A stretch of DNA of 64,000 nucleotides. It comes from Marsupella aquatica (lineage: Eukaryota; Plantae; Marchantiophyta). This document shows positions 1-64,000 of this stretch, in pieces; the stretch's first letter is position 1; each line of letters starts with the position of its first letter. A program made the position numbers and the translations under genes. Location: assembly GCA_973895155.1 (NCBI GenBank), contig OZ316897.1:16722058-16786057 (forward strand). The letters run 5' to 3'. The notes beneath the pieces were generated by a model. It did not search any database. It was given only the letters and a program-made list of their open reading frames with translations, and was not told the DNA's origin.

Positions 1-75
1 GTGTAGATGATTACCATGATTTGGACCCAGTATCTGCACCAAAATTTTTGATATTGATGTATGTTTAACATACAG

Positions 76-1747
76 CTATGACATTGGAGAAGAGTGGGCA
101 ATTGATATGTACCCTTACGATGGAGAAGTTCATTTGTGTTTGATTGACACAAAAAAAGATCCACACCGATTGCGATAGCACATTGTTGGTCCAATTGCAT
201 ACTTGCAAATGCATTCTGAGGATCAAGTAACTGTTCTTGTAGAGAATTACACGGAAAAAAAATGGTATCAATACTTGCTTGATGCAAATACATATGGAGT
301 GCGGTTGAATACCACTTGGATTGATGATATGCCAGCCAATGTTATTTCTTTGGCATTCTTTCCTTTGGACTTTAGTTTCAAAGGTAGTTCAGATCAAGGA
401 CAACTTTCACACCAGGAGATTGCATCTGGTTATGCTCGAGTCTTACATTTGCTGAAAAGAAAGAAGCATTTCTTGTGTAGGACATTGCAGATGGAGCAGT
501 GCATTGAGACAAGTGGACTAACCAACATTGATATTGATCCAGCTGTTCTTTTCCATAAGAAATTTGGAAAAGAAACACTCTCCAACTGGATTGACTTGCA
601 AACTTTGGTTGCAAACAAGGTGAAGGAAGTGCCAAAGTCTTTAGAAGATGACTTGGGAGTAGATATGTCAGAATATGAAGGGGCCAAGGCTGACAAAGAA
701 GCGGTACCAATCATTGATCCCAGTAGAGAGGCATCTCCACAACAAAGTGAGAAGCTTGATAGTGTAGAGCCTCAAATTCAGAGCATTCCTGGAATTGTCC
801 AACAAAAGAAGAAACAAGCTACCAAGCTTGTAGTTTCTCAGCCAAAGAGACGACCGCCAACCACCAAGGCACAAAATGTGCAGAGGAAGAGAAAACAGCC
901 ACAAGAAGAGGACAACGTGGAAGAGATTTTTGCACAACAAAGTGAAAAGATTGAGCCCATTGTACTTCAAATAGGAGGCAATGTACAGAGCAAGCCAACA
1001 ATTGTGCAACCAAAGAGAAAGCCATCAACAAGAAAGAAGTCATTGGGGAAGCAACATAGCAATAGGGATACAGTTGTTGATCTTGTGCAACAAGGAGCAC
1101 TAATCTTACGAGAAGTGGGTGACAATGAAGAGAGTGAGTTACCTGGAGCCAAAGAGATTGAAAAATCTAACAAGATTTTGCAAGAGGTGAAAGATTACTA
1201 TCCTTTTGGAATTAGAACACATTTTGGGATTCCGGTGAAGAATATCACGCAACCTCCTGCTACCATGTGTTATAGGAAAATTAACCTTTCTCATGTTGAT
1301 GAGATAATGACTGGGATGATCTTGCATCCCGAGCAGCAACCTCATCCTGCTGATTTAGTTCCCTACAACCCTCAGACCTTGAAGCCAATGAGTTTTGCAA
1401 AAGATGACATGACTCAATTTCAGAAATTGATGCCAAAGTTAAAGTTCTTTGCTATAAGTGGACAGCATTCTGCACTTGCTGCTCAAAGAATTTGTGAGCA
1501 TGCCAAAAAACAACCTGATCTTCGAGAGCTTGCAAATAAATTGCAAGTACGTTCATATCGCATTTTTAGTGGAGCTACACCCAAAAAGATCTTGCTGGAG
1601 TTCTCTAGTAGCTCAAATGAGATGAACAAGATTTCTGATTATAAATCTCCATTCATTGATACTGTGGAGCATGCAAGAAATCAATACGCTGATTTTGGTT
1701 TTCCAAAACGGCCTGAGGCGGGACAAACAGCAAGTCCAATTTACAAG
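76..1747 (+). pseudogene. Large exon of a multi-exon gene (5' end probably outside the window): Lys/Gln-rich linker followed by a ParB/Srx-like segment
   Basis: Acceptor TACAG|C at 75/76. The frame continues into ORF 203-1822 with one in-frame TAG (176-178). Donor AAG|GTAAGT at 1747/1748. The motif IPVKNI..YRKINLSHVDEI..FFAISGQHSALAAQRI resembles the ParB/Srx (I/V)xxGxHR strand-helix. Confidence 0.55.
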
Positions 1748-1828
1748 GTAAGTTTGCCTTGCATAAAAGGTTTAAGTTTGTTGTACTGTGTTATTTTTCT
1801 GAATCATGAATGCAATGCCTAAGTAACA

Positions 1829-4145
1829 ACCTCACAATGATCGTGAGGTCAACTACTCATATTGAAAAGATATAGTTTCTTTTGACATGTGCAGGAATTT
1901 GAGCATACAGCAAAAATGACCATGGAGAAGAAACATCTTACTGAAGTACATTGGATACTTTTTGCATCTGAGAAGTTGTATTGTTTGTGGAAGGAAGTGT
2001 GTAACAAGTGGCTTGAGGGAGAGCTTCCAGATGGACAAGGTATCATCACTGAAAATAAAAAAGAGTCTAAGCTTCTAACAGTTTCAAATTTCCGGAGTTT
2101 GGAGGGAGGCTTGCAAGATGATGATATCATAGCCATTCTCAAAGAGGTCGAACATGGTGGAGTTCTCCTTAAGAAAGATGCTTCTTACAAAGGTGACATG
2201 CAATCTATGGAAGAGCTTGCCAAAACAACAAAAGTTCTCTCCAAACTGAAAGAGATAATTATTGGATATTATCAAATCACTTTTTCAGACCATTTTCCTG
2301 ATAAATGTACTTGGAAGGAACTATGTGATAAAATTCCCATTGATGCTAGGGAATTGGATAGATGCAGAGGAGTGGCTGGTACCAAGTACTTGATATCTTG
2401 TACTTCTCGGAATATTGCACGTGAGAAAAATATTCTGCATGGTTTAGTATCAAGACTAAATCAACTATTTTATGATGCATTCGGTGGAAGCCAGAGAAAG
2501 AGATTAGAGCCATTTCTAACTTTTTTCACTGACAACTTAATGACAACATGTGAGCCTGGTGCTTTGGAAGAGGCAGCTCCTTTTGTTCCTCTTGCCATTG
2601 TGGATTTTGGAAAACGAAACCAAAAAGAGTGGTCAGTATCCCAGTTGGAGGTGTTTTTTAAGTACATTGTGGAAACACCAAAAAATGATGCAATAATGAT
2701 TGTCATTTTTTTATTCCATGGTCATCTTTACTCCAACGTGCTAACTGCACTTTACAATTTACCCGATATTCACTTACATTTTGAATTTGGATCATTTGAG
2801 AGAGCCGATGGCTACATACATCCTGGGAGGTTTTTCAAAAATGAGCGGGAACAAGTAATTATTGCAGGTATGTAAATTTGAAATTTGTGTTTGGGTTTGG
2901 GTTTATGATACATTGAGAAAACCTCACAATGATCGTGAGGTTTAGAATTATCACTAATTGTAGAATCTAAATTTATTTGAACTTCATAAGTTTACTGATC
3001 ATTTAGTGTTTTTTGGCAGCCGTTTCACACAATGCAAAACAAGATTGGGTTGACATGTTTCCCGAAGGAGATATGAACTACCAATTTGATGAGGAAAATG
3101 ATCGAAATTATCTTTCCAAAACTTGGAAGACTAATCCAAAATCTATTCCAGTGGATGAGTCTAAAGAAGATCGAGAGGAACGCTTGAGGGAAGAAGCATT
3201 CAAGACGCTAAAAAATAGAGCTCCTCGTTATTCATTTTTGGATCAACTTGGAGGTTTAGTTAATCCTGATTGCAAGCCTGCTCGTGTGCTCAACAACATC
3301 ATTCATAAATTTTCTGCACGTGGCGCTACAATTTTTGATTTCTTTTCCGGAGGATCAGTTTTAAAAAGTGCATTCGAGCTTGGAAGAGAATGCTTTGTGT
3401 ATTCAGACTCAAAAAAAGAGTCTGAATTCTTGAAATTATATCCAAATATTTTGAGAACAATTCCTGGAGTTAACAAATTTTGGGAGAAGGTTGGAAAGAT
3501 CAATCATGGTGATCCTCCTGAAGATTCAGAAGTTATTGTTGAGTATGCAATTATTGACGATATTGACGAAGATGAAGATCTTTCTAGATTTGAGGAAGGG
3601 TCGCCTGTTGTTGGTATTCGACAGGATAATCAACATCAAGCTTCTGTTTTGATTGAAAAAATCTTACAATCTTCAAGTTTGAACAAATCTTCATCAACAA
3701 TGAGAAGCCAAAATGATTTGATTAACCTTGCAAGTCCTTCACAGGTAACATCTATTCTTCATTTTATTTGTAGTTTACTTATGAGGTATTTATATATATG
3801 TGAATATAATCTTATGTTGGAATTGTTGGGTCAAAATAGACCAATGCTTGCAGGAATGAAGAAATTACAAGTATTGTTGAAACTGAGACTATGGAGGTAG
3901 TTGAAATAGAGCTGGAGGATATCAAATTAGGCCAGGCAGATTCTTCTCAAAATGAGAATACTGGAAATTAAATACTTTATGTACCAGGTAGCAACTTATA
4001 TTAGATGATAATTTGAATTCAAGCATGGATCATGCTTGGCATTTGAGAAACATGCTCATCTCCTTGAAAAGACAAGTATATATATGTACTTTTTATTGAC
4101 TTCAGATTTTTCACTGATGCAAACCTCATGATTATCGTGAGGTTT
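1829..4145. repeat. Three copies of a ~25-bp palindrome AAACCTCACGAT-N-ATCGTGAGGTTT (1829-1849, 2919-2943, 4121-4145), each in a predicted intron
   Basis: Read directly from the sequence. Each copy departs from the perfect palindrome at the left-arm CpG (CA or TG). Confidence 0.8.
1895..3744 (+). CDS. Next two exons (1895-2867, 3020-3744) of the same gene: divergent beta-class N6A/N4C DNA methyltransferase-like domain
   Basis: GT-AG introns 1748-1894 and 2868-3019 preserve the frame. KPARVLNNIIHKFSARGATIFDFFSGGSVLKSAFELGRECF matches the motif X/motif I pattern KPxxLxxxII..S..GxxVLDxFxGSGT..AAxxLGR. Upstream LAIVDFG sits where DPPY is expected, and NEREQVIIA resembles the HExIL motif. Confidence 0.5.
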
Positions 4146-4534
4146 ATGAGTGATATTTGTACCCCAAATATGTACACAAAAAGCTTGTATTTAAAAAATG
4201 CTAATACGATTGTTCCTTTGAATGATTGTATCAGCCAACTATCATAAGCATTTCTCACAATGAAATGTCACCACTTGACAATTTACAAGAAGAAGTAGGA
4301 CAAAATGATTCATATTCAGAAACAAGAGTACCTGGAATTGCATCTATTGAGTCACCGCTTTGGAGTGATTCATCATCTGAAGAAGGATTGCCTGTTGGAA
4401 TATTTCCATTAGCACCAAAAGGTAAAGATTTTGTTATCTTTTATCTGTGTTCATATTTATATAGGATTTTGAAATTAGTTGTTGTACATTTATTTTACAA
4501 AGTTCTAATTTATTTGTAATTGCATTTGTAACAG

Positions 4535-5669
4535 GTCAACACGATCTTGATCCATGTCACGTTTGGTCTTACCTGCCAGAAAATATAGCCCGAGATCGTA
4601 AATTACTAATTTTTGATCTTAGTGGTTTATTTTTCCGATCGCAATATCTCGGAAAAACAATATGCACCAAGTCAATATCCACGGCAACTGTGCACACATG
4701 GCGTGGTAACATGTGGACAATAAGACCACAAATTCATGAATTTTTGCAAAAGTGTTTCTCAAAGTTTGGCATAGGAATATGGAGTTGTGGAACTGATCAA
4801 GAAGTCCAGATTCAAGTCAAGACTATCTTTGGACCCAAAGAAATTAAAAAATTTCTTTTTATCAAAAATCAACATCATGTTCAAGAAATTCTTGGGCTCA
4901 AGAATAGCAAAGGTGGACCTGTGTTTTTGAAGAACATATCAAAGTTCATTTGGGAAGAACATAGGTATTGGGATGACAAGACCACTGTGTTGATAGATGA
5001 CTTACCTTATAGAACTTCAACAAATGCTTCTCATTCAGCATTATTTCCACCTACATATGATGGAAATCAAAAAGACAATTTTCTTTTGAAAATTTTATGG
5101 CCTTGTTTGGAAAAAATGGAAATGGCCTGTGATATCCGTGCATATCTTCAATTAAATGAGCCAAAATGGTCCATGGAGAGTGCATCTCAAGATGAGATAA
5201 TCTTCACCTTCAAAGAAGAGGTCTTTTGAAAAAGTTTACACCGCCACAGATGATCAAATACGCTGATGTTTTGCATATTTCTCAATACGAGATCAGTTGG
5301 GGCGAGAAGCACTTGGTCACAAATATGGGAGCTGTTGATAAAATGAGTTATGAAGAGGTTTGCAAGATTGGAAAACATCTTGGAATGCGCGGTTGGCATA
5401 CTGATCATGCTTATGATCCCATACGGTTTTTGTCGTTGGTTCAAATGACACGAGATCTTTCTTCAAAATTTAAAAACTTGCATACTCGAGATGGTTGTAA
5501 TCGTGATAGAGAAGTAGATAGGCAGGGAAAATTAGGAACATGCTCAAATAAGCATTGTTCAGAGTGTCCTTTTAGTTCAATTTTCTTCAATCTTGGCCGA
5601 GCGCCATTAGATAGAGTAGACAAAGTTCAATGTGCAACTCAATTATATATAAATATTTGGTTTCTTTAA
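4535..5669 (+). pseudogene. FCP1/NIF-like HAD phosphatase-fold exon, then a probable frameshift (~5225) into a Cys-containing tail
   Basis: Acceptor ACAG|GT at 4534/4535 gives RKLLIFDLSGLFF (degenerate DLDxT motif I), in frame with ORF 4690-5229 (IRPQIHEFLQKC, GIWS, KNISK, TVLIDD..R), which are typical FCP1-homology motifs. Confidence 0.65.
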
Positions 5670-6559
5670 AATTTTAAACTTTGTGATTCCCTTCAATGAT
5701 CTATTTTGACCCTCATTTTGATCATGTAGTGAATAGTAGCACTATGTATTTGATTTTCAAACACAACTACGCAAGAATACTTGTTCATTTGAATGATGTT
5801 TTGAATATAGTAGTCGCACTAATGGTTTTTTACTAAGATAGTAAATAATAAATTAAACTTGTACCTACATCCCAACATGGCTGAATTTTTGAAGAATCAC
5901 AAGCACATCTATCAAATTTGATAACATGTTTGGAATTTTGTTAAATCAATTTTGGAAATTTAAATAACATTTTTTGGAATTTCTTGACATTATTTTTGGA
6001 ATATTCATTACAAGTTTTGGAGAATTCAAATTCCAGTTTTAACGAATTGGTTGATAGAGACTTAATAACCATTTCTATCTGAACAATTGCTTTGTGCATG
6101 ATCCAGATATGCTTACAGAAAGGTACAACCACATGCAAGGAAATCAAGGCACATCATGTCCACAAGGCCCTTGAAGAAATGAGAAGGAAAAATTCCTTAA
6201 GTGATGAAATGCAGATCCATTAACATGAAATATTACAAACATGATTATCTTGTGAGCCGAGTGCCAAAAGTGGCACTCAGTCTACCATCTAGAGTATGTC
6301 ACTCAGTCTCTACCATCTAGAGTATGTCATCCAGAGTGTCCCTTAGTCTACATGATGTAGTCCTGCCCGAAGTATCTTGAAGGTTTAGTCTGTGTTCAAA
6401 ACGCAAAACACCAGTACAAATTGTATAAGTACCTGATTGCAAATTTACAAAGGCCCAACCACCTAAAAAAATAGAACGCATTCATACAAGCAGCTCAAAG
6501 AATTCTCATATAAGCATTGTCGCTAGTTATCTGGCCACATATATCTCCCAGACCCTTAA

Positions 6560-7060
6560 TACACAAGGACACAGTCTAGTTTATACATTGGGAGAGTCCT
6601 TTGTGAAGTCCATGTAAAAGGATATAGGACATGTATGGTCCTTTCTGCGGTTAAGGACTGTGTCATTGACGAAAGAACTAGTCCTTTACCATGACTTGCA
6701 CCAAGGATATAGTCCTTTAATTACCATGACTTGCACCAAGGACATAGTCCTTTACCATGACTTGCACCAAGGACATAGTCCTTGAATATGTCTTGCACCA
6801 AGGACATAGTCCTTGAATATGTCCTTAGTCAAGGATCTAGTCCTTGAATGTGTCCTTCACGAAGGACATAGTCCTTCACAAATCCTTTTTAGTCCTTTTG
6901 AAAGGACATGGTCCTTTGCATGGTCCTTTCCAATATGACTCTGTCCTTATCCAAGGACACAGTCCTAGTCCTTGTAAAATGACCGAGTCCTAGACATGCA
7001 ATCAAACCAAAAGGAGTCGCTATGTAGAGGAGTCCTTACTAACAACAAGGACACCTTGGA
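6560..7060. repeat. Array of AAGGAC-N3/5-GTCCTT mini inverted repeats, including ~31-bp tandem units (6680-6830)
   Basis: Repeated units such as ccatgacttgcaccaaggacatagtccttt, plus many further ggac..gtcc pairs. Confidence 0.8.
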
Positions 7061-7240
7061 CATGTCTTTACATAAGAACATAATCCTTACACATTGACGG
7101 ACTAAGGATGGGTTACAGGCAAAGCTCAATGACATTGTATTGCACTGCATGGTTAAGCTAGTGCATGAAAGTGTTGATGTAGATTGCAAGGAAAGTAGGA
7201 AGTTGGGCAATTCAGAAATTTACCTCAATAGACGATTCTC

Positions 7241-10200
7241 TCATGACCACAAAGAATCTGTAATTGCTGCAAGTGTGTCTTTGTCCAATTTGAACTTTCT
7301 GCTACCACCCTTCCGTCCTGAAGTATCACATGGGCTTAGCCCAAATCGAATGTGAATTACTGACTTTGCAAGACTAAAACTTGGTGGTGATTTGTCTAAA
7401 TAGACATGTGTGGCACAATCCTGGAACTGGTTGCATCCATCTGCCCTTCAATACCAGTTCACCCTGCTGAAGTTCTTGCTCGTATCCATCCACAAATGTC
7501 TCTGTGACATCATGTAGGACCTCCTCGCATTGCAAAATGTAAAAGTCTACATCCCAATGATTTGGGCGCTCTGCTTCCACTGCATAGAAATCACCCAACT
7601 GCACCAACTCTGCCAAAGACCCAGAGTCCCCTTCCAACAGTCCTTCACCAACTCCCATTTCTTCAAGGTCTGCTTTGACATCAATAGGGAGAATCCCTTT
7701 CACCATCTCAAGCTTATATAGTCCTACAAGATCTCGATTCTCACATTTTTGTGGTTCTTCATCAAGACAGTAAGCACAAAAACAGCATAGTTCCCTCACT
7801 TGCAACAGAGTTGAAAGTCGGTTACTAAATCCATCAAAACAATGCATTGCTCTACATCCTGGGATTGCATCACAGTCCCATTTCTTGTGCCGATTCATAG
7901 CTGTAGCACCTATTTCCCAAAACAATCGCCTCACAAGCAAAACATCACCATACTCTCTCTCAATACCAATGGCAAACTTCTCCTTGCAAAATGCAACTAC
8001 ATCATGAGCATTTTCCAAGCGAAAGCCATGCGTCCCCTTCAACTGCTCTCTTTGTATCCCGCTCTTGATGTGGCCTCCAAGGGCATCCTATCCATGCAGA
8101 AAAAGTCCATTCAATGTCACACAAGCATACACTAGACTCCAAAGAATAATGTTCTTGTATAACGGTAAAGAAGCTCATATGAAACTAAATAATGAGAACA
8201 ACACAGTGAATTCAAATATTGGAGGTAGAGTTCCACACTTACAGCTACACCCTTTCCATGTCCTGAAGCATGGAAAAACCATTTCATCCGTGCACCAAAT
8301 CTCTTGTAATATCTTGAGACATAGTAGAAGGTCTACAAGCCTTAAATTGTGAGGCAGCTCCATCGGACCAAACCCAATGCTGAGTGAATTCAATTCCCTC
8401 TTGCTTCATCCAATGGTAATGAGCATCCATGCAATGCTGCACAAACAAGGTGTCGTGAGTATTATCATCACTGATATAGAAATGATAGTCGGCGATGATA
8501 TCTCTGTCACCAGCTTCACTCTGTGCCATACTCACTGTCCGTCCCACTGCAGCCTCCATAGATTGGTGCACATCTTCTCGATGTCTATAGGTCACATGGA
8601 TCAACAAAGTAATCTGTTTGTTGTCCCAATGTTGCGATTGAATCTCATTTTGCGTCTTGAAAGTGTAATTTTCAGAGAAGTCAATTGAAGACACTATGGT
8701 TCCTCTTGGGAACGTCTTCAAACACAATCTAAACTGGTCACTTTGCCAGCGAGCTCTAAAATCATGAACAACAAATGACTTCATTCTAGCTTCGACCACG
8801 TTCCTGAAATCACTTACAGACGTAGTCTTATACACCATCCTCAAGCGTTTAGACTTTTTTTGTGAACTCTCATCACTTCCCTGCTTCTTTGCTTTCTTCA
8901 TTTGTAAGTTGTCATCTAACTCTTGATATTCAAAACTCTGCCAACTAATAGTTAGTTGTTGTGCGGAATCCAACTCCCATGGACACCAGTCCAGATTCAG
9001 CGTTCCACAATCTACACAAACTCCCATAATACAGTCCTTCTTGTGCCATACCTGCCCCTTGGTTTTCTTACACAGCGCACCTTCCATCCAACCTCGAACA
9101 TAGGTAATGTGTGTCCTTGAAGCTACACAAGAAACACCTAATGGAATGGCCACTGATTTACAAGTACAACACTGACAACTACACTCAGAGGGGTGATGAA
9201 ACTTCCTGAATTTGTTTAGTGCCTCTTTCAGGAGGTCCATTTCACGTTGAAGCTACACAAGAAACACCTAATGGAATGGCCACTGATTTACAAGTACAAC
9301 ACCGACAACTACACTCAAAGGGGTGATGAAACTTCCTGAATTTGTTTAGTGCCTCTTTTAGGAGGTCCATTTCAACGTGCTACTTGCAGCAGCATACATT
9401 TTGATCCTTCATGGTTCGAATGTAAAACGGTTTCAGATAACTGAAGGACCGCAGGCCTATAGAAACAACATTGTTCTCAGCCTTGCACCAATCTTGGAAC
9501 TTGAAGAAAAATTCAACCTGTAAATAGACATCAACAGGGTGTTAATAGATTACCCAAATTCAGGCTCTCAAATTTGTATCGTTGGCTACAACTGAAGACG
9601 AGACTAAAGAATGCAGAAAATTTTAAGAACTCTCAAAGAAATTGAAGTAGCCAATGTGAGGATATCCTACCTCTGTATCCTCGAGCCAATGTACTTTATG
9701 TTCCTCATGTTGATTTGGTCCAAGTCGCTTTCTAGCTATCTCTTTCTTGCCTGGTGAGATTCTAGTGTATGTGCTCCAAAATAGTTCAACAATCTTGCGC
9801 ACCTCTACACTAATCTTGTCACTCCTGGTTTTCCTTTCCCCCATTGGGTATTTTATACATTGGTTCTCATCTATCTGCTTCCGCATGTTTGATGCTTTTT
9901 GAATGTTGTGTCTCTTGATACCAAAAGCCTTAGCTAAAGAGGACTGATATCGCTTGCCAACCGTGGACTGTCCGACCATAGCTACCAACACTGAATGCTT
10001 TACAGCCAAGTAATCTTTCTTTTTACCCCACTTCACAATTTGCAAGGTCTGCCTAAGGTCAGTTATAGCAGCTCCTACAGATGCATCTAACTTAGGGGTC
10101 CCAAGAGCTGCAGGATGATATTCTCTCAATGAAGAATGCAACCAAAATCGCTCTAGGACTACCTTCCTTGCGGATAAGTTGAAATCTCTCATTTTTTTGA

Positions 10201-10870
10201 ATAAGATTGAAGTTACCTCGGAGACCACTGAATCAACCACTCCTCTCGTTCTATTGGGCGTTTCCTCAGCAAGATGACTAGACAAACTTAAACTTCTCAT
10301 CCTCTGAAGTCTCCAATATGCAGCTCGTTTTCTAGCAGCATCTTTCTCCCTGAATTCTCTGGCCAAATGAGGGTCCTCTTGCATGCTTTGTAGACAGTGA
10401 GCTCCTTCACCTAATCGCACACGCAGTACTTTGAGGGCGGCTTGCTTTTGCCCTATCCTAGAGCACAAACGTGACAATGTTTCTTTGCCTTCAGCATAGT
10501 CATTCTTGATGTTGTGCAGCTTCAACACAGCTTGAGCGGTTGCCTCTCCATGTAAGCGCAGCACCTCATTCCTAGCAGCAGTTAATAATACCTCACTTTG
10601 CTGCTGAGCATGAAGAAGCAATTGATCAGCTTGCTGCTGAGCATGAAGAAGCAACTGATCAGCTTGCTGCTTGGCATCAAAAATCAGGCCCGTACTATTG
10701 CCGTCTTCCGGTTGAATGCCTCTATTCAATTGCTCAGTGTTGACCTCTTGGCACTGCCCGATAGGCTTGTCATACCATGACTTTTGCCTTCAAAAATTCC
10801 GCCGTTCTCTTTTTTCTTTCTCTTCTTGGGATTCATCTTGGCGCCCCGCTTGGCGCCGCACTGGTGGCAT
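7241..10870 (-). pseudogene. Sola2-like DDD cut-and-paste transposase, intron-containing and decayed
   Basis: Motifs DFSENY..QNEIQSQHW..QITL, ISDDNTHD and WSDGAASQFK. After a 1-nt frameshift (~8332) and splicing of intron 8088-8242 it reads GHGKGVA|DALGGHIK. Upstream KPFY..CCCxxH. A second intron spans 9518-9670. Lesions: stops at 9380-9382 and 10790-10792, and a 130-bp duplication. Confidence 0.7.
9117..9375. repeat. ~130-bp tandem duplication inside the transposase exon
   Basis: agctacacaagaaacacc...ggaggtccatttca occurs at 9121 and again at 9251. Confidence 0.9.
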
Positions 10871-11625
10871 CTCGCTAAAATTGATGGCAGCTCCTACAAC
10901 ACGATGAGCTTTTGAACGTAAGTTCAAAACAATATTTCATAAGTTAAAGAGGCCATGGTCCAAGTTAAATGAGGCTCTAGATGGCAAAAATTCATGTGGG
11001 AACACCCGCACTCAGGCAAACAAAAAATGGAGTCTAACAACATTGAGATGTCGCGCGGCTTACCCTTTACCAACGAGGTGAACACCCTACATTGCACAAG
11101 ACGGTCGCCAACTTTTTTGCTAGTTCTATGGATGATCTTTAGAATTCATCGAATCCGCTTGAGGCCAGAAGCTCTCTGGTAAAACTCCTGAAGCAAACCC
11201 GCAAAACATTACCGCAGATAGTCGACAGCCCTTCAATTCCCATGGCTCCCTGCCTCTTCCGTAGAGTCCTAGCTGAGCCTAGCTAGGACTCCTTAGTCTA
11301 CACATAATTAAGTATTTTGAAATTCAAATCGCTACTTAAGTCATGTTTCATTGGTATTCATTACCACTTGGACTTCCTTTTAAGTCCTTTTGTCCTTAAC
11401 CATTGAATCATTAATGGATGCTACTCCTAATCAAACCTCCTGGCATGCTTCCAAATGGACTGCTGGAGGTGAGGGGAAGATCCCACCTTCCATTCTCAAT
11501 AAAGCAATCCAGGCCATTCGGTGTAACACCTTGTCCATCCCTTTGAAAAAAGGGAAGGACTGGAATCCTTGTGGTGGAGATTTTGGATATCCTTTTTGCC
11601 CCCCTCAAGCTTGCATTTGACCCTT

Positions 11626-11786
11626 AGAGTTATATGGGACAACGGTGAGAAAGGACTGGCCCAACATAAACCTTGAGACATCGGTGTTTTCCATGGTGGC
11701 TAATGACTATGACACATAGAGTTATATGGGACAACGGTGAGAAAAGACTGGCCCAACAAAAACCTTGAGACATCAGTGTTTTCCAT
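11626..11786. repeat. Short direct duplication (~70 bp, period 92)
   Basis: agagttatatgggacaacggtgagaaa...gtgttttccat occurs twice. Confidence 0.8.
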
Positions 11787-12017
11787 TAAAAGACTTGGTC
11801 AGGAACATATAGTTATACACTTCTATCTTGAGCAGATGCTATATATTTGCTGAACAAATATATGTTGGACCATTTGTAGTTTGATTTGGCCTACAAATCA
11901 TTTCTTAGTAGCAACCAGGGTAGTGTGATGCCTAGACAGGAATCACTCGGCCGGTTAAGTGGGTAAAGCAGGAAGGCACCCTAGGAACACCTTAGTATAG
12001 TGACAAAACAAGGAAAA

Positions 12018-12023
12018 TATAAA
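12018..12023 (+). promoter_or_regulatory. Candidate TATA box near the LTR 5' end, upstream of the LTR ORF (equivalent site at 22902-22907)
   Basis: TATAAA is conserved in all four LTR copies and is followed by a telo-box-like TTAGGGTTAGGG (~12087-12098). Confidence 0.4.
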
Positions 12024-12038
12024 CAATTAGGGGCAACC

Positions 12039-15000
12039 ATGGAACCCGGGCAGAGGCCGGAGGTAAGGCTGAGGGTGAAAACCCGATTAGGGTTAGGGCG
12101 CGTTAAGCGTCGGCGGCTAGGAAGGATCAACGGGAAGAAGGACCGGCAGAGGAGAGGGGTAAGGAGCGCTTGCAGGAGATGGTGGCTCATTTGCGAGCAC
12201 GAACTAGGCAGACGACTACGGGAGGCCAACTACTGTCAGCTGCTTAGGCAAGCACTCGGGGAGAGAGTAGATACCGACGATCAACCTAAGGAGGGTGTGA
12301 GCAACGTCAATCAAGCGGCACATTTATGGGGATGCCTGTTCGAACGGGCAACTGAGTACATCAAGACTTACGAGGACGAGGAGTCAGAAAGGGCAGCTCG
12401 AGAACGGCAGGAGCTCGCTCGATTGTGGGAGCTGTAGAAGACGGCTTTCTTAGGAGGCGAACTCATCAAGGACGAGTTCCTGTGGACGCCTACTTCCAAT
12501 CAACTCGACGATCTTCTGTTTTGCAAAGACAGCGTCGTCGGCATCCGAGAGGCCATCAAGAACTGCAACGACATACACTGGGAATTAAAGGGTAGCACGG
12601 AAAGGTGGACCCAGGCAACGGTGCTAGGAGAAACCTCCACGGCAGCAGAGATGAAGAGGAAGGGAGCCATCAACGATGAAGCCACCCCGACAAAAAGAAC
12701 GAGGTCGGCGGCACCAAAGAAGCCAGCCGAGCAGCAGAGCAGGAGGCAGGGAGAAGCCGAAGAGGAGGAGGTCGATCCCATCAAGGCCATTCCAACCAGG
12801 GATGACACCTGGAAGGGCTGGGCGGCAACCCTACCGGTGGAGGTGCAACTACATTTTGCACGGGAGGAGGATGCATGCTTTACGGCCATGCAGACCAAGA
12901 AGTACCAAGGCTTCATGGCCGGATCCGGCTTGGAGGCCTTTGTAAGATTACCATGGCTGAAGCCGGAGGTACCGGAGTCAGACCTATTAGAATTCGTGGG
13001 GTCATGGGAACCCGAGACCAATTGCACGAGGATATATGGGAAGGATTTCTATCTTACTCCCAAGGTGATTGCCGAAGTGTTTGGCTTGCCGATGGGCAAT
13101 AAGACCAAAGTTGATACCAGGAAGACCTTGCCTGACAAGGAGTTCCGGTCGTTCCCCGGGCCATCAACGAAGAATGGCTTCTTCCGGAACACCTGCACCA
13201 ACCCGCACATAGGAGAGATGATCGACTTCTTGCGGGTGACCATGCATTGTAACTTGCCGAGGGCAGAGATCGGCAAAGCACAGGTCTATCTGGCAGAAAG
13301 GCCAGACCCAAGCCGGGACTACAACGGGTACCTCCTCAACCAATTGAAGAAGATCTTAAAGGAGGAGCAGCAGGTAATCGGCATGGGGAGCGTGTCGCGG
13401 CTTGGCTATCACATGCCGCTGTTGTGCCGGTATGCCAGAGGTCAGACTTTTGCCCCGGTACTTCCCCTGCAGGTAAGGGCACCCGAGGAAGCTCCAACAC
13501 CGAGGCCGTTGGCTGAGAAGCCTCAACCACCTGTTAGTCCTACGATCGAGCAGGTGTTTAGGCCCAGGAAGGAAGACTTGCCGATGCAGCAACCAGGCAT
13601 GCAGAGTCTGCTGAAACTACTGGAGAAAGAAAAGAAATCGGCATCGGCAACAACAACGGCAACGGCAACAATGCAGGACACTACTACAGAGGTAGGCCTA
13701 CACCGGCTCACAAGAAAAAACCCCTTTGCTGGAGACAAGGAGAGAATCAGGCCGGAATCCAAGCCAGGTGTTCGAATGTACGTGGGAACCTCAAGCTCCG
13801 AATCTGAGGCAGAATTGCCTGAAGCTCCTACCAACGAAGAGGAGAGGGAGAAGCCGGACGTCCAAGAGGTAGAGGAGGTAGTGGAGGACTGCAGCCATGA
13901 TAATTCCGGCTATGGGTCGGACCATCACGTTCCAGGAGTAAGGACCTGTGGCCAGTTTGTCCCCACACTTCCAAGGGTAGTGCGAGGGGACCCCAACCAG
14001 CAGAGTAGCCCTGAGTCTCCCCCACCAGATGTTGCTCCCCCGAGCTTCGACGGCATAAAACAGACGGTGCAGGAATTTCAGGAGCGAATCAAGCAGGAGG
14101 AAGAGGCCGCCCTGGCTAAGGAAAAGGATTTACCAGGAGGAGATTGGCCGGAGGACATCAGGCGGCTAGCCGAAAAAGGAAGCAAACCTCTAGCCACGAT
14201 TGAAGAGATCCGTAGGACGGCTTGGGAGCAGAGGCCACGATGGGCGATGCCGATCACTTCTACTTACTCCACCTACGCTAAGAATAGAGCCATGGAGTAT
14301 GGTGAGATGTGTGGGGAACTTGCGCTCGGCATCTTTGGAGAGGAGTTGGAGGTAGGACCCTTTTTCCATAGGGAGCAGTTGGAGAAGCACCAATTAGAAG
14401 AAGCGGTGGCTTTAGAGAGAAGCAAGAAGGACGAGGTCATTCGGCGGCTTAGGAGGATGGAAGCCGAGATTGAAGATCTAAGGGCGGCCAAGAAAGCCCA
14501 AGATGAACTGCGGATTAAACGACATGAGCTGAACATCATGCAGGGGCAGTTGGACGCCGCGCAGGCTGATAATCAGAATATCAAGGATAAACTGACTCAG
14601 ACGCAGGAAGAGTTGGCCGACACGATCAAAGAAAGGGAAAAGTGGAAGCAAGAGCTGAAGAATACAGAGGAGGCCCACATAACAGCCAACAGCCGGGCCG
14701 TGGCGGAGACCCAAAGAAAGGAATGGGCGTTGAAAGGGGAGCTCGAGAAAATCCACGGAGCCCTTGAGCAGAAGGAGGTCGAGTTAGGGAAATCCTATCA
14801 AGGGATTATGGCGCTGCAGCAGGAGCTTGCGTCCCTGACGGCCAGCTTCAAGGCCGACCTAAGGGAGAAGGACGAGATGCTCGAACAGACTTACGCCAAG
14901 ATGAACCAGATGGAGTCTGTCATCATTGCAGAGCTCGACAAGGAGCTAAGAGCAACCCAGGAGGAGAGGGCTACCTTGAAGAAGGAATTGGAGGAAGCCC

Positions 15001-15662
15001 ACAGGGAGCAGGAGGAGGCCAAAAACGAGCTGGAGGGGGCACGTAAGGACCTGGATGAAACCCAAGAGGAGTTGGAGGAAATCACGAGGAAGATGGAGAA
15101 CCTACAGCGGCGGGCCGACAACCAAACAGAGCGGCTGAAGAAACAAGCCGCAGTATTTAAATGCTTAGCTGCAGCAGGTCCATCTCCTGTTGGGACAAAC
15201 CAGTTACCAGGGGTGGTAATTGCCGAAGGACAAGCCGCGCCACCTGCACCAGTGCCGGAAGTAAGTGGGAAGGGGAAGGGACCAGCTGCCGAGCCACCAA
15301 CGAAGAAGAGGCGGAAACCTTCAGGGTCAAGGAGTAATACGACTTCACAGGCCGTGGTGATCAAGGAGGTAGACCCAGCACCGACCCCAGACAGGGTCAC
15401 GGCTAAGGATCCAACTACCCTAGGGGAAGGGGAGGCCGAAGCCGTGGGAGTGGCTGAAGCCGAAGCCGTGGGAGTGGCTGAAGCCGAAGCCGTGGGTATT
15501 GCCGAGGCCGGTGTCGAGGCTGAAGCCGAAGGTGGACCCAGTCAGGCCGATGGAGAGTTGACTCGGTCAAGGGCAGGTAATCTGTCAGTAGGCGGGCCAA
15601 CGGCAGTGGCTGAGGAGGAAGTGTTGGGGGCGTCCATTGAGGATCCACCACCGGTGTCGTGA
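12039..15662 (+). pseudogene. LTR-encoded protein, 5' LTR copy (PMD-like domain, coiled coil, NLS); nonsense codon at 12435-12437; 12621-15662 is open (1013 aa)
   Basis: ORFs 12000-12437 and 12621-15662 share a frame. This TAG is CAG in the other three LTR copies, and the ATG of MSNVNQ is GTG here. Confidence 0.85.
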
Positions 15663-16587
15663 CGGTGCAAGGGCGCCGTTCCTTTTAGGGAGGGCGGACG
15701 TGGAGGGAGGAGGCGTGAGTGGGCAGGGCGGGCACGGATCTCCACGTTTAGGATTAGGATCAGAACCAGGAGCGGCCCTGACACTTAGCTTAGTGGGATT
15801 GCGGTCCCACTGGTAGGAGCAACACTTGTGCTCCTGCCTTGCTGTACATAGGTAGATTCGGGCAAGTAGATTACTGTTAAGTAGATTAGGCTTACGATGC
15901 AAAGAATGGCGGATCCACTACCAGGATAAGTACCTGGGCAGCGGGGAGCTCAGGGCCTCTTCTTTAGCAAGTTTTTAGTTTGCACCAGCCGGGCTGGGAT
16001 CAAGTAGTACGAGAAGCTCTCGGTTAGTCATACAGTGACCCTTGTGTATATTCATGTTTCCTCATGCCTAAGAGCTGAATAGAGTTGGCCTCACGGCTTA
16101 GTTCGCAGAACTTGTGTATGAGATGTACTGTTTGTATGGCAAGTGCATGGTATGACTCAGTCAGAATGAGTCATTTTGCTATTTGTGTGTCGCATTAACT
16201 TGTGTGAAGAGTGCCCACATCAACAGAAGGAAGGAAAGTAAGCAGGGGAGTGAGAGTTGGATGTGTCGAGCTGAGAGAGGTCTTAGCGGCTTAACCAAGC
16301 CTATTGGGGATCATTCCGGCGGCGGAATCCAAACATACCTAACAAGACGGAGGGGAAGACAGGGGAAGACAGGGGAAGGCCTATATTAGGCCGGCTACGT
16401 ATCTCATGACCCGATGAAGGATCTGTCCAGTATATGTGTGTAAAATGTTAATAGTAGTAGTAGAAGGTTAGCAGCGTCCCATGCCGCTAAGCCGCGGAAA
16501 CGGCCTCGCCAAGCACGAAACCTGCGGGAATCGGCTTGAGCTGGGGGGTTTCTTGGGTTTAGGGAGCCATGGGACGCACCACATTTT

Positions 16588-16605
16588 TGGCGCTAGATGG
16601 AGGGG
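16588..16605 (+). other. Primer binding site, probably tRNA-Asn
   Basis: TGGCGCTAGATGGAGGGG starts 4 nt after the 5' LTR. It is complementary, with one mismatch, to the plant tRNA-Asn 3' end CCCUCCUUCUAGCGCCA as I recall it. Confidence 0.8.
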
Positions 16606-16652
16606 GCATTTCTTAAGCCGTGAGATATGAAGTTAGAACGGAAGCGTAGGTA

Positions 16653-19601
16653 ATGACTGACCTTACGCCGAGGGAAGAAAGAGTGATTCAACGGGAGAGA
16701 GCTCGACTGCAGCAGCTCGCCGGGTGGCATGATACACAGCGACTGAGAGGGGCAGAAAGAGCTGGTAGCTCCGAAACTGGAAGTGGCGTCGAAGAAGACA
16801 TACCAGAAGAGGAGTCGGTAAGGAGAAGTGAGTCTCCAACCGACATGGGGGAACCAGAGGCACGGCTAGACGAGAGGCCAGGGACCAGATTGAGCCAGCG
16901 GTCGCGCATACATTATAAGGCATTTCATGGGAGAGGAGATGAGGATCCGGACGAATGGTTGGATGATTTCGAGGGAACCGCTGCAGCAAATGGAGAATCG
17001 GCCATCAAGATGCAGATTCTTCCCGGCCTGTTCAAGGGTGAGGCTAGGCCTTGGTACAGAGCATTAGATGTGGAAGATCAAGCCATCTGGGATATCTTCA
17101 AAACACTCTTTGTTAAGGAGTTTCGACCCATTGGAACTTCAGAACTAGCAGTGCTGAAGTTGGGACAACTTCGGTTCAAGGAGAACAAATCCTTCAGGAA
17201 GTTCTTGCAACGCTTTCAGAAATTGGTAAGACGTACAAAGACCAATGCATCTGAAGGTATGCAACTTCAATGGTTGGTGAATGCTTTGCCACAGAAGATG
17301 AGTTTTGCAATTAGGAAGGAGAACCCGGAGACTTTAGCCGAAGCAATTAAGGATATTCAATTATACATTAATGCAGATATCACAAGCCGGAAGAAACAGC
17401 TTAAGTCTGAGAGTTCCTCATCAGAGGAGGGATCACCCCATAAGAAAAAAGATAAGAAGAAGAAACATTCCAAGAAGTCTAGAAGTGATAAGTCAAGCTC
17501 GGATAGTGGGAGTAGCAAGAGTGAGTCATCTTCTAGTTCTGAAGAAGAAAAAACTAGGAAAAGGAAGGGCAGAAGGAGAGGGAAGACGAAAGTCAAGATG
17601 GAGGCTAAGCCACCAGATAACATCGTAGCCCTTACCGAGCAACTTAAGGCTATCATTGCAGAGGTAAAACCAAAGAAGAAGGTAGTACAGGAGGATAGCT
17701 CTGTATGGTGTGCCTTATGTTATAAAACCGGACACCATAAAGATGCTTGTCCTAAGCTTAATACTAATCATGTTCGGCATGTGGCCGAGATCAGACCATG
17801 TCAGGGAGAAGTAGAGTACTTTTTGGGAGATGCCGCTGATAGTGTTTTCGGCATCAGTGAGACTGGAGCACGAGACCTATCCAACAGACCTGCATCTCTA
17901 TGGTCAGGGTTAAGGAACAATCCAGGAGAGATGTATCCTCGGATTATTCAGAACCCGTCAGTACCTCCTAGGCCGAATGTGCAAAGATTTGCGGCGTGCT
18001 ATAATTGTGGTCAACCTGGCCATTTTGCTAGAGAATGCCCGAATGCACGCAAACAGGGTGATGGACAACCAGCTCAGCTATGTATGGGATGCCGACAGGA
18101 AGGTCATATGCTAGGGCAATGTCCTACTTGGTTGGCAGGCCTGGCCGCAAATCATAAGCTTTTGCCGATCAAGATCTTACCGCCAGGTACTACCCCCGGA
18201 GGAGTTCAAATCAACCACATCGAACTAGGATGGCAAGAGGATGCCGAGGCAGAGTTCGTACCATCTGATGATGAGGCCGAAGCCCTATCAACCTTCTCAG
18301 AGGAGGATTTAGATCATGATTGCTACCGGGTCTCTACTCGATCTACCAGAAGGAAGGAAAGGTGGGATGGGCTGGCCAAAAATAAAGGGAAGGTTACGGA
18401 GGAAAGGATCGACTCTTCGTCAACATCAACAGAAGGAGAAGGGAGGGCTCCGGCAATACAGGTAAGCCATGAGCCCACCAGTGAAACCAATCCTTCACAA
18501 GATAGCGACTTCAATCGAGATCATCCTAAGTTGTTCTACCCCTCTGTTACGGCTAGTGTTAAGGAACAACTAAGAGAATTAGAAACCCTGGAGAATACCG
18601 AAGCCATTGCCAAGGATGTAAAACGAGCAAAAGCATTGTTTGCTTCGGAAGACCCAACAGCTGTGGAGACTAGCGTGGCAAAACTGGCCGAATCCAAGAC
18701 GGAAACACCACCAGAAGAGAAGCCGATTGTTCCCTATGACCTGGCTAAAGATGTACTAGAATCTAGAGTCTCGGCAACAGTAGGTCAACTATTGAAAAAT
18801 AGCCCGTACTTCCGGAAGCAATTAAGGAAGGCTATTCTCGGCAAGCCGAGATTACCCAAGGTAGCAACCAGATCCGACGTACTAATGATAGAAGAAGATC
18901 AAGGAGCCCCAGCATTACCATTAATGATTCAAGGAGAATTATTACTACGGGTACCCATCGATGGAGGATCAGGGGTATGTATTATGATTGATTCAACAGC
19001 AAAAGGGTGGGGTCTAACACCGGAGATGACTGGAAGAGTGTTGAACATGGCCAATGGATATCAGGTCATTCCGACGGGAGTGTTAACCGGCATCAAGACA
19101 GAGATAGGAGGTATCTTCTTTAGCATTAACTATGTAGTAATGAAGCCGGTAAATCCTACGTCATTCCGGCTATTGATTGGTAGGCCATGGCTGTACCTAG
19201 CCGAGGTAATAGAAGATTGGGGTAAAAAGCAGTTCACTTTCGGGACCCCCTCTATCACGGTATCCTGGGACACTAAGGATGACCGTAGGAAAAGCATAAG
19301 GGAAGTAGATGGGTACGATAGTGGACTGGAGTCAGCCGATGAAGTACGTTGGTTAGAATGCTTCACTAACCTAACCGAAGAAGGTGTCTTTGGACCAGAG
19401 GTACCCCCCAGCGGATTATGGCAAGAACCAATGGAAGGTGACTTGGAAGAAGAAGACGAAGAGGTCGAGGACTGCTTTACAATAGAATCCACCTTTTTAG
19501 CTGCAATTCCGGAGGAAGTAAAGGATGTAGACCAATTGGATGAAACGGCTAAGTGGGGAGCAGTAGCAGGGACAGTGGATTTTCTGCAGGCGTTGTGGTA
19601 G
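16653..19601 (+). CDS. gag: Gag-protease polyprotein (capsid, three CCHC zinc knuckles, aspartic protease)
   Basis: F.G..DEDPDEWL..F capsid motif; knuckles CALCYKTGHHKDAC, CYNCGQPGHFAREC and CMGCRQEGHMLGQC; protease VPIDGGSG...LLIGRPWL. Confidence 0.93.
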   Translation: MTDLTPREERVIQRERARLQQLAGWHDTQRLRGAERAGSSETGSGVEEDIPEEESVRRSESPTDMGEPEARLDERPGTRLSQRSRIHYKAFHGRGDEDPDEWLDDFEGTAAANGESAIKMQILPGLFKGEARPWYRALDVEDQAIWDIFKTLFVKEFRPIGTSELAVLKLGQLRFKENKSFRKFLQRFQKLVRRTKTNASEGMQLQWLVNALPQKMSFAIRKENPETLAEAIKDIQLYINADITSRKKQLKSESSSSEEGSPHKKKDKKKKHSKKSRSDKSSSDSGSSKSESSSSSEEEKTRKRKGRRRGKTKVKMEAKPPDNIVALTEQLKAIIAEVKPKKKVVQEDSSVWCALCYKTGHHKDACPKLNTNHVRHVAEIRPCQGEVEYFLGDAADSVFGISETGARDLSNRPASLWSGLRNNPGEMYPRIIQNPSVPPRPNVQRFAACYNCGQPGHFARECPNARKQGDGQPAQLCMGCRQEGHMLGQCPTWLAGLAANHKLLPIKILPPGTTPGGVQINHIELGWQEDAEAEFVPSDDEAEALSTFSEEDLDHDCYRVSTRSTRRKERWDGLAKNKGKVTEERIDSSSTSTEGEGRAPAIQVSHEPTSETNPSQDSDFNRDHPKLFYPSVTASVKEQLRELETLENTEAIAKDVKRAKALFASEDPTAVETSVAKLAESKTETPPEEKPIVPYDLAKDVLESRVSATVGQLLKNSPYFRKQLRKAILGKPRLPKVATRSDVLMIEEDQGAPALPLMIQGELLLRVPIDGGSGVCIMIDSTAKGWGLTPEMTGRVLNMANGYQVIPTGVLTGIKTEIGGIFFSINYVVMKPVNPTSFRLLIGRPWLYLAEVIEDWGKKQFTFGTPSITVSWDTKDDRRKSIREVDGYDSGLESADEVRWLECFTNLTEEGVFGPEVPPSGLWQEPMEGDLEEEDEEVEDCFTIESTFLAAIPEEVKDVDQLDETAKWGAVAGTVDFLQALW

Positions 19602-22600
19602 AGCCGACGGGGTCCACAACGCCATCGATCATCGGCAAGGAATTAAATACCAAGGGATCGGCATACAAGCCGATTACGAGGGCAAAACAAATTGAGGCCC
19701 TATTAGAAGCCGAGAGAGCACAGCGGCCTAACTCTCAGGAGCAAGAGGTGGATGAGATGGACAGACACGATCCAGAGCCAAGGCAGGAAGGGGAGCCGAC
19801 CACTAATTCAAAACCGAATAGACCGGTAAGGGGACAATCTATGGACACCAAGGAAGGGACCGACTCGGCTAGTCCAGCCGAAATCCCAGTTTATGGAGGT
19901 ATGAGATTAGAGAGACTGGAAGCCGAACTGGACCCGAATTTGAAGAAGCAGATTAATATGATCCAAGCACGGCAATATCGGAAGCTCGACTTAGGAGAGG
20001 GAAGAGAACTAAACTTAGGGAGAAACCTAGCACCTGAGCTCGAGAAAGAGATCAGTGACTTATTGATTGAATTTCAGGATGTGTTTGCATGGAGTCACCA
20101 AGATCTAAAGGGAGTAGATCCAACACTAGGGGAACATCGAATTGATCTCATGTTAGGAGCCAAATCATTTCGACAACCAATTCGAAGGATGAACCCGAAG
20201 TATTCCCTGCTGGTCAAAACAGAAATCGACAAACTAGTGGAAGCTGGATTCATCACTCCAGTCCTGCATTCAGACTGGGTGTCTCCAATTGTGATAGTTC
20301 CCAAGAAAGCTGGACCCGATGGTAAACCCAAGATCCGGGTTTGTCAGGATTACAGGAAGCTGAATGAAGCAACATTAAAAGACCATTTTCCTTTACCGTT
20401 TACTGATATGGTACTAGACATGGTAGCCAGTCATGAACTATATTCATTCATGGATGGATACTCTGGTTATAACCAAATCAGGATTCGGCAGGAAGACCAA
20501 ATCAAGACGGCCTTCATCACGGAATGGGGGATCTATGTCTTCAATCGTATGCCGTTTGGACTCTGCAACGCACCAGCTATGTTCCAACGATTAATGGTGA
20601 ACATTTTTCATGATTACTTGAGAAAGTTCATGGAAATCTTCATTGATGACTTTGCAGTATTCGGGAAGGCATCGAAACATGCTAAATACCTCAAGAAAAC
20701 CTTCATGAGATGTAGGGAGGTGGGTCTCAAGTTACACCCAGATAAATGTTTTTTTGCAGTAACCGAGGGGGTGCTACTAGGTCACAAGGTATCAAGGAAG
20801 GGCATTGAGATTGACAAAGGTAAGCTAGCAGTATGGCTAGATATCATGCAACCTAAGAACATAAAGGATGTAAGATCCTTCTTGGGATGCATTGGTTACT
20901 ATCGCCGGTTCATCAAGGATTTTGCCAAGCTAGCTTTACCATTAACCAATATGCTCAAGGCAGGAGCAGACTTCAAACCCACACCCGAACGAGTCACAGC
21001 GGTAGTAGAATTGAAGCAGATGTTAGTAGAGGCCCCAGTCATGATAGCACCGGACTGGAACAAAGATTTTCATGTTTTTGTAGATGTCTCGGGCTTCTGT
21101 ATTGGCTCAGTACTAAGTCAGTTGGATGAGAAAGGAAGGGACCATCCCATATACTTCGCAAGCCGTCAGCTTGCCGATGCCGAACGGAACTACTCTACCA
21201 CGGAAAGAGAAGCATTAGGAGTCATTTATTCTTGTAAAAAGTTTAGGCATTATTTACTAGGGTACAAGGTAATCTTTCATACTGATCATGAAAGTTTGAA
21301 GTACCTAGTCAATAAGCCGGACCTTACAGGCAGAGTAGCAAGATGGATTTTGCTATTACAGGAGTTTGACTATGAGCTGAGGATCAAGCCGGGAAAGTTA
21401 CATGCCAATGCCGACTTCTTTTCAAGGATCACAGGTAAACCTGCCACGGATTGCATCGATGATCGATTCCCCGACGAGGAGCTATTCGTTGTGGAAATAG
21501 CTGGTACATGGTACCCTGAGATTTTACAATTTCTCAGCACTTCTAGATTACAGCCAGGATTAAGCCGAGAGCAAGCCGCAGTCTTTGTGCGGAAGGTCAG
21601 ACAGTATCAGTGCATTAAAGGCATACTGCACAAGCATGGAATCAACGGCACGATTCAAAGGTGTTTGGAGAAGAGAGAGGTAAAACGAGTCCTACGGGCC
21701 ATGCATGGAGAGGAGGCCGGAGGACATTTTGCCCCAGTAACCACGTCTAAGAAGATATTAAATGCCGGTTACTGGTGGCCCACCTTGCACAAAGATGTCT
21801 ATCAGTTTATCAAACAATGCGATCCTTGTCAACGAGCGGGAGGACCAAGGGCGTCCACCAGGCATCCACTGCACCCTATTCTACCTCTGGCACCATTCGA
21901 GAAGTGGGGTATTGATTACATTGGACCTCTGAAACCACTGACCCACCCTCGACGGAACAAGTACATAATCCTGGCTACGGATTATGCAACTAAATGGGTA
22001 GAGGCCAGACCAACAACGAAGGATGATGCAATTACTACGGCTAGATTCATGTATGAGCAGATCTTCACCAGGTATGGAGCACCCCTAGAATTAGTTAGTG
22101 ATAGAGGAACCCATTTTTTGAATGATATAATTAGTCGTTTAAATGAGCAGTATTTAGTTAAACATAGGCCTACTACTCCCTACCATCCAAAGGCAAACGG
22201 GTTGACAGAACGAGCAAACGGAATCATAGGAAAGATATTGAACAAAACAGTAGCTCAGAACAAACTCGATTGGGATGATAAATTGTTTGCTGCTGTTTTT
22301 GCTTACAATCTGGCCTATAAATCCACTACCGGTCATACACCCTTCTTCTTAACCTTTGGACAAGAAGCCCTGGTACCCATGCAACTTGAGATACCGACAT
22401 TTCAAGTTACAATTGAGGAAAGAGCCTCAGCGGAGGAGAGCCTAAAGGAGCGAGAATATAGGTTAGAAGCTTTAGAGGAAGCGAGAATGATTTCAGCCGA
22501 GAGAGTAGAATATAGACAGAATATCATGAAGCAGCAGTATGATAAAAGGTTAAAAGTAGTTAGTATTCATACCGGTGATCTTGTGCTACTTTATGACAGT

Positions 22601-22819
22601 AGGTATAGTAGGTTTCCAGGAAAGCTTTACACTCGCTGGTTAGGACCCTTTAGAGTAACCATGATGTTCCCCAATGGCTCCGTGCAATTGGCCAACATTA
22701 CGGGAGAGGTATATCCAGTTCGCATCCATTATGACCGCCTCAAGAAATACTATATGGACGAAGATGAAGTTGTTCGCGAGGACGCTTCACAATTAAGTGG
22801 GGAGCTATGTGATGCCTAG
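19553..22819 (+). CDS. pol: Pol: reverse transcriptase, RNase H and integrase (in the -1 frame relative to gag-PR)
   Basis: RT motifs RVCQDYRKLN, MPFGLCNAP and FIDD; RNase H motifs DVS, EREAL and TDH; integrase HHCC, GIDYIGP, SDRG and NGLTER; GPF in the C-terminal domain. The stop codon lies 12 nt inside the 3' LTR. Confidence 0.96.
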   Translation: MGSSSRDSGFSAGVVVEPTGSTTPSIIGKELNTKGSAYKPITRAKQIEALLEAERAQRPNSQEQEVDEMDRHDPEPRQEGEPTTNSKPNRPVRGQSMDTKEGTDSASPAEIPVYGGMRLERLEAELDPNLKKQINMIQARQYRKLDLGEGRELNLGRNLAPELEKEISDLLIEFQDVFAWSHQDLKGVDPTLGEHRIDLMLGAKSFRQPIRRMNPKYSLLVKTEIDKLVEAGFITPVLHSDWVSPIVIVPKKAGPDGKPKIRVCQDYRKLNEATLKDHFPLPFTDMVLDMVASHELYSFMDGYSGYNQIRIRQEDQIKTAFITEWGIYVFNRMPFGLCNAPAMFQRLMVNIFHDYLRKFMEIFIDDFAVFGKASKHAKYLKKTFMRCREVGLKLHPDKCFFAVTEGVLLGHKVSRKGIEIDKGKLAVWLDIMQPKNIKDVRSFLGCIGYYRRFIKDFAKLALPLTNMLKAGADFKPTPERVTAVVELKQMLVEAPVMIAPDWNKDFHVFVDVSGFCIGSVLSQLDEKGRDHPIYFASRQLADAERNYSTTEREALGVIYSCKKFRHYLLGYKVIFHTDHESLKYLVNKPDLTGRVARWILLLQEFDYELRIKPGKLHANADFFSRITGKPATDCIDDRFPDEELFVVEIAGTWYPEILQFLSTSRLQPGLSREQAAVFVRKVRQYQCIKGILHKHGINGTIQRCLEKREVKRVLRAMHGEEAGGHFAPVTTSKKILNAGYWWPTLHKDVYQFIKQCDPCQRAGGPRASTRHPLHPILPLAPFEKWGIDYIGPLKPLTHPRRNKYIILATDYATKWVEARPTTKDDAITTARFMYEQIFTRYGAPLELVSDRGTHFLNDIISRLNEQYLVKHRPTTPYHPKANGLTERANGIIGKILNKTVAQNKLDWDDKLFAAVFAYNLAYKSTTGHTPFFLTFGQEALVPMQLEIPTFQVTIEERASAEESLKEREYRLEALEEARMISAERVEYRQNIMKQQYDKRLKVVSIHTGDLVLLYDSRYSRFPGKLYTRWLGPFRVTMMFPNGSVQLANITGEVYPVRIHYDRLKKYYMDEDEVVREDASQLSGELCDA
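19577..19636 (+). promoter_or_regulatory. Candidate -1 programmed ribosomal frameshift signal (G_GAT_TTT plus H-type pseudoknot)
   Basis: Heptamer 19577-19583 is in the gag frame, then a 5-nt spacer and a perfect 10-bp stem (19589-19598 with 19614-19623). Loop GCCGA (19603-19607) can pair with TCGGC (19632-19636). Confidence 0.75.
22795..22805 (+). other. Polypurine tract
   Basis: AAGTGGGGAGC ends 2 nt before the 3' LTR, within the integrase coding tail. Confidence 0.75.
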
Positions 22820-25800
22820 ACAGGAATCACTCGGCCGGTTAAGTGGGTAAAGCAGGAAGGCACCCTAGGAACACCTTAGTATAGTGACAAAACAAGGAAA
22901 ATATAAACAATTAGGGGCAACCATGGAACCCGGGCAGAGGCCGGAGGTAAGGCTGAGGGTGAAAACCCGATTAGGGTTAGGGCGCGTTAAGCGTCGGCGG
23001 CTAGGAAGGATCAACGGGAAGAAGGACCGGCAGAGGAGAGGGGTAAGGAGCGCTTGCAGGAGATGGTGGCTCATTTGCGAGCACGAACTAGGCAGATGAC
23101 TACGGGAGGCCAACTACTGTCAGCTGCTTAGGCAAGCACTCGGGGAGAGAGTAGATACCGACGATCAACCTAAGGAGGGTATGAGCAACGTCAATCAAGC
23201 GGCACATTTCTGGGGATGGCTGTTCGAACGGGCAACTGAGTACATCAAGACTTACGAGGACGAGGAGTCAGAAAGGGCAGCTCGAGAACGGCAGGAGCTC
23301 GCTCGATTGTGGGAGCTGCAGAAGACGGCTTTCTTAGGAGGCGAACTCATCAAGGACGAGTTCCTGTGGACGCCTACTTCCAATCAACTCGACGATCTTC
23401 TGTTTTGCAAAGACAGCGTCGTCGGCATCCGAGAGGCCATCAAGAACTGCAACGACATACACTGGGAATTAAAGGGTAGCACAGAAAGGTGGACCCAGGC
23501 AACGGTGCTAGGAGAAACCTCCACGGCAGCAGAGATGAAGAGGAAGGGAGCCGTCAACGATGAAGCCACCCCGGCAAAAAGAACGAGGTCGGCGGCACCA
23601 AAGAAGCCAGCCGAGCAGCAGAGCAGGAGGCAGGGAGAAGCCGAAGAGGAGGAGGTCGATCCCATCAAGGCCATTCCAACCAGGGATGACACCTGGAAGG
23701 GCTGGGCGGCAACCCTACCGGTGGAGGTGCAACTACATTTTGCACGGGAGGAGGATGCATGCTTTACGGCCATGCAGACCAAGAAGTACCAAGGCTTCAT
23801 GGCCGGATCCGGCTTGGAGGCCTTTGTAAGATTACCATGGCTGAAGCCGGAGGTACCGGAGTCAGACCTATTAGAATTCGTGGGGTCATGGGAACCCGAG
23901 ACCAATTGCACGAGGATATATGGGAAGGATTTCTATCTTACTCCCAAGGTGATTGCCGAAGTGTTTGGCTTGCCGATGGGCAATAAGACCAAAGTTGATA
24001 CCAGGAAGACCTTGCCTGACAAGGAGTTCCGGTCGTTCCCCGGGCCATCAACGAAGAATGGCTTCTTCCGGAACACCTGCACCAACCCGCACATAGGAGA
24101 GATGATCGACTTCTTGCGGGTGACCATGCATTGTAACTTGCCGAGGGCAGAGATCGGCAAAGCACAGGTCTATCTGGCAGAAAGGCCAGACCCAAGCCGG
24201 GACTACAACGGGTACCTCCTCAACCAATTGAAGAAGATCTTAAAGGAGGAGCAGCAGGTAATCGGCATGGGGAGCGTGTCGCGGCTTGGCTATCACATGC
24301 CGCTGTTGTGCCGGTATGCCAGAGGTCAGACTTTTGCCCCGGTACTTCCCCTGCAGGTAAGGGCACCCGAGGAAGCTCCAACGCCGAGGCCGTTGGCTGA
24401 GAAGCCTCAACCACCTGTTAGTCCTACGATCGAGCAGGTGTTTAGGCCCAGGAAGGAAGACTTGCCGATGCAGCAACCAGGCATGCAGAGTCTGCTGAAA
24501 CTACTGGAGAAAGAAAAGAAATCGGCATCGGCAACAACAACGGCAACGGCAACAATGCAGGACACTACTACAGAGGTAGGCCTACACCGGCTCACAAGAA
24601 AAAACCCCTTTGCTGGAGACAAGGAGAGAATCAGGCCGGAATCCAAGCCAGGTGTTCGAATGTACGTGGGAACCTCAAGCTCCGAATCTGAGGCAGAATT
24701 GCCTGAAGCTCCTACCAACGAAGAGGAGAGGGAGAAGCCGGACGTCCAAGAGGTAGAGGAGGCAGTGGAGGACTGCAGCCATGATAATTCCGGCTATGGG
24801 TCGGACCATCACGTTCCAGGAGTAAGGACCTGTGGCCGGTTTGTCCCCACACTTCCAAGGGTAGTGCGAGGGGACCCCAACCAGCAGAGTAGCCCTGAGT
24901 CTCCCCCACCAGATGTTGCTCCCCCGAGCTTCGACGGCATAAAACAGACGGTGCAGGAATTTCAGGAGCGAATCAAGCAAGAGGAAAAGGCCGCCCTGGC
25001 TAAGGAAAAGGATTTACCAGGAGGAGATTGGCCGGAGGACATCAGGCGGCTAGCCGAAAAAGGAAGCAAACCTCTAGCCACGATTGAAGAGATCCGCAGG
25101 ACGGCTTGGGAGCAGAGGCCACGATGGGCGATGCCGATCACTTCTACTTACTCCACCTACGCTAAGAATAGAGCCATGGAGTATGGTGAGATGTGTGGGG
25201 AACTTGCGCTCGGCATCTTTGGAGAGGAGTTGGAGGTAGGACCCTTTTTCCATAGGGAGCAGTTGGAGAAGCACCAATTAGAAGAAGCGGTGGCTTTAGA
25301 GAGAAGCAAGAAGGACGAGGTCATTCGGCGGCTTAGGAGGATGGAAGCCGAGATTGAAGATCTAAGGGCGGCCAAGAAAGCCCAAGATGAACTGCGGATT
25401 AAACGACATGAGCTGAACATCATGCAGGGGCAGTTGGACGCCGCGCAGGCTGATAATCAGAATATCAAGGATAAACTGACTCAGACGCAGGAAGAGTTGG
25501 CCGACACGATCAAAGAAAGGGAAAAGTGGAAGCAAGAGCTGAAGAATACAGAGGAGGCCCACATAACAGCCAACAGCCGGGCCATGGCGGAGACCCAAAG
25601 AAAGGAATGGGCGTTGAAAGGGGAGCTCGAGAAAATCCGCGGAGCCCTTGAGCAGAAGGAGGTCGAGTTAGGGAAATCCTATCAAGGGATTATGGCGCTG
25701 CAGCAGGAGCTTGCGTCCCTGACGGCCAGCTTCAAGGCCGACCTAAGGGAGAAGGACGAGATGCTCGAACAGACTTACGCCAAGATGAACCAGATGGAGT

Positions 25801-27491
25801 CTGTCATCATTGCAGAGCTCGACAAGGAGCTAAGAGCAACCCAGGAGGAGAGGGCTACCTTGAAGAAGGAATTGGAGGAAGCCCACAGGGAGCAGGAGGA
25901 GGCCAAAAACGAGCTGGAGGGGGCACGTAAGGACCTGGATGAAACCCAAGAGGAGTTGGAGGAAATCACGAGGAAGATGGAGAACCTACAGCGGCGGGCC
26001 GACAACCAAACAGAGCGGCTGAAGAAACAAGCCGCAGTATTTAAATGCTTAGCTGCAGCAGGTCCATCTCCTGTTGGGACAAACCAGTTACCAGGGGTGG
26101 TAATTGCCGAAGGACAAGCCGCGCCACCTGCACCAGTGCCGGAAGTAAGTGGGAAGGGGAAGGGACCAGCTGCCGAGCCACCAACGAAGAAGAGGCGGAA
26201 ACCTTCAGGGTCAAGGAGTAATACGACTTCACAGGCCGTGGTGATCAAGGAGGTAGACCCAGCACCGACCCCAGACAGGGTCACGGCTAAGGATCCAACT
26301 ACCCTAGGGGAAGGGGAGGCCGAAGCCGTGGGAGTGGCTGAAGCCGAAGCCGTGGGAGTGGCTGAAGCCGAAGCCGTGGGAGTGGCTGAAGCCGAAGCCG
26401 TGGGTATTGCCGAGGCCGGTGTCGAGGCTGAAGCCGAAGGTGGACCCAGTCAGGCCGATGGAGAGTTGACTCGGTCAAGGGCAGGTAATCTGTCAGTAGG
26501 CGGGCCAACGGCAGTGGCTGAGGAGGAAGTGTTGGGGGCGTCCATTGAGGATCCACCACCGGTGTCGTGACGGTGCAAGGGCGCCGTTCCTTTTAGGGAG
26601 GGCGGACGTGGAGGGAGGAGGCGTGAGTGGGCAGGGCGGGCACGGATCTCCACGTTTAGGATTAGGATCAGAACCAGGAGCGGCCCTGACACTTAGCTTA
26701 GTGGGATTGCGGTCCCACTGGTAGGAGCAACACTTGTGCTCCTGCCTTGCTGTACATAGGTAGATTCGGGCAAGTAGATTACTGTTAAGTAGATTAGGCT
26801 TACGATGCAAAGAATGGCGGATCCACTACCAGGATAAGTACCTGGGCAGCGGGGAGCTCAGGGCCTCTTCTTTAGCAAGTTTTTAGTTTGCACCAGCCGG
26901 GCTGGGATCAAGTAGTACGAGAAGCTCTCGGTTAGTCATATAGTGACCCTTGTGTATATTCATGTTTCCTCATGCCTAAGAGCTGAATAGAGTTGGCCTC
27001 ACGGCTTAGTTCGCAGAACTTGTGTATGAGATGTACTGTTTGTATGGCAAGTGCATGGTATGACTCAGTCAGAATGAGTCATTTTGCTATTTGTGTGTCG
27101 CATTAACTTGTGTGAAGAGTGCCCACATCAACAGAAGGAAGGAAAGTAAGCAGGGGAGTGAGAGTTGGATGTGTCGAGCTGAGAGAGGTCTTAGCGGCTT
27201 AACCAAGCCTATTGGGGATCATTCCGGCGGCGGAATCCAAACATACCTAACAAGACGGAGGGGAAGACAGGGGAAGACAGGGGAAGGCCTATATTAGGCC
27301 GGCTACGTATCTCATGACCCGATGAAGGATCTGTCCAGTATATGTGTGTAAAATGTTAATAGTAGTAGTAGAAGGTTAGCAGCGTCCCATGCCGCTAAGC
27401 CGCGGAAACGGCCTCGCCAAGCACGAAACCTGCGGGAATCGGCTTGAGCTGGGGGGTTTCTTGGGTTTAGGGAGCCATGGGACGCACCACA
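22808..27491 (+). repeat. 3' LTR (4684 bp)
   Basis: Copy of 11924-16583 with one extra 24-bp unit (AEAVGVAE repeat, 4 copies versus 3). Confidence 0.97.
23181..26570 (+). CDS. LTR-encoded 1129-aa protein, intact copy (PMD-like domain, acidic linker, long coiled coil, NLS, 8-aa repeats)
   Basis: Uninterrupted ORF lying wholly inside the 3' LTR. LLEFVGSWEPETNCTRIYGKDFYLTPKVIAEVFGLP resembles the plant mobile domain / plant transposon protein core. It has a ~250-aa heptad region and PPTKKRRKP. Confidence 0.88.
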   Translation: MSNVNQAAHFWGWLFERATEYIKTYEDEESERAARERQELARLWELQKTAFLGGELIKDEFLWTPTSNQLDDLLFCKDSVVGIREAIKNCNDIHWELKGSTERWTQATVLGETSTAAEMKRKGAVNDEATPAKRTRSAAPKKPAEQQSRRQGEAEEEEVDPIKAIPTRDDTWKGWAATLPVEVQLHFAREEDACFTAMQTKKYQGFMAGSGLEAFVRLPWLKPEVPESDLLEFVGSWEPETNCTRIYGKDFYLTPKVIAEVFGLPMGNKTKVDTRKTLPDKEFRSFPGPSTKNGFFRNTCTNPHIGEMIDFLRVTMHCNLPRAEIGKAQVYLAERPDPSRDYNGYLLNQLKKILKEEQQVIGMGSVSRLGYHMPLLCRYARGQTFAPVLPLQVRAPEEAPTPRPLAEKPQPPVSPTIEQVFRPRKEDLPMQQPGMQSLLKLLEKEKKSASATTTATATMQDTTTEVGLHRLTRKNPFAGDKERIRPESKPGVRMYVGTSSSESEAELPEAPTNEEEREKPDVQEVEEAVEDCSHDNSGYGSDHHVPGVRTCGRFVPTLPRVVRGDPNQQSSPESPPPDVAPPSFDGIKQTVQEFQERIKQEEKAALAKEKDLPGGDWPEDIRRLAEKGSKPLATIEEIRRTAWEQRPRWAMPITSTYSTYAKNRAMEYGEMCGELALGIFGEELEVGPFFHREQLEKHQLEEAVALERSKKDEVIRRLRRMEAEIEDLRAAKKAQDELRIKRHELNIMQGQLDAAQADNQNIKDKLTQTQEELADTIKEREKWKQELKNTEEAHITANSRAMAETQRKEWALKGELEKIRGALEQKEVELGKSYQGIMALQQELASLTASFKADLREKDEMLEQTYAKMNQMESVIIAELDKELRATQEERATLKKELEEAHREQEEAKNELEGARKDLDETQEELEEITRKMENLQRRADNQTERLKKQAAVFKCLAAAGPSPVGTNQLPGVVIAEGQAAPPAPVPEVSGKGKGPAAEPPTKKRRKPSGSRSNTTSQAVVIKEVDPAPTPDRVTAKDPTTLGEGEAEAVGVAEAEAVGVAEAEAVGVAEAEAVGIAEAGVEAEAEGGPSQADGELTRSRAGNLSVGGPTAVAEEEVLGASIEDPPPVS

Positions 27492-28149
27492 GGTAGCAAG
27501 CTCTTTACGCAGTTAAATGTGGATTTGCATGGGCCAGTTGGTAATGAGCACGGAACTACTACAATGCAAGCTCTATGGGTGGGAGTATAAATATTCTGGT
27601 GGAAATACAATCTTGCAAAGGATCGCAAGAGAGTTTGCTGGTTACTCAACCATAAGTAGACTTCATCTTGTACAATATGTGAGTACAAATAAACATTGAA
27701 ATTGTTTTAATTTTACAAAATGTATTACAATGTGCAGTGCAACAACACTGCCAATTTAGATCTGCAAAAGTTCTTATAAATTCCTATGTAGACCTTCTAT
27801 CGGCACATGACCCAGTAACCAGTTCTCTGCTTCTTATATAAGCCTAAAAGACTTGTGTTTATTGCCACTAAAACCTGAGACTTCGCGCTCTGCTTCTTCC
27901 CAACATTCATAGATACCAGGATTCCGGCCTTTCCCCACTGCATACCACCGTTTCCTACTATGCAAGGAGGGATGATTGCATCTAAAATATAATACATCAA
28001 AGCTTGGATCAATCTGATGCTGGCCATGCCCTGAAACTTGAGCTGCCTGCCCATGCTCATACAGTAGATGTCGCTCTCACTATCGGTTGCTGAGCCGGAA
28101 TTTGAGCTGGCTGGCTATGGTGCTCATATACAGGATGCATCCATTGCTG

Positions 28150-28365
28150 CTCTCCATGCTCATCTTTTGGATTCTTAGCAGGATGAGGGCTGGGACTATG
28201 TCCTTCTGGTTGACGACGAGCAACAGTAGTAAGATTCTCAACAGGCTAGGGGCTGAAATCAGGACCTTCTGGTTGACGACGAGCAACAACAGTGAGATTA
28301 CCAACAGACTGAGGGCTGAAGTCAGGAACTTCTGGTTGAGGACGAGCAATAGCAATGAGACGCTC
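28150..28365. repeat. 63-bp tandem repeat (~3 units) in a degraded, unidentified coding-like segment
   Basis: ggttga(c/g)gacgagcaa occurs at 28208, 28271 and 28334. Confidence 0.75.
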
Positions 28366-30857
28366 ATGCAAAAAGCGGAAAACTCGCTCAGTAGTCCAAG
28401 GCAAGACCAAAACAGGCCGTCACAAACTAAGGCCATAGCTGACCACAAAATTGCACCAAAAGCTTGCCTACAGGTGCACCATGCATCCTCCAACTTTGCC
28501 TCTATTGCCATATTGCAAGCGGACTCAGTTACTAGCTTAGTCTCCCGTTTGCTTGCAAAGAATCGATGATGTACCCTAGCGAGGAAACTTACCTGAGAAA
28601 GCCACAAAAATATTGTGATCAAATTAGTTGTGACTCAATGTATAACAATCAGCCCTAAGGGATATAGAAGAATACAAAGTGACTCTGAAAGCATGTGGAC
28701 CCCTCAACGACAAGCATGATCTTAATTTGGCAAAACCTTGTTGCAGATTTCTTTGTGGCGAAGACATCAACAACATCAATGAACGGCTCAAAGCAGCTTT
28801 TCTTAAATTGTTGCAATTGGTCATTATTTTCTTAATCAAATGAGAAGCTGCAAACTCTGCAATGGAGTCCGATTGGGCTTTGATCAGCAACATACTACCA
28901 TGCCAGGTGTGCTGAAACAACAATTGAAGAATAACATTTGTGACCAACTAATTAATAAAAGTAGAGTCTAATGGCTGATTGCCCTCGACAAATCACTGCA
29001 ATCTTCTTGTTGACAGTGCAATGGGGTTCTCCCCAACCCAATTGCAAACTCTGGATAGGAACGGACACAAGTGCTATGAGATATTACAATGCATATGAAG
29101 TAGCTAGGCTGAGTCACCAAGGAATGAAAGGCAAAACTGACAAACTGAACTCTTGTCTGAGTATGCAGACAATAGATCCAATTAATTATAGGTGAACAAA
29201 TAATGAGACTTACCGGAGAGATAGTAAGTAGATAGTCCAGCCACTCGCCACCTGCCCACACTTTCTTCCAAAACCGTGCAATGTATGAGAGACCACCAAG
29301 CTAGTCTAACCAGGAACACAAAGAGCTAGTAGATGATGACAGATACAAAGATAGGGAATACAAAGTTGCCCTGTCGCTTTCCTCTACATGGAAGCAGACG
29401 AAAGTTGGACGTTGGCCTCAACAATTCCAGCAGCTTGAATCAAACTTTTTGTTCCTCTCTGCTATCCTAATGGCCTCCTGCCTGCCCTCCACCAGGTTTC
29501 CCAGCAATCGTCTTAACCTCACACTCATCCCCTTACGTAGCCTACCTGTGCGCAACCAAATTAAATTCCTCCTTCGTAAGAAACAACACTTGTAAAAATA
29601 TTCCAAATCTCTAGACTGTCAACCCTATGACCTGGCCTCACGTTGTATATGCAAGAGAAATGACCCTGTGACCCGTCCCTCCCAATTGCAACCATCCCAT
29701 ACAGCCATGAAATTATTCTCCATCTGCAAACCCTAAACTGTCTTAGCTAAGGTGCAATTCGCATCTAATGAAGGTCATCACTTCTCAATGGCTTCCTATT
29801 GCGATCGCCTGCCTTCTTGAAATGAGAAATGTAGTGACAGCATTCAAGAGAAGAGCTGATGATGATGGCTGTGGGCGTGGCGAACTAGGAAGTTGACGGC
29901 CTCGCAGCTCACAAGATCGGTGAGTGATTGACCTTCTGTCAAGAAATTGAGCCCTCCATTTGTGCCAAGCCAAAGTGATCACTAAGATTTGAAAGAATTG
30001 CTTCGAGTAAGCTTGACGTCAATCCGTCCTTCGTATTGCTTCGAGTAAGAATTGCTTCGAGTAAGCATTGATCCGTGCCAAAGAAAACTGCCGCTTGCGC
30101 CTTGACGGAACTCTTGAAGTCAGATTTTCTTTCCCCCTCCCTTCCTTGCTTCCCTTTCACCTCCCTTCCTCTCGCGTGCTCACTCACTGATGCCGATGAA
30201 CCGCTATAGGAAATCCGCTATGCTACAAAACTGTACTCGATTTCAACGAGAGTCCTATGGCAGCAGCTTGCACTTGTGGTTTACAGCTTGCGGGTGTGTG
30301 TCGTCCCCTCTGGTCGCGTTTCAGGATTCACTCAAAAGGAATGCAAGGGGAGTGCATTCTGGCAAAGTGTTCTCATAGCGAGAATTCCTCTTCTTGAACT
30401 AAACTTAACGCGCAGCACCAGTGACTACACCAATGCTAGAAGCAAACAGTGTATGTTTAAACTACTTAACTGGCACTCAAACTTACGTTGATCCAAAGGT
30501 TCTTACCTTAGACTAGGGACATAGAAGCATATAATACACCCAAAGTAAATATTTCTCAATTAATCTCTACAGAACAAATCTGAATAAAAAGAATGTAGTT
30601 TGATACGGTGGTTGGACATCGCTACCTCCCAACTCTACCACAAATTAATTAATTTAAATGTTATCCATTTGGCACTTAGTCTTGCGCGAGACAATCTTTA
30701 GTTCTTGCTTAAAATGAATTAATTTAATATCACTAAGGGGCTGACGTGGAGGAGTGAAGAAGCATGCAGCTATTAGTTATAACCAAAAAACTTGCACACA
30801 TACACTATTTGCATCTCATCTACTCAAATTAGATTGTCAAAATAATATGTCACCCGT

Positions 30858-31915
30858 CTTAGCTTGGGTCTTTGCAACTCGAAGAACCCACTCAGAATGA
30901 GGTGCTTTGAGATGACAAGAATTAAAGCACTGCTTTATACCACTCTCATTGCAGTGGTGCGAGCCATGTTTTATAAAACCACTAAGAGGTCTGAGTGGTT
31001 TCACCAGTGGTACATGGTGGGGTCACCCACTAACTCTATTTCTCCAATTCCACAAACTCTTGGAGTGATGTTGCGAAAGGTGGTGGAAGGAGTTGCTCAA
31101 CTTCTATGTGCCCCAAAACTTAGCACCTTTTGATTTCTTGTGTGATGGGGTGGGTGGTTTTGCTCAAACTGGGAGGCCATTGTGTTAGAGCTGTCCTTCA
31201 GGAGCAATGTGATGGAGCTAAGTTGGAGGAATGAGGAAGGCTACAACCTAAAATCATGAGCCTACCATTGGCACCCCATGCTCTAAAATTATAAATACAA
31301 TGTGCCAGCCCTCTTAGCCTGGGTCTTTGCAACTTGAAGAACCCACTCAGAATCCACTCATAATCAGGTGCTTTGAGATGACAAGAATTAAAGCACTGCT
31401 TATACCACTCTCATTGCAGTGGTGCGAGCCATGTTTTATAAAACCACTAAGAGGTCTGAGTGGTTTCACCAGTGGTACATGGTGGGGTCACCCACTAACT
31501 CTATTTCTCCAATTCCACAAACTCTTGGAGTGATGTTGCGAAAGGTGGTGGAAGGAGTTGCTCAACTTCTATGTGCCCCAAAACTTAGCACCTTTTGATT
31601 TCTTGTGTGATGGGGTGGGTGGTTTTTCTCAAACTGGGAGGCCATTGTGTTAGAGCTGTCCTTCAGGAGCAATGTGATGGAGCTAAGTTGGAGGAATGAG
31701 GAAGGCTACAACCTAAAATCATGAGCCTACCATTGGCACCCCATGTTCTAAAATTATAAATACAATGTGCCAGCCCTCTTAGCCTGGGTATTTGCAACTC
31801 GAAGAACCCACTCAGAATCCACTCATAATCAGGTGCTTTGAGATGACAAGAATTAAAGCACTGCTTATACCACTCTCATTGCAGTGGTGCGAGCCATGTT
31901 TTATAAAACCACTGA
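30858..31915. repeat. Tandem repeat, ~455-465-bp unit, ~2.3 copies
   Basis: cttagc(c)tgggt.tttgcaact recurs at ~30858, ~31313 and ~31778 with near-identical following sequence. Confidence 0.9.
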
Positions 31916-33446
31916 ATCACCCGAGTGGTTTGAGACTGGTGGGTGTTGAATGGTGTTTGACTGCAAATTTCAGAATCCCCAGGCCAGGCTAAAATTCAGT
32001 ACCTTGTCAATACTAATTATTTTAATCTATATGACCCTTTCTTAAGGCCGGGGCACTTTACAAAAAGGGGTGGACGAAAAGAGAGGTAGCTTGCGTTTTA
32101 ACATACTTGATCTAGAGGTCAATTTGGACTATTGTCTGACCAGAAAGGTAGTGCATTTAATATTGTACCATCTTCACCCTATACTTTCCATTTTTGAATC
32201 TGGCTATAAAATCAAACAAAAGAGTGTTAGCTTTGTCACACTTTCCTAGCTAAGATGTTGCCACTAGTTTGACCAAAATGGGTATGGGTATGGTTAATTG
32301 ACATCAAATTATTACATGATAGATGGCCCTTTTGACTTTGGAAGAAGCTTTGGAAATGATTTATGTAAAACACTCAAAGGGTTAATTTTGATAGTGGAGT
32401 TTAGTGGTAGACTTTGTAGGGGACTACTTAAGGAGTAGGGATTCATTTTCTAGTGAATAAATATCTTAGGATATAGAGGGAATTTATTATGAATTTGAGG
32501 TAAGAGTGAAGGACCTCTACTAATATTGTTGTCTTAGGGTAATGTCAATGGTAATTAAATGAGAAGTTGATTTATTGGGAGGGCGGGTCCCACTCTGCAG
32601 TAAGATCCCTACTCCCGCCCGGCTCCGCACGGCAAAGAGTCTTTACATTTGTTCGCATCATTTTGGTTTTGGTTTCTCGACTCTTTGCCTTAGGCTCATT
32701 CTCACATTCTTAGTTTGATCTGCAGTGCCCGTCGCAAGTCTCACCCTAAACTGCCTCGCGTCTTGGCTTAATCGTTGGTGAACTCATTCTCCAAATGTTG
32801 GACGGATTTGCATGATAGAATCAAAGTTTGGAGTGGGACAGACAAGGTGATCATACCGCCCGCTTTGGAAGTTGTAAACTCGGTGATTTCCAGGACCTCA
32901 GTAAGAAAGGAAATCGAGTTTGCTATCTATTTGAATTGTTGTGGTGCTGAAGTAGAGTCAGCAGACGAATCAGTGACTTGCAGCAAGACTGCAGGAGCAA
33001 CAACTTATTCATTCCTCAGGTTTTTAGTTGCAACCCTGTTAACTTCACCGCCCTCGCAGTCGCAACCCTGTTAACTTCTGTTGTCACGCCTGGTCAATGC
33101 GTGTCAAGTTTCTTTAACTTCTTGTTGTGGTCTATTCGCGTGTAAGTCTGTCATCTTGGACTTGAAGCAGAGTTAGATGGAGTAGTACTGGTTCGGACCA
33201 TGGCTGATGGATGTCATTTCACGCTGTCTGTCCGTGACCTTGAAGGTGTGAGGGGTTTACGGTGCAGGATCCTTGGTTTGAAGACTTCAAGATTCTCTGT
33301 GACGCCGCCGGTACGGCGGTTAATGAGTGATTCAGTCTAACTGCGCTCGGCACGCGCGTTAGGTGGGTCTTAGGCCGCTATTATTAGCATAACGACAGTA
33401 TTTAGGTAATCATTAGGGGTAGGACATCATTAGGCAATAAGGGGGA

Positions 33447-36400
33447 TGTGGTGCGTGCCATGGCTCCCTAAACCCAAGAAACCCCCCAGCTCAAGCCGAT
33501 TCCCGCAGGTTTCGCGCTTGGCGAGGCCGTTTCCGCGGCTTAGCGGCATGGGACGCTGCTAACCTTCTACTACTACTATTAACATTTTACACACATATAC
33601 TGGACAGATCCTTCATCGGGTCATGAGATACGTAGCCGGCCTAATCTAGGCCTTCCCTTGTCTTCCCCTCCATCTTGTTAGGTATATTTGGATTCCACCG
33701 CCGGAATGATCCCCAATAGGCTTGGTTAAGCCGCTAAGACCTCTCTCAGCTCGACACATCCAACTCTCACTCCCCTGCTTACTTTCCTTCCTTTTGGTTG
33801 ATGTGGGCACTCTTCACACAAGTTAATGCGACACACAAATAGCAAAATGACTCCTTCTGACTGAGTCATACCATGCACTTGCCATACAAACAGTACATCT
33901 CATACACAAGTTCTGCGAACTAAGCCGTGAGGCCAACTCTATTCAGCTCTTAGGCATGAGGAAACATGAATATACACAAGGGTCACTGTATGACTAACCG
34001 AGAGCTTCTCGTACTACTTGATCCCAGCCCGGCTGGTGCAAACTAAAAACTTGCTAAAGAAGAGGCCCTGAGCTCCCCGCTGCCCAGGTACTTATCCTGG
34101 TAGTGGATCCGCCATTCTTTGCATCGTAAGCCTAATCTACTTAACAGTAATCTACTTGCCCGAATCTACCTATGTACAGCAAGGCAGGAGCACAAGTGTT
34201 GCTCCTACCAGTGGAACCACAATCCCACTAAGCTAAGTGTCAGGGCCGCTCCTGGTCCTGATCCTAATCCTAAACTTGGAGATCAGCGCCCGCCCTGCCC
34301 ACTCACGCCTCCTCCCTCCACGTCCGCCCTCCCTAAAAGGAACGGCGCCCTTGCACCGTCACGACACCGGTGGTGGATCCTTAATGGACGCCCCCAACGC
34401 TTCCTCCTCAGCCACTGCCGTAGGTTCATTCTCTGACAGATTACCTGCCCTTGACTGAGTCAACTCTCCATCGGCCTGACTGGGTCCACCATCGGCGTCG
34501 GCATCGGCTCGGGAACCGGTTACGGCCTCAGCCACGGCTTGGGTCTCCCCGGCCTGCTCAAGAGGCGGATCTGGGATACCGGCCTCATTACTGAGTAGTT
34601 CGGCTTGGGCCGCACCACCCCCACCTGTGATGATAGCGGGATCTATTGCCGTATTCATGCGGGAGGATGGTGCTGGTTCTACCTCCTTGGTCACCACGGC
34701 TTGTGGAGTCGGATTACTCTTTGACCCTGAAGGTTTCCGCTTCTTCTTCTTTTCTGGTTTGGCAGCTGGTCCCTTCCCCTTCCCACTTACTTCCGGCACT
34801 GGTGCAGGTGGCGCGGCTTTTTCTTCGACCAGTACCACTCCTGGTAACTTGGTTGCCCCAATTGGAGTTGGGCCTGATGAAGACAAGCACTTAAATACTG
34901 CGGCTTGTTTCTTTAGCCGCTCCGTTTGGTTGTCGGCCCGCCGCTGGAGGTTCTCCATCTTCCTCGTGATTTCCTCCAACTCCTCCTGGGTCTCATCCAG
35001 GTCCTTGCATGCCTCCTCTAGTTCCTTCTGGGCTTCCTCCCGTTCTTGTTTCAAGGTAGTCCTCTCCTCCTGGGTTGCTCTTAGCTCCTTGTCGAGCTCT
35101 GCAATGATGACAGACTCCATCTGGTTTATCTTGGCGTAAGTCTGTTCGAGCATCTCGTCCTTCTCCCTTAGGTCGGCCTTGAAGCTGGCCGTCAGGGACG
35201 CAAGCTCCTGCTGCAGCGCCATAATCCCTTGATAGGATTTCCCTAACTCGGCCTCCTTCTGCTCAAGGGCTCCGCGGATTTTCTCGAGCTCCCCCTTCAA
35301 CGCCCATTCCTTTCTTTGGGTCTCCGCCATGGCCCGGCTGTTGGCTGTTATGTGGGCCTCCTCTGTATTCTTCAGCTCTTGCTTCCACTTCTCCCTCTCT
35401 TTGATCGTGTCGGCCAACTCTCCCTGCGTCTGAGTCAGTTTATCCTTGATATTCTGATTATCAGCCTGCGCGGTGTCCAACTGCCCCTGCATGATGTTCA
35501 GCTCATGTCGTTTAATCCGCAGTTCATCTTGGGCTTTCTTGGCCGCCCTTAGATCTTCAATCTCGGCTTCCATCCTCCTAAGCCGCCGAATGATCTCGTC
35601 CTTCTTGCTTCTCTCTAAAGCCATCGCTTCTTCTAATTGGTGCTTCTCCAACTGCTCCCTATGGAAAAAGGGTCCTACCTCCAACTCCTCTCCAAAGATG
35701 CCGAGCGCAAGTTCCCCACACATCTCACCATACTCCATGGCTCTATTCTTAGCGTAGGTGGAGTAAGTAGAAGTAATCGGCATCGCCCATCGCGGCCTCT
35801 GCTCCCAAGCCGTCTTGCGGATCTCTTCAATCGTGGCTAGAGGTTTGCTTCCTTTTTTGGCTAGCCGCCTGATGTCCTCCGGCCAATCTCCTCTTGGTAA
35901 ATCCTTTTCCCTAGCCAGGGCTGCCTCCTCTTCCTGCTTGATTCGCTCCTGAAATTCCTGCACCATCTGTTTTATGCCGTCGAAGCTCGGGGGAGCAACA
36001 TCTGGTGGGGGAGACTCCGGGCTACTCTGCTGGTTGGGGTCCCTCGCACTACCCTTGGAAGTGTGGGGACAAACCGGCCATAGGTCCTTACTCCTGGGAC
36101 GTGATGGTCCGACCCATAGCCGGAATTATCATGGCTGCAGTCCTCCACTGCCTCCTCTACTTCTTGGCCATCCGGCTTCTCCCTCTCCTCTTCGTCGGTA
36201 GGAGCTTCAGGCAATTTTGCCTCAGATTCGGAGCTTGAGATTCCCACATACATTCGAACACTGGGCTTGGATTCCGGCCTGATTCTCTCCTTGTCTCCAG
36301 CAAAGGGGTTTTCTCTTGTGAGCCGGTGTAGGCCTACCTCTGTAGTAGTGTCCTGCATTGTTGCCGTTGCCGTTGTTGTTGCCGATGCCGATTTCTTTTC

Positions 36401-38108
36401 GTTCTCCAGTAGTTTCAGCAGACTCTGCATGCCTGGTTGCTGCATCGGCAAGTCCTCCTTCCTGGGCCTAAACACCTGCTCGATCGTAGCGCTAACAGGT
36501 GGTTGAGGCTTCTCAGCCAACGGCCTCGGCGTTGGAGCTTCCTCGGGTGCCCTTACCTGCAGGGGAAGTACCGGGGCAAAAGTCTGACCTCTGGCATACC
36601 GGCACAACAGCGGCATGTGATAGCCAAGCCGCGACACGCTCCCCATGCCGATTACCTGTTGCTCCTCCTTTAAGATCTTCTTCAATTGGTTGAGGAGGTA
36701 CCCGTTGTAGTCCCGGCTTGGGTCTGGCCTTTCTGCCAGATAGACCTGTGCCTTGCCGATCTCTGCCCTCGGCAAGTTACAATGCATGGTCACCCGCAAG
36801 AAGTCGATCATCTCTCCTATGTGCGGGTTGGTGCAAGTGTTCCGGAAGAAGCCATTCTTCGTTGATGGCCCGGGGAACGACCGGAACTCCTTGTCAGGCA
36901 AGGTCTTCCTGGTATCAACTTTGGTCTTATTGCCTATCGGCAAGCCAAACACTTTGGCAATTACCTTGGGAGTAAGATAGAAATCCTTCCCATATATCCT
37001 CGTGCAATTGGTCTCGGGTTCCCATGACCCCACAAATTCTAATAGGTCTGACTCCGGTACCTCCGGCTTCAGCCATGGTAATCTTACAAAGGCCTCTAAG
37101 CCGGATCCGGCCATGAAGCCTTGGTACTTCTTGGTCTGCATGGCCGTGAAGCATGCATCCTCCTCCCATGCAAAATGTAGTTGCACCTCCACCGGTAGGG
37201 TTGCCGCCCAGCCCTTCCAGGTGTCATCCCTGGTTGGAATGGCCTTGATGGGATCGACCTCCTCCTCTTCGGCTTCTCCCTGCCTCCTGCTCTGCTGCTC
37301 GGCTGGCTTCTTTGGTGCCGCCGACCTCGTTCTTTTTGCCGGGGTGGCTTCATCGTTGACGGCTCCCTTCCTCTTCATCTCTGCTGCTGTGGAGGTTTCT
37401 CCTAGCACCGTTGCCTGGGTCCACCTTTCCGTGCTACCCTTTAATTCCCAGTGTATGTCGTTGCAGTTCTTGATGGCCTCTCGGATGCCGACGACGCTGT
37501 CTTTGCAAAATAGAAGATCGTCGAGTTGATTGGAAGTAGGCGTCCACAAGAACTCATCCTTGATGAGTTCACCTCCTAAGAAAGCCGTCTTTTGCAGCTC
37601 CCACAATCGAGCGAGCTCCTGCCGTTCTTGAGCTGCCCTTTCTGATTCCTCATCCTCGTAAGTCTTGATGTACTCAGTTGCCCGTTCGAACAGGCATCCC
37701 CAGAAATGTGCCGCTTGATTGACGTTGCTCATACCCTCCTTAGGTCGATCGTCGGTATCTACTCTCTCCCCGAGTGCTTGCCTAAGCAGCTGACAGTAGT
37801 TGGCCTCCCATAGTCGTCTGCCTAGTTCGTGCTCGCAAATGAGCCACCATCTCCTGCAAGCGCTCCTTACCCCTCTCCTCTGCCGGTCCTTCTTCCCGTT
37901 GATCCTTCCTAGCCGCCGACGCTTAACGCGCCCTAACCCTAATCGAGTTTTCACCCTCAGCGTCCTTACCTCCGGCCTCAGCCCGGGTTCCATGGTTGCC
38001 CCTAATGGTTTATATTTTCCTTGTTTTGTCCCTATACTAAGGTGTTCCTAGGGTGCCTTCCTGCTTTACCCACTCAACTGGCCGAGTGATTCCTGTCTAG
38101 GCATCACA
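33447..38108 (-). mobile_element. Solo LTR of the giant-LTR family (4662 bp)
   Basis: Reverse complement of the LTR with both termini intact. TSD GGGGA (33442-33446 and 38109-38113). No internal region. Confidence 0.95.
34359..37993 (-). pseudogene. LTR-encoded protein in the solo LTR, with a single frameshift (~36040)
   Basis: ORFs 35972-37993 and 34359-35966 together match the 1129-aa protein and its upstream extension. Confidence 0.88.
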
Positions 38109-38430
38109 GGGGACTTCAGGTTCGGGCTGGCGGCGGGTCGCTATTCGCACACCCGGGTTACGAGCGTGGAAGGGCCCCTCCCTCGGGTCCGTATAACGAA
38201 CTTAAGGAAGCGGCCACTGACGCACGCTGACTCGGACCGGCGGAGTGGCCGGTACACCACAAGCGTGAGCGGTTCAGCCTATGGGCGTCGAGGAGACGTC
38301 GGGGATCGACAAGCCCTCAAAGTATAAAAGGGGAGCCAACCCTTTGTAGTGCACCAGTCCATCAGTCCGCGCACCAGCTTTGACCCCAGCTCTCTCGTTC
38401 TCTCTAGGTCGCCACTACTATCTCCTCTGA

Positions 38431-41085
38431 ATGTCGCACACGATCCTCTCCAGCTCGGCCATTCGATTCTGGACGCAGTTCCTATCTACCAGAAGGCACT
38501 TGGCCGATTCATTGAAACACGCCAACCCGCGCCGATACAAAATCGAATGCGAATACGAGAGAGCCATCTGCCTAGCAGGACGACACCACTACATCCTTAA
38601 CTTTGACTACCCGTCTCAGAGCGAGCTTTACCGACCAGCAGAGGTATCTGGGTACTTCTTCAATAGAGACAAATATATCGGGTTCTGGGAAGCATTGCTT
38701 CGGCTTCCAGACGAGGTCTTCAACATCCCGGGTACAATCGACCTGCAGCGACATCACTTCGACCACATCCCTGCCCGGGTTCGGGCTGTCATTAACGGCG
38801 AGTCCAGTACCAACCGTTCGACAAGGGCGTCCGCACTCGCTTCGGAGAACTTCTACCAGCACCTGTAGAGCTTCATGGGAACTCGGCCATCGACCAACAT
38901 GACCAACTCAGCCGTGCCCGTACCCGTACCCGTGCCCATGCAACCCCAGCCTCAACCTCAGGCTCAGCTTCAGCTTCAGCCTCAGCCGCAGCCTAGCCAA
39001 ACCCCACCACCTATCACCCAGCTAGCACAGGTACGCTCCGTCATCAACGCTGTGGATCTTAGCGATGACGACGAGGCTACCCCACCCTTGACCAGGCGGC
39101 CCAGAGGAACAAGCGCTCGGGGGGCTGACACTATATCGTCCCCACCCCCTGCTCTGACCCCAGGAGCGGCCCCAGTAGAGAACATGGTGACCGTGGCCGC
39201 CCCGGGCCCGTTACCAACGGTAGTGGCACTCCCCAGGCCCGATCGGGAGGATGGGGAAGTATCACCTTCCCCGAGTCAGTCACGGGGAAAGAAGAGGAAG
39301 GAATCCGCCACTGCATCCGGGTTACCGTTGGCCACGGTAGCCGTAGCCAAGGTGACGATGCACCGCATGGGGGAAAACGTTCACAGCAACATCCTCCATC
39401 CCAAGCATGCGGTGTACCTGAAGACTCAGGGATTTGAGCACCTCGCCTCTCTCCCCTGGAACACTTACAGGTACTACGGGGAGGACATGACAGAATTCAT
39501 CAAGAATTATGACGACGTACGTCAACAGACTCGGCTGCGGGGAAGGAATATGTCCCTCACAGAAGAACGGCTCAAGATGATCTTCGGGTTACCCGAAGGT
39601 GACCATCGAGTCGAATCACGGGCTCCCGGGGGCAAGGGGGCCAAGTACCAATCTTCAAGTTTTCCCTCAGAGGGAGCAGTAGACAACGGGTTCGTGATGA
39701 GGACCTGCCTCATGCCCGAGATAGCTGAGCGGCTGGAGTTCCAAAGGTACGCTCTCCACATGATGGAACCCCGGGGGGAGATCTCCGCCGCCCAGGTTAT
39801 CCAGGTCGAGAACTATCGACCTAGGAAATGGGCGTCGTACTTTGCTAAGAAATTCCATGAAGAGATGGAGCGGCGAAGGAAGACGCTGTACATTGGCGGG
39901 AAGGCGTATTTCGCTAGCCACATCGAAATCATTCTTGAGTGGTACGCCCGGTTTGATCGACGAACCCTTCCCCGCATCAACGTTACAAAGCTGGTCCCAG
40001 CTAGGTGGGTTTTTCCGGCATTGGAGAGACGGCCCCAACCCGAGGCCCGAAGTCCAGTGGACACGCCAGCTTCACCCACCCCACCTCCACAAATAGTTGT
40101 AATCATAACCGAGGAGGTGCCGGAGGGGTCGGTCGTCGCAACCGTTGATGCGACCCAACTAGCCGGGCTAAGTACAGAAGTTGGTACGGCAGAGGTCTTA
40201 CCCGAACCCGGGTCTCCCAAGGACCCACTGGTGGCAATTCCAAAGAACCGGACATTGCTGCAGGAGGACACTCCAGCCCCTTCCAACGTTATGTCCCCAG
40301 GGCTGGACGTCACTGCCCCGGCCCCTGCGCGTGTTGACGTCTGCCCGTGCCCAAATCCGGATAGGCACAACTTGGACCACCCGGAACTCTTCGTACAGGG
40401 TACGTTTCTGAATGGGCTTTTGGGAGATTTCTCTCATCAAATTGCCCGGGATACCGGGGAGTTCATGGCCCGGAAGGTAGCCTGTTTCTTCAATCAGGAG
40501 TTGGTTGCCGCAGTAAAGGCAGGTCGGGCCCAATCGGAGGCCCTTCAGAGGATAGAGCGGTACCGGGTGGAGTCCGTGTACCTAAAGAACGAAGTGGCGG
40601 CTCAAGAGGCTGAGCTTCTGCAACTACGACCGAAGGTTGCAGCCACCGATGAGTTGTTAGCAAAGGCGCACGCTCTTACCGCCCTAGCCGAACAGGCCAA
40701 AGCTGGGAACGAGGCCGAGATTACACGACTCCGGAACCAGATTGACAGTTTGAAGACACAAGCTGTCACCTGGCAGAAAGACCTGGAGGAGGCCGAGGAG
40801 CGAGCCCAGCGGGACATGGCGGAGATAGCCACGCTGCAGGCTGAGATAGCGCGGCTCCAAACCAAGGCCGAGAAGCAGGATCAGCTGGCGGCTAAACTGA
40901 CGAGCGACGCCCAGCAGCTGGAGGAGGCATGTCAAGAGGCAGCAGAGGAGACGGACGCGGCGAGGCGAGAGAACGAATCTCTGCTGGACCAGGTCCAGCT
41001 CCTCAAAGCGGACAATGACAGGCTTCGAAGGCAGCGGGATGGCCGTTCCCATTCGGGCGGCTCTGGCAAGCGTGCCAAGCATTAG
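38431..41085 (+). CDS. Distant homologue of the LTR-encoded protein (PMD-like domain plus C-terminal coiled coil); in-frame TAG at 38866-38868; 38875-41085 is open (736 aa)
   Basis: GFEHLASLPW..DMTEFIKNYD..TRLRGRNMSLTEERLKMIFGLPEG..SFP..NGFVMRTC..PEIAE..PRGEISAAQV aligns with GLEAFVRLPW..DLLEFVGSWE..TRIYGKDFYLTPKVIAEVFGLPMG..SFP..NGFFRNTC..PHIGE..PRAEIGKAQV. Confidence 0.8.
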
Positions 41086-41433
41086 CGGCGGAGTAGGAAT
41101 AGATTAGGATTAGGATTGGCTTAGTCAGGCTCTTGGGACAGGCATCTGCCTTAGGTACAGCAGCGCTGCCCTGCTGTCCAGCCTGCGTAGATTAGGATCT
41201 TCTAATAAGACACAGCCGTTTTCCGGCCTGACTGTCAGCTTAGTTAGGACCTTAGTCAGCGAATCTTCGGCGAGAGGACACCCCGTCCCTCGGCTCTTAG
41301 TATTTAGTGCACCCCTTGGTAGAGGCAGGGGGGTTTTTAGTTTCAGAGTCGGACATCCGCGGGATATGCGGGGAGTCTCGACCTCTGGGAATGAAAGAGT
41401 ACCAAGGGGAGGGGGTAGGACTAAGGACGATAA

Positions 41434-44400
41434 TGTTGTAACTCATACCTGAGTTAAGTCTACCTTTGGGATAACTACCTATGTAACTACCCTAACTACT
41501 TAGGCTGTAGCCACATGTACATATTCTACCAGGAATACAGATGGAACAACTCTTTATCTCATTTATCTCACAACACGTTATCAGCACGTAGCTCTCCACG
41601 AGCAATCTTTTCTTTGAAAGAAAGGCCAGATTTTCATTGAATGTTTATAGATTTGACATAACTGCCCCTCCCAAGAAGCTATGGATGAGAACTTTGCGAT
41701 TACATTTCTAATTTTAGGTTTAACAAGGGCGTTTGTGATTCCTCCAAATGTCATTGCGGAAGCCATGGACTACTAAAAATAACAATCATCTTGATGCTGA
41801 CGCTAATGATGAGTTCAGGCCGAACCATGACGGAACGATCTCATAAGGACATCGAAGATCACTTAAGGAGGCACGAGAGAGAGCGAGAGAAAATGATTAA
41901 GCAAGAATCGAGAAAGAGTCGGTGCGAGAGAAAGCACTGGCAACGAACATTGATAAGGCGCTGACAAAGAGAATCGAAAGTATTAAGGATTGAGGCGAGA
42001 AACAATAAGGATTGAAGGTGAAGAAACCCCTCTGGAAACGACCTTTAAATCTGAGAAGAAATGAAACAAATTCTGATAAGGATAGCAGATAAGGAAAATT
42101 AAAGAGGATCGGGGCATAAAACGATCAAGAGAGGAGGAAAGGCACGAACGAAACAGAGGATCAAAGGCAACCATTCAAAGACTGAGAGCGCATTCCATAA
42201 GGACAGCATTGAATAGAGACATAAGCATAAGAGAAATGAATCGATCTAAAGCAAAGAAAATCAAAGCGCCAGCGCGAAACTGAAGGCAAACAGAAACCCA
42301 TAAGGACATCGACTCAAGATTGGAAGATTGAAAACTCGGGAGAAATACAAGAGCAGAAAGAGAAAGGAAAAACAAATACTCAGGGGGAGTGGGCTATTCG
42401 CACATCCCCTGGTCTACAACTTGAGACAACAAGAACTTGAATTGAGAGAGAAAATTTGATGATGATGAAACAAGAATAGCATAAAGAAGCCATGCAACCG
42501 ATGCGAGCGAGGGAGCGATAAGACACGTCACGGAAGGAGAAAAGAGGGAATTTCCGTGCTGCCAAAGTTGCGACTGCACCAAAGAGAATCAGAGGAAAAG
42601 CAACTAGGAAAGAAACTACCGAGCGATCGAGGGGCGCAAGAGCGCTAACAGCATAGATCAGCCCAAAGTAGAAGGAGTCTTTACGAAAAGGCGAACACAA
42701 GGATGAGGAAAGTAAGGAGGATAGCGATGACCAATGGAAGTCCCGAAGTTACGGCACCTATAGCACAGAAGGACACAGAATGCCAGTTTTGGTAAATAGT
42801 TCTCGTGAGATTGGTAGTATGCATGGACGACATGGAACAATCCACGACCAGGGGTAGGGGCATTGGTGTTATGAACTTATGAGTTGACCATTGGGAGCCA
42901 GTGCCTGCAGGGTTCGCTTCCTGAGGATCACACAATGACTTCCCAGGATTCAAATCGGAGAGATGATCTACCATTAAGCGCTGAAAGCGAGAAAGGGCGA
43001 GAAAGGACCACAAAATACACCGGACAAATCACTGGAGATAGCATAGGCAGGTCCAGTGAATTACCCTCAGTCGCCATTGCCCCTTCTGGAGAGCAACGAT
43101 GGGTCTGTTCGAGAGCAACTAGTACCCTGGAGGAAGATGCTAAAGAAGAAGGATCGGACCCAGATACGATTTGGCACACAATGATAAGGACAGGGGAACA
43201 AACATCAAGGAGGCCCAAGTCATTCGAGTAAGATAGCACACCCAAAATGATACAAGTGCCGTATCAATTTAGGCAAACAAGGATAACAAGGCACTGACGT
43301 CAATGGCATTCAACATGAAATATCGAGGAGGGCCTAGAGATAAGAACCCAAAATGTCGAAAGAAGACGGCACAATTCATGGGACACAAACAGACCACCAC
43401 AGACCAAAATAGTGATGCGATGTGGAGGCGTCAAAATTTGGGAAGGAATGCAGCAAGAAGTGAAGTAGACGGACGGAATGAAGGAAGGAACCATGCCACA
43501 ATAAGCGAGTGAAGCAAAATAAAAATTCAGAGGATTTCCCCTCGTCAAAGGAAGGATTGGAACAAATAACAGAAGATAAGAGAGAATGCAAACCGGAGAA
43601 TTATACTGTCGATAAGAGCGATAGAGCAGAGGACCACAAAGAAAGAAGGAAGAGTGGACGTTTAGAGGGAAACACTGCGGGAGTGAAAAAGTAAACACCA
43701 ACGGGATTAAAGGAGTACAACAAAAAGAAGCCATCAAACCAAAGGAAAGTCCTCCACCTTTTCTTCTAAGCAGACCATTTTACACTAAGGAATGGAGAAC
43801 TAAAGAACAAAGAGACTTTCTCTTCAAAAGGCAAGAAAAACCAAACAACAAGGCATGAAGTAAGGACATAAACAAAGAAACTAAAGTACAGAACCTACAT
43901 GGCGACAAATGATGATTACTTCCACCAATTAATTTCATAAATTCAGGGGGAGATATTTTTCCCAGGGGTGCCTACTACACATAAAAGCCCTGTGCCTACT
44001 GCACATGGAAGCAAATGGGTGCCTACTACAAACCCAGCCAGAAAGGAAAAATATTTGACAAATTGAGGGGGAGACCTCAAGCAAGACTTGCCTCCCAGAA
44101 ATTTAACCCATGGGATGTGCCTACTGCACAAGTGCTTTTCACAACAATGAATATTTAAAAATGGAACTACATTCCATGAGTTAGAACCATATGGCCAAAT
44201 TATAAAAATAAAAATAAATGCATTAAATCACCAATATTGGATAACATGTCATGATGACTAAATTTGGAAATATCAAAGACCCCACATCATATCATAATAA
44301 GGTATCATATGATCATATGAAGTATGGTATCACATTACAAGGTACTATCAGGTGTGGTATGACTTGGTAAAGCACCATGACAGATGGTACGCTATACCTT

Positions 44401-45128
44401 GATAGGAAATCCCTATGATATATGAGACCTAGGATTGGACACTCCAAATTATTCCAAGGCCAATGGATTTCAATCAACCATATCATCTTCATTATGAGCT
44501 AATACCTTGTTTGTTCCTTGCATGTAATCTATGACCATTGAGGAATCTTCATTACCTGACCGGGCATTACCTGATCGGGAAGAGACGAAAGACACAAGAC
44601 ACAATCAACTTTGCTAACACCAACCAAGGAGGATCTTCAACAAGCCTATAGTGTTGACAAACACCTTAAGAGACTTTGTAGAAATTACACATACACTATA
44701 TACTTAAATCCAATTATGTTTCACCCATGGGGATGGTAATACTCTTTCCTCCCACAAAGAAAGTAGGGGAGGTTTTAATGAGATTACATCCCCCACTTAC
44801 ACTTTACCATGCAACATGAATTATAAGACATCTATTAGGAGAAGCTTTACATTCATAGTAGACTTGAGATGGCTGCACCATTTATAAAATAGGCTAGACA
44901 TAAGCAATACCTATTGTATACCACTGAGTATACCCAAAGTAGACTCTTGATTGTAACATTTAAACCCCAATGTTACAAAGGGGGAGTGTTGTAACTCATA
45001 CCTGAGTTAAGTCTACCTTTGGGATAACTACCTATGTAACTACCCTAACTACTTAGGCTGTAGCCACATGTACATATTCTACCAGGAATACAGATGGAAC
45101 AACTCTTTATCTCATTTATCTCACAACA
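41434..45128 (+). mobile_element. Non-autonomous copia-type (Bianca-like PBS) LTR element, copy A, with identical 142-bp LTRs (41434-41575, 44987-45128)
   Basis: TGTTG..CAACA LTRs, PBS CGTTATCAGCACG (41576-41588) and PPT AAAGGGGGAG (44977-44986). No recognisable gag or pol. The flanks GATAA and GATTT do not form a TSD. Confidence 0.88.
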
Positions 45129-47959
45129 GATTTCACATTATTGAGTGCTCATGTTGGACGTACAAATTAGAAGAACTTATGTTCAAATTTGAACTTGGCA
45201 ATGTGCAGTCCCACTTACATGATCAAATTGAAGCAAGAATTCAGTAGCTTCATCGCGCTGATTCAACTTTGAGGTGTGCTGTACTGCATGTCATCGTCGT
45301 CCGGTAAGGTGAGAGTCTTTTAAGTTTATTGGCAAAGATGAGTGCCAATCGTGTAGGCTTTGGACAGTCTCGGCTATTCAGAGACTTCCGAAGGAGTGAT
45401 CTTCAGTTGCATATTAGGGATGACAAATTATGGCGTTGACAGCTGGCTGCTTGTAGGTCTGCAAGTATAGGGAAGATAAAGTGCCCTTGCACCATTTGCA
45501 ATTGTAGGGGTAACCGTGTGAGTGTTCACACAGTCAAGAAGCACCTGTTACTGTACTCCCGACATCCATCTCAGCGACATTGGTGGGGGGATGAATGTGA
45601 CACATCAGATGAGGAGTGGAATGAACACTTATGTGAGGTCAATCCTCCATCAGAGGGTAGCAATATAGATACTGGAGCTATAGGAGGGTCTATCATTGAT
45701 GTAACCTGTGATATGGAAATTCCCCGGTTGTTGGAGGATTTGGCGTTGCCAATGGAAAACCATCCAAGTGATCCTGTAGATGAAAGTCCTTCGAGGGAAA
45801 ATCCAGAGAGAAGTGGGGAAGAGATGTTTAATATGGATGAGCTCTTGGAGTCCACAACTTCCACAGCTCAGGAGTAGACTGGTCGAGAGGAGTGTTGGGA
45901 TCAAGAGTCAGAAGAAAGAATGATGAATGCCTTTACAAAGGCATGTGCGCCTCTATATGAGGGGTGCAATACTTCCCAACTGTCCTTTGTATTGACCTTT
46001 CTGAACACCTGCCATAACAACGGGTTTACTAACTCAGGTGTTGATGAGCTTCTTTCCTTGATGGCAAAACACACTATGCCATCTAAGCATTTGCTTCCTA
46101 AGAATCTGTACGCATGTAAGAAGCTCATTGGTCATCTTGGATTAGATTATGTCAAAATCCATGCTTGTGAGGATGGGTGTGTTTTGTTCAGAAAGGATTT
46201 ATCAGAGTGCGATCACTGTCCAACCTGCAAAAAACCTAGGTACAAGCAGGTTGGGCAGTCAAAGCAGGCAGTCAAAGTTCTCCATCACTTTCCCCTCATA
46301 CCAAGACTGAGAGGCATGTATAGATGTAAAGCCATTTCGGAGCTTATGACCTGGCATGCAGACAATAAGAGCAAGGATGGAAAGGTCCGTCACGTAGCAG
46401 ATTCAAGGGCTTGGGCAGAAGTTGAAGCTAATATAGATGATACTTTTGAGAGTGAGCCACGGAATGTTCATCTTGGATTAGCCTTGGATGGTGTAAACCC
46501 GTTTGGTGAGAACAATCTAAAGCATTCCACATGGCCCGTAATGTTATTAAATTACAATTTGTACCTCCCTGGTTGTCTACTAAGAAGTTTTTTATTATGC
46601 TGTCTTTACTGATTCCTGGACCTGAATCTGTAACTGATCGTAACATAGATATCTACATGGCCCCATTGATAGAAGAGCTTTCAGAGCTCTGGAAAGGAGT
46701 CAAGTGCTTTGATGCACTAGATAGGCCGGGTAAACAAAAGTGGTTTACACTGAGGGCCATTCTATTATGGACAGTGAATGACTATCCAGCTTTGGGCCTC
46801 ATTTCTGGTCAAGTGACCAAAGGATACCATGGTTGTGTAGTGTGTGGACCCAATGTGACTTGTAGAAGGTCCCAGTCTCTATCAAAAAATGTGTTCCCTG
46901 GAAGCCGTAGATGGTTGGAGGCCAATCACAAGTATCCTACTCCTGACTATGCTGCAAAGTTTGATGGAAAGATAGAGTCACGAGGCCCTCCCCCCAGGAT
47001 GACATGCGAGCTAAAGCTGGCTTATGCTGCTGAAGTTGAAGAGTTTCTGAAAAAAGAAGGGGCCAAGCAAGGAAGCAAGCACTGCCCATCAAAGCGCCAT
47101 GGAGTCAAGAGGAAACAGGGTCTTGCCGTGCTGCCATATTGGACTGTGAGTTATCACTTTACCTTTTCTTATCTCTCTTATGTAAACTAGTTATCTACAA
47201 GACTCTTTCGTGTGGAAGTTTGAATTGAACAGCTATTCATCAGTTTTGCTCGAACACATTCTCAGTCTTTGTGAGGGAACAGGCCCACAGTGTTTAATTA
47301 CAGTGTGTAATGTGCTAAGTCGCATAGATGTTTGGCGATCTCTTAGCTGGCAGGCGGTCTGGCTCTTGGATTGATTGTGGGGGCTGCGAGGACGGGCATC
47401 TGTAGAATTGGGTCTTTGCCTAGTTGGCTCTTCAGTTAGTTCTCCAAGGGTCTCTTACCCCTGCTTTGATGACCTGGTACTTTTTGGGTTTTTAGTATTT
47501 ATTTTTGTGTAGGCCTGTGCAAATGAATGAATCAAACAATTAGAATATATTGTTTTGTTTTAAGATTGTAGTATGCATAAATTAATGTTTGAACTAGCGA
47601 GATATGATTAATAATGCTTTGTAGTAGTTCTCAATGCTACCTACAACCGTTTGAAGGGCTGCCTGCAAAACTTTAGAATCTAAATTAAAATCTAATTCAT
47701 TCTGATAAGCAGTAAGGGCCTGTCGTATGATTCCTCCTTTCCTGGTCATCATAGTGCCCTTTCTATTTCTTGTGGTGCCGTCCAAGGCCAGGAACCATGA
47801 TGTAGAGTCGCTTATCTTACGGGTCATGTTGCCTCAATCTGCTATCGCTACCTGTCCACTTCACTTCCTTGGAAAGACTAAGATAACTTAAAAATCCCAT
47901 AGAGTTTGCTCAAAACCCTACAATTTTGTTACTAACAGAACTGTTTCTTCATTAGTATT

Positions 47960-50900
47960 TGTGGTGCGTCCCATGGCTCCCTAAACCCCAGAAACCCCCC
48001 GTCACAAGCCGATTCCCGCGGGTTTCGCGCTTGGCGAGGCCATTTCCGCGGCTTAGTGGCATGGGACGCTGCTAACCTCCTTCTACTACTACTATTAACA
48101 TTTTACACACATATACTGGACAGATCCTTCATCGGGTCATGAGATACGTAGCCGGCCTAATCTAGGCCTTCCCTTGTCTTCCCCTCCATCTTGTTAGGTA
48201 TATTTGGATTCCACCGCCGGAATGATCCCCAATAGGCTTGGTTAAGCCGCTAAGACCTCTCTCAGCTCGACACATCCAACTCTCACTCTCTTGCTTACTT
48301 TCCTTCCTCTATTAGTTGATGTGGGCACTCTTCACACAAGTTAATGCGACACACAAATAGCAAAATGACTCCTTCTGACTGAGTCATACCATGCACTTGT
48401 CATACAAACAGTACATCTCATACACAAGCTCTGCGAACTAAGCCGTGAGGCCAACTCTATTCAGCTCTTAGGCATGAGGAAACATGAATATACACAAAGG
48501 TCACTGTATGACTAACTGAGAGCTTCTCTTACTACTTGATCCCAGCCCGGCTGGTGCAACTAAAAACTTGCTAAAGAAGAGGCCCGGAGCTCCCCGCTGC
48601 CCAGGTACTTATCCTGGTAGTGGATCCGCCTAATTCCTTGTAGCGTAAGCTTAATCTACCTAACTGAATCTACCTATGTACAGCGAGGCAGGAGTACAAG
48701 TGTTGCTCTTACCAGTGGAACCGCAATCCCACTAAGCTAAGTGTTAGGGCCACCTCCTGGTCCTGATCCTAATCCTAAACTTAGAGATCTGAGCCCGCCT
48801 TGCCCACTCACGCCTCCTCCCTCCACGTCCGCCCTCCTTGAAAGGAGTGGCCCTCCACCACCGTCATGGCAGCAGTGGCTGTTCCTCAGTGGACGCCCCC
48901 AACACTTCCACCTCAGCCACTGCCGTAGGTTCGTTCTCTGACAGATTACCTGCCCTTGATTGAGTCAACTCTCCATCGGCCTGACTGGGTCCATCCCCGA
49001 CAACGGCATCGGCTTCAACAGCCTCGGCTACGGCCTCAGCCACGGCTACGGCCTCCCTTGCACACTCAAGTGGCGGATTGGGTACCTCGGCTTCATTACC
49101 GAGTATCCTGGCCTTGGCTTTGTCATCCCCTTCTTCTAGGGTAGTTGGATCCTCTGCCGTAACCCTGCCTGAGGTCGGTGCTGGGTTTACCTCCTTGGTC
49201 ACCACGGCCTGTGGAGCCGTATTACTCCCTGACCCTGAAGGTTTCCGCTTCTTCTTCTTTTCTGGTTTGGCAGTTGGCCCCTTCCCCTTCCCACTTACTT
49301 CCGGCACTAGTGCAAATGGCGCGGCTTGTCCTTCGGCCAGTACCACTCCTGGTAACTTAGTGGCCTCAATTTGAGTTGGCCCTGATGAAGCCAAGCACTT
49401 AAATACTGCGGCTTGTTTCTTCAGCCGCTCCGTTTGGTTGTCGGCTCGTCGTTGTAAGTTCTCTAGCTTCCGCGTGCTTTCCTCCAACTCTTCTTGCACT
49501 TCGTCCAGGTCCTTGCGCGCCTCCTCCAGCTCCTTTTGGGCTTCCTCCAATTCCTGTTTAAACGCAGCTCTCTCCTCCCGGGTCGCTCTTAACTCCTTGT
49601 CGAGCTCTACAATGATGACAGACTCCATCTGGTTCATCTTGGCGTAAGTCTGATCGAGCATATTGTCCTTGTCACGCAGGTCGGCCTTGAAGCTGGCCGT
49701 CAAGGACGCAAGCTCCTGCTGCAGCGCAATAATCCCTTGATAGGATTTCCCCAACTTGGCCTCCTTCTTCTCAAGGGCTCCTCGGATAACCTCGAGCTCC
49801 CCCTTCAATGCCCTTTCCCTTCTCTGGGTCTCCGCCCTGGCCCGGTTGTTGGCTGTTATGTGGGCCTCCTCTGCATCCCTCAGCTCTCGCTTCCACTTCT
49901 CCCGCTCCTTGATCGCATTGGCCAACTCTTCTTGGGTTCGAGTCAATTTATTCTCGATAATCCGATTATCAGACTGTGCGGTATCCAATTGGCCCTGCAT
50001 GATATTTAGCTCATGCCGCTTAATCCGCAGCTCATCTTGGGCTTTCTTGGCCGCCCTCAGGTCTTTGATTTTGGCTTTCCTTGCCCTGAGCCGACGGATG
50101 ACCTCGTCCTTCTTGGTTCTTTCCAAAGCCACCACTTCTTCTAACTGGCGCTCCTCCAACATCTCCCTCTGAAAAAAGGGTCCTTGCTCCAACTCTTCCC
50201 CAAAGATGCTGAGCGCCAGCTCTCCACACATTTCCCCGTACTCCATGGCTCTATTTTTAGCATAGGTGGAGGAAGTAGAAGTCATCGGCATCATCCACCG
50301 CGGCCTGTGCTCCCAAGCCGCCTTGCGGATCTCTTCTATTGTGGCTGGAGGGATGCTTCGTTTTTCTGCAAGCCGCCTGATGTCCTCTGGCTATTCTCCT
50401 CCTGGTAAATCGTTTTCCCTAGCCAGGGCTGCCTCCTCTTCCTCCCTGATTCGCTCCTGAAATTCCCGCGCCGTTTGTTTTATGCCGTCAAAGCTCGGAG
50501 GAGCGACATCTGGTGGGGGAGACTCGGGGCTGCTCTGCTGGCTTGGGTCTCCTCGAACTACTCTTGGGAGCATGGGGATGAACCGGCCACAGGTCCTTAC
50601 TGCTAGAACATGATGATCCGACCCATAGCCGGAGTCATCATTGCTGTAGTCCTCTACTACCTCCTCCTCGGCTTGGACTACCGACTTCTCCCGCTGTTCT
50701 CCTGGTTTTGTTGTGAACACGGCTTCACCTCTCACCGGTCTTGGTTCCTCCTCCGGCTTCCGTGTTGATCTCTTGTTCTCCTTGTCGTGGCCGGGAGCTA
50801 CGGCCTGCTTCTCCTCGGCTTCGGGACTTGAGGCTCCGACTTACATCCAGACTCCCGGCTCGTGTTCCGGCCTCCTTCTCTCCTTGACCCCACTCAAGGG

Positions 50901-52689
50901 GTTTCCCTTGTAAGCCGGCTTAGGCCCACCTCTAGAGCAGTGTCCTACATTGGTGTCGTTGCCGTTGCCATTCTCTTTTCCTTCTCCAGTAATTTCAGCA
51001 GATTCTGCATGCCTGGTTGCTGTATCGGCAAGTCCTCCGTCCTTGGCCTAAACACCTGCTCGATTGTAGGACTATCGGGCGGGTTGGGTTTCTCCATTGC
51101 CGGCGTCTGCTCCGGGATCTCCTCCGGTGCTCTTGCTGATAGGGGAAGTACTGGGGCAAAGATTTGACTTCTGGCATACCGGCACAACAGTAGCATGTGA
51201 TAGCCAAGCCGGGACACGCTTCCCATGCCAATCACCTGCTGTTCCTCCTTCAAGATTTTCTTCAGTTGGTTGAGGAGGTACCCGTTGTAATCCCGGCTTG
51301 GGTCTGGCCTTTCTGCCAGGTAGACCTGAGCCTTGCCGATCTCTGCCCTTGACAAGTTACAGTGCATGGTTACCCGCAAGAAATTGATCATCTCTCCGAT
51401 GTGTGGGTTGGTGCAGGTGTTCCGGAAGAAGCCATTCTTTGTTGATGGTCCTGGGAACAACCAAAACTCCTTGTCAGGTAAGGTCTTCCTGGTATCAACC
51501 TTGGTCTTATTACCCATCGGCAAGCCAAACACTTCAGCAATCACCCGGGGAGTGAGATAGAAATCCTTCCCATACACCCTTGTGGAATTGGTCTCGGACT
51601 CCCATGATCCCACGAATTCTAACAAGTCTGAGTCCGGCACCTCCGGCTTCAGCCATGGTAATCTTACGAAGGCTTCCAAGCCGGATCCGGCCATGAAGCC
51701 TTGGTACTTCTTGGTCTGCATAGCTGTAAAGTATGCATCCTCCTCCCGTGCAAAGTGTAATTGCACTTCCTCCGGTAGGGTCGCCGCCCAGCCTTTCCAG
51801 GTGTCATCGTTTGTTGGAATGGCATTGATGGGGTCGACCTCCTCCTCCTCGGCTTCTCTCTGCCTCCTACTCTGCTGTTCTGCTGGCTTCTTTGGTGTCG
51901 CCGACCTTGTTCTTTTTGCCGGGGTGGCCTCTTCGTTGTTGTTCCCCTTCCTCTTCATCTCTGCTCCCGTGGATGTCTCTCCTAGCACGGTTGCCTTTGT
52001 CCACCCCTCCGTGCTACCCTTCAACTCCCAGTGTATGTTGTTGCAACGTTTGATGGCTTCTCGGATGTCGACAACTCTATCTTCGCAAAACAGCAGGTCG
52101 TCTAGCTCGTTGCCAGTAGGCGTCCACAGGAATTCAGCCTTGATGAGTTCCCCTCCTAAGAAAGCAGCTTTCTGCAGCTCCCACAATCGGGCGAGCTCCT
52201 GCCATTCTCGAGCTGCTCTCTCCGATTCTTTGTCCTCGTAAGTCCCAATGTACTCAGTTGCCCGTTCGAACAGGCATCCCCAAAAATGTGCCGCTTGATT
52301 GACGTTGCTCATACCCTTCTCGAGTTGATAGTCGGTATCTGTTCCCACCCTGAGCGCTTGCCTAAGCAGTTGATAGTAGTTGGCCACCCGTAGTCGCCTG
52401 CCTAGTGCGTGCTTGCAAATGAGCCACTACTCCTCACGAGCGGTCCTTACCCCTCTCCTCCTAAGGTTCTCCCTCCCGTTGGTTACCCCTAGCCGCTGGC
52501 ACTTAGCGTGCCCTAACCCTAATCGTATTCTCTCCCCTGGCGTCCTTACTTCCGGCCTCGGCTCGGGTTCCATAGTCACCCTTAATTGTTTATATTTTTC
52601 CTTATTTATGTAACTATACTAAGGTGTTTCTAGGGTACACTTCCCTTTTCCCCTTAAACTAGCCCAGTGATTCCTGGCTAGGCATCACA
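47960..52689 (-). mobile_element. Solo LTR of the giant-LTR family, diverged subfamily (4730 bp)
   Basis: Both termini present. TSD GTATT (47955-47959 and 52690-52694). Lies in the CACTA transposase intron. Confidence 0.95.
48864..52387 (-). pseudogene. LTR-encoded protein remnant in the diverged solo LTR
   Basis: ORFs 50945-52387, 50391-50735 and 48864-50294 align with the 1129-aa protein and are broken by stop codons. Confidence 0.88.
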
Positions 52690-54933
52690 GTATTCTAAAT
52701 TGTATTCTAAATTAGTCAACTCTGGCCACTGCAATTGGGACGGGAAAATTTGGGAAGAGCCCACTACCAATCGTTGTTTTTTTATTATGGCAGGCGAGCC
52801 ACAGTGGCCACAGTCAGTTTATTTTTCTTTGTATCCATCGCCTATGCATTTCTAAGGTAGATGAATTGGCCACAAGAAATGACTGGTCAAGACTTTGCTC
52901 TCATGTTTATAACTTGTTACTCATGTTCTATTATATCTGGCGTGCAGAAACTTCTGATCAATCATGTCCTTGATCCAATGCACATGGAGAAAAACATTGC
53001 GCATAATCTTATCCACACAACTTCTGGGAAGGACACTGCTGCTGTCCGGAATGATATGCAAGCTGAAGGTGTTCATGAGCAATTGTGCATGAAGCCTCAT
53101 CCAAACCAGAAAAAAGATCACTTTGTGAAACCCAAGGCACCATATGTCATGAGCAAATCAGAGCTCACACAATTTCTGGGAACCTTGAAGTGTCTGAAAG
53201 TTCCCACCGACTTTGGCAGCTCATTAGCTACTTAAGTGTGTGCAGCCTAGCAATAAGCTGGCAGGTATGAAATCTCGCGATTATCATTGCCTAATGCAGC
53301 AGATCCTTCCATTGGCATTGAGGAATTTGATGGACAAGGGACCCCGATTGGCCATTGTGAGTGTGTGCAGAGTTTGGCGTAAGATTTGGTGTAAAGTTTG
53401 GGACCCTACAACAAAGGATGCGTTGATGAAAGATGTAGCACAAACACTCTGTGCTTTGGAAATGCATTTCCCTTCGTCCTTTTTTGATGTTATGACTCAT
53501 CTCATGGTGCATGTAGTGGAAGAGTTGGACATTTGTGGGCCTGTATCACAAAGATGGATGTATCCAGTTGAGCGATACCTCAAGAATCTGAAGGGTTTTG
53601 TACAGAACAAGGCACGACCAGAGGCATCAATGGCAAAAGGATACATTCTCGAAGACGCTTTAGGATCTGTGACAGAGTATATGGTAGACTGCCAATCTAC
53701 AAGGAGGCGTGTTTGGGATGCTAAAGAGGAGGAAGGGGTTAAAGGGGTGGTGTTGGAAGGGGCCTCATGCAAAGTCACTTTGACTGTGGTAGATCGAGAT
53801 GCTGCTCATACATACTACCTACAGAATAATTTTTTGGTAACACCATGGTTGAGGTAAATTGTTACTTGCGCAACTATTATTTATGACAAACTTTGTAACT
53901 TGCTGAAAATTATTCAGATATTGTAATTAGTGGTTGATATTGTACGTTTTTGGATTGGTTTGCAGGCTCTATGAGAATGCAGAGGAAGAGAGAAGAAGAC
54001 AGAGGGAAGCTTTTGTCCAACAAAATAACCAGACACGGCCTCCACGCAGTCGTAGAGCAGCAACTTATCCTCAAGAATTGGAGGAAATTCCCTTTGGGGT
54101 TTGGTTTAGGAATGAGATTTCCGAAGCTAACCTTGATGATGATGAAAACAAGTTGTTGTTGACGGCTATTTCCTTTCCCCCAAGCCAACATGGTCTGACT
54201 TATACTTCAATGAAGGCTTATGGAATCATTACAGGGTAATGTGCTGTAAAGGAAGGGATGGTAGTTGGCGTGAGCTATCCCATCTTAGGGACACAGATTG
54301 TCAAGGGTACGCTACATTTGACAGTGGGCTGGCCACCACTTTCCACGAGCAGAGAAGGGATCAATCAGGAGTTGCTTTGGCTAAGCAAACCTACGTTGGG
54401 GTTCTCACCCAGATTCTTAAACTTGACTATGGACCACTATTGCGTTCAGAACCAGCCATTATCCTCAAGGCAAAATGGGTCCGGTCAAAGTGGGGACCAG
54501 ACAATACTGGTCCATCTATGAAACATGATGAAACTGGTCTCTGGCTGGCCAACTTTAACATGCCTTATCCTGCAGCCGAGAAGTTAGACTATGTCTTGCC
54601 TGGTCAAGTTGAGCAAGTTTTCTTCTATCCTAACGAGGCTAGAACCTCATGGAGGCATGTCCTTCATAAGGAGGGAAGGTCTCATAGAGTTGTTGAGGGT
54701 ATCTATGATGTTGAATACAATGATCTTGTAGACCATCACGAGGTAGTTGAAGTAGAGCTTGTTGCAGCTGCTAACCGTGCTATGCCATTGGAGGAAGGAG
54801 AGAGCTTAGTCGCTTAGCAAACAGTTGCAAGGGTGACAGATGAATCAGTTGAAGAGATAATACAGGATGATGTTTGGGAAGATGAGGAAGATTCTGAGGA
54901 AGAGTAACTGTGTGGCTGTGTTGGTAGTGTGTG

Positions 54934-56612
54934 GATGCAGAACTCAAGTGATTCGGTCTTGGATTCGGCTGATGAGTCCCCAGAAGAGTCAAATGCTGAA
55001 CTCACAGCCTATGAGTTGGAGAGATTGAGGAACATAAAAGCAAACAACGCCTTCATTGCAGCTGTTATTGGAAAATCTGCAGCAGATTTGAATAGGTCTT
55101 GAATATATAGTCCCTCCCAACTTTGGTAGTCCACTTTAATTCAATCTTTATATGATTAACATTAGAGTAGAATTTGTATGCGTCCAGTGGCCTGGGAATT
55201 GCTATTGGCATTGTTAAATAATGTGGCCTTTGAAAATTTGCATGAATGACATTAATTAACATTAGTTTGGGTTGATGAAAGGCAGTTCAGAAGGTGTGGG
55301 AAGAAGCAAAACAAAACGTGTTTATAGAAAGAAACCAGCGCAATTTCAGGTACCTTCTCTACCAACAAGGAAGAGTGCAAGGCAGCAAGCGATGAACATA
55401 CCAACTATAGCAGACAACGGCTCAGATATTGAGGGTAGTGAGCGGTCAGAAGGTACACCTTACAGTGACTTTGGGAATGAGGGAGGCGCCGACTGGGGGA
55501 ATTGTGACGACGAGATAACCATTGGGGACAAACAACGCGCAGGGGTACGTGTCTAATTAATTTTTCAATTTTTTGCTGTGCTGTGAAGGACACCAATTAC
55601 GGTGCTATATCTTACTAATATATGAAATATGTCCGCAACTTATAAGAATATTGAAGACATTTAGTAAATGTACTGATTGTTGATTGTATATTGTTTCAAG
55701 CTGTCTCACACACCTCTGCTAAGTATTATAAAGATCCCATCACGGGAGTTGTCAGCTTGCGTAAGTTTCCACCTGTACTAGCTTCTTTACATTAGCTATG
55801 TATGAATTTGAATATGACAGCCTATGATTGTGATTGAATGTAAAATATGATGGGATGGTGGCAAATTCTAAGTCTGAACTAAGATGTAAATCTTTGATAT
55901 TGTAGTGACCCCTATCCCTCAGGGAAGTGCTATGATGGCCAGTGCAAGTGGACCGTCCCAACAGTCAATTATGCGGCAAATGTCTCAAGCTGCAAAGAAA
56001 CATTGGGTGGATCACACAGCTGAGAGAAGTAAATTGGGCATGAAGAAAGCAAGTATTCAGGTACCATGCCAACTTTAATTCAAACTCTTCTAGCAGATCA
56101 ACATAGGATCAAAATAGGATGCTTGCCAATTTTTAAATAGAAGTTGGAAACAGCCCCAACCTTTATCCTACTGACAGCATCGGTTAGTTTGAATCAATCA
56201 CAATCGACAATGATGTCTCGTGTGCAGATTTGGAATGGTGATATTGATGCAAGTGACCAGTTCCAGGGATGTTGGGCAGACGACCTTCGTGCAGCTTGTG
56301 TTGGCAGACTCTACCCTTTCGTGCGTAACATTGCTAAGCAAGACAAGGACATTATTATCCATTTGTATGATGTGATAGCTACTAATTGGCAGTATAGGGG
56401 GGACTTTGTCTGAGAAGAAGTTCAGGTCCCACTTGTCAAAAATAATGAAGGCTCAACGTGCAAAACTTCACAAGCATTTTCAAGCGATTGGGAAGCGCTT
56501 GGACAAGAAGCCTCCTGAAAATGTCAAGCCTGAGCAATGGAAAACACTTTGTGAGTGGTGGTTGTCCCCAGAAGGACTAACCAGCATTCAGAAAATGACT
56601 AGAGCGAGAGCA
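54934..56612 (+). pseudogene. CACTA second gene (TnpA/Ptta-like), multi-exon, cut at 56613 by a nested CACTA insertion
   Basis: LTAYELERLRNIKANN and QRAKLHKHF..KKPPENVKPEQWKTLCEWW motifs lie downstream of the transposase. Confidence 0.6.
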
Positions 56613-56980
56613 CACTAGAAGAAAACAGGGCCCTTTATGACCAATCACCCAATGACAGAGATGAATAAATGACCAAAAGTTTTAATGACACAAAAAGAAT
56701 GACAGGGGAATGACTGTCCACAATGACCAATAGACTGAAATGACAAAATGTTAATTTTTTCGTCATTTTGTATAATGTCTATAATGACTGATGCGACCAA
56801 AATGACCCAATTTCCCTAAATGGTCAATTTAGACACATGTCTTAAATGACACAATTAATAACAAAAATGATAAATCAGTGTTTAGCAACATTATAGTCAC
56901 TCTGGACAATGAATGAAATGACTAAAAATCTATTTGGATCATTTTGGACAACGGTGATAAATGACAAAAAATGTATTATC

Positions 56981-59900
56981 TGTTGTGGGATTAATGAGAC
57001 AAAGAGTTGGTTCCATCTTTACTCTTGGTAGGATATGTACATGTGGCTACGGCCTAAGTAGTTAGGGTAGTTACATAGGTAGTTATCCCAAAGGTAGACT
57101 TAACTCAGGTATGAGTTACAACACTCCCCCTTTGTAACATTGGGGTTTAAATGTTACAATCAAGAGTCTACTTTGGGCATACTCAGTGGTATACAATAGG
57201 TTTTGTTTATGTCTAGCCTATTTTATAAATGGTGTAGCCATCTCAAGTCTACTATAAATGAATGTCAAGCTTCTCCTAATAGATGTCTTATAATTCATGT
57301 TGCATGGTAAAGTGTAAGTGGGGGATGTAACCTCATTAAAACCTCCCCTACTTTCTTTGTGGGAGGAAAGAGTATTACCATCCCCATGGGAGTAACATAA
57401 TTGGGTTTAAGCATATAGTGTATGTGTAATTTCTACAAAGTCTCTTAAGGTGTTTGTCAACACTATAGGCTTGTTGAAGATCCTCCTTGGTTGGTGTTAG
57501 CAAAGTTGATGCTGTTTTGTGTCTTGCGTCTCTTCCCGATCAGGCAATGAAGATTCCTCAATGGTCATTGATTACATGCAAGGAAAAAACAAGGTATTAG
57601 TTCATAATGAAGATGATATGGTTGATTGAAATCCGTTGGCCTTGGAATCGTTTGGAGTGTCCAATCCTAGGTCTCATATATCATAGGGATTTCCTATCAA
57701 GGTATAGCGTACCAGCTGTCATGGTGCCTTACCAAGTCATACCTCACCTGATAGTACCTTGTAATGTGATACCATACTTCATATGATCATATGATACCTT
57801 ATTATGATATGATGTGGGGTCTTTGATATTTCCAATTTTAGTCGTCATGACATGTCATCCAATATTGGTGATTTAATGCATTTTTCATAATTTGGCCATA
57901 TGCTTCTAACTCATGGAATGTAGTTCCATTTTTGAATATTGATTGTTGTGAAAAGCACTTGTGCAGTAGGCACATCTTGCAAGTCTTGCTTGAGGTCTCC
58001 CCCTCAATTTGTCAAATATTTTTCCTTTCTGGCTGGCTGTGCAGTAGGCACCCATTTGCTTCCATGTGCAGTAGGCACAGGGCTTTTATGTGTAGTAGGC
58101 ACCCCTGGGAAAATATCTCCCCCTGAATTTATGAAATTAATTGGTGGAAGTAATCATCATTTGTCGCCATGTAGGTTCTGTACTTTAGCTTCTTTCTTTA
58201 TGTCCTTACTTCATGCTTTGTTGTTTGGTTTTTCTTTCTTTGAAGAGAAAGTCTCTTTGTTCTTTAGTTCTCCATTCCTTAGTGTAAAATGGTCTTCTTA
58301 GAAGAAAAGGTGGAGGACTTTCCTTTGGTTTGATGGCTTCTCTTTGTTTGCCTCCTTTGCCCAGAGTCTCGTCTTTAGCTTGTACCACGATCTCCGTCTG
58401 CATTGGACGTCCTTCTCTCTCCTGGCGTTCCTCACGTTCTCTCTTTGGCTCGATCAGTTTCGGTCTCGCCTCATCGTTCTTCAGGGTTCTCTCTTTGCTT
58501 TTTCGGGTTTGTGCTTCCTTCAATGTTCTTGGATTTATCCTCCTTGGTTTCGGTGCTTATTGTTTCTCTCCTCTGTCTCGCATTCTTTCCTTCAAAGTTT
58601 TCAGTTTCTCCCTTCGCGTTCGATCATGGACTGTCTGTCTTTATATGTTCGTGATGCTGCCTGCCTTGCTCACGATCTGCGTTCGATTTCTGTAGCGTCT
58701 TCTCTCCTCCTATCTTTTTCAATTGGTAATTAGGCGTATGGGTGTTCCTTATGAATCAATCTTCCGTATGAGGTCGCCTTCACGGACTGGAAATAGGAGG
58801 TCTGATGACTCGTTCCAAAACGCGGATCTCCGTGAACTTACAAAATACAACCGTATTATATACTTCAAATGTGGAACTCGTGCAGACGCGTCAGTATAAC
58901 CACGTATCATCTCGGCAAACGCTCAGTGTGCCTCACTTGGCCCCCGAAACCAAAACATTTTGCACCTGTTAATTTAAGTCTCTGATGTTGTTGCCACAAA
59001 CTATTTGATCTCAGACTTGAAAATTTGTGGAATGACACCGTAAGGCATTTTTGGAAGGTCTTCAGGATCGAAGCATCTTGGCAGCATTTTTTTTTTTTTT
59101 GCTTCGGATCCGATTGAGCACTTTGAAATATGAATCATCGGCAGGATGGCAGGAAGACGCTGAAAACTGTCCTGGAGGACATCAACAAGGTGCCGTCCCG
59201 TAGCGGCTACAAAGAACTCAATTTTGGAGTACCGAATGCTGATGCCATTCAAGGTGCAGAGCCGACAAGATTTACCGCTGAATTGGGCCTCGAGTTCGAA
59301 GATCTCACGTACACTGTCGTCAAGCAGGAGAAGATCGACGGAAAATGGGAGTCCTATCCCGTCGACCTTCTGCAAGGGATTTTGGGAAAGGCTATCAGAG
59401 GCCAATTGACGGGAATCATGGGACCGAGCGGTGCTGGCAAGTCCACCTTCCTGGACGCTCTGGCCGGCCGCATTGGGCAACGGAGTCTGGGCGAGACAGT
59501 GCGGCTGGATGGGCAGCAAGTGACCGGCAGCTATATCAAGCTCAACAACGCGTACGTGATGCAGGAAGACCTTCTCTTCCCCTTTCTAACAGTTACTGAG
59601 ACCTTCATGTTCGCTGCTGAGGTGCGCCTCCCCACGAAGCTTTCGCACTCCGAGAAAGCTGACCATGTCCAGGCTCTAATCACGCAGCTTGGTCTTGAGG
59701 TAAATTACATGTCAATCTTTCTCTAGCATACAGCTTCAAAATCACAACTAGTACGATTTGGGCCATTACTGCTCAAGTATCTATAATTTGAACCATTCTT
59801 AAGCGTAAGCTACGTCACGTAGCAGAAGGGCAACGTCTCTCTCCTCATATGCAGCTATTCTCTCCGTGATAGCCGAATTTCGCTCCAAGATAGTTGCATC

Positions 59901-61024
59901 CCGTGCGGCTATCATTGGCTATCGAACGAGGCCTGTCCCTATGAGGTCGCGATGTCCTAATCGAATTCTTCTTTCTACTTTTCGATCGTCTTCTCTCTAT
60001 TGCTGTCATCTTGCTCTTCTTATCCTTTTCACCCTGGAGGGGAATGCTGCTTTTCAGGATCGGTTACTCTCGAAGGGCGAAAGATTCATCAATGACTGAC
60101 GAAGAATGTAATCTTGTGATCCTCGGTTGGGGATAGACTTCCATTTTGTTCTGCTTTCTTCTTGAGTTCTCTTCGAATCTTCTAAGAAAAATTTCCTTAT
60201 CTCCTGCTATCCTTACGAGTTCCTTATGGAATTGAGGCTATGATCTGCGCCTTGGATCGGTTTGCTTGTGTGATGATCTCGCTGCCTGAAGTGGAGGTCG
60301 CTACTTTCTATGGTCTGCAAGTCGCGACTTTCTTCACTTGCCTCTTTTCACACTTCTTACGCGATTGCTCCAAATCCTTCTTTCGTTTTCCAGTGATGCG
60401 ACCAACGGGTTTAATTTCCCCATGTTTGTCCTGCTTTTCTGTCAGCATAGTGTCGGGAAAGCTAGTGTCGGGAAAGAAATCACAACATCCTGTTACTGCT
60501 TCGTCCATTTCTAATGCCTCCAGCGGCAGACTCGAGTAGAACTGGAAGCAAACACAGGAAACAGAGTAGGTTGTCGTACTCCAATCTGTTGTGCGCTCAC
60601 GACCAGCCGTCAGTGAGCTGGTGCTCGCTAGAAATCTTATCAATCAAAGATGTAGTTTAAGAATAAGATGGCGCCTTGATATTCAATTCACCATAGCCGG
60701 GATCAATTCTTCCTTGGCCTTTCTCCCAAAGAAAAGTTGCTCGTGCAGCGCTTCAAGCAGCTCTCGCAAAAAAAAAACTTTGGCACATTCGAATCACATC
60801 TTTCCCTTCTTTCTTCGTCTTAGAGTGAATCAGTCATGGCCTAAAAAAGTTCAGCCAGTCTCAGGCTACGTGCTGATAACGTGTTGTGGGATTAATGAGA
60901 CAAAGAGTTGGTTCCATCTTTACTCTTGGTAGGATATGTACATGTGGCTACGGCCTAAGTAGTTAGGGTAGTTACATAGGTAGTTATCCCAAAGGTAGAC
61001 TTAACTCAGGTATGAGTTACAACA
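56981..61024 (-). mobile_element. Non-autonomous copia-type LTR element, copy B, with identical 143-bp LTRs (56981-57123, 60882-61024), carrying a host gene fragment
   Basis: TSD TTATC (56976-56980 and 61025-61029), PBS at 60869-60881 and PPT at 57124-57133. The region 57124-58340 is homologous to 43730-44986 of copy A. Confidence 0.93.
59130..59699 (+). pseudogene. STR: Captured first exon of a half-size ABCG transporter, STR/STR2 (stunted arbuscule)-like
   Basis: GLEFEDLTYTVVK..DGKW..VDLL, Walker A GPSGAGKST, FLDALAGRI, YVMQEDLLFP.LTV.ETFMFAAEVRLP, LGLE, then a GT donor at 59700. No ABC signature or transmembrane exons follow. The STR subclade assignment is from recalled sequence similarity. 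Confidence 0.75.
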
Positions 61025-61063
61025 TTATCGTCATTTTAACCAACGGTGTTAAATGACAAAATT

Positions 61064-61310
61064 TAGGGTCAATCTGAAAATGAGAATATATCAGTGTTTA
61101 CAACAACATATTGTCATTATGGACTTCTGCCATAAATGACTAACTCTAAGGTCAATCTTGAAATTAGGACATATCAGTGTTTACAAGAACATACCGTCAT
61201 TATGGACTTCTCTCATAAATGACTAACTCTAGGGTCAATCTAAAAATCAGGATATATCAATGTTTACAATAACATACAGTCATTATGGACTTATTGCATA
61301 AATGACTACT
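61064..61310. repeat. 83-bp tandem repeat, 3 copies (CACTA subterminal region)
   Basis: ta(g/a)ggtcaatc occurs at 61064, 61147 and 61230. Confidence 0.85.
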
Positions 61311-61589
61311 TATAGAGTCATTAAAGAACCCAAGAGATATGAAGATTAAAATACTCAATAGTCATTCCAGACACCTATCATAATTGTAGAGTCATACACC
61401 TTTGGAGTGATTTTCCAGAAGTGTCATCATATATAGATGCGCGCATACTATCGTATCCATGGGGCAAATGAAACCTTTTTGTCTCTCCAAGAAGTAGGCA
61501 ATACCAATGGAAGGTTGTAATCCTTTGTTGTAATTGTGTCATGTTTGTGCCGGTGTTTGGACGGGGAATATTTTAATTTGCAAATAAAT

Positions 61590-62635
61590 GCATGCATACC
61601 ATCACATCCAAAGGCAAACAAAAGTTTTTTTTTGGTTCTCCAAGAGGTAGTGCTGCCCCAATGGAATAGGCAGGGGAGTCATGCTTCTCAATATGGTGTG
61701 GGTGCAGGTTTAGGGAAGAGGAATATTCCAATCTTGCAAGGAATCTAAAGCTGGCTCTCTTTGGAGGTACTAGGGCCTTTATTGGGTCATATGTGAGCAA
61801 TGGCCCGTCATAAATGCCAATGACTAAAAGTAGGGTCATTAAAATTGTCATATGGAGAGTCATATCAGTCTAATGACTGGATTTGTGGTCATTTGAGGGG
61901 TCCCTTATGTAGTCATTAAGGAAAAGCACTAATGACCATTTTGGGGCTAGGGGCTTGAGGTGGGCCCTAGAGTGCCATGGGGCCCCACATAGAGGTGAGA
62001 ACCCCTCCACTAGGTGCGGGACACTATACTCATCATTGTCCAACCACTAGTTGCGACATAAACACTTTGGACACATGTTTTTGTGTTTACTTAAGGCATG
62101 ATGCACCTTTGGGGAAATCACTCCCAAGTCGTACGACTTTGGAGTGATTTGCCAAAAGTGTTACCATGCATGCACACCATCACATCCAAAAGGCAAATAA
62201 AAGTTGTTTTGTGGTTCTCCAAGAGGTGGTGCTGCACGAATGGAATGGGCAAGGGAGTCGTGCTTCCCTGTATGGTGTGGGTGCGGGTTTAGGGAAGAGG
62301 AATATTCCAACCTTGCAAGGAATCTATTGGGGGCTCTCTTTGGAGGTACTAGGGCCTTCATTGGGTCATATGTGACCAACGGACCATCATAAATGCCAAT
62401 GACTACAAGAAGGGTCATTAAAACTGTCATTTGTGTGGTCCCTTGTGCAGTCATTAAACAGAAGCACAAATGACAAGTTTGGGGCTAGGGGCTGAATGTA
62501 AGAATGAGTGCCACGCGGTCCCACATAGAGCTCACCACCGTTCCACGAGGTGGGGGATACAATACTTTCTATTCCACCACTAGTTGCAGCATAATAAATG
62601 TTCAGACATGTTTTTGCGTTTAGGGAAGGCATTAT
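61590..62635. repeat. Diverged direct duplication (~500 bp, period ~580)
   Basis: catcacatccaaaggcaaa...tttagggaagaggaatattccaa...ccactagttgc occurs twice. Confidence 0.8.
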
Positions 62636-64000
62636 GGAGCACTACAAGAGGAGCATAATTTCATTGGGTCATTTTGGATTAAGGGTATTCATTAATGCCA
62701 ATGACTGAAGTGAGGGTCATTGGCGCCGTCATTTTGCATGTCATATAATTCAAATGTTGTGTCATAAAAACCAATTTTGACTACAAATAGTGTCATTGAA
62801 ATGGTCATATTAAGTGTCATATAAGACAAATTATTGGACATTTGGTCATTTAAGTGGTCCCTTGTGCAGTCATTGGGGTTGTCATGAATTAAAAAATGAC
62901 ATAGTATATCACATATTATCACATCTGAATGTGTAATTCCTTGGACCCAAATTTTTGGGGGCCCCATAAGTGCTAATCAAAATAGTACATATATGGTATA
63001 CCATATCATTCAATACTATATAAACTTCACTATTTTCCTTAAATAAGAGAGTTCACACAAATTATTAACACGTTTTAATCGATGTGTGATTATTGCCAGG
63101 CCGATTTTAGAGTAGGGGTAATAGTTGATCGTGACATGAACAAAATGGTGCGTCTTTGGCAATGACAAAAAATTGAGATCTAATGACTGCAACTAGTGGT
63201 TGTTTTAGACCGAAGTCATACCGAAGTAGGGGTTCTCTTTTTAATTATCAGGACCTTATATAATGTCATTGTGGTATGATATGGGAGGACTCCTATAAGA
63301 AATCACCAGAAATGACCTTATTTGGCCCGGGGCTGCCTATGGGTGGGAGGTGGGCTTCCCTTGAGTTAAAGTTTAGATGGGGGTGTAGAGTCATTTAGGG
63401 TTTAGGGTATTGTGGCCTTATGGGGGTCAGGACATTTTTAGGAGTTTTAGGGTAAGTGAATTACCCTATTGTGTGTGTCTTTTAAGCCCATCCAACGGTA
63501 AACATGACCGGGTTTAGGGGGCGACATTGTTTCCAGCACAAGTGTTCACCATTCGCGCGAGGGCCCTTTTTCCCGAAAACCATCGATCTGCTACGTTGAA
63601 TGTCGTGGTTTCTTGGTGTGCACATATCAGTTTCCAAGCGGAGTGCTCTCACCTTTAGGGTTGCACAAAGTTTAAGTGCTCTTGGGACTTTATCACTGCG
63701 CTGCATAACGTCGGGCAAGCATTGGGCGAGGCATTGTTTGAGTGAAGCCTTGGACCTGGACCCTAAACTATTGACCATTTGCATGCTTTAGAGGAGGAGC
63801 TCCGACCCGAAGCCATTCAGGCTGCCATTGTTTTTGAGTGTGTTGCGCACGTTTGGCGGAGCACCTCGGTAGGACTTGGGCGCTACATGTTTCCAGGAGC
63901 TTTGATTGATTGGCATTGCAATAGCTTCTTTACATTTCCTCCAAGTTGCGGGTGAGGAGCGGAGGACGTGCTGCAAGCGGAGGACGAGCGGAGAGCGGAG

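Follow-up and report, generated by a model that had tools for sequence, protein, structure and literature searches.

A ParB–methyltransferase fusion gene with replaced catalytic motifs on a probable mobile unit of the liverwort Marsupella aquatica

Introduction

What does a gene that joins a ParB-like domain to a DNA methyltransferase (MTase)-like domain do in a land plant, next to a DNA transposase? The question is raised by the left edge of a 64 kb stretch of Marsupella aquatica DNA, referred to here as the window. An earlier note on this DNA proposed transposon cargo that reads, marks or protects DNA. The reading tentatively favoured here is that the fusion gene is a non-catalytic, DNA-binding accessory gene of its own multi-copy, probably Helitron-like transposon.

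Gene structure and state of the window copy

Judged from its sequence, the intron-split ParB–MTase gene is a real gene, with the following features.

1..1747, forward strand: exon 1, encoding an N-terminal domain, a linker and the ParB/Srx-fold domain; open leftward of the window in related runs
about 60-640, forward strand: conserved N-terminal globular domain of exon 1
between the N-terminal and ParB/Srx-fold domains, forward strand: basic, low-complexity linker of exon 1
1151..1747, forward strand: predicted ParB/Srx-fold domain (model, Foldseek, VIA, motif column); GQHS at 1460-1471 replaces GxxR
1748..1894, forward strand: intron 1, phase 0, position common to the family
1895..2867, forward strand: exon 2, a helical region of ~200 residues, then the predicted first half of a beta-class MTase fold; DFGK at 2603-2614
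2868..3019, forward strand: intron 2, phase 1, join colinear with continuous homologues
3020..3744, forward strand: exon 3, completing the predicted MTase fold (second half), with DFFSGG at 3337-3354 and an acidic tail
3840..3987, forward strand: likely exon (composition, related runs) with an in-frame TAA (3969-3971)
4235..4421, forward strand: exon 4, Ser/Glu-rich linker with an in-frame ATG
4535..5669, forward strand: exon 5, NIF/HAD-fold domain with DLSG at 4615-4626, and a C-terminal extension

Introns 1748-1894 and 2868-3019 are bounded by GT and AG and keep the frame, so the proposed link between ParB-like and MTase-like exons holds. Exons 77-1747, 1895-2867 and 3020-3744 join into 1123 codons with a single stop at 176-178, and both joins are bridged by uninterrupted homologous ORFs (P0094, of 1009 aa, P0096, P0097 and P0090). 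The intron-1 position is also visible in relatives, where 33 of 46 scored homologous ORFs end soon after [FWY]x-V at this point; P0024 and P0027 share 81% identity over the 153 residues up to it and diverge beyond.

The gene's start is not at 76, as first annotated; it lies beyond the window's left edge. An additional base after position 40 is present in all four runs and leaves the frame open to that edge, and the conserved N-terminal domain reaches upstream of 76. A profile search with this domain gave no solved relative.

The window copy is decayed, as the earlier note held: exon 1 is broken by a frameshift at about 40 and a TAG at 176-178, and exon 5 is split into two frames near 5199, where it is continuous in 4/4 runs. 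Near-identical copies in public DNA runs lack the breaks of the window copy. Among the 40 best-supported of 284 rows comparing window and runs, 28 exon differences are listed, 11 synonymous and 17 nonsynonymous.

The ParB/Srx-fold domain

The exon-1 domain was modelled with a pLDDT of 92.5. In Foldseek, the first 28 of 34 rows are of ParB/Noc/KorB/Srx/SbnI type, among them Atu1540, which we take to be of this type; the best has E 3.8e-3 and none reaches E 0.001. VIA aligned the model to PadC over 99 residues (rmsd 3.1) with Z 8.9, barely above the level that VIA terms common, and the top 8 of 32 matches belong to the ParB/Srx superfamily. The two methods agree on the predicted model that this domain has the ParB/Srx fold, in line with the initial reading. 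By sequence, Pfam ParB/ParB_N gave no match on exon 1 or on 14 homologues, and a profile of homologue alignment A1 recovered no ParB. One Atlas cluster matches the ParB part (score 0.93) and carries ParB_N on 35% of its members; 26 of the 30 nearest clusters are unnamed, and the top two are viral.

The proposal to check whether relatives keep the ParB catalytic residue has a uniform answer, as the GxxR arginine is present in 0/82 domains. The column instead holds Ser in 70, Thr in 4, Leu in 2 and a gap in 6, with the histidine retained in 75, and GxHR occurs in 0/93 proteins. In the available part of a ParB-fold survey, an R-to-A change at the GxxR motif abolished NTP binding (10.1101/2025.10.10.680097).

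Intronic palindromes

A 21-bp palindrome occurs three times in the 64 kb, against 0.01 expected.

1829..1849, no strand: copy 1, in intron 1
2921..2941, no strand: copy 2, in intron 2
4123..4143, no strand: copy 3, in the non-coding stretch 3988-4234

All three copies are intronic, and the intron share is 0.16 (cube 0.004). Under the favoured reading, the protein would bind its element's DNA, likely at these three palindromes, without methylating it. ParB CTPase clamps combine dimerisation and an HTH domain with binding to a palindromic site. The plant protein may dimerise on the dyads, by analogy with ParB and beta-class MTases, which dimerise, and so help the element to recognise itself or escape silencing; this further step is possible, though rather doubtful.

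Alternatively, the palindromes may act as pre-mRNA hairpins that control splicing or stability, in which case the protein would be a scaffold borne by the transposon, with no binding to the DNA of the palindromes. All three copies form stable hairpins when folded (z -4.0, -3.5 and -5.4), each within an intron, and alternative splicing of exon 3840-3987 is conceivable. However, any palindrome folds, and no Rfam family was found at the palindromes, the two chance matches both lying outside the gene. Furthermore, the left and right arms differ only at one CG, read as CA in two copies and as TG in one, which fits the decay of a DNA dyad. Control through RNA hairpins is considered unlikely. Palindrome matches at four loci in viral contigs were set aside as unrelated: they have no tblastn match to family proteins, and three resemble T-tailed terminators.

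The methyltransferase-fold domain

The MTase fold was modelled on homologue P0097, which is 37% identical to exon 2 and 41% to exon 3 (mean pLDDT 47.8 overall, about 60-85 in the core). Foldseek matched this model to M.RsrI with E 1.2e-7, and the best 18 of 34 matches at E<=0.001 are all beta-class. Correspondingly, VIA aligned 191 residues of model residues 224-490 to M.MboIIA with Z 15.2 and rmsd 3.6, the first unrelated fold having Z 6.4. The P0097 model has a permuted Rossmann fold with motif IV ahead of motif I. By way of this homologue, exons 2 and 3 are predicted to carry a beta-class amino-methyltransferase fold, as the earlier note had recognised from motif order. Pfam N6_N4_Mtase (PF01555) matched exon 3 alone with E 7.9e-5 and 23.1 bits, under the gathering cut-off of 26.7; in homologues, P0071 scored 17.6, and P0094 and P0090 gave no match.

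The motif-I half of the domain carries a candidate SAM-binding motif: exon 3 contains KP..DFFSGG..LGR, and DFFS[GS]G occurs in 6/7 proteins (seven being the whole motif tally, in which P0090 and P0094 form one 90% cluster). This motif aligns to the SAM-binding DFFAGSG with a one-residue gap. The canonical [DNSH]PP[YFW] occurs in 0/7 proteins; DF[AG][RK] is found in 6/7. From fold and motif order we infer that DFGK occupies the DPPY position. In hhalign, the motif-IV half compared with plasmid and phage MTases reached a probability of 0.09% and did not reproduce the DFGK–DPPY register, and only the motif-I half of the whole domain aligned with confidence. The DPPY/SPPY motif positions and stacks the target base, according to the accessible text of PMC10406627.

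From these sequences, catalysis has probably been lost in the ParB–MTase protein. The pseudo-enzyme role, which had been raised as one of two options, is likely, since the canonical motifs are replaced in every relative examined (0/82 for the GxxR arginine, 0/7 for DPPY-type motifs). GQHS, DFGK and DLSG are indeed present in the sequence, but the ParB and MTase replacements are family-wide rather than decay of one copy. A co-opted, active N4C/N6A writer as in rotifers or Marchantia is unlikely because no SPPY/DPPY motif is found in any of the seven proteins.

An active MTase with altered chemistry would rely on DF[AG][RK] and DFFSGG for binding both SAM and a flipped base, and would place 6mA or 4mC on the element's DNA or RNA. 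The complete beta-class fold is retained in the P0097 model, and the Asp and Phe constant in 6/7 proteins would give an altered enzyme a usable Asp and aromatic residue at the motif-IV place. Eukaryotic 4mC writers of bacterial origin are described in Marchantia (10.1101/2021.02.12.428880, in part) and rotifers. Conversely, the two prolines and the Tyr have given way to other residues, and motif I is shorter by one residue than in M.RsrI. The Marchantia 4mC enzymes, by contrast, retain TSPPY in the available portion of that source, and inactive transposon-borne MTases have a precedent in DIRS1 elements (PMC4738411, in the part available). Altered activity appears improbable on balance.

The NIF/HAD exon

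Pfam NIF matches exon 5 with E 7.4e-13 and 48.9 bits, against a cut-off of 21.8, and the best matches of the domain are UBLCP1 (E 0.0068) and HAD-IIID (E 3.2e-6), not FCP1. CTD phosphatases of the FCP1/SCP type carry the motif DxDx(T/V). Like NIF/HAD phosphatases (UBLCP1, FCP1/SCP), the domain has the nucleophile Asp and a DD motif; the second Asp of DxDxT is missing from its DLSG.

The in-frame TAA seen earlier in exon 3840-3987 is located at 3969-3971. This exon has exon-like composition (GC 0.36 and T 0.25, vs 0.24 and 0.46 in the preceding intron). Run X1 retains the TAA; across 3600-4322 its contig departs from the window only by one intronic gap and at two listed positions. The TAA is either the natural end of the ParB–MTase protein or a one-base frameshift common to related runs. 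ParB–MTase and NIF can share one gene only if 3840-3987 is skipped; no ParB–MTase homologue was found with a fused NIF domain, and the in-frame ATG in exon 4 would permit a separate NIF gene. The earlier assignment of the NIF exon to the same gene is thus unproven, and a NIF domain in the mature protein is conceivable at somewhat below even chances. The NIF domain was likely captured later. The suggested action on the Pol II CTD is unsupported because the best matches are UBLCP1 and HAD-IIID, the second Asp is missing and the fusion is unproven.

Relatives and distribution

The named relatives, with annotated gene models in all three, are two liverworts (Riccia and Calypogeia) and a lycophyte (Diphasiastrum). 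No close phage or plasmid relative was found (best tblastn E 0.7 and 0.02), and scans of metagenome contigs and of viral contigs returned no related locus. Homologue searches with exon 2 and with alignment A4, the latter covering 30-89 aa only, gave no matches; both are weak searches.

Such a distribution could suggest a host gene, domesticated for some cellular task in liverworts and lycophytes and only incidentally surrounded by repeats. Annotated models in three genera, strong conservation of the motif residues and retention of intron 1 in proteins less than 45% identical to one another would suit it. However, distant paralogues are numerous within one Riccia genome, with five Riccia proteins spread over three or more distant branches of the ParB-domain tree, many family gene models are fragments, the window copy is broken, and one end of the unit has several flanks. 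The host-gene explanation is given little credence.

The mobile unit and the neighbouring element

5880..6056, reverse strand: end of the gene-bearing unit; AT-rich repeats; on the minus strand the unit starts with TC at 6054, preceded by A; related runs show several unlike flanks
6056..11923, reverse strand: DDE-type element, which we take to be Sola-like, hosting the nested unit; AGTCCT/AGGACT repeat clusters at 6359-7031 and 11265-11652
7374-10789, reverse strand: transposase of the Sola-like element, broken in the window

The transposase has SDG and GHGKG motifs; Pfam and NCBIfam scans of it gave no informative match. Contigs that match left of 6056 continue into unlike, mutually disagreeing flanks (agreement 0.62-0.68), in at least nine contigs from three runs at 80% likeness (among those listed, two at 6055 and three at 6056 in X1, two in X2 and two in X3). 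These multiple flanks at the unit end support the general idea of mobile-element cargo. Sequence right of 6056 has one common alternative left neighbour in 4/4 runs. This empty-site neighbour was not found within the window, the one match with two mismatches being at chance level. Summed depth rises at 6056 (X3 about 65 to 103), a weak sign and no measure of copy number.

The gene's mobile unit is, on this sequence evidence, likely separate from the Sola-like element, and probably nested inside it. On the minus strand, positions 6055-6053 read A followed by TC, and T6055 is the last base of the shared block. A Helitron 5' end is TC joined to a host A (PMC4778049, as far as its available text goes). 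A Helitron-like A|T target needs T, and C stands at this point of the empty site in the runs; T6055 could belong to the element. Other hallmarks of Helitrons are a 3' hairpin with CTRR, a RepHel gene and the absence of target duplication. Within the window there is no helicase and no 3' end of the unit, the other end lying left of the window. A Helitron type is about an even call.

The proposal that the gene is cargo of the adjacent transposase is not supported because a separate unit, with its own end at 6054-6056 and varied flanks, lies nested in that element. That the gene is a fixed accessory of the Sola-like transposon is very improbable: the two genes are adjacent, tail to tail, both broken in the window and both intact in the runs at the places listed, but the transposase side has a different common left neighbour at 6056 in 4/4 runs, the gene side shows several other flanks, and depth steps, weakly, at 6056.

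Comparison with known systems

The closest parallel to a transposon-borne, DNA-binding accessory gene comes from red-algal Plavaka elements. In the part of that work available (10.1101/2025.02.11.637652), accessory genes of these eukaryotic DNA transposons (PAG2/PAG3) have PF01555 MTase and ParB-like domains, adjacent inverted repeats are proposed as ParB sites, and the genes move between transposon superfamilies. The fusions described in the same text are ParB with a 2OG oxygenase and MTase with SET, in separate genes, whereas here ParB and MTase form one chain, in land plants. Further differences from Plavaka as described there are the replacement of both motifs, single dyads located in introns, and a visible end that is not CACTA-like. 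SET, 2OG-oxygenase and Plavaka transposase were absent from the ORFs scanned, the unit's left part lying outside the window.

Phage and prophage ParB–N6_N4_MTase fusions likewise place a ParB fold before a beta-class MTase fold (available parts of 10.1101/2025.10.10.680097 and PMC4738411). Unlike them, the plant gene has introns, an added N-terminal domain and a 200-residue helical insert, and lacks the GxxR arginine and DPPY. The circularly permuted Rossmann fold, with motif IV before motif I, is shared with M.RsrI, M.MboIIA, CcrM, M.PvuII, rotifer N4CMT and Marchantia MpDN4MT1 (the last compared by description only), but the plant family lacks their (D/N/S)PP(Y/F). VANDAL/VANC provides a transposon accessory protein that binds motifs of its own element. 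This is a functional analogy only, with no sequence or fold relation found; VANDAL/VANC anti-silencing proteins are named in the available Plavaka text (10.1101/2025.02.11.637652). Retention of a fold with replaced catalytic residues is known from inactive DIRS1 MTase domains, which are transposon-borne, and from METTL14, although these belong to other MTase clades and have no ParB fusion, so far as the available text of PMC4738411 indicates.

A more speculative extension, held to be unlikely as a whole, is that a widespread early-land-plant transposon family rebuilt a parS/ParB-like system of self-recognition. A phage-derived ParB–MTase fusion, by now a double pseudo-enzyme, would load without nucleotide on dyads in its own introns, the dead MTase fold would read or shield bases against host methylation, and the captured HAD domain would add a phosphoprotein contact in this subfamily.

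Significance

Transposon-encoded proteins known to bind and act on the sequence of their own element are few, and a ParB–MTase accessory gene in liverworts and a lycophyte would carry the red-algal Plavaka case over to land plants. The candidate 21-bp dyad makes the idea that ParB binds its own element directly testable, and a ParB fold that conserves GQHS but has no arginine offers a natural way to test what the fold does without its NTP-binding residue. Bacterial-type N4/N6 MTase domains in bryophytes need not write 4mC or 6mA, which bears on the debate over these marks in plants.

Gene structure and palindromes

Joining exons 77–1747, 1895–2867 and 3020–3744 yields 1123 codons with a single stop, at 176–178. 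Introns 1748–1894 and 2868–3019 have GT–AG ends and keep the frame, as read from the window sequence; this bears out the frame-preserving introns described in the earlier note, and every motif named there was likewise found. At the place of intron 1, 33 of the 46 homologues with a scorable end terminate shortly after [FWY]x-V. The stored homologous proteins P0024 and P0027 are 81% identical across 153 residues ending at this place, past which only P0027 enters exon 2 sequence; since P0027 is an annotated Calypogeia gene model, its exon 1/2 continuity is a prediction rather than RNA evidence. The exon 2/3 join is crossed without a break, in the window's register, by homologues P0094, P0096, P0097 and P0090, and the exon 1/2 join is crossed without a break by P0094, P0096 and P0090, not P0097; the contigs concerned may be transcripts or intron-less copies. 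A gene start at 76, as previously proposed, is unsupported because a conserved N-terminal domain extends upstream of that position. Of 13 homologues aligned, at least 12 share this beta-rich domain (window 60–640), which has no Pfam, NCBIfam or PDB match.

The window sequence contains three copies of a 21-bp dyad, all within the gene's non-coding sequence:

1829, palindromic, 21-bp dyad
2921, palindromic, 21-bp dyad
4123, palindromic, 21-bp dyad

Only 0.01 sites are expected in 64 kb, no other copy occurs in the window, and the chance that all three fall in the gene's non-coding sequence is approximately 0.004. Their right arms are identical and their left arms vary at one CG. The dyads are putative sites at which the encoded protein would bind its own element. 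Each copy also folds as an RNA hairpin, and it is rather unlikely that the palindromes act in this form, with the protein an unrelated scaffold.

Domain folds and catalytic motifs

A Pfam scan identified N6_N4_Mtase on exon 3 below the cut-off (E 7.9e-5) and gave no match on exons 1 and 2. The predicted model of the window's ParB-like domain has a pLDDT of 92.5. Foldseek returned nothing for it at E ≤ 0.001; the top 28 of the 34 rows listed were Noc, PadC, ParB, KorB, Srx, SbnI and kin. VIA aligned the model with PadC (Z 8.9, rmsd 3.1, 99 residues) and KorB (Z 8.8, rmsd 2.6, 93 residues), and the best 8 of 32 matches all fell within the ParB/Srx-type superfamily. Among the Atlas clusters listed for the ParB part, 26 of 30 are unnamed and the top two are viral; others carry fungal DUF3723 (31% of members) and ParB_N (35%).

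The methyltransferase (MTase) fold was assessed on homologue P0097 rather than the window protein, in a model of mean pLDDT 47.8 (core approximately 60–85). Foldseek matched this model to M.RsrI at E 1.2e-7; of its 34 matches at E ≤ 0.001, 18 were listed, every one of them beta-class. With M.MboIIA, VIA gave Z 15.2 over residues 224–490, which span both exon halves. An Atlas match of the MTase part to PF01555 scored 0.86 and is a lead only. For P0094 residues 455–745, no common Pfam family is attached to 13 of the 30 ESM Atlas clusters listed; the top three (330–368 aa, scores 0.93–0.94) have no recorded taxa. These clusters may represent a larger pool of the MTase-like domain.

Across 82 ParB domains, the GxxR arginine column holds Ser in 70, Thr in 4, Leu in 2, a gap in 6 and Arg in none, and the His is kept in 75. 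In a survey of ParB folds, those assayed no longer bound NTP once this arginine was mutated (10.1101/2025.10.10.680097). [DNSH]PP[YFW] is absent from all seven proteins examined, six of which have DF[AG][RK] and, likewise, six DFFS[GS]G; P0090 and P0094 in this tally belong to one cluster. In contrast, the MTases of Marchantia (10.1101/2021.02.12.428880) and rotifers (PMC10406627; see also PMC8885841) keep SPPY. Motif I aligned with that of M.RsrI with a one-residue gap. The Asp of DFAR closes strand 254–258 in the P0097 model, the place expected of motif IV, a register that is presumptive because hhalign did not recover it. The degenerate ParB and MTase motifs of the earlier note are conserved family-wide and are therefore traits of the family rather than decay of the window copy. 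Judged from sequence, catalysis has likely been lost in the ParB-MTase family; an active enzyme with altered motifs is unlikely.

Four public DNA runs (X1–X4; contigs only, from two studies and two organism codes, approximately 99% match) all differ from the window in three ways: one base is added after 40, the codon at 176–178 is a sense codon, and 16 bases are added after 5199. According to frame arithmetic, exon 1 then stays open as far as the window's edge, and the two halves of exon 5 become continuous. Transposase frameshifts at 7405, 8130 and 8327 are missing in all four runs, and in X1 and X3 the joint lacks the 130-base tandem duplication that the window carries in this gene (9117–9374); some single-base differences between window and runs, lying in homopolymer tracts, may reflect assembly error.

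The NIF domain

Exon 5 carries a NIF profile above the Pfam cut-off (E 7.4e-13), as the earlier note had it, but its fusion to the ParB-MTase gene is somewhat less likely than not: exon 5 has no match among the 105 proteins compared, and long homologues carry another C-terminal tail. A fused frame demands a splice from 3744 to 4235. The intervening stretch 3840–3971 is exon-like in composition and its TAA is retained in X1, so the default path stops the protein before NIF, barring a shared one-base frameshift there. A separate NIF gene is possible because exon 4 has an in-frame ATG. X3 contains a diverged copy of 5132–5417 with different upstream sequence, as would be expected had a host fragment been captured; more broadly, the NIF C-terminal region (5132–5561) has a diverged copy at lower depth in X3 and pieces in other runs. 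The domain's best matches are UBLCP1 and HAD-IIID, and nothing indicates the suggested action on the Pol II CTD.

Family distribution and the carrying element

Of 1.84 billion representatives searched by phmmer with exon 1, 93 matched at E ≤ 0.001, and most of these are single-exon ORFs called on raw contigs. Species names were attached to 7 of the 22 looked-up proteins with an answer: Riccia sorocarpa (5), Calypogeia fissa (1) and Diphasiastrum complanatum (1). The Riccia proteins are spread over at least three distant branches of the ParB-domain tree (FastTree, midpoint-rooted, 82 domains of at least 130 residues, shorter matches left out).

Past 6055 or 6056, where their match to the window stops, contigs run on into long stretches of dissimilar sequence that differ from one contig to another (agreement 0.62–0.68). 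Among the rows displayed, such flanks number 2 and 3 in X1, 2 in X2 and 2 in X3, with none in X4. From 6056 rightwards, all four runs share one identical alternative left neighbour. Most simply read, the gene belongs to a mobile unit that ends at 6054–6055 and has inserted into subterminal sequence of the transposase element; the unit's other end falls outside the window, and the flank contigs may match over a short length only. A host gene is improbable. The unit is probably separate from the transposase element (DDE-type, 6056–11923, minus strand), which we take to be Sola-like, and the gene is most unlikely to be that element's cargo.

Chances are about even that the unit is of Helitron type. 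On the minus strand, its end shows an A, then a TC start and AT-rich repeats; Helitrons similarly start with TC after A (PMC4778049, PMC10288648). Unlike a Helitron target, which requires T in A|T, the empty site in the runs shows C.

The two ends of the Sola-like element (6359–7031 and 11265–11786) hold, in opposing orientation, 31-bp tandem repeats and AGTCCT/AGGACT motifs, which are probably subterminal repeats bound by the transposase. A Gypsy-type LTR element within 11924–27000 begins at 11924 (gag-pol at 16650–22819); its extra coiled-coil ORF (1074–1156 aa, repeats at 12438 and 23100) recurs on the minus strand near 34359–38047 and 48864–52426. ORF fragments at 45878–47190 and 53228–54817 resemble, by their motifs, parts of En/Spm (CACTA) transposases. 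An exon at 59127–59726 resembles an ABCG transporter ATP-binding domain (GPSGAGKST) and is likely a host gene.

Known systems and proposed function

The closest known system comes from red algae, whose Plavaka cassette includes PAG2, which combines PF01555 with SET, and PAG3, which combines ParB with a 2OG oxygenase; inverted repeats next to PAG3 have been put forward as its sites (10.1101/2025.02.11.637652). Phages often carry ParB-N6N4 fusions; the ParB-fold survey cited above gives Srx as the chief ParB fold of eukaryotes, and the word 'plant' is absent from its main text (10.1101/2025.10.10.680097). Eukaryotic MTase clades derived from ParB-terminase loci occur in algae and chytrids (PMC4738411); as described in the available part of that paper, none matches the window's family. 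A search of mainly open-access literature found no description of this land-plant ParB-MTase family; related sequences may be present in the supplements of the Bostrychia preprint and of PMC4738411.

From the observed gene, folds, motif replacements, dyads and unit end, we infer an accessory function, an origin and a mode of binding. The protein would descend from a phage-type ParB-MTase fusion that kept its DNA-binding and dimer surfaces and lost catalysis. Tentatively, then, a catalytically dead ParB-MTase accessory protein may bind its own element's dyads and aid the element's survival, most plausibly by countering silencing.
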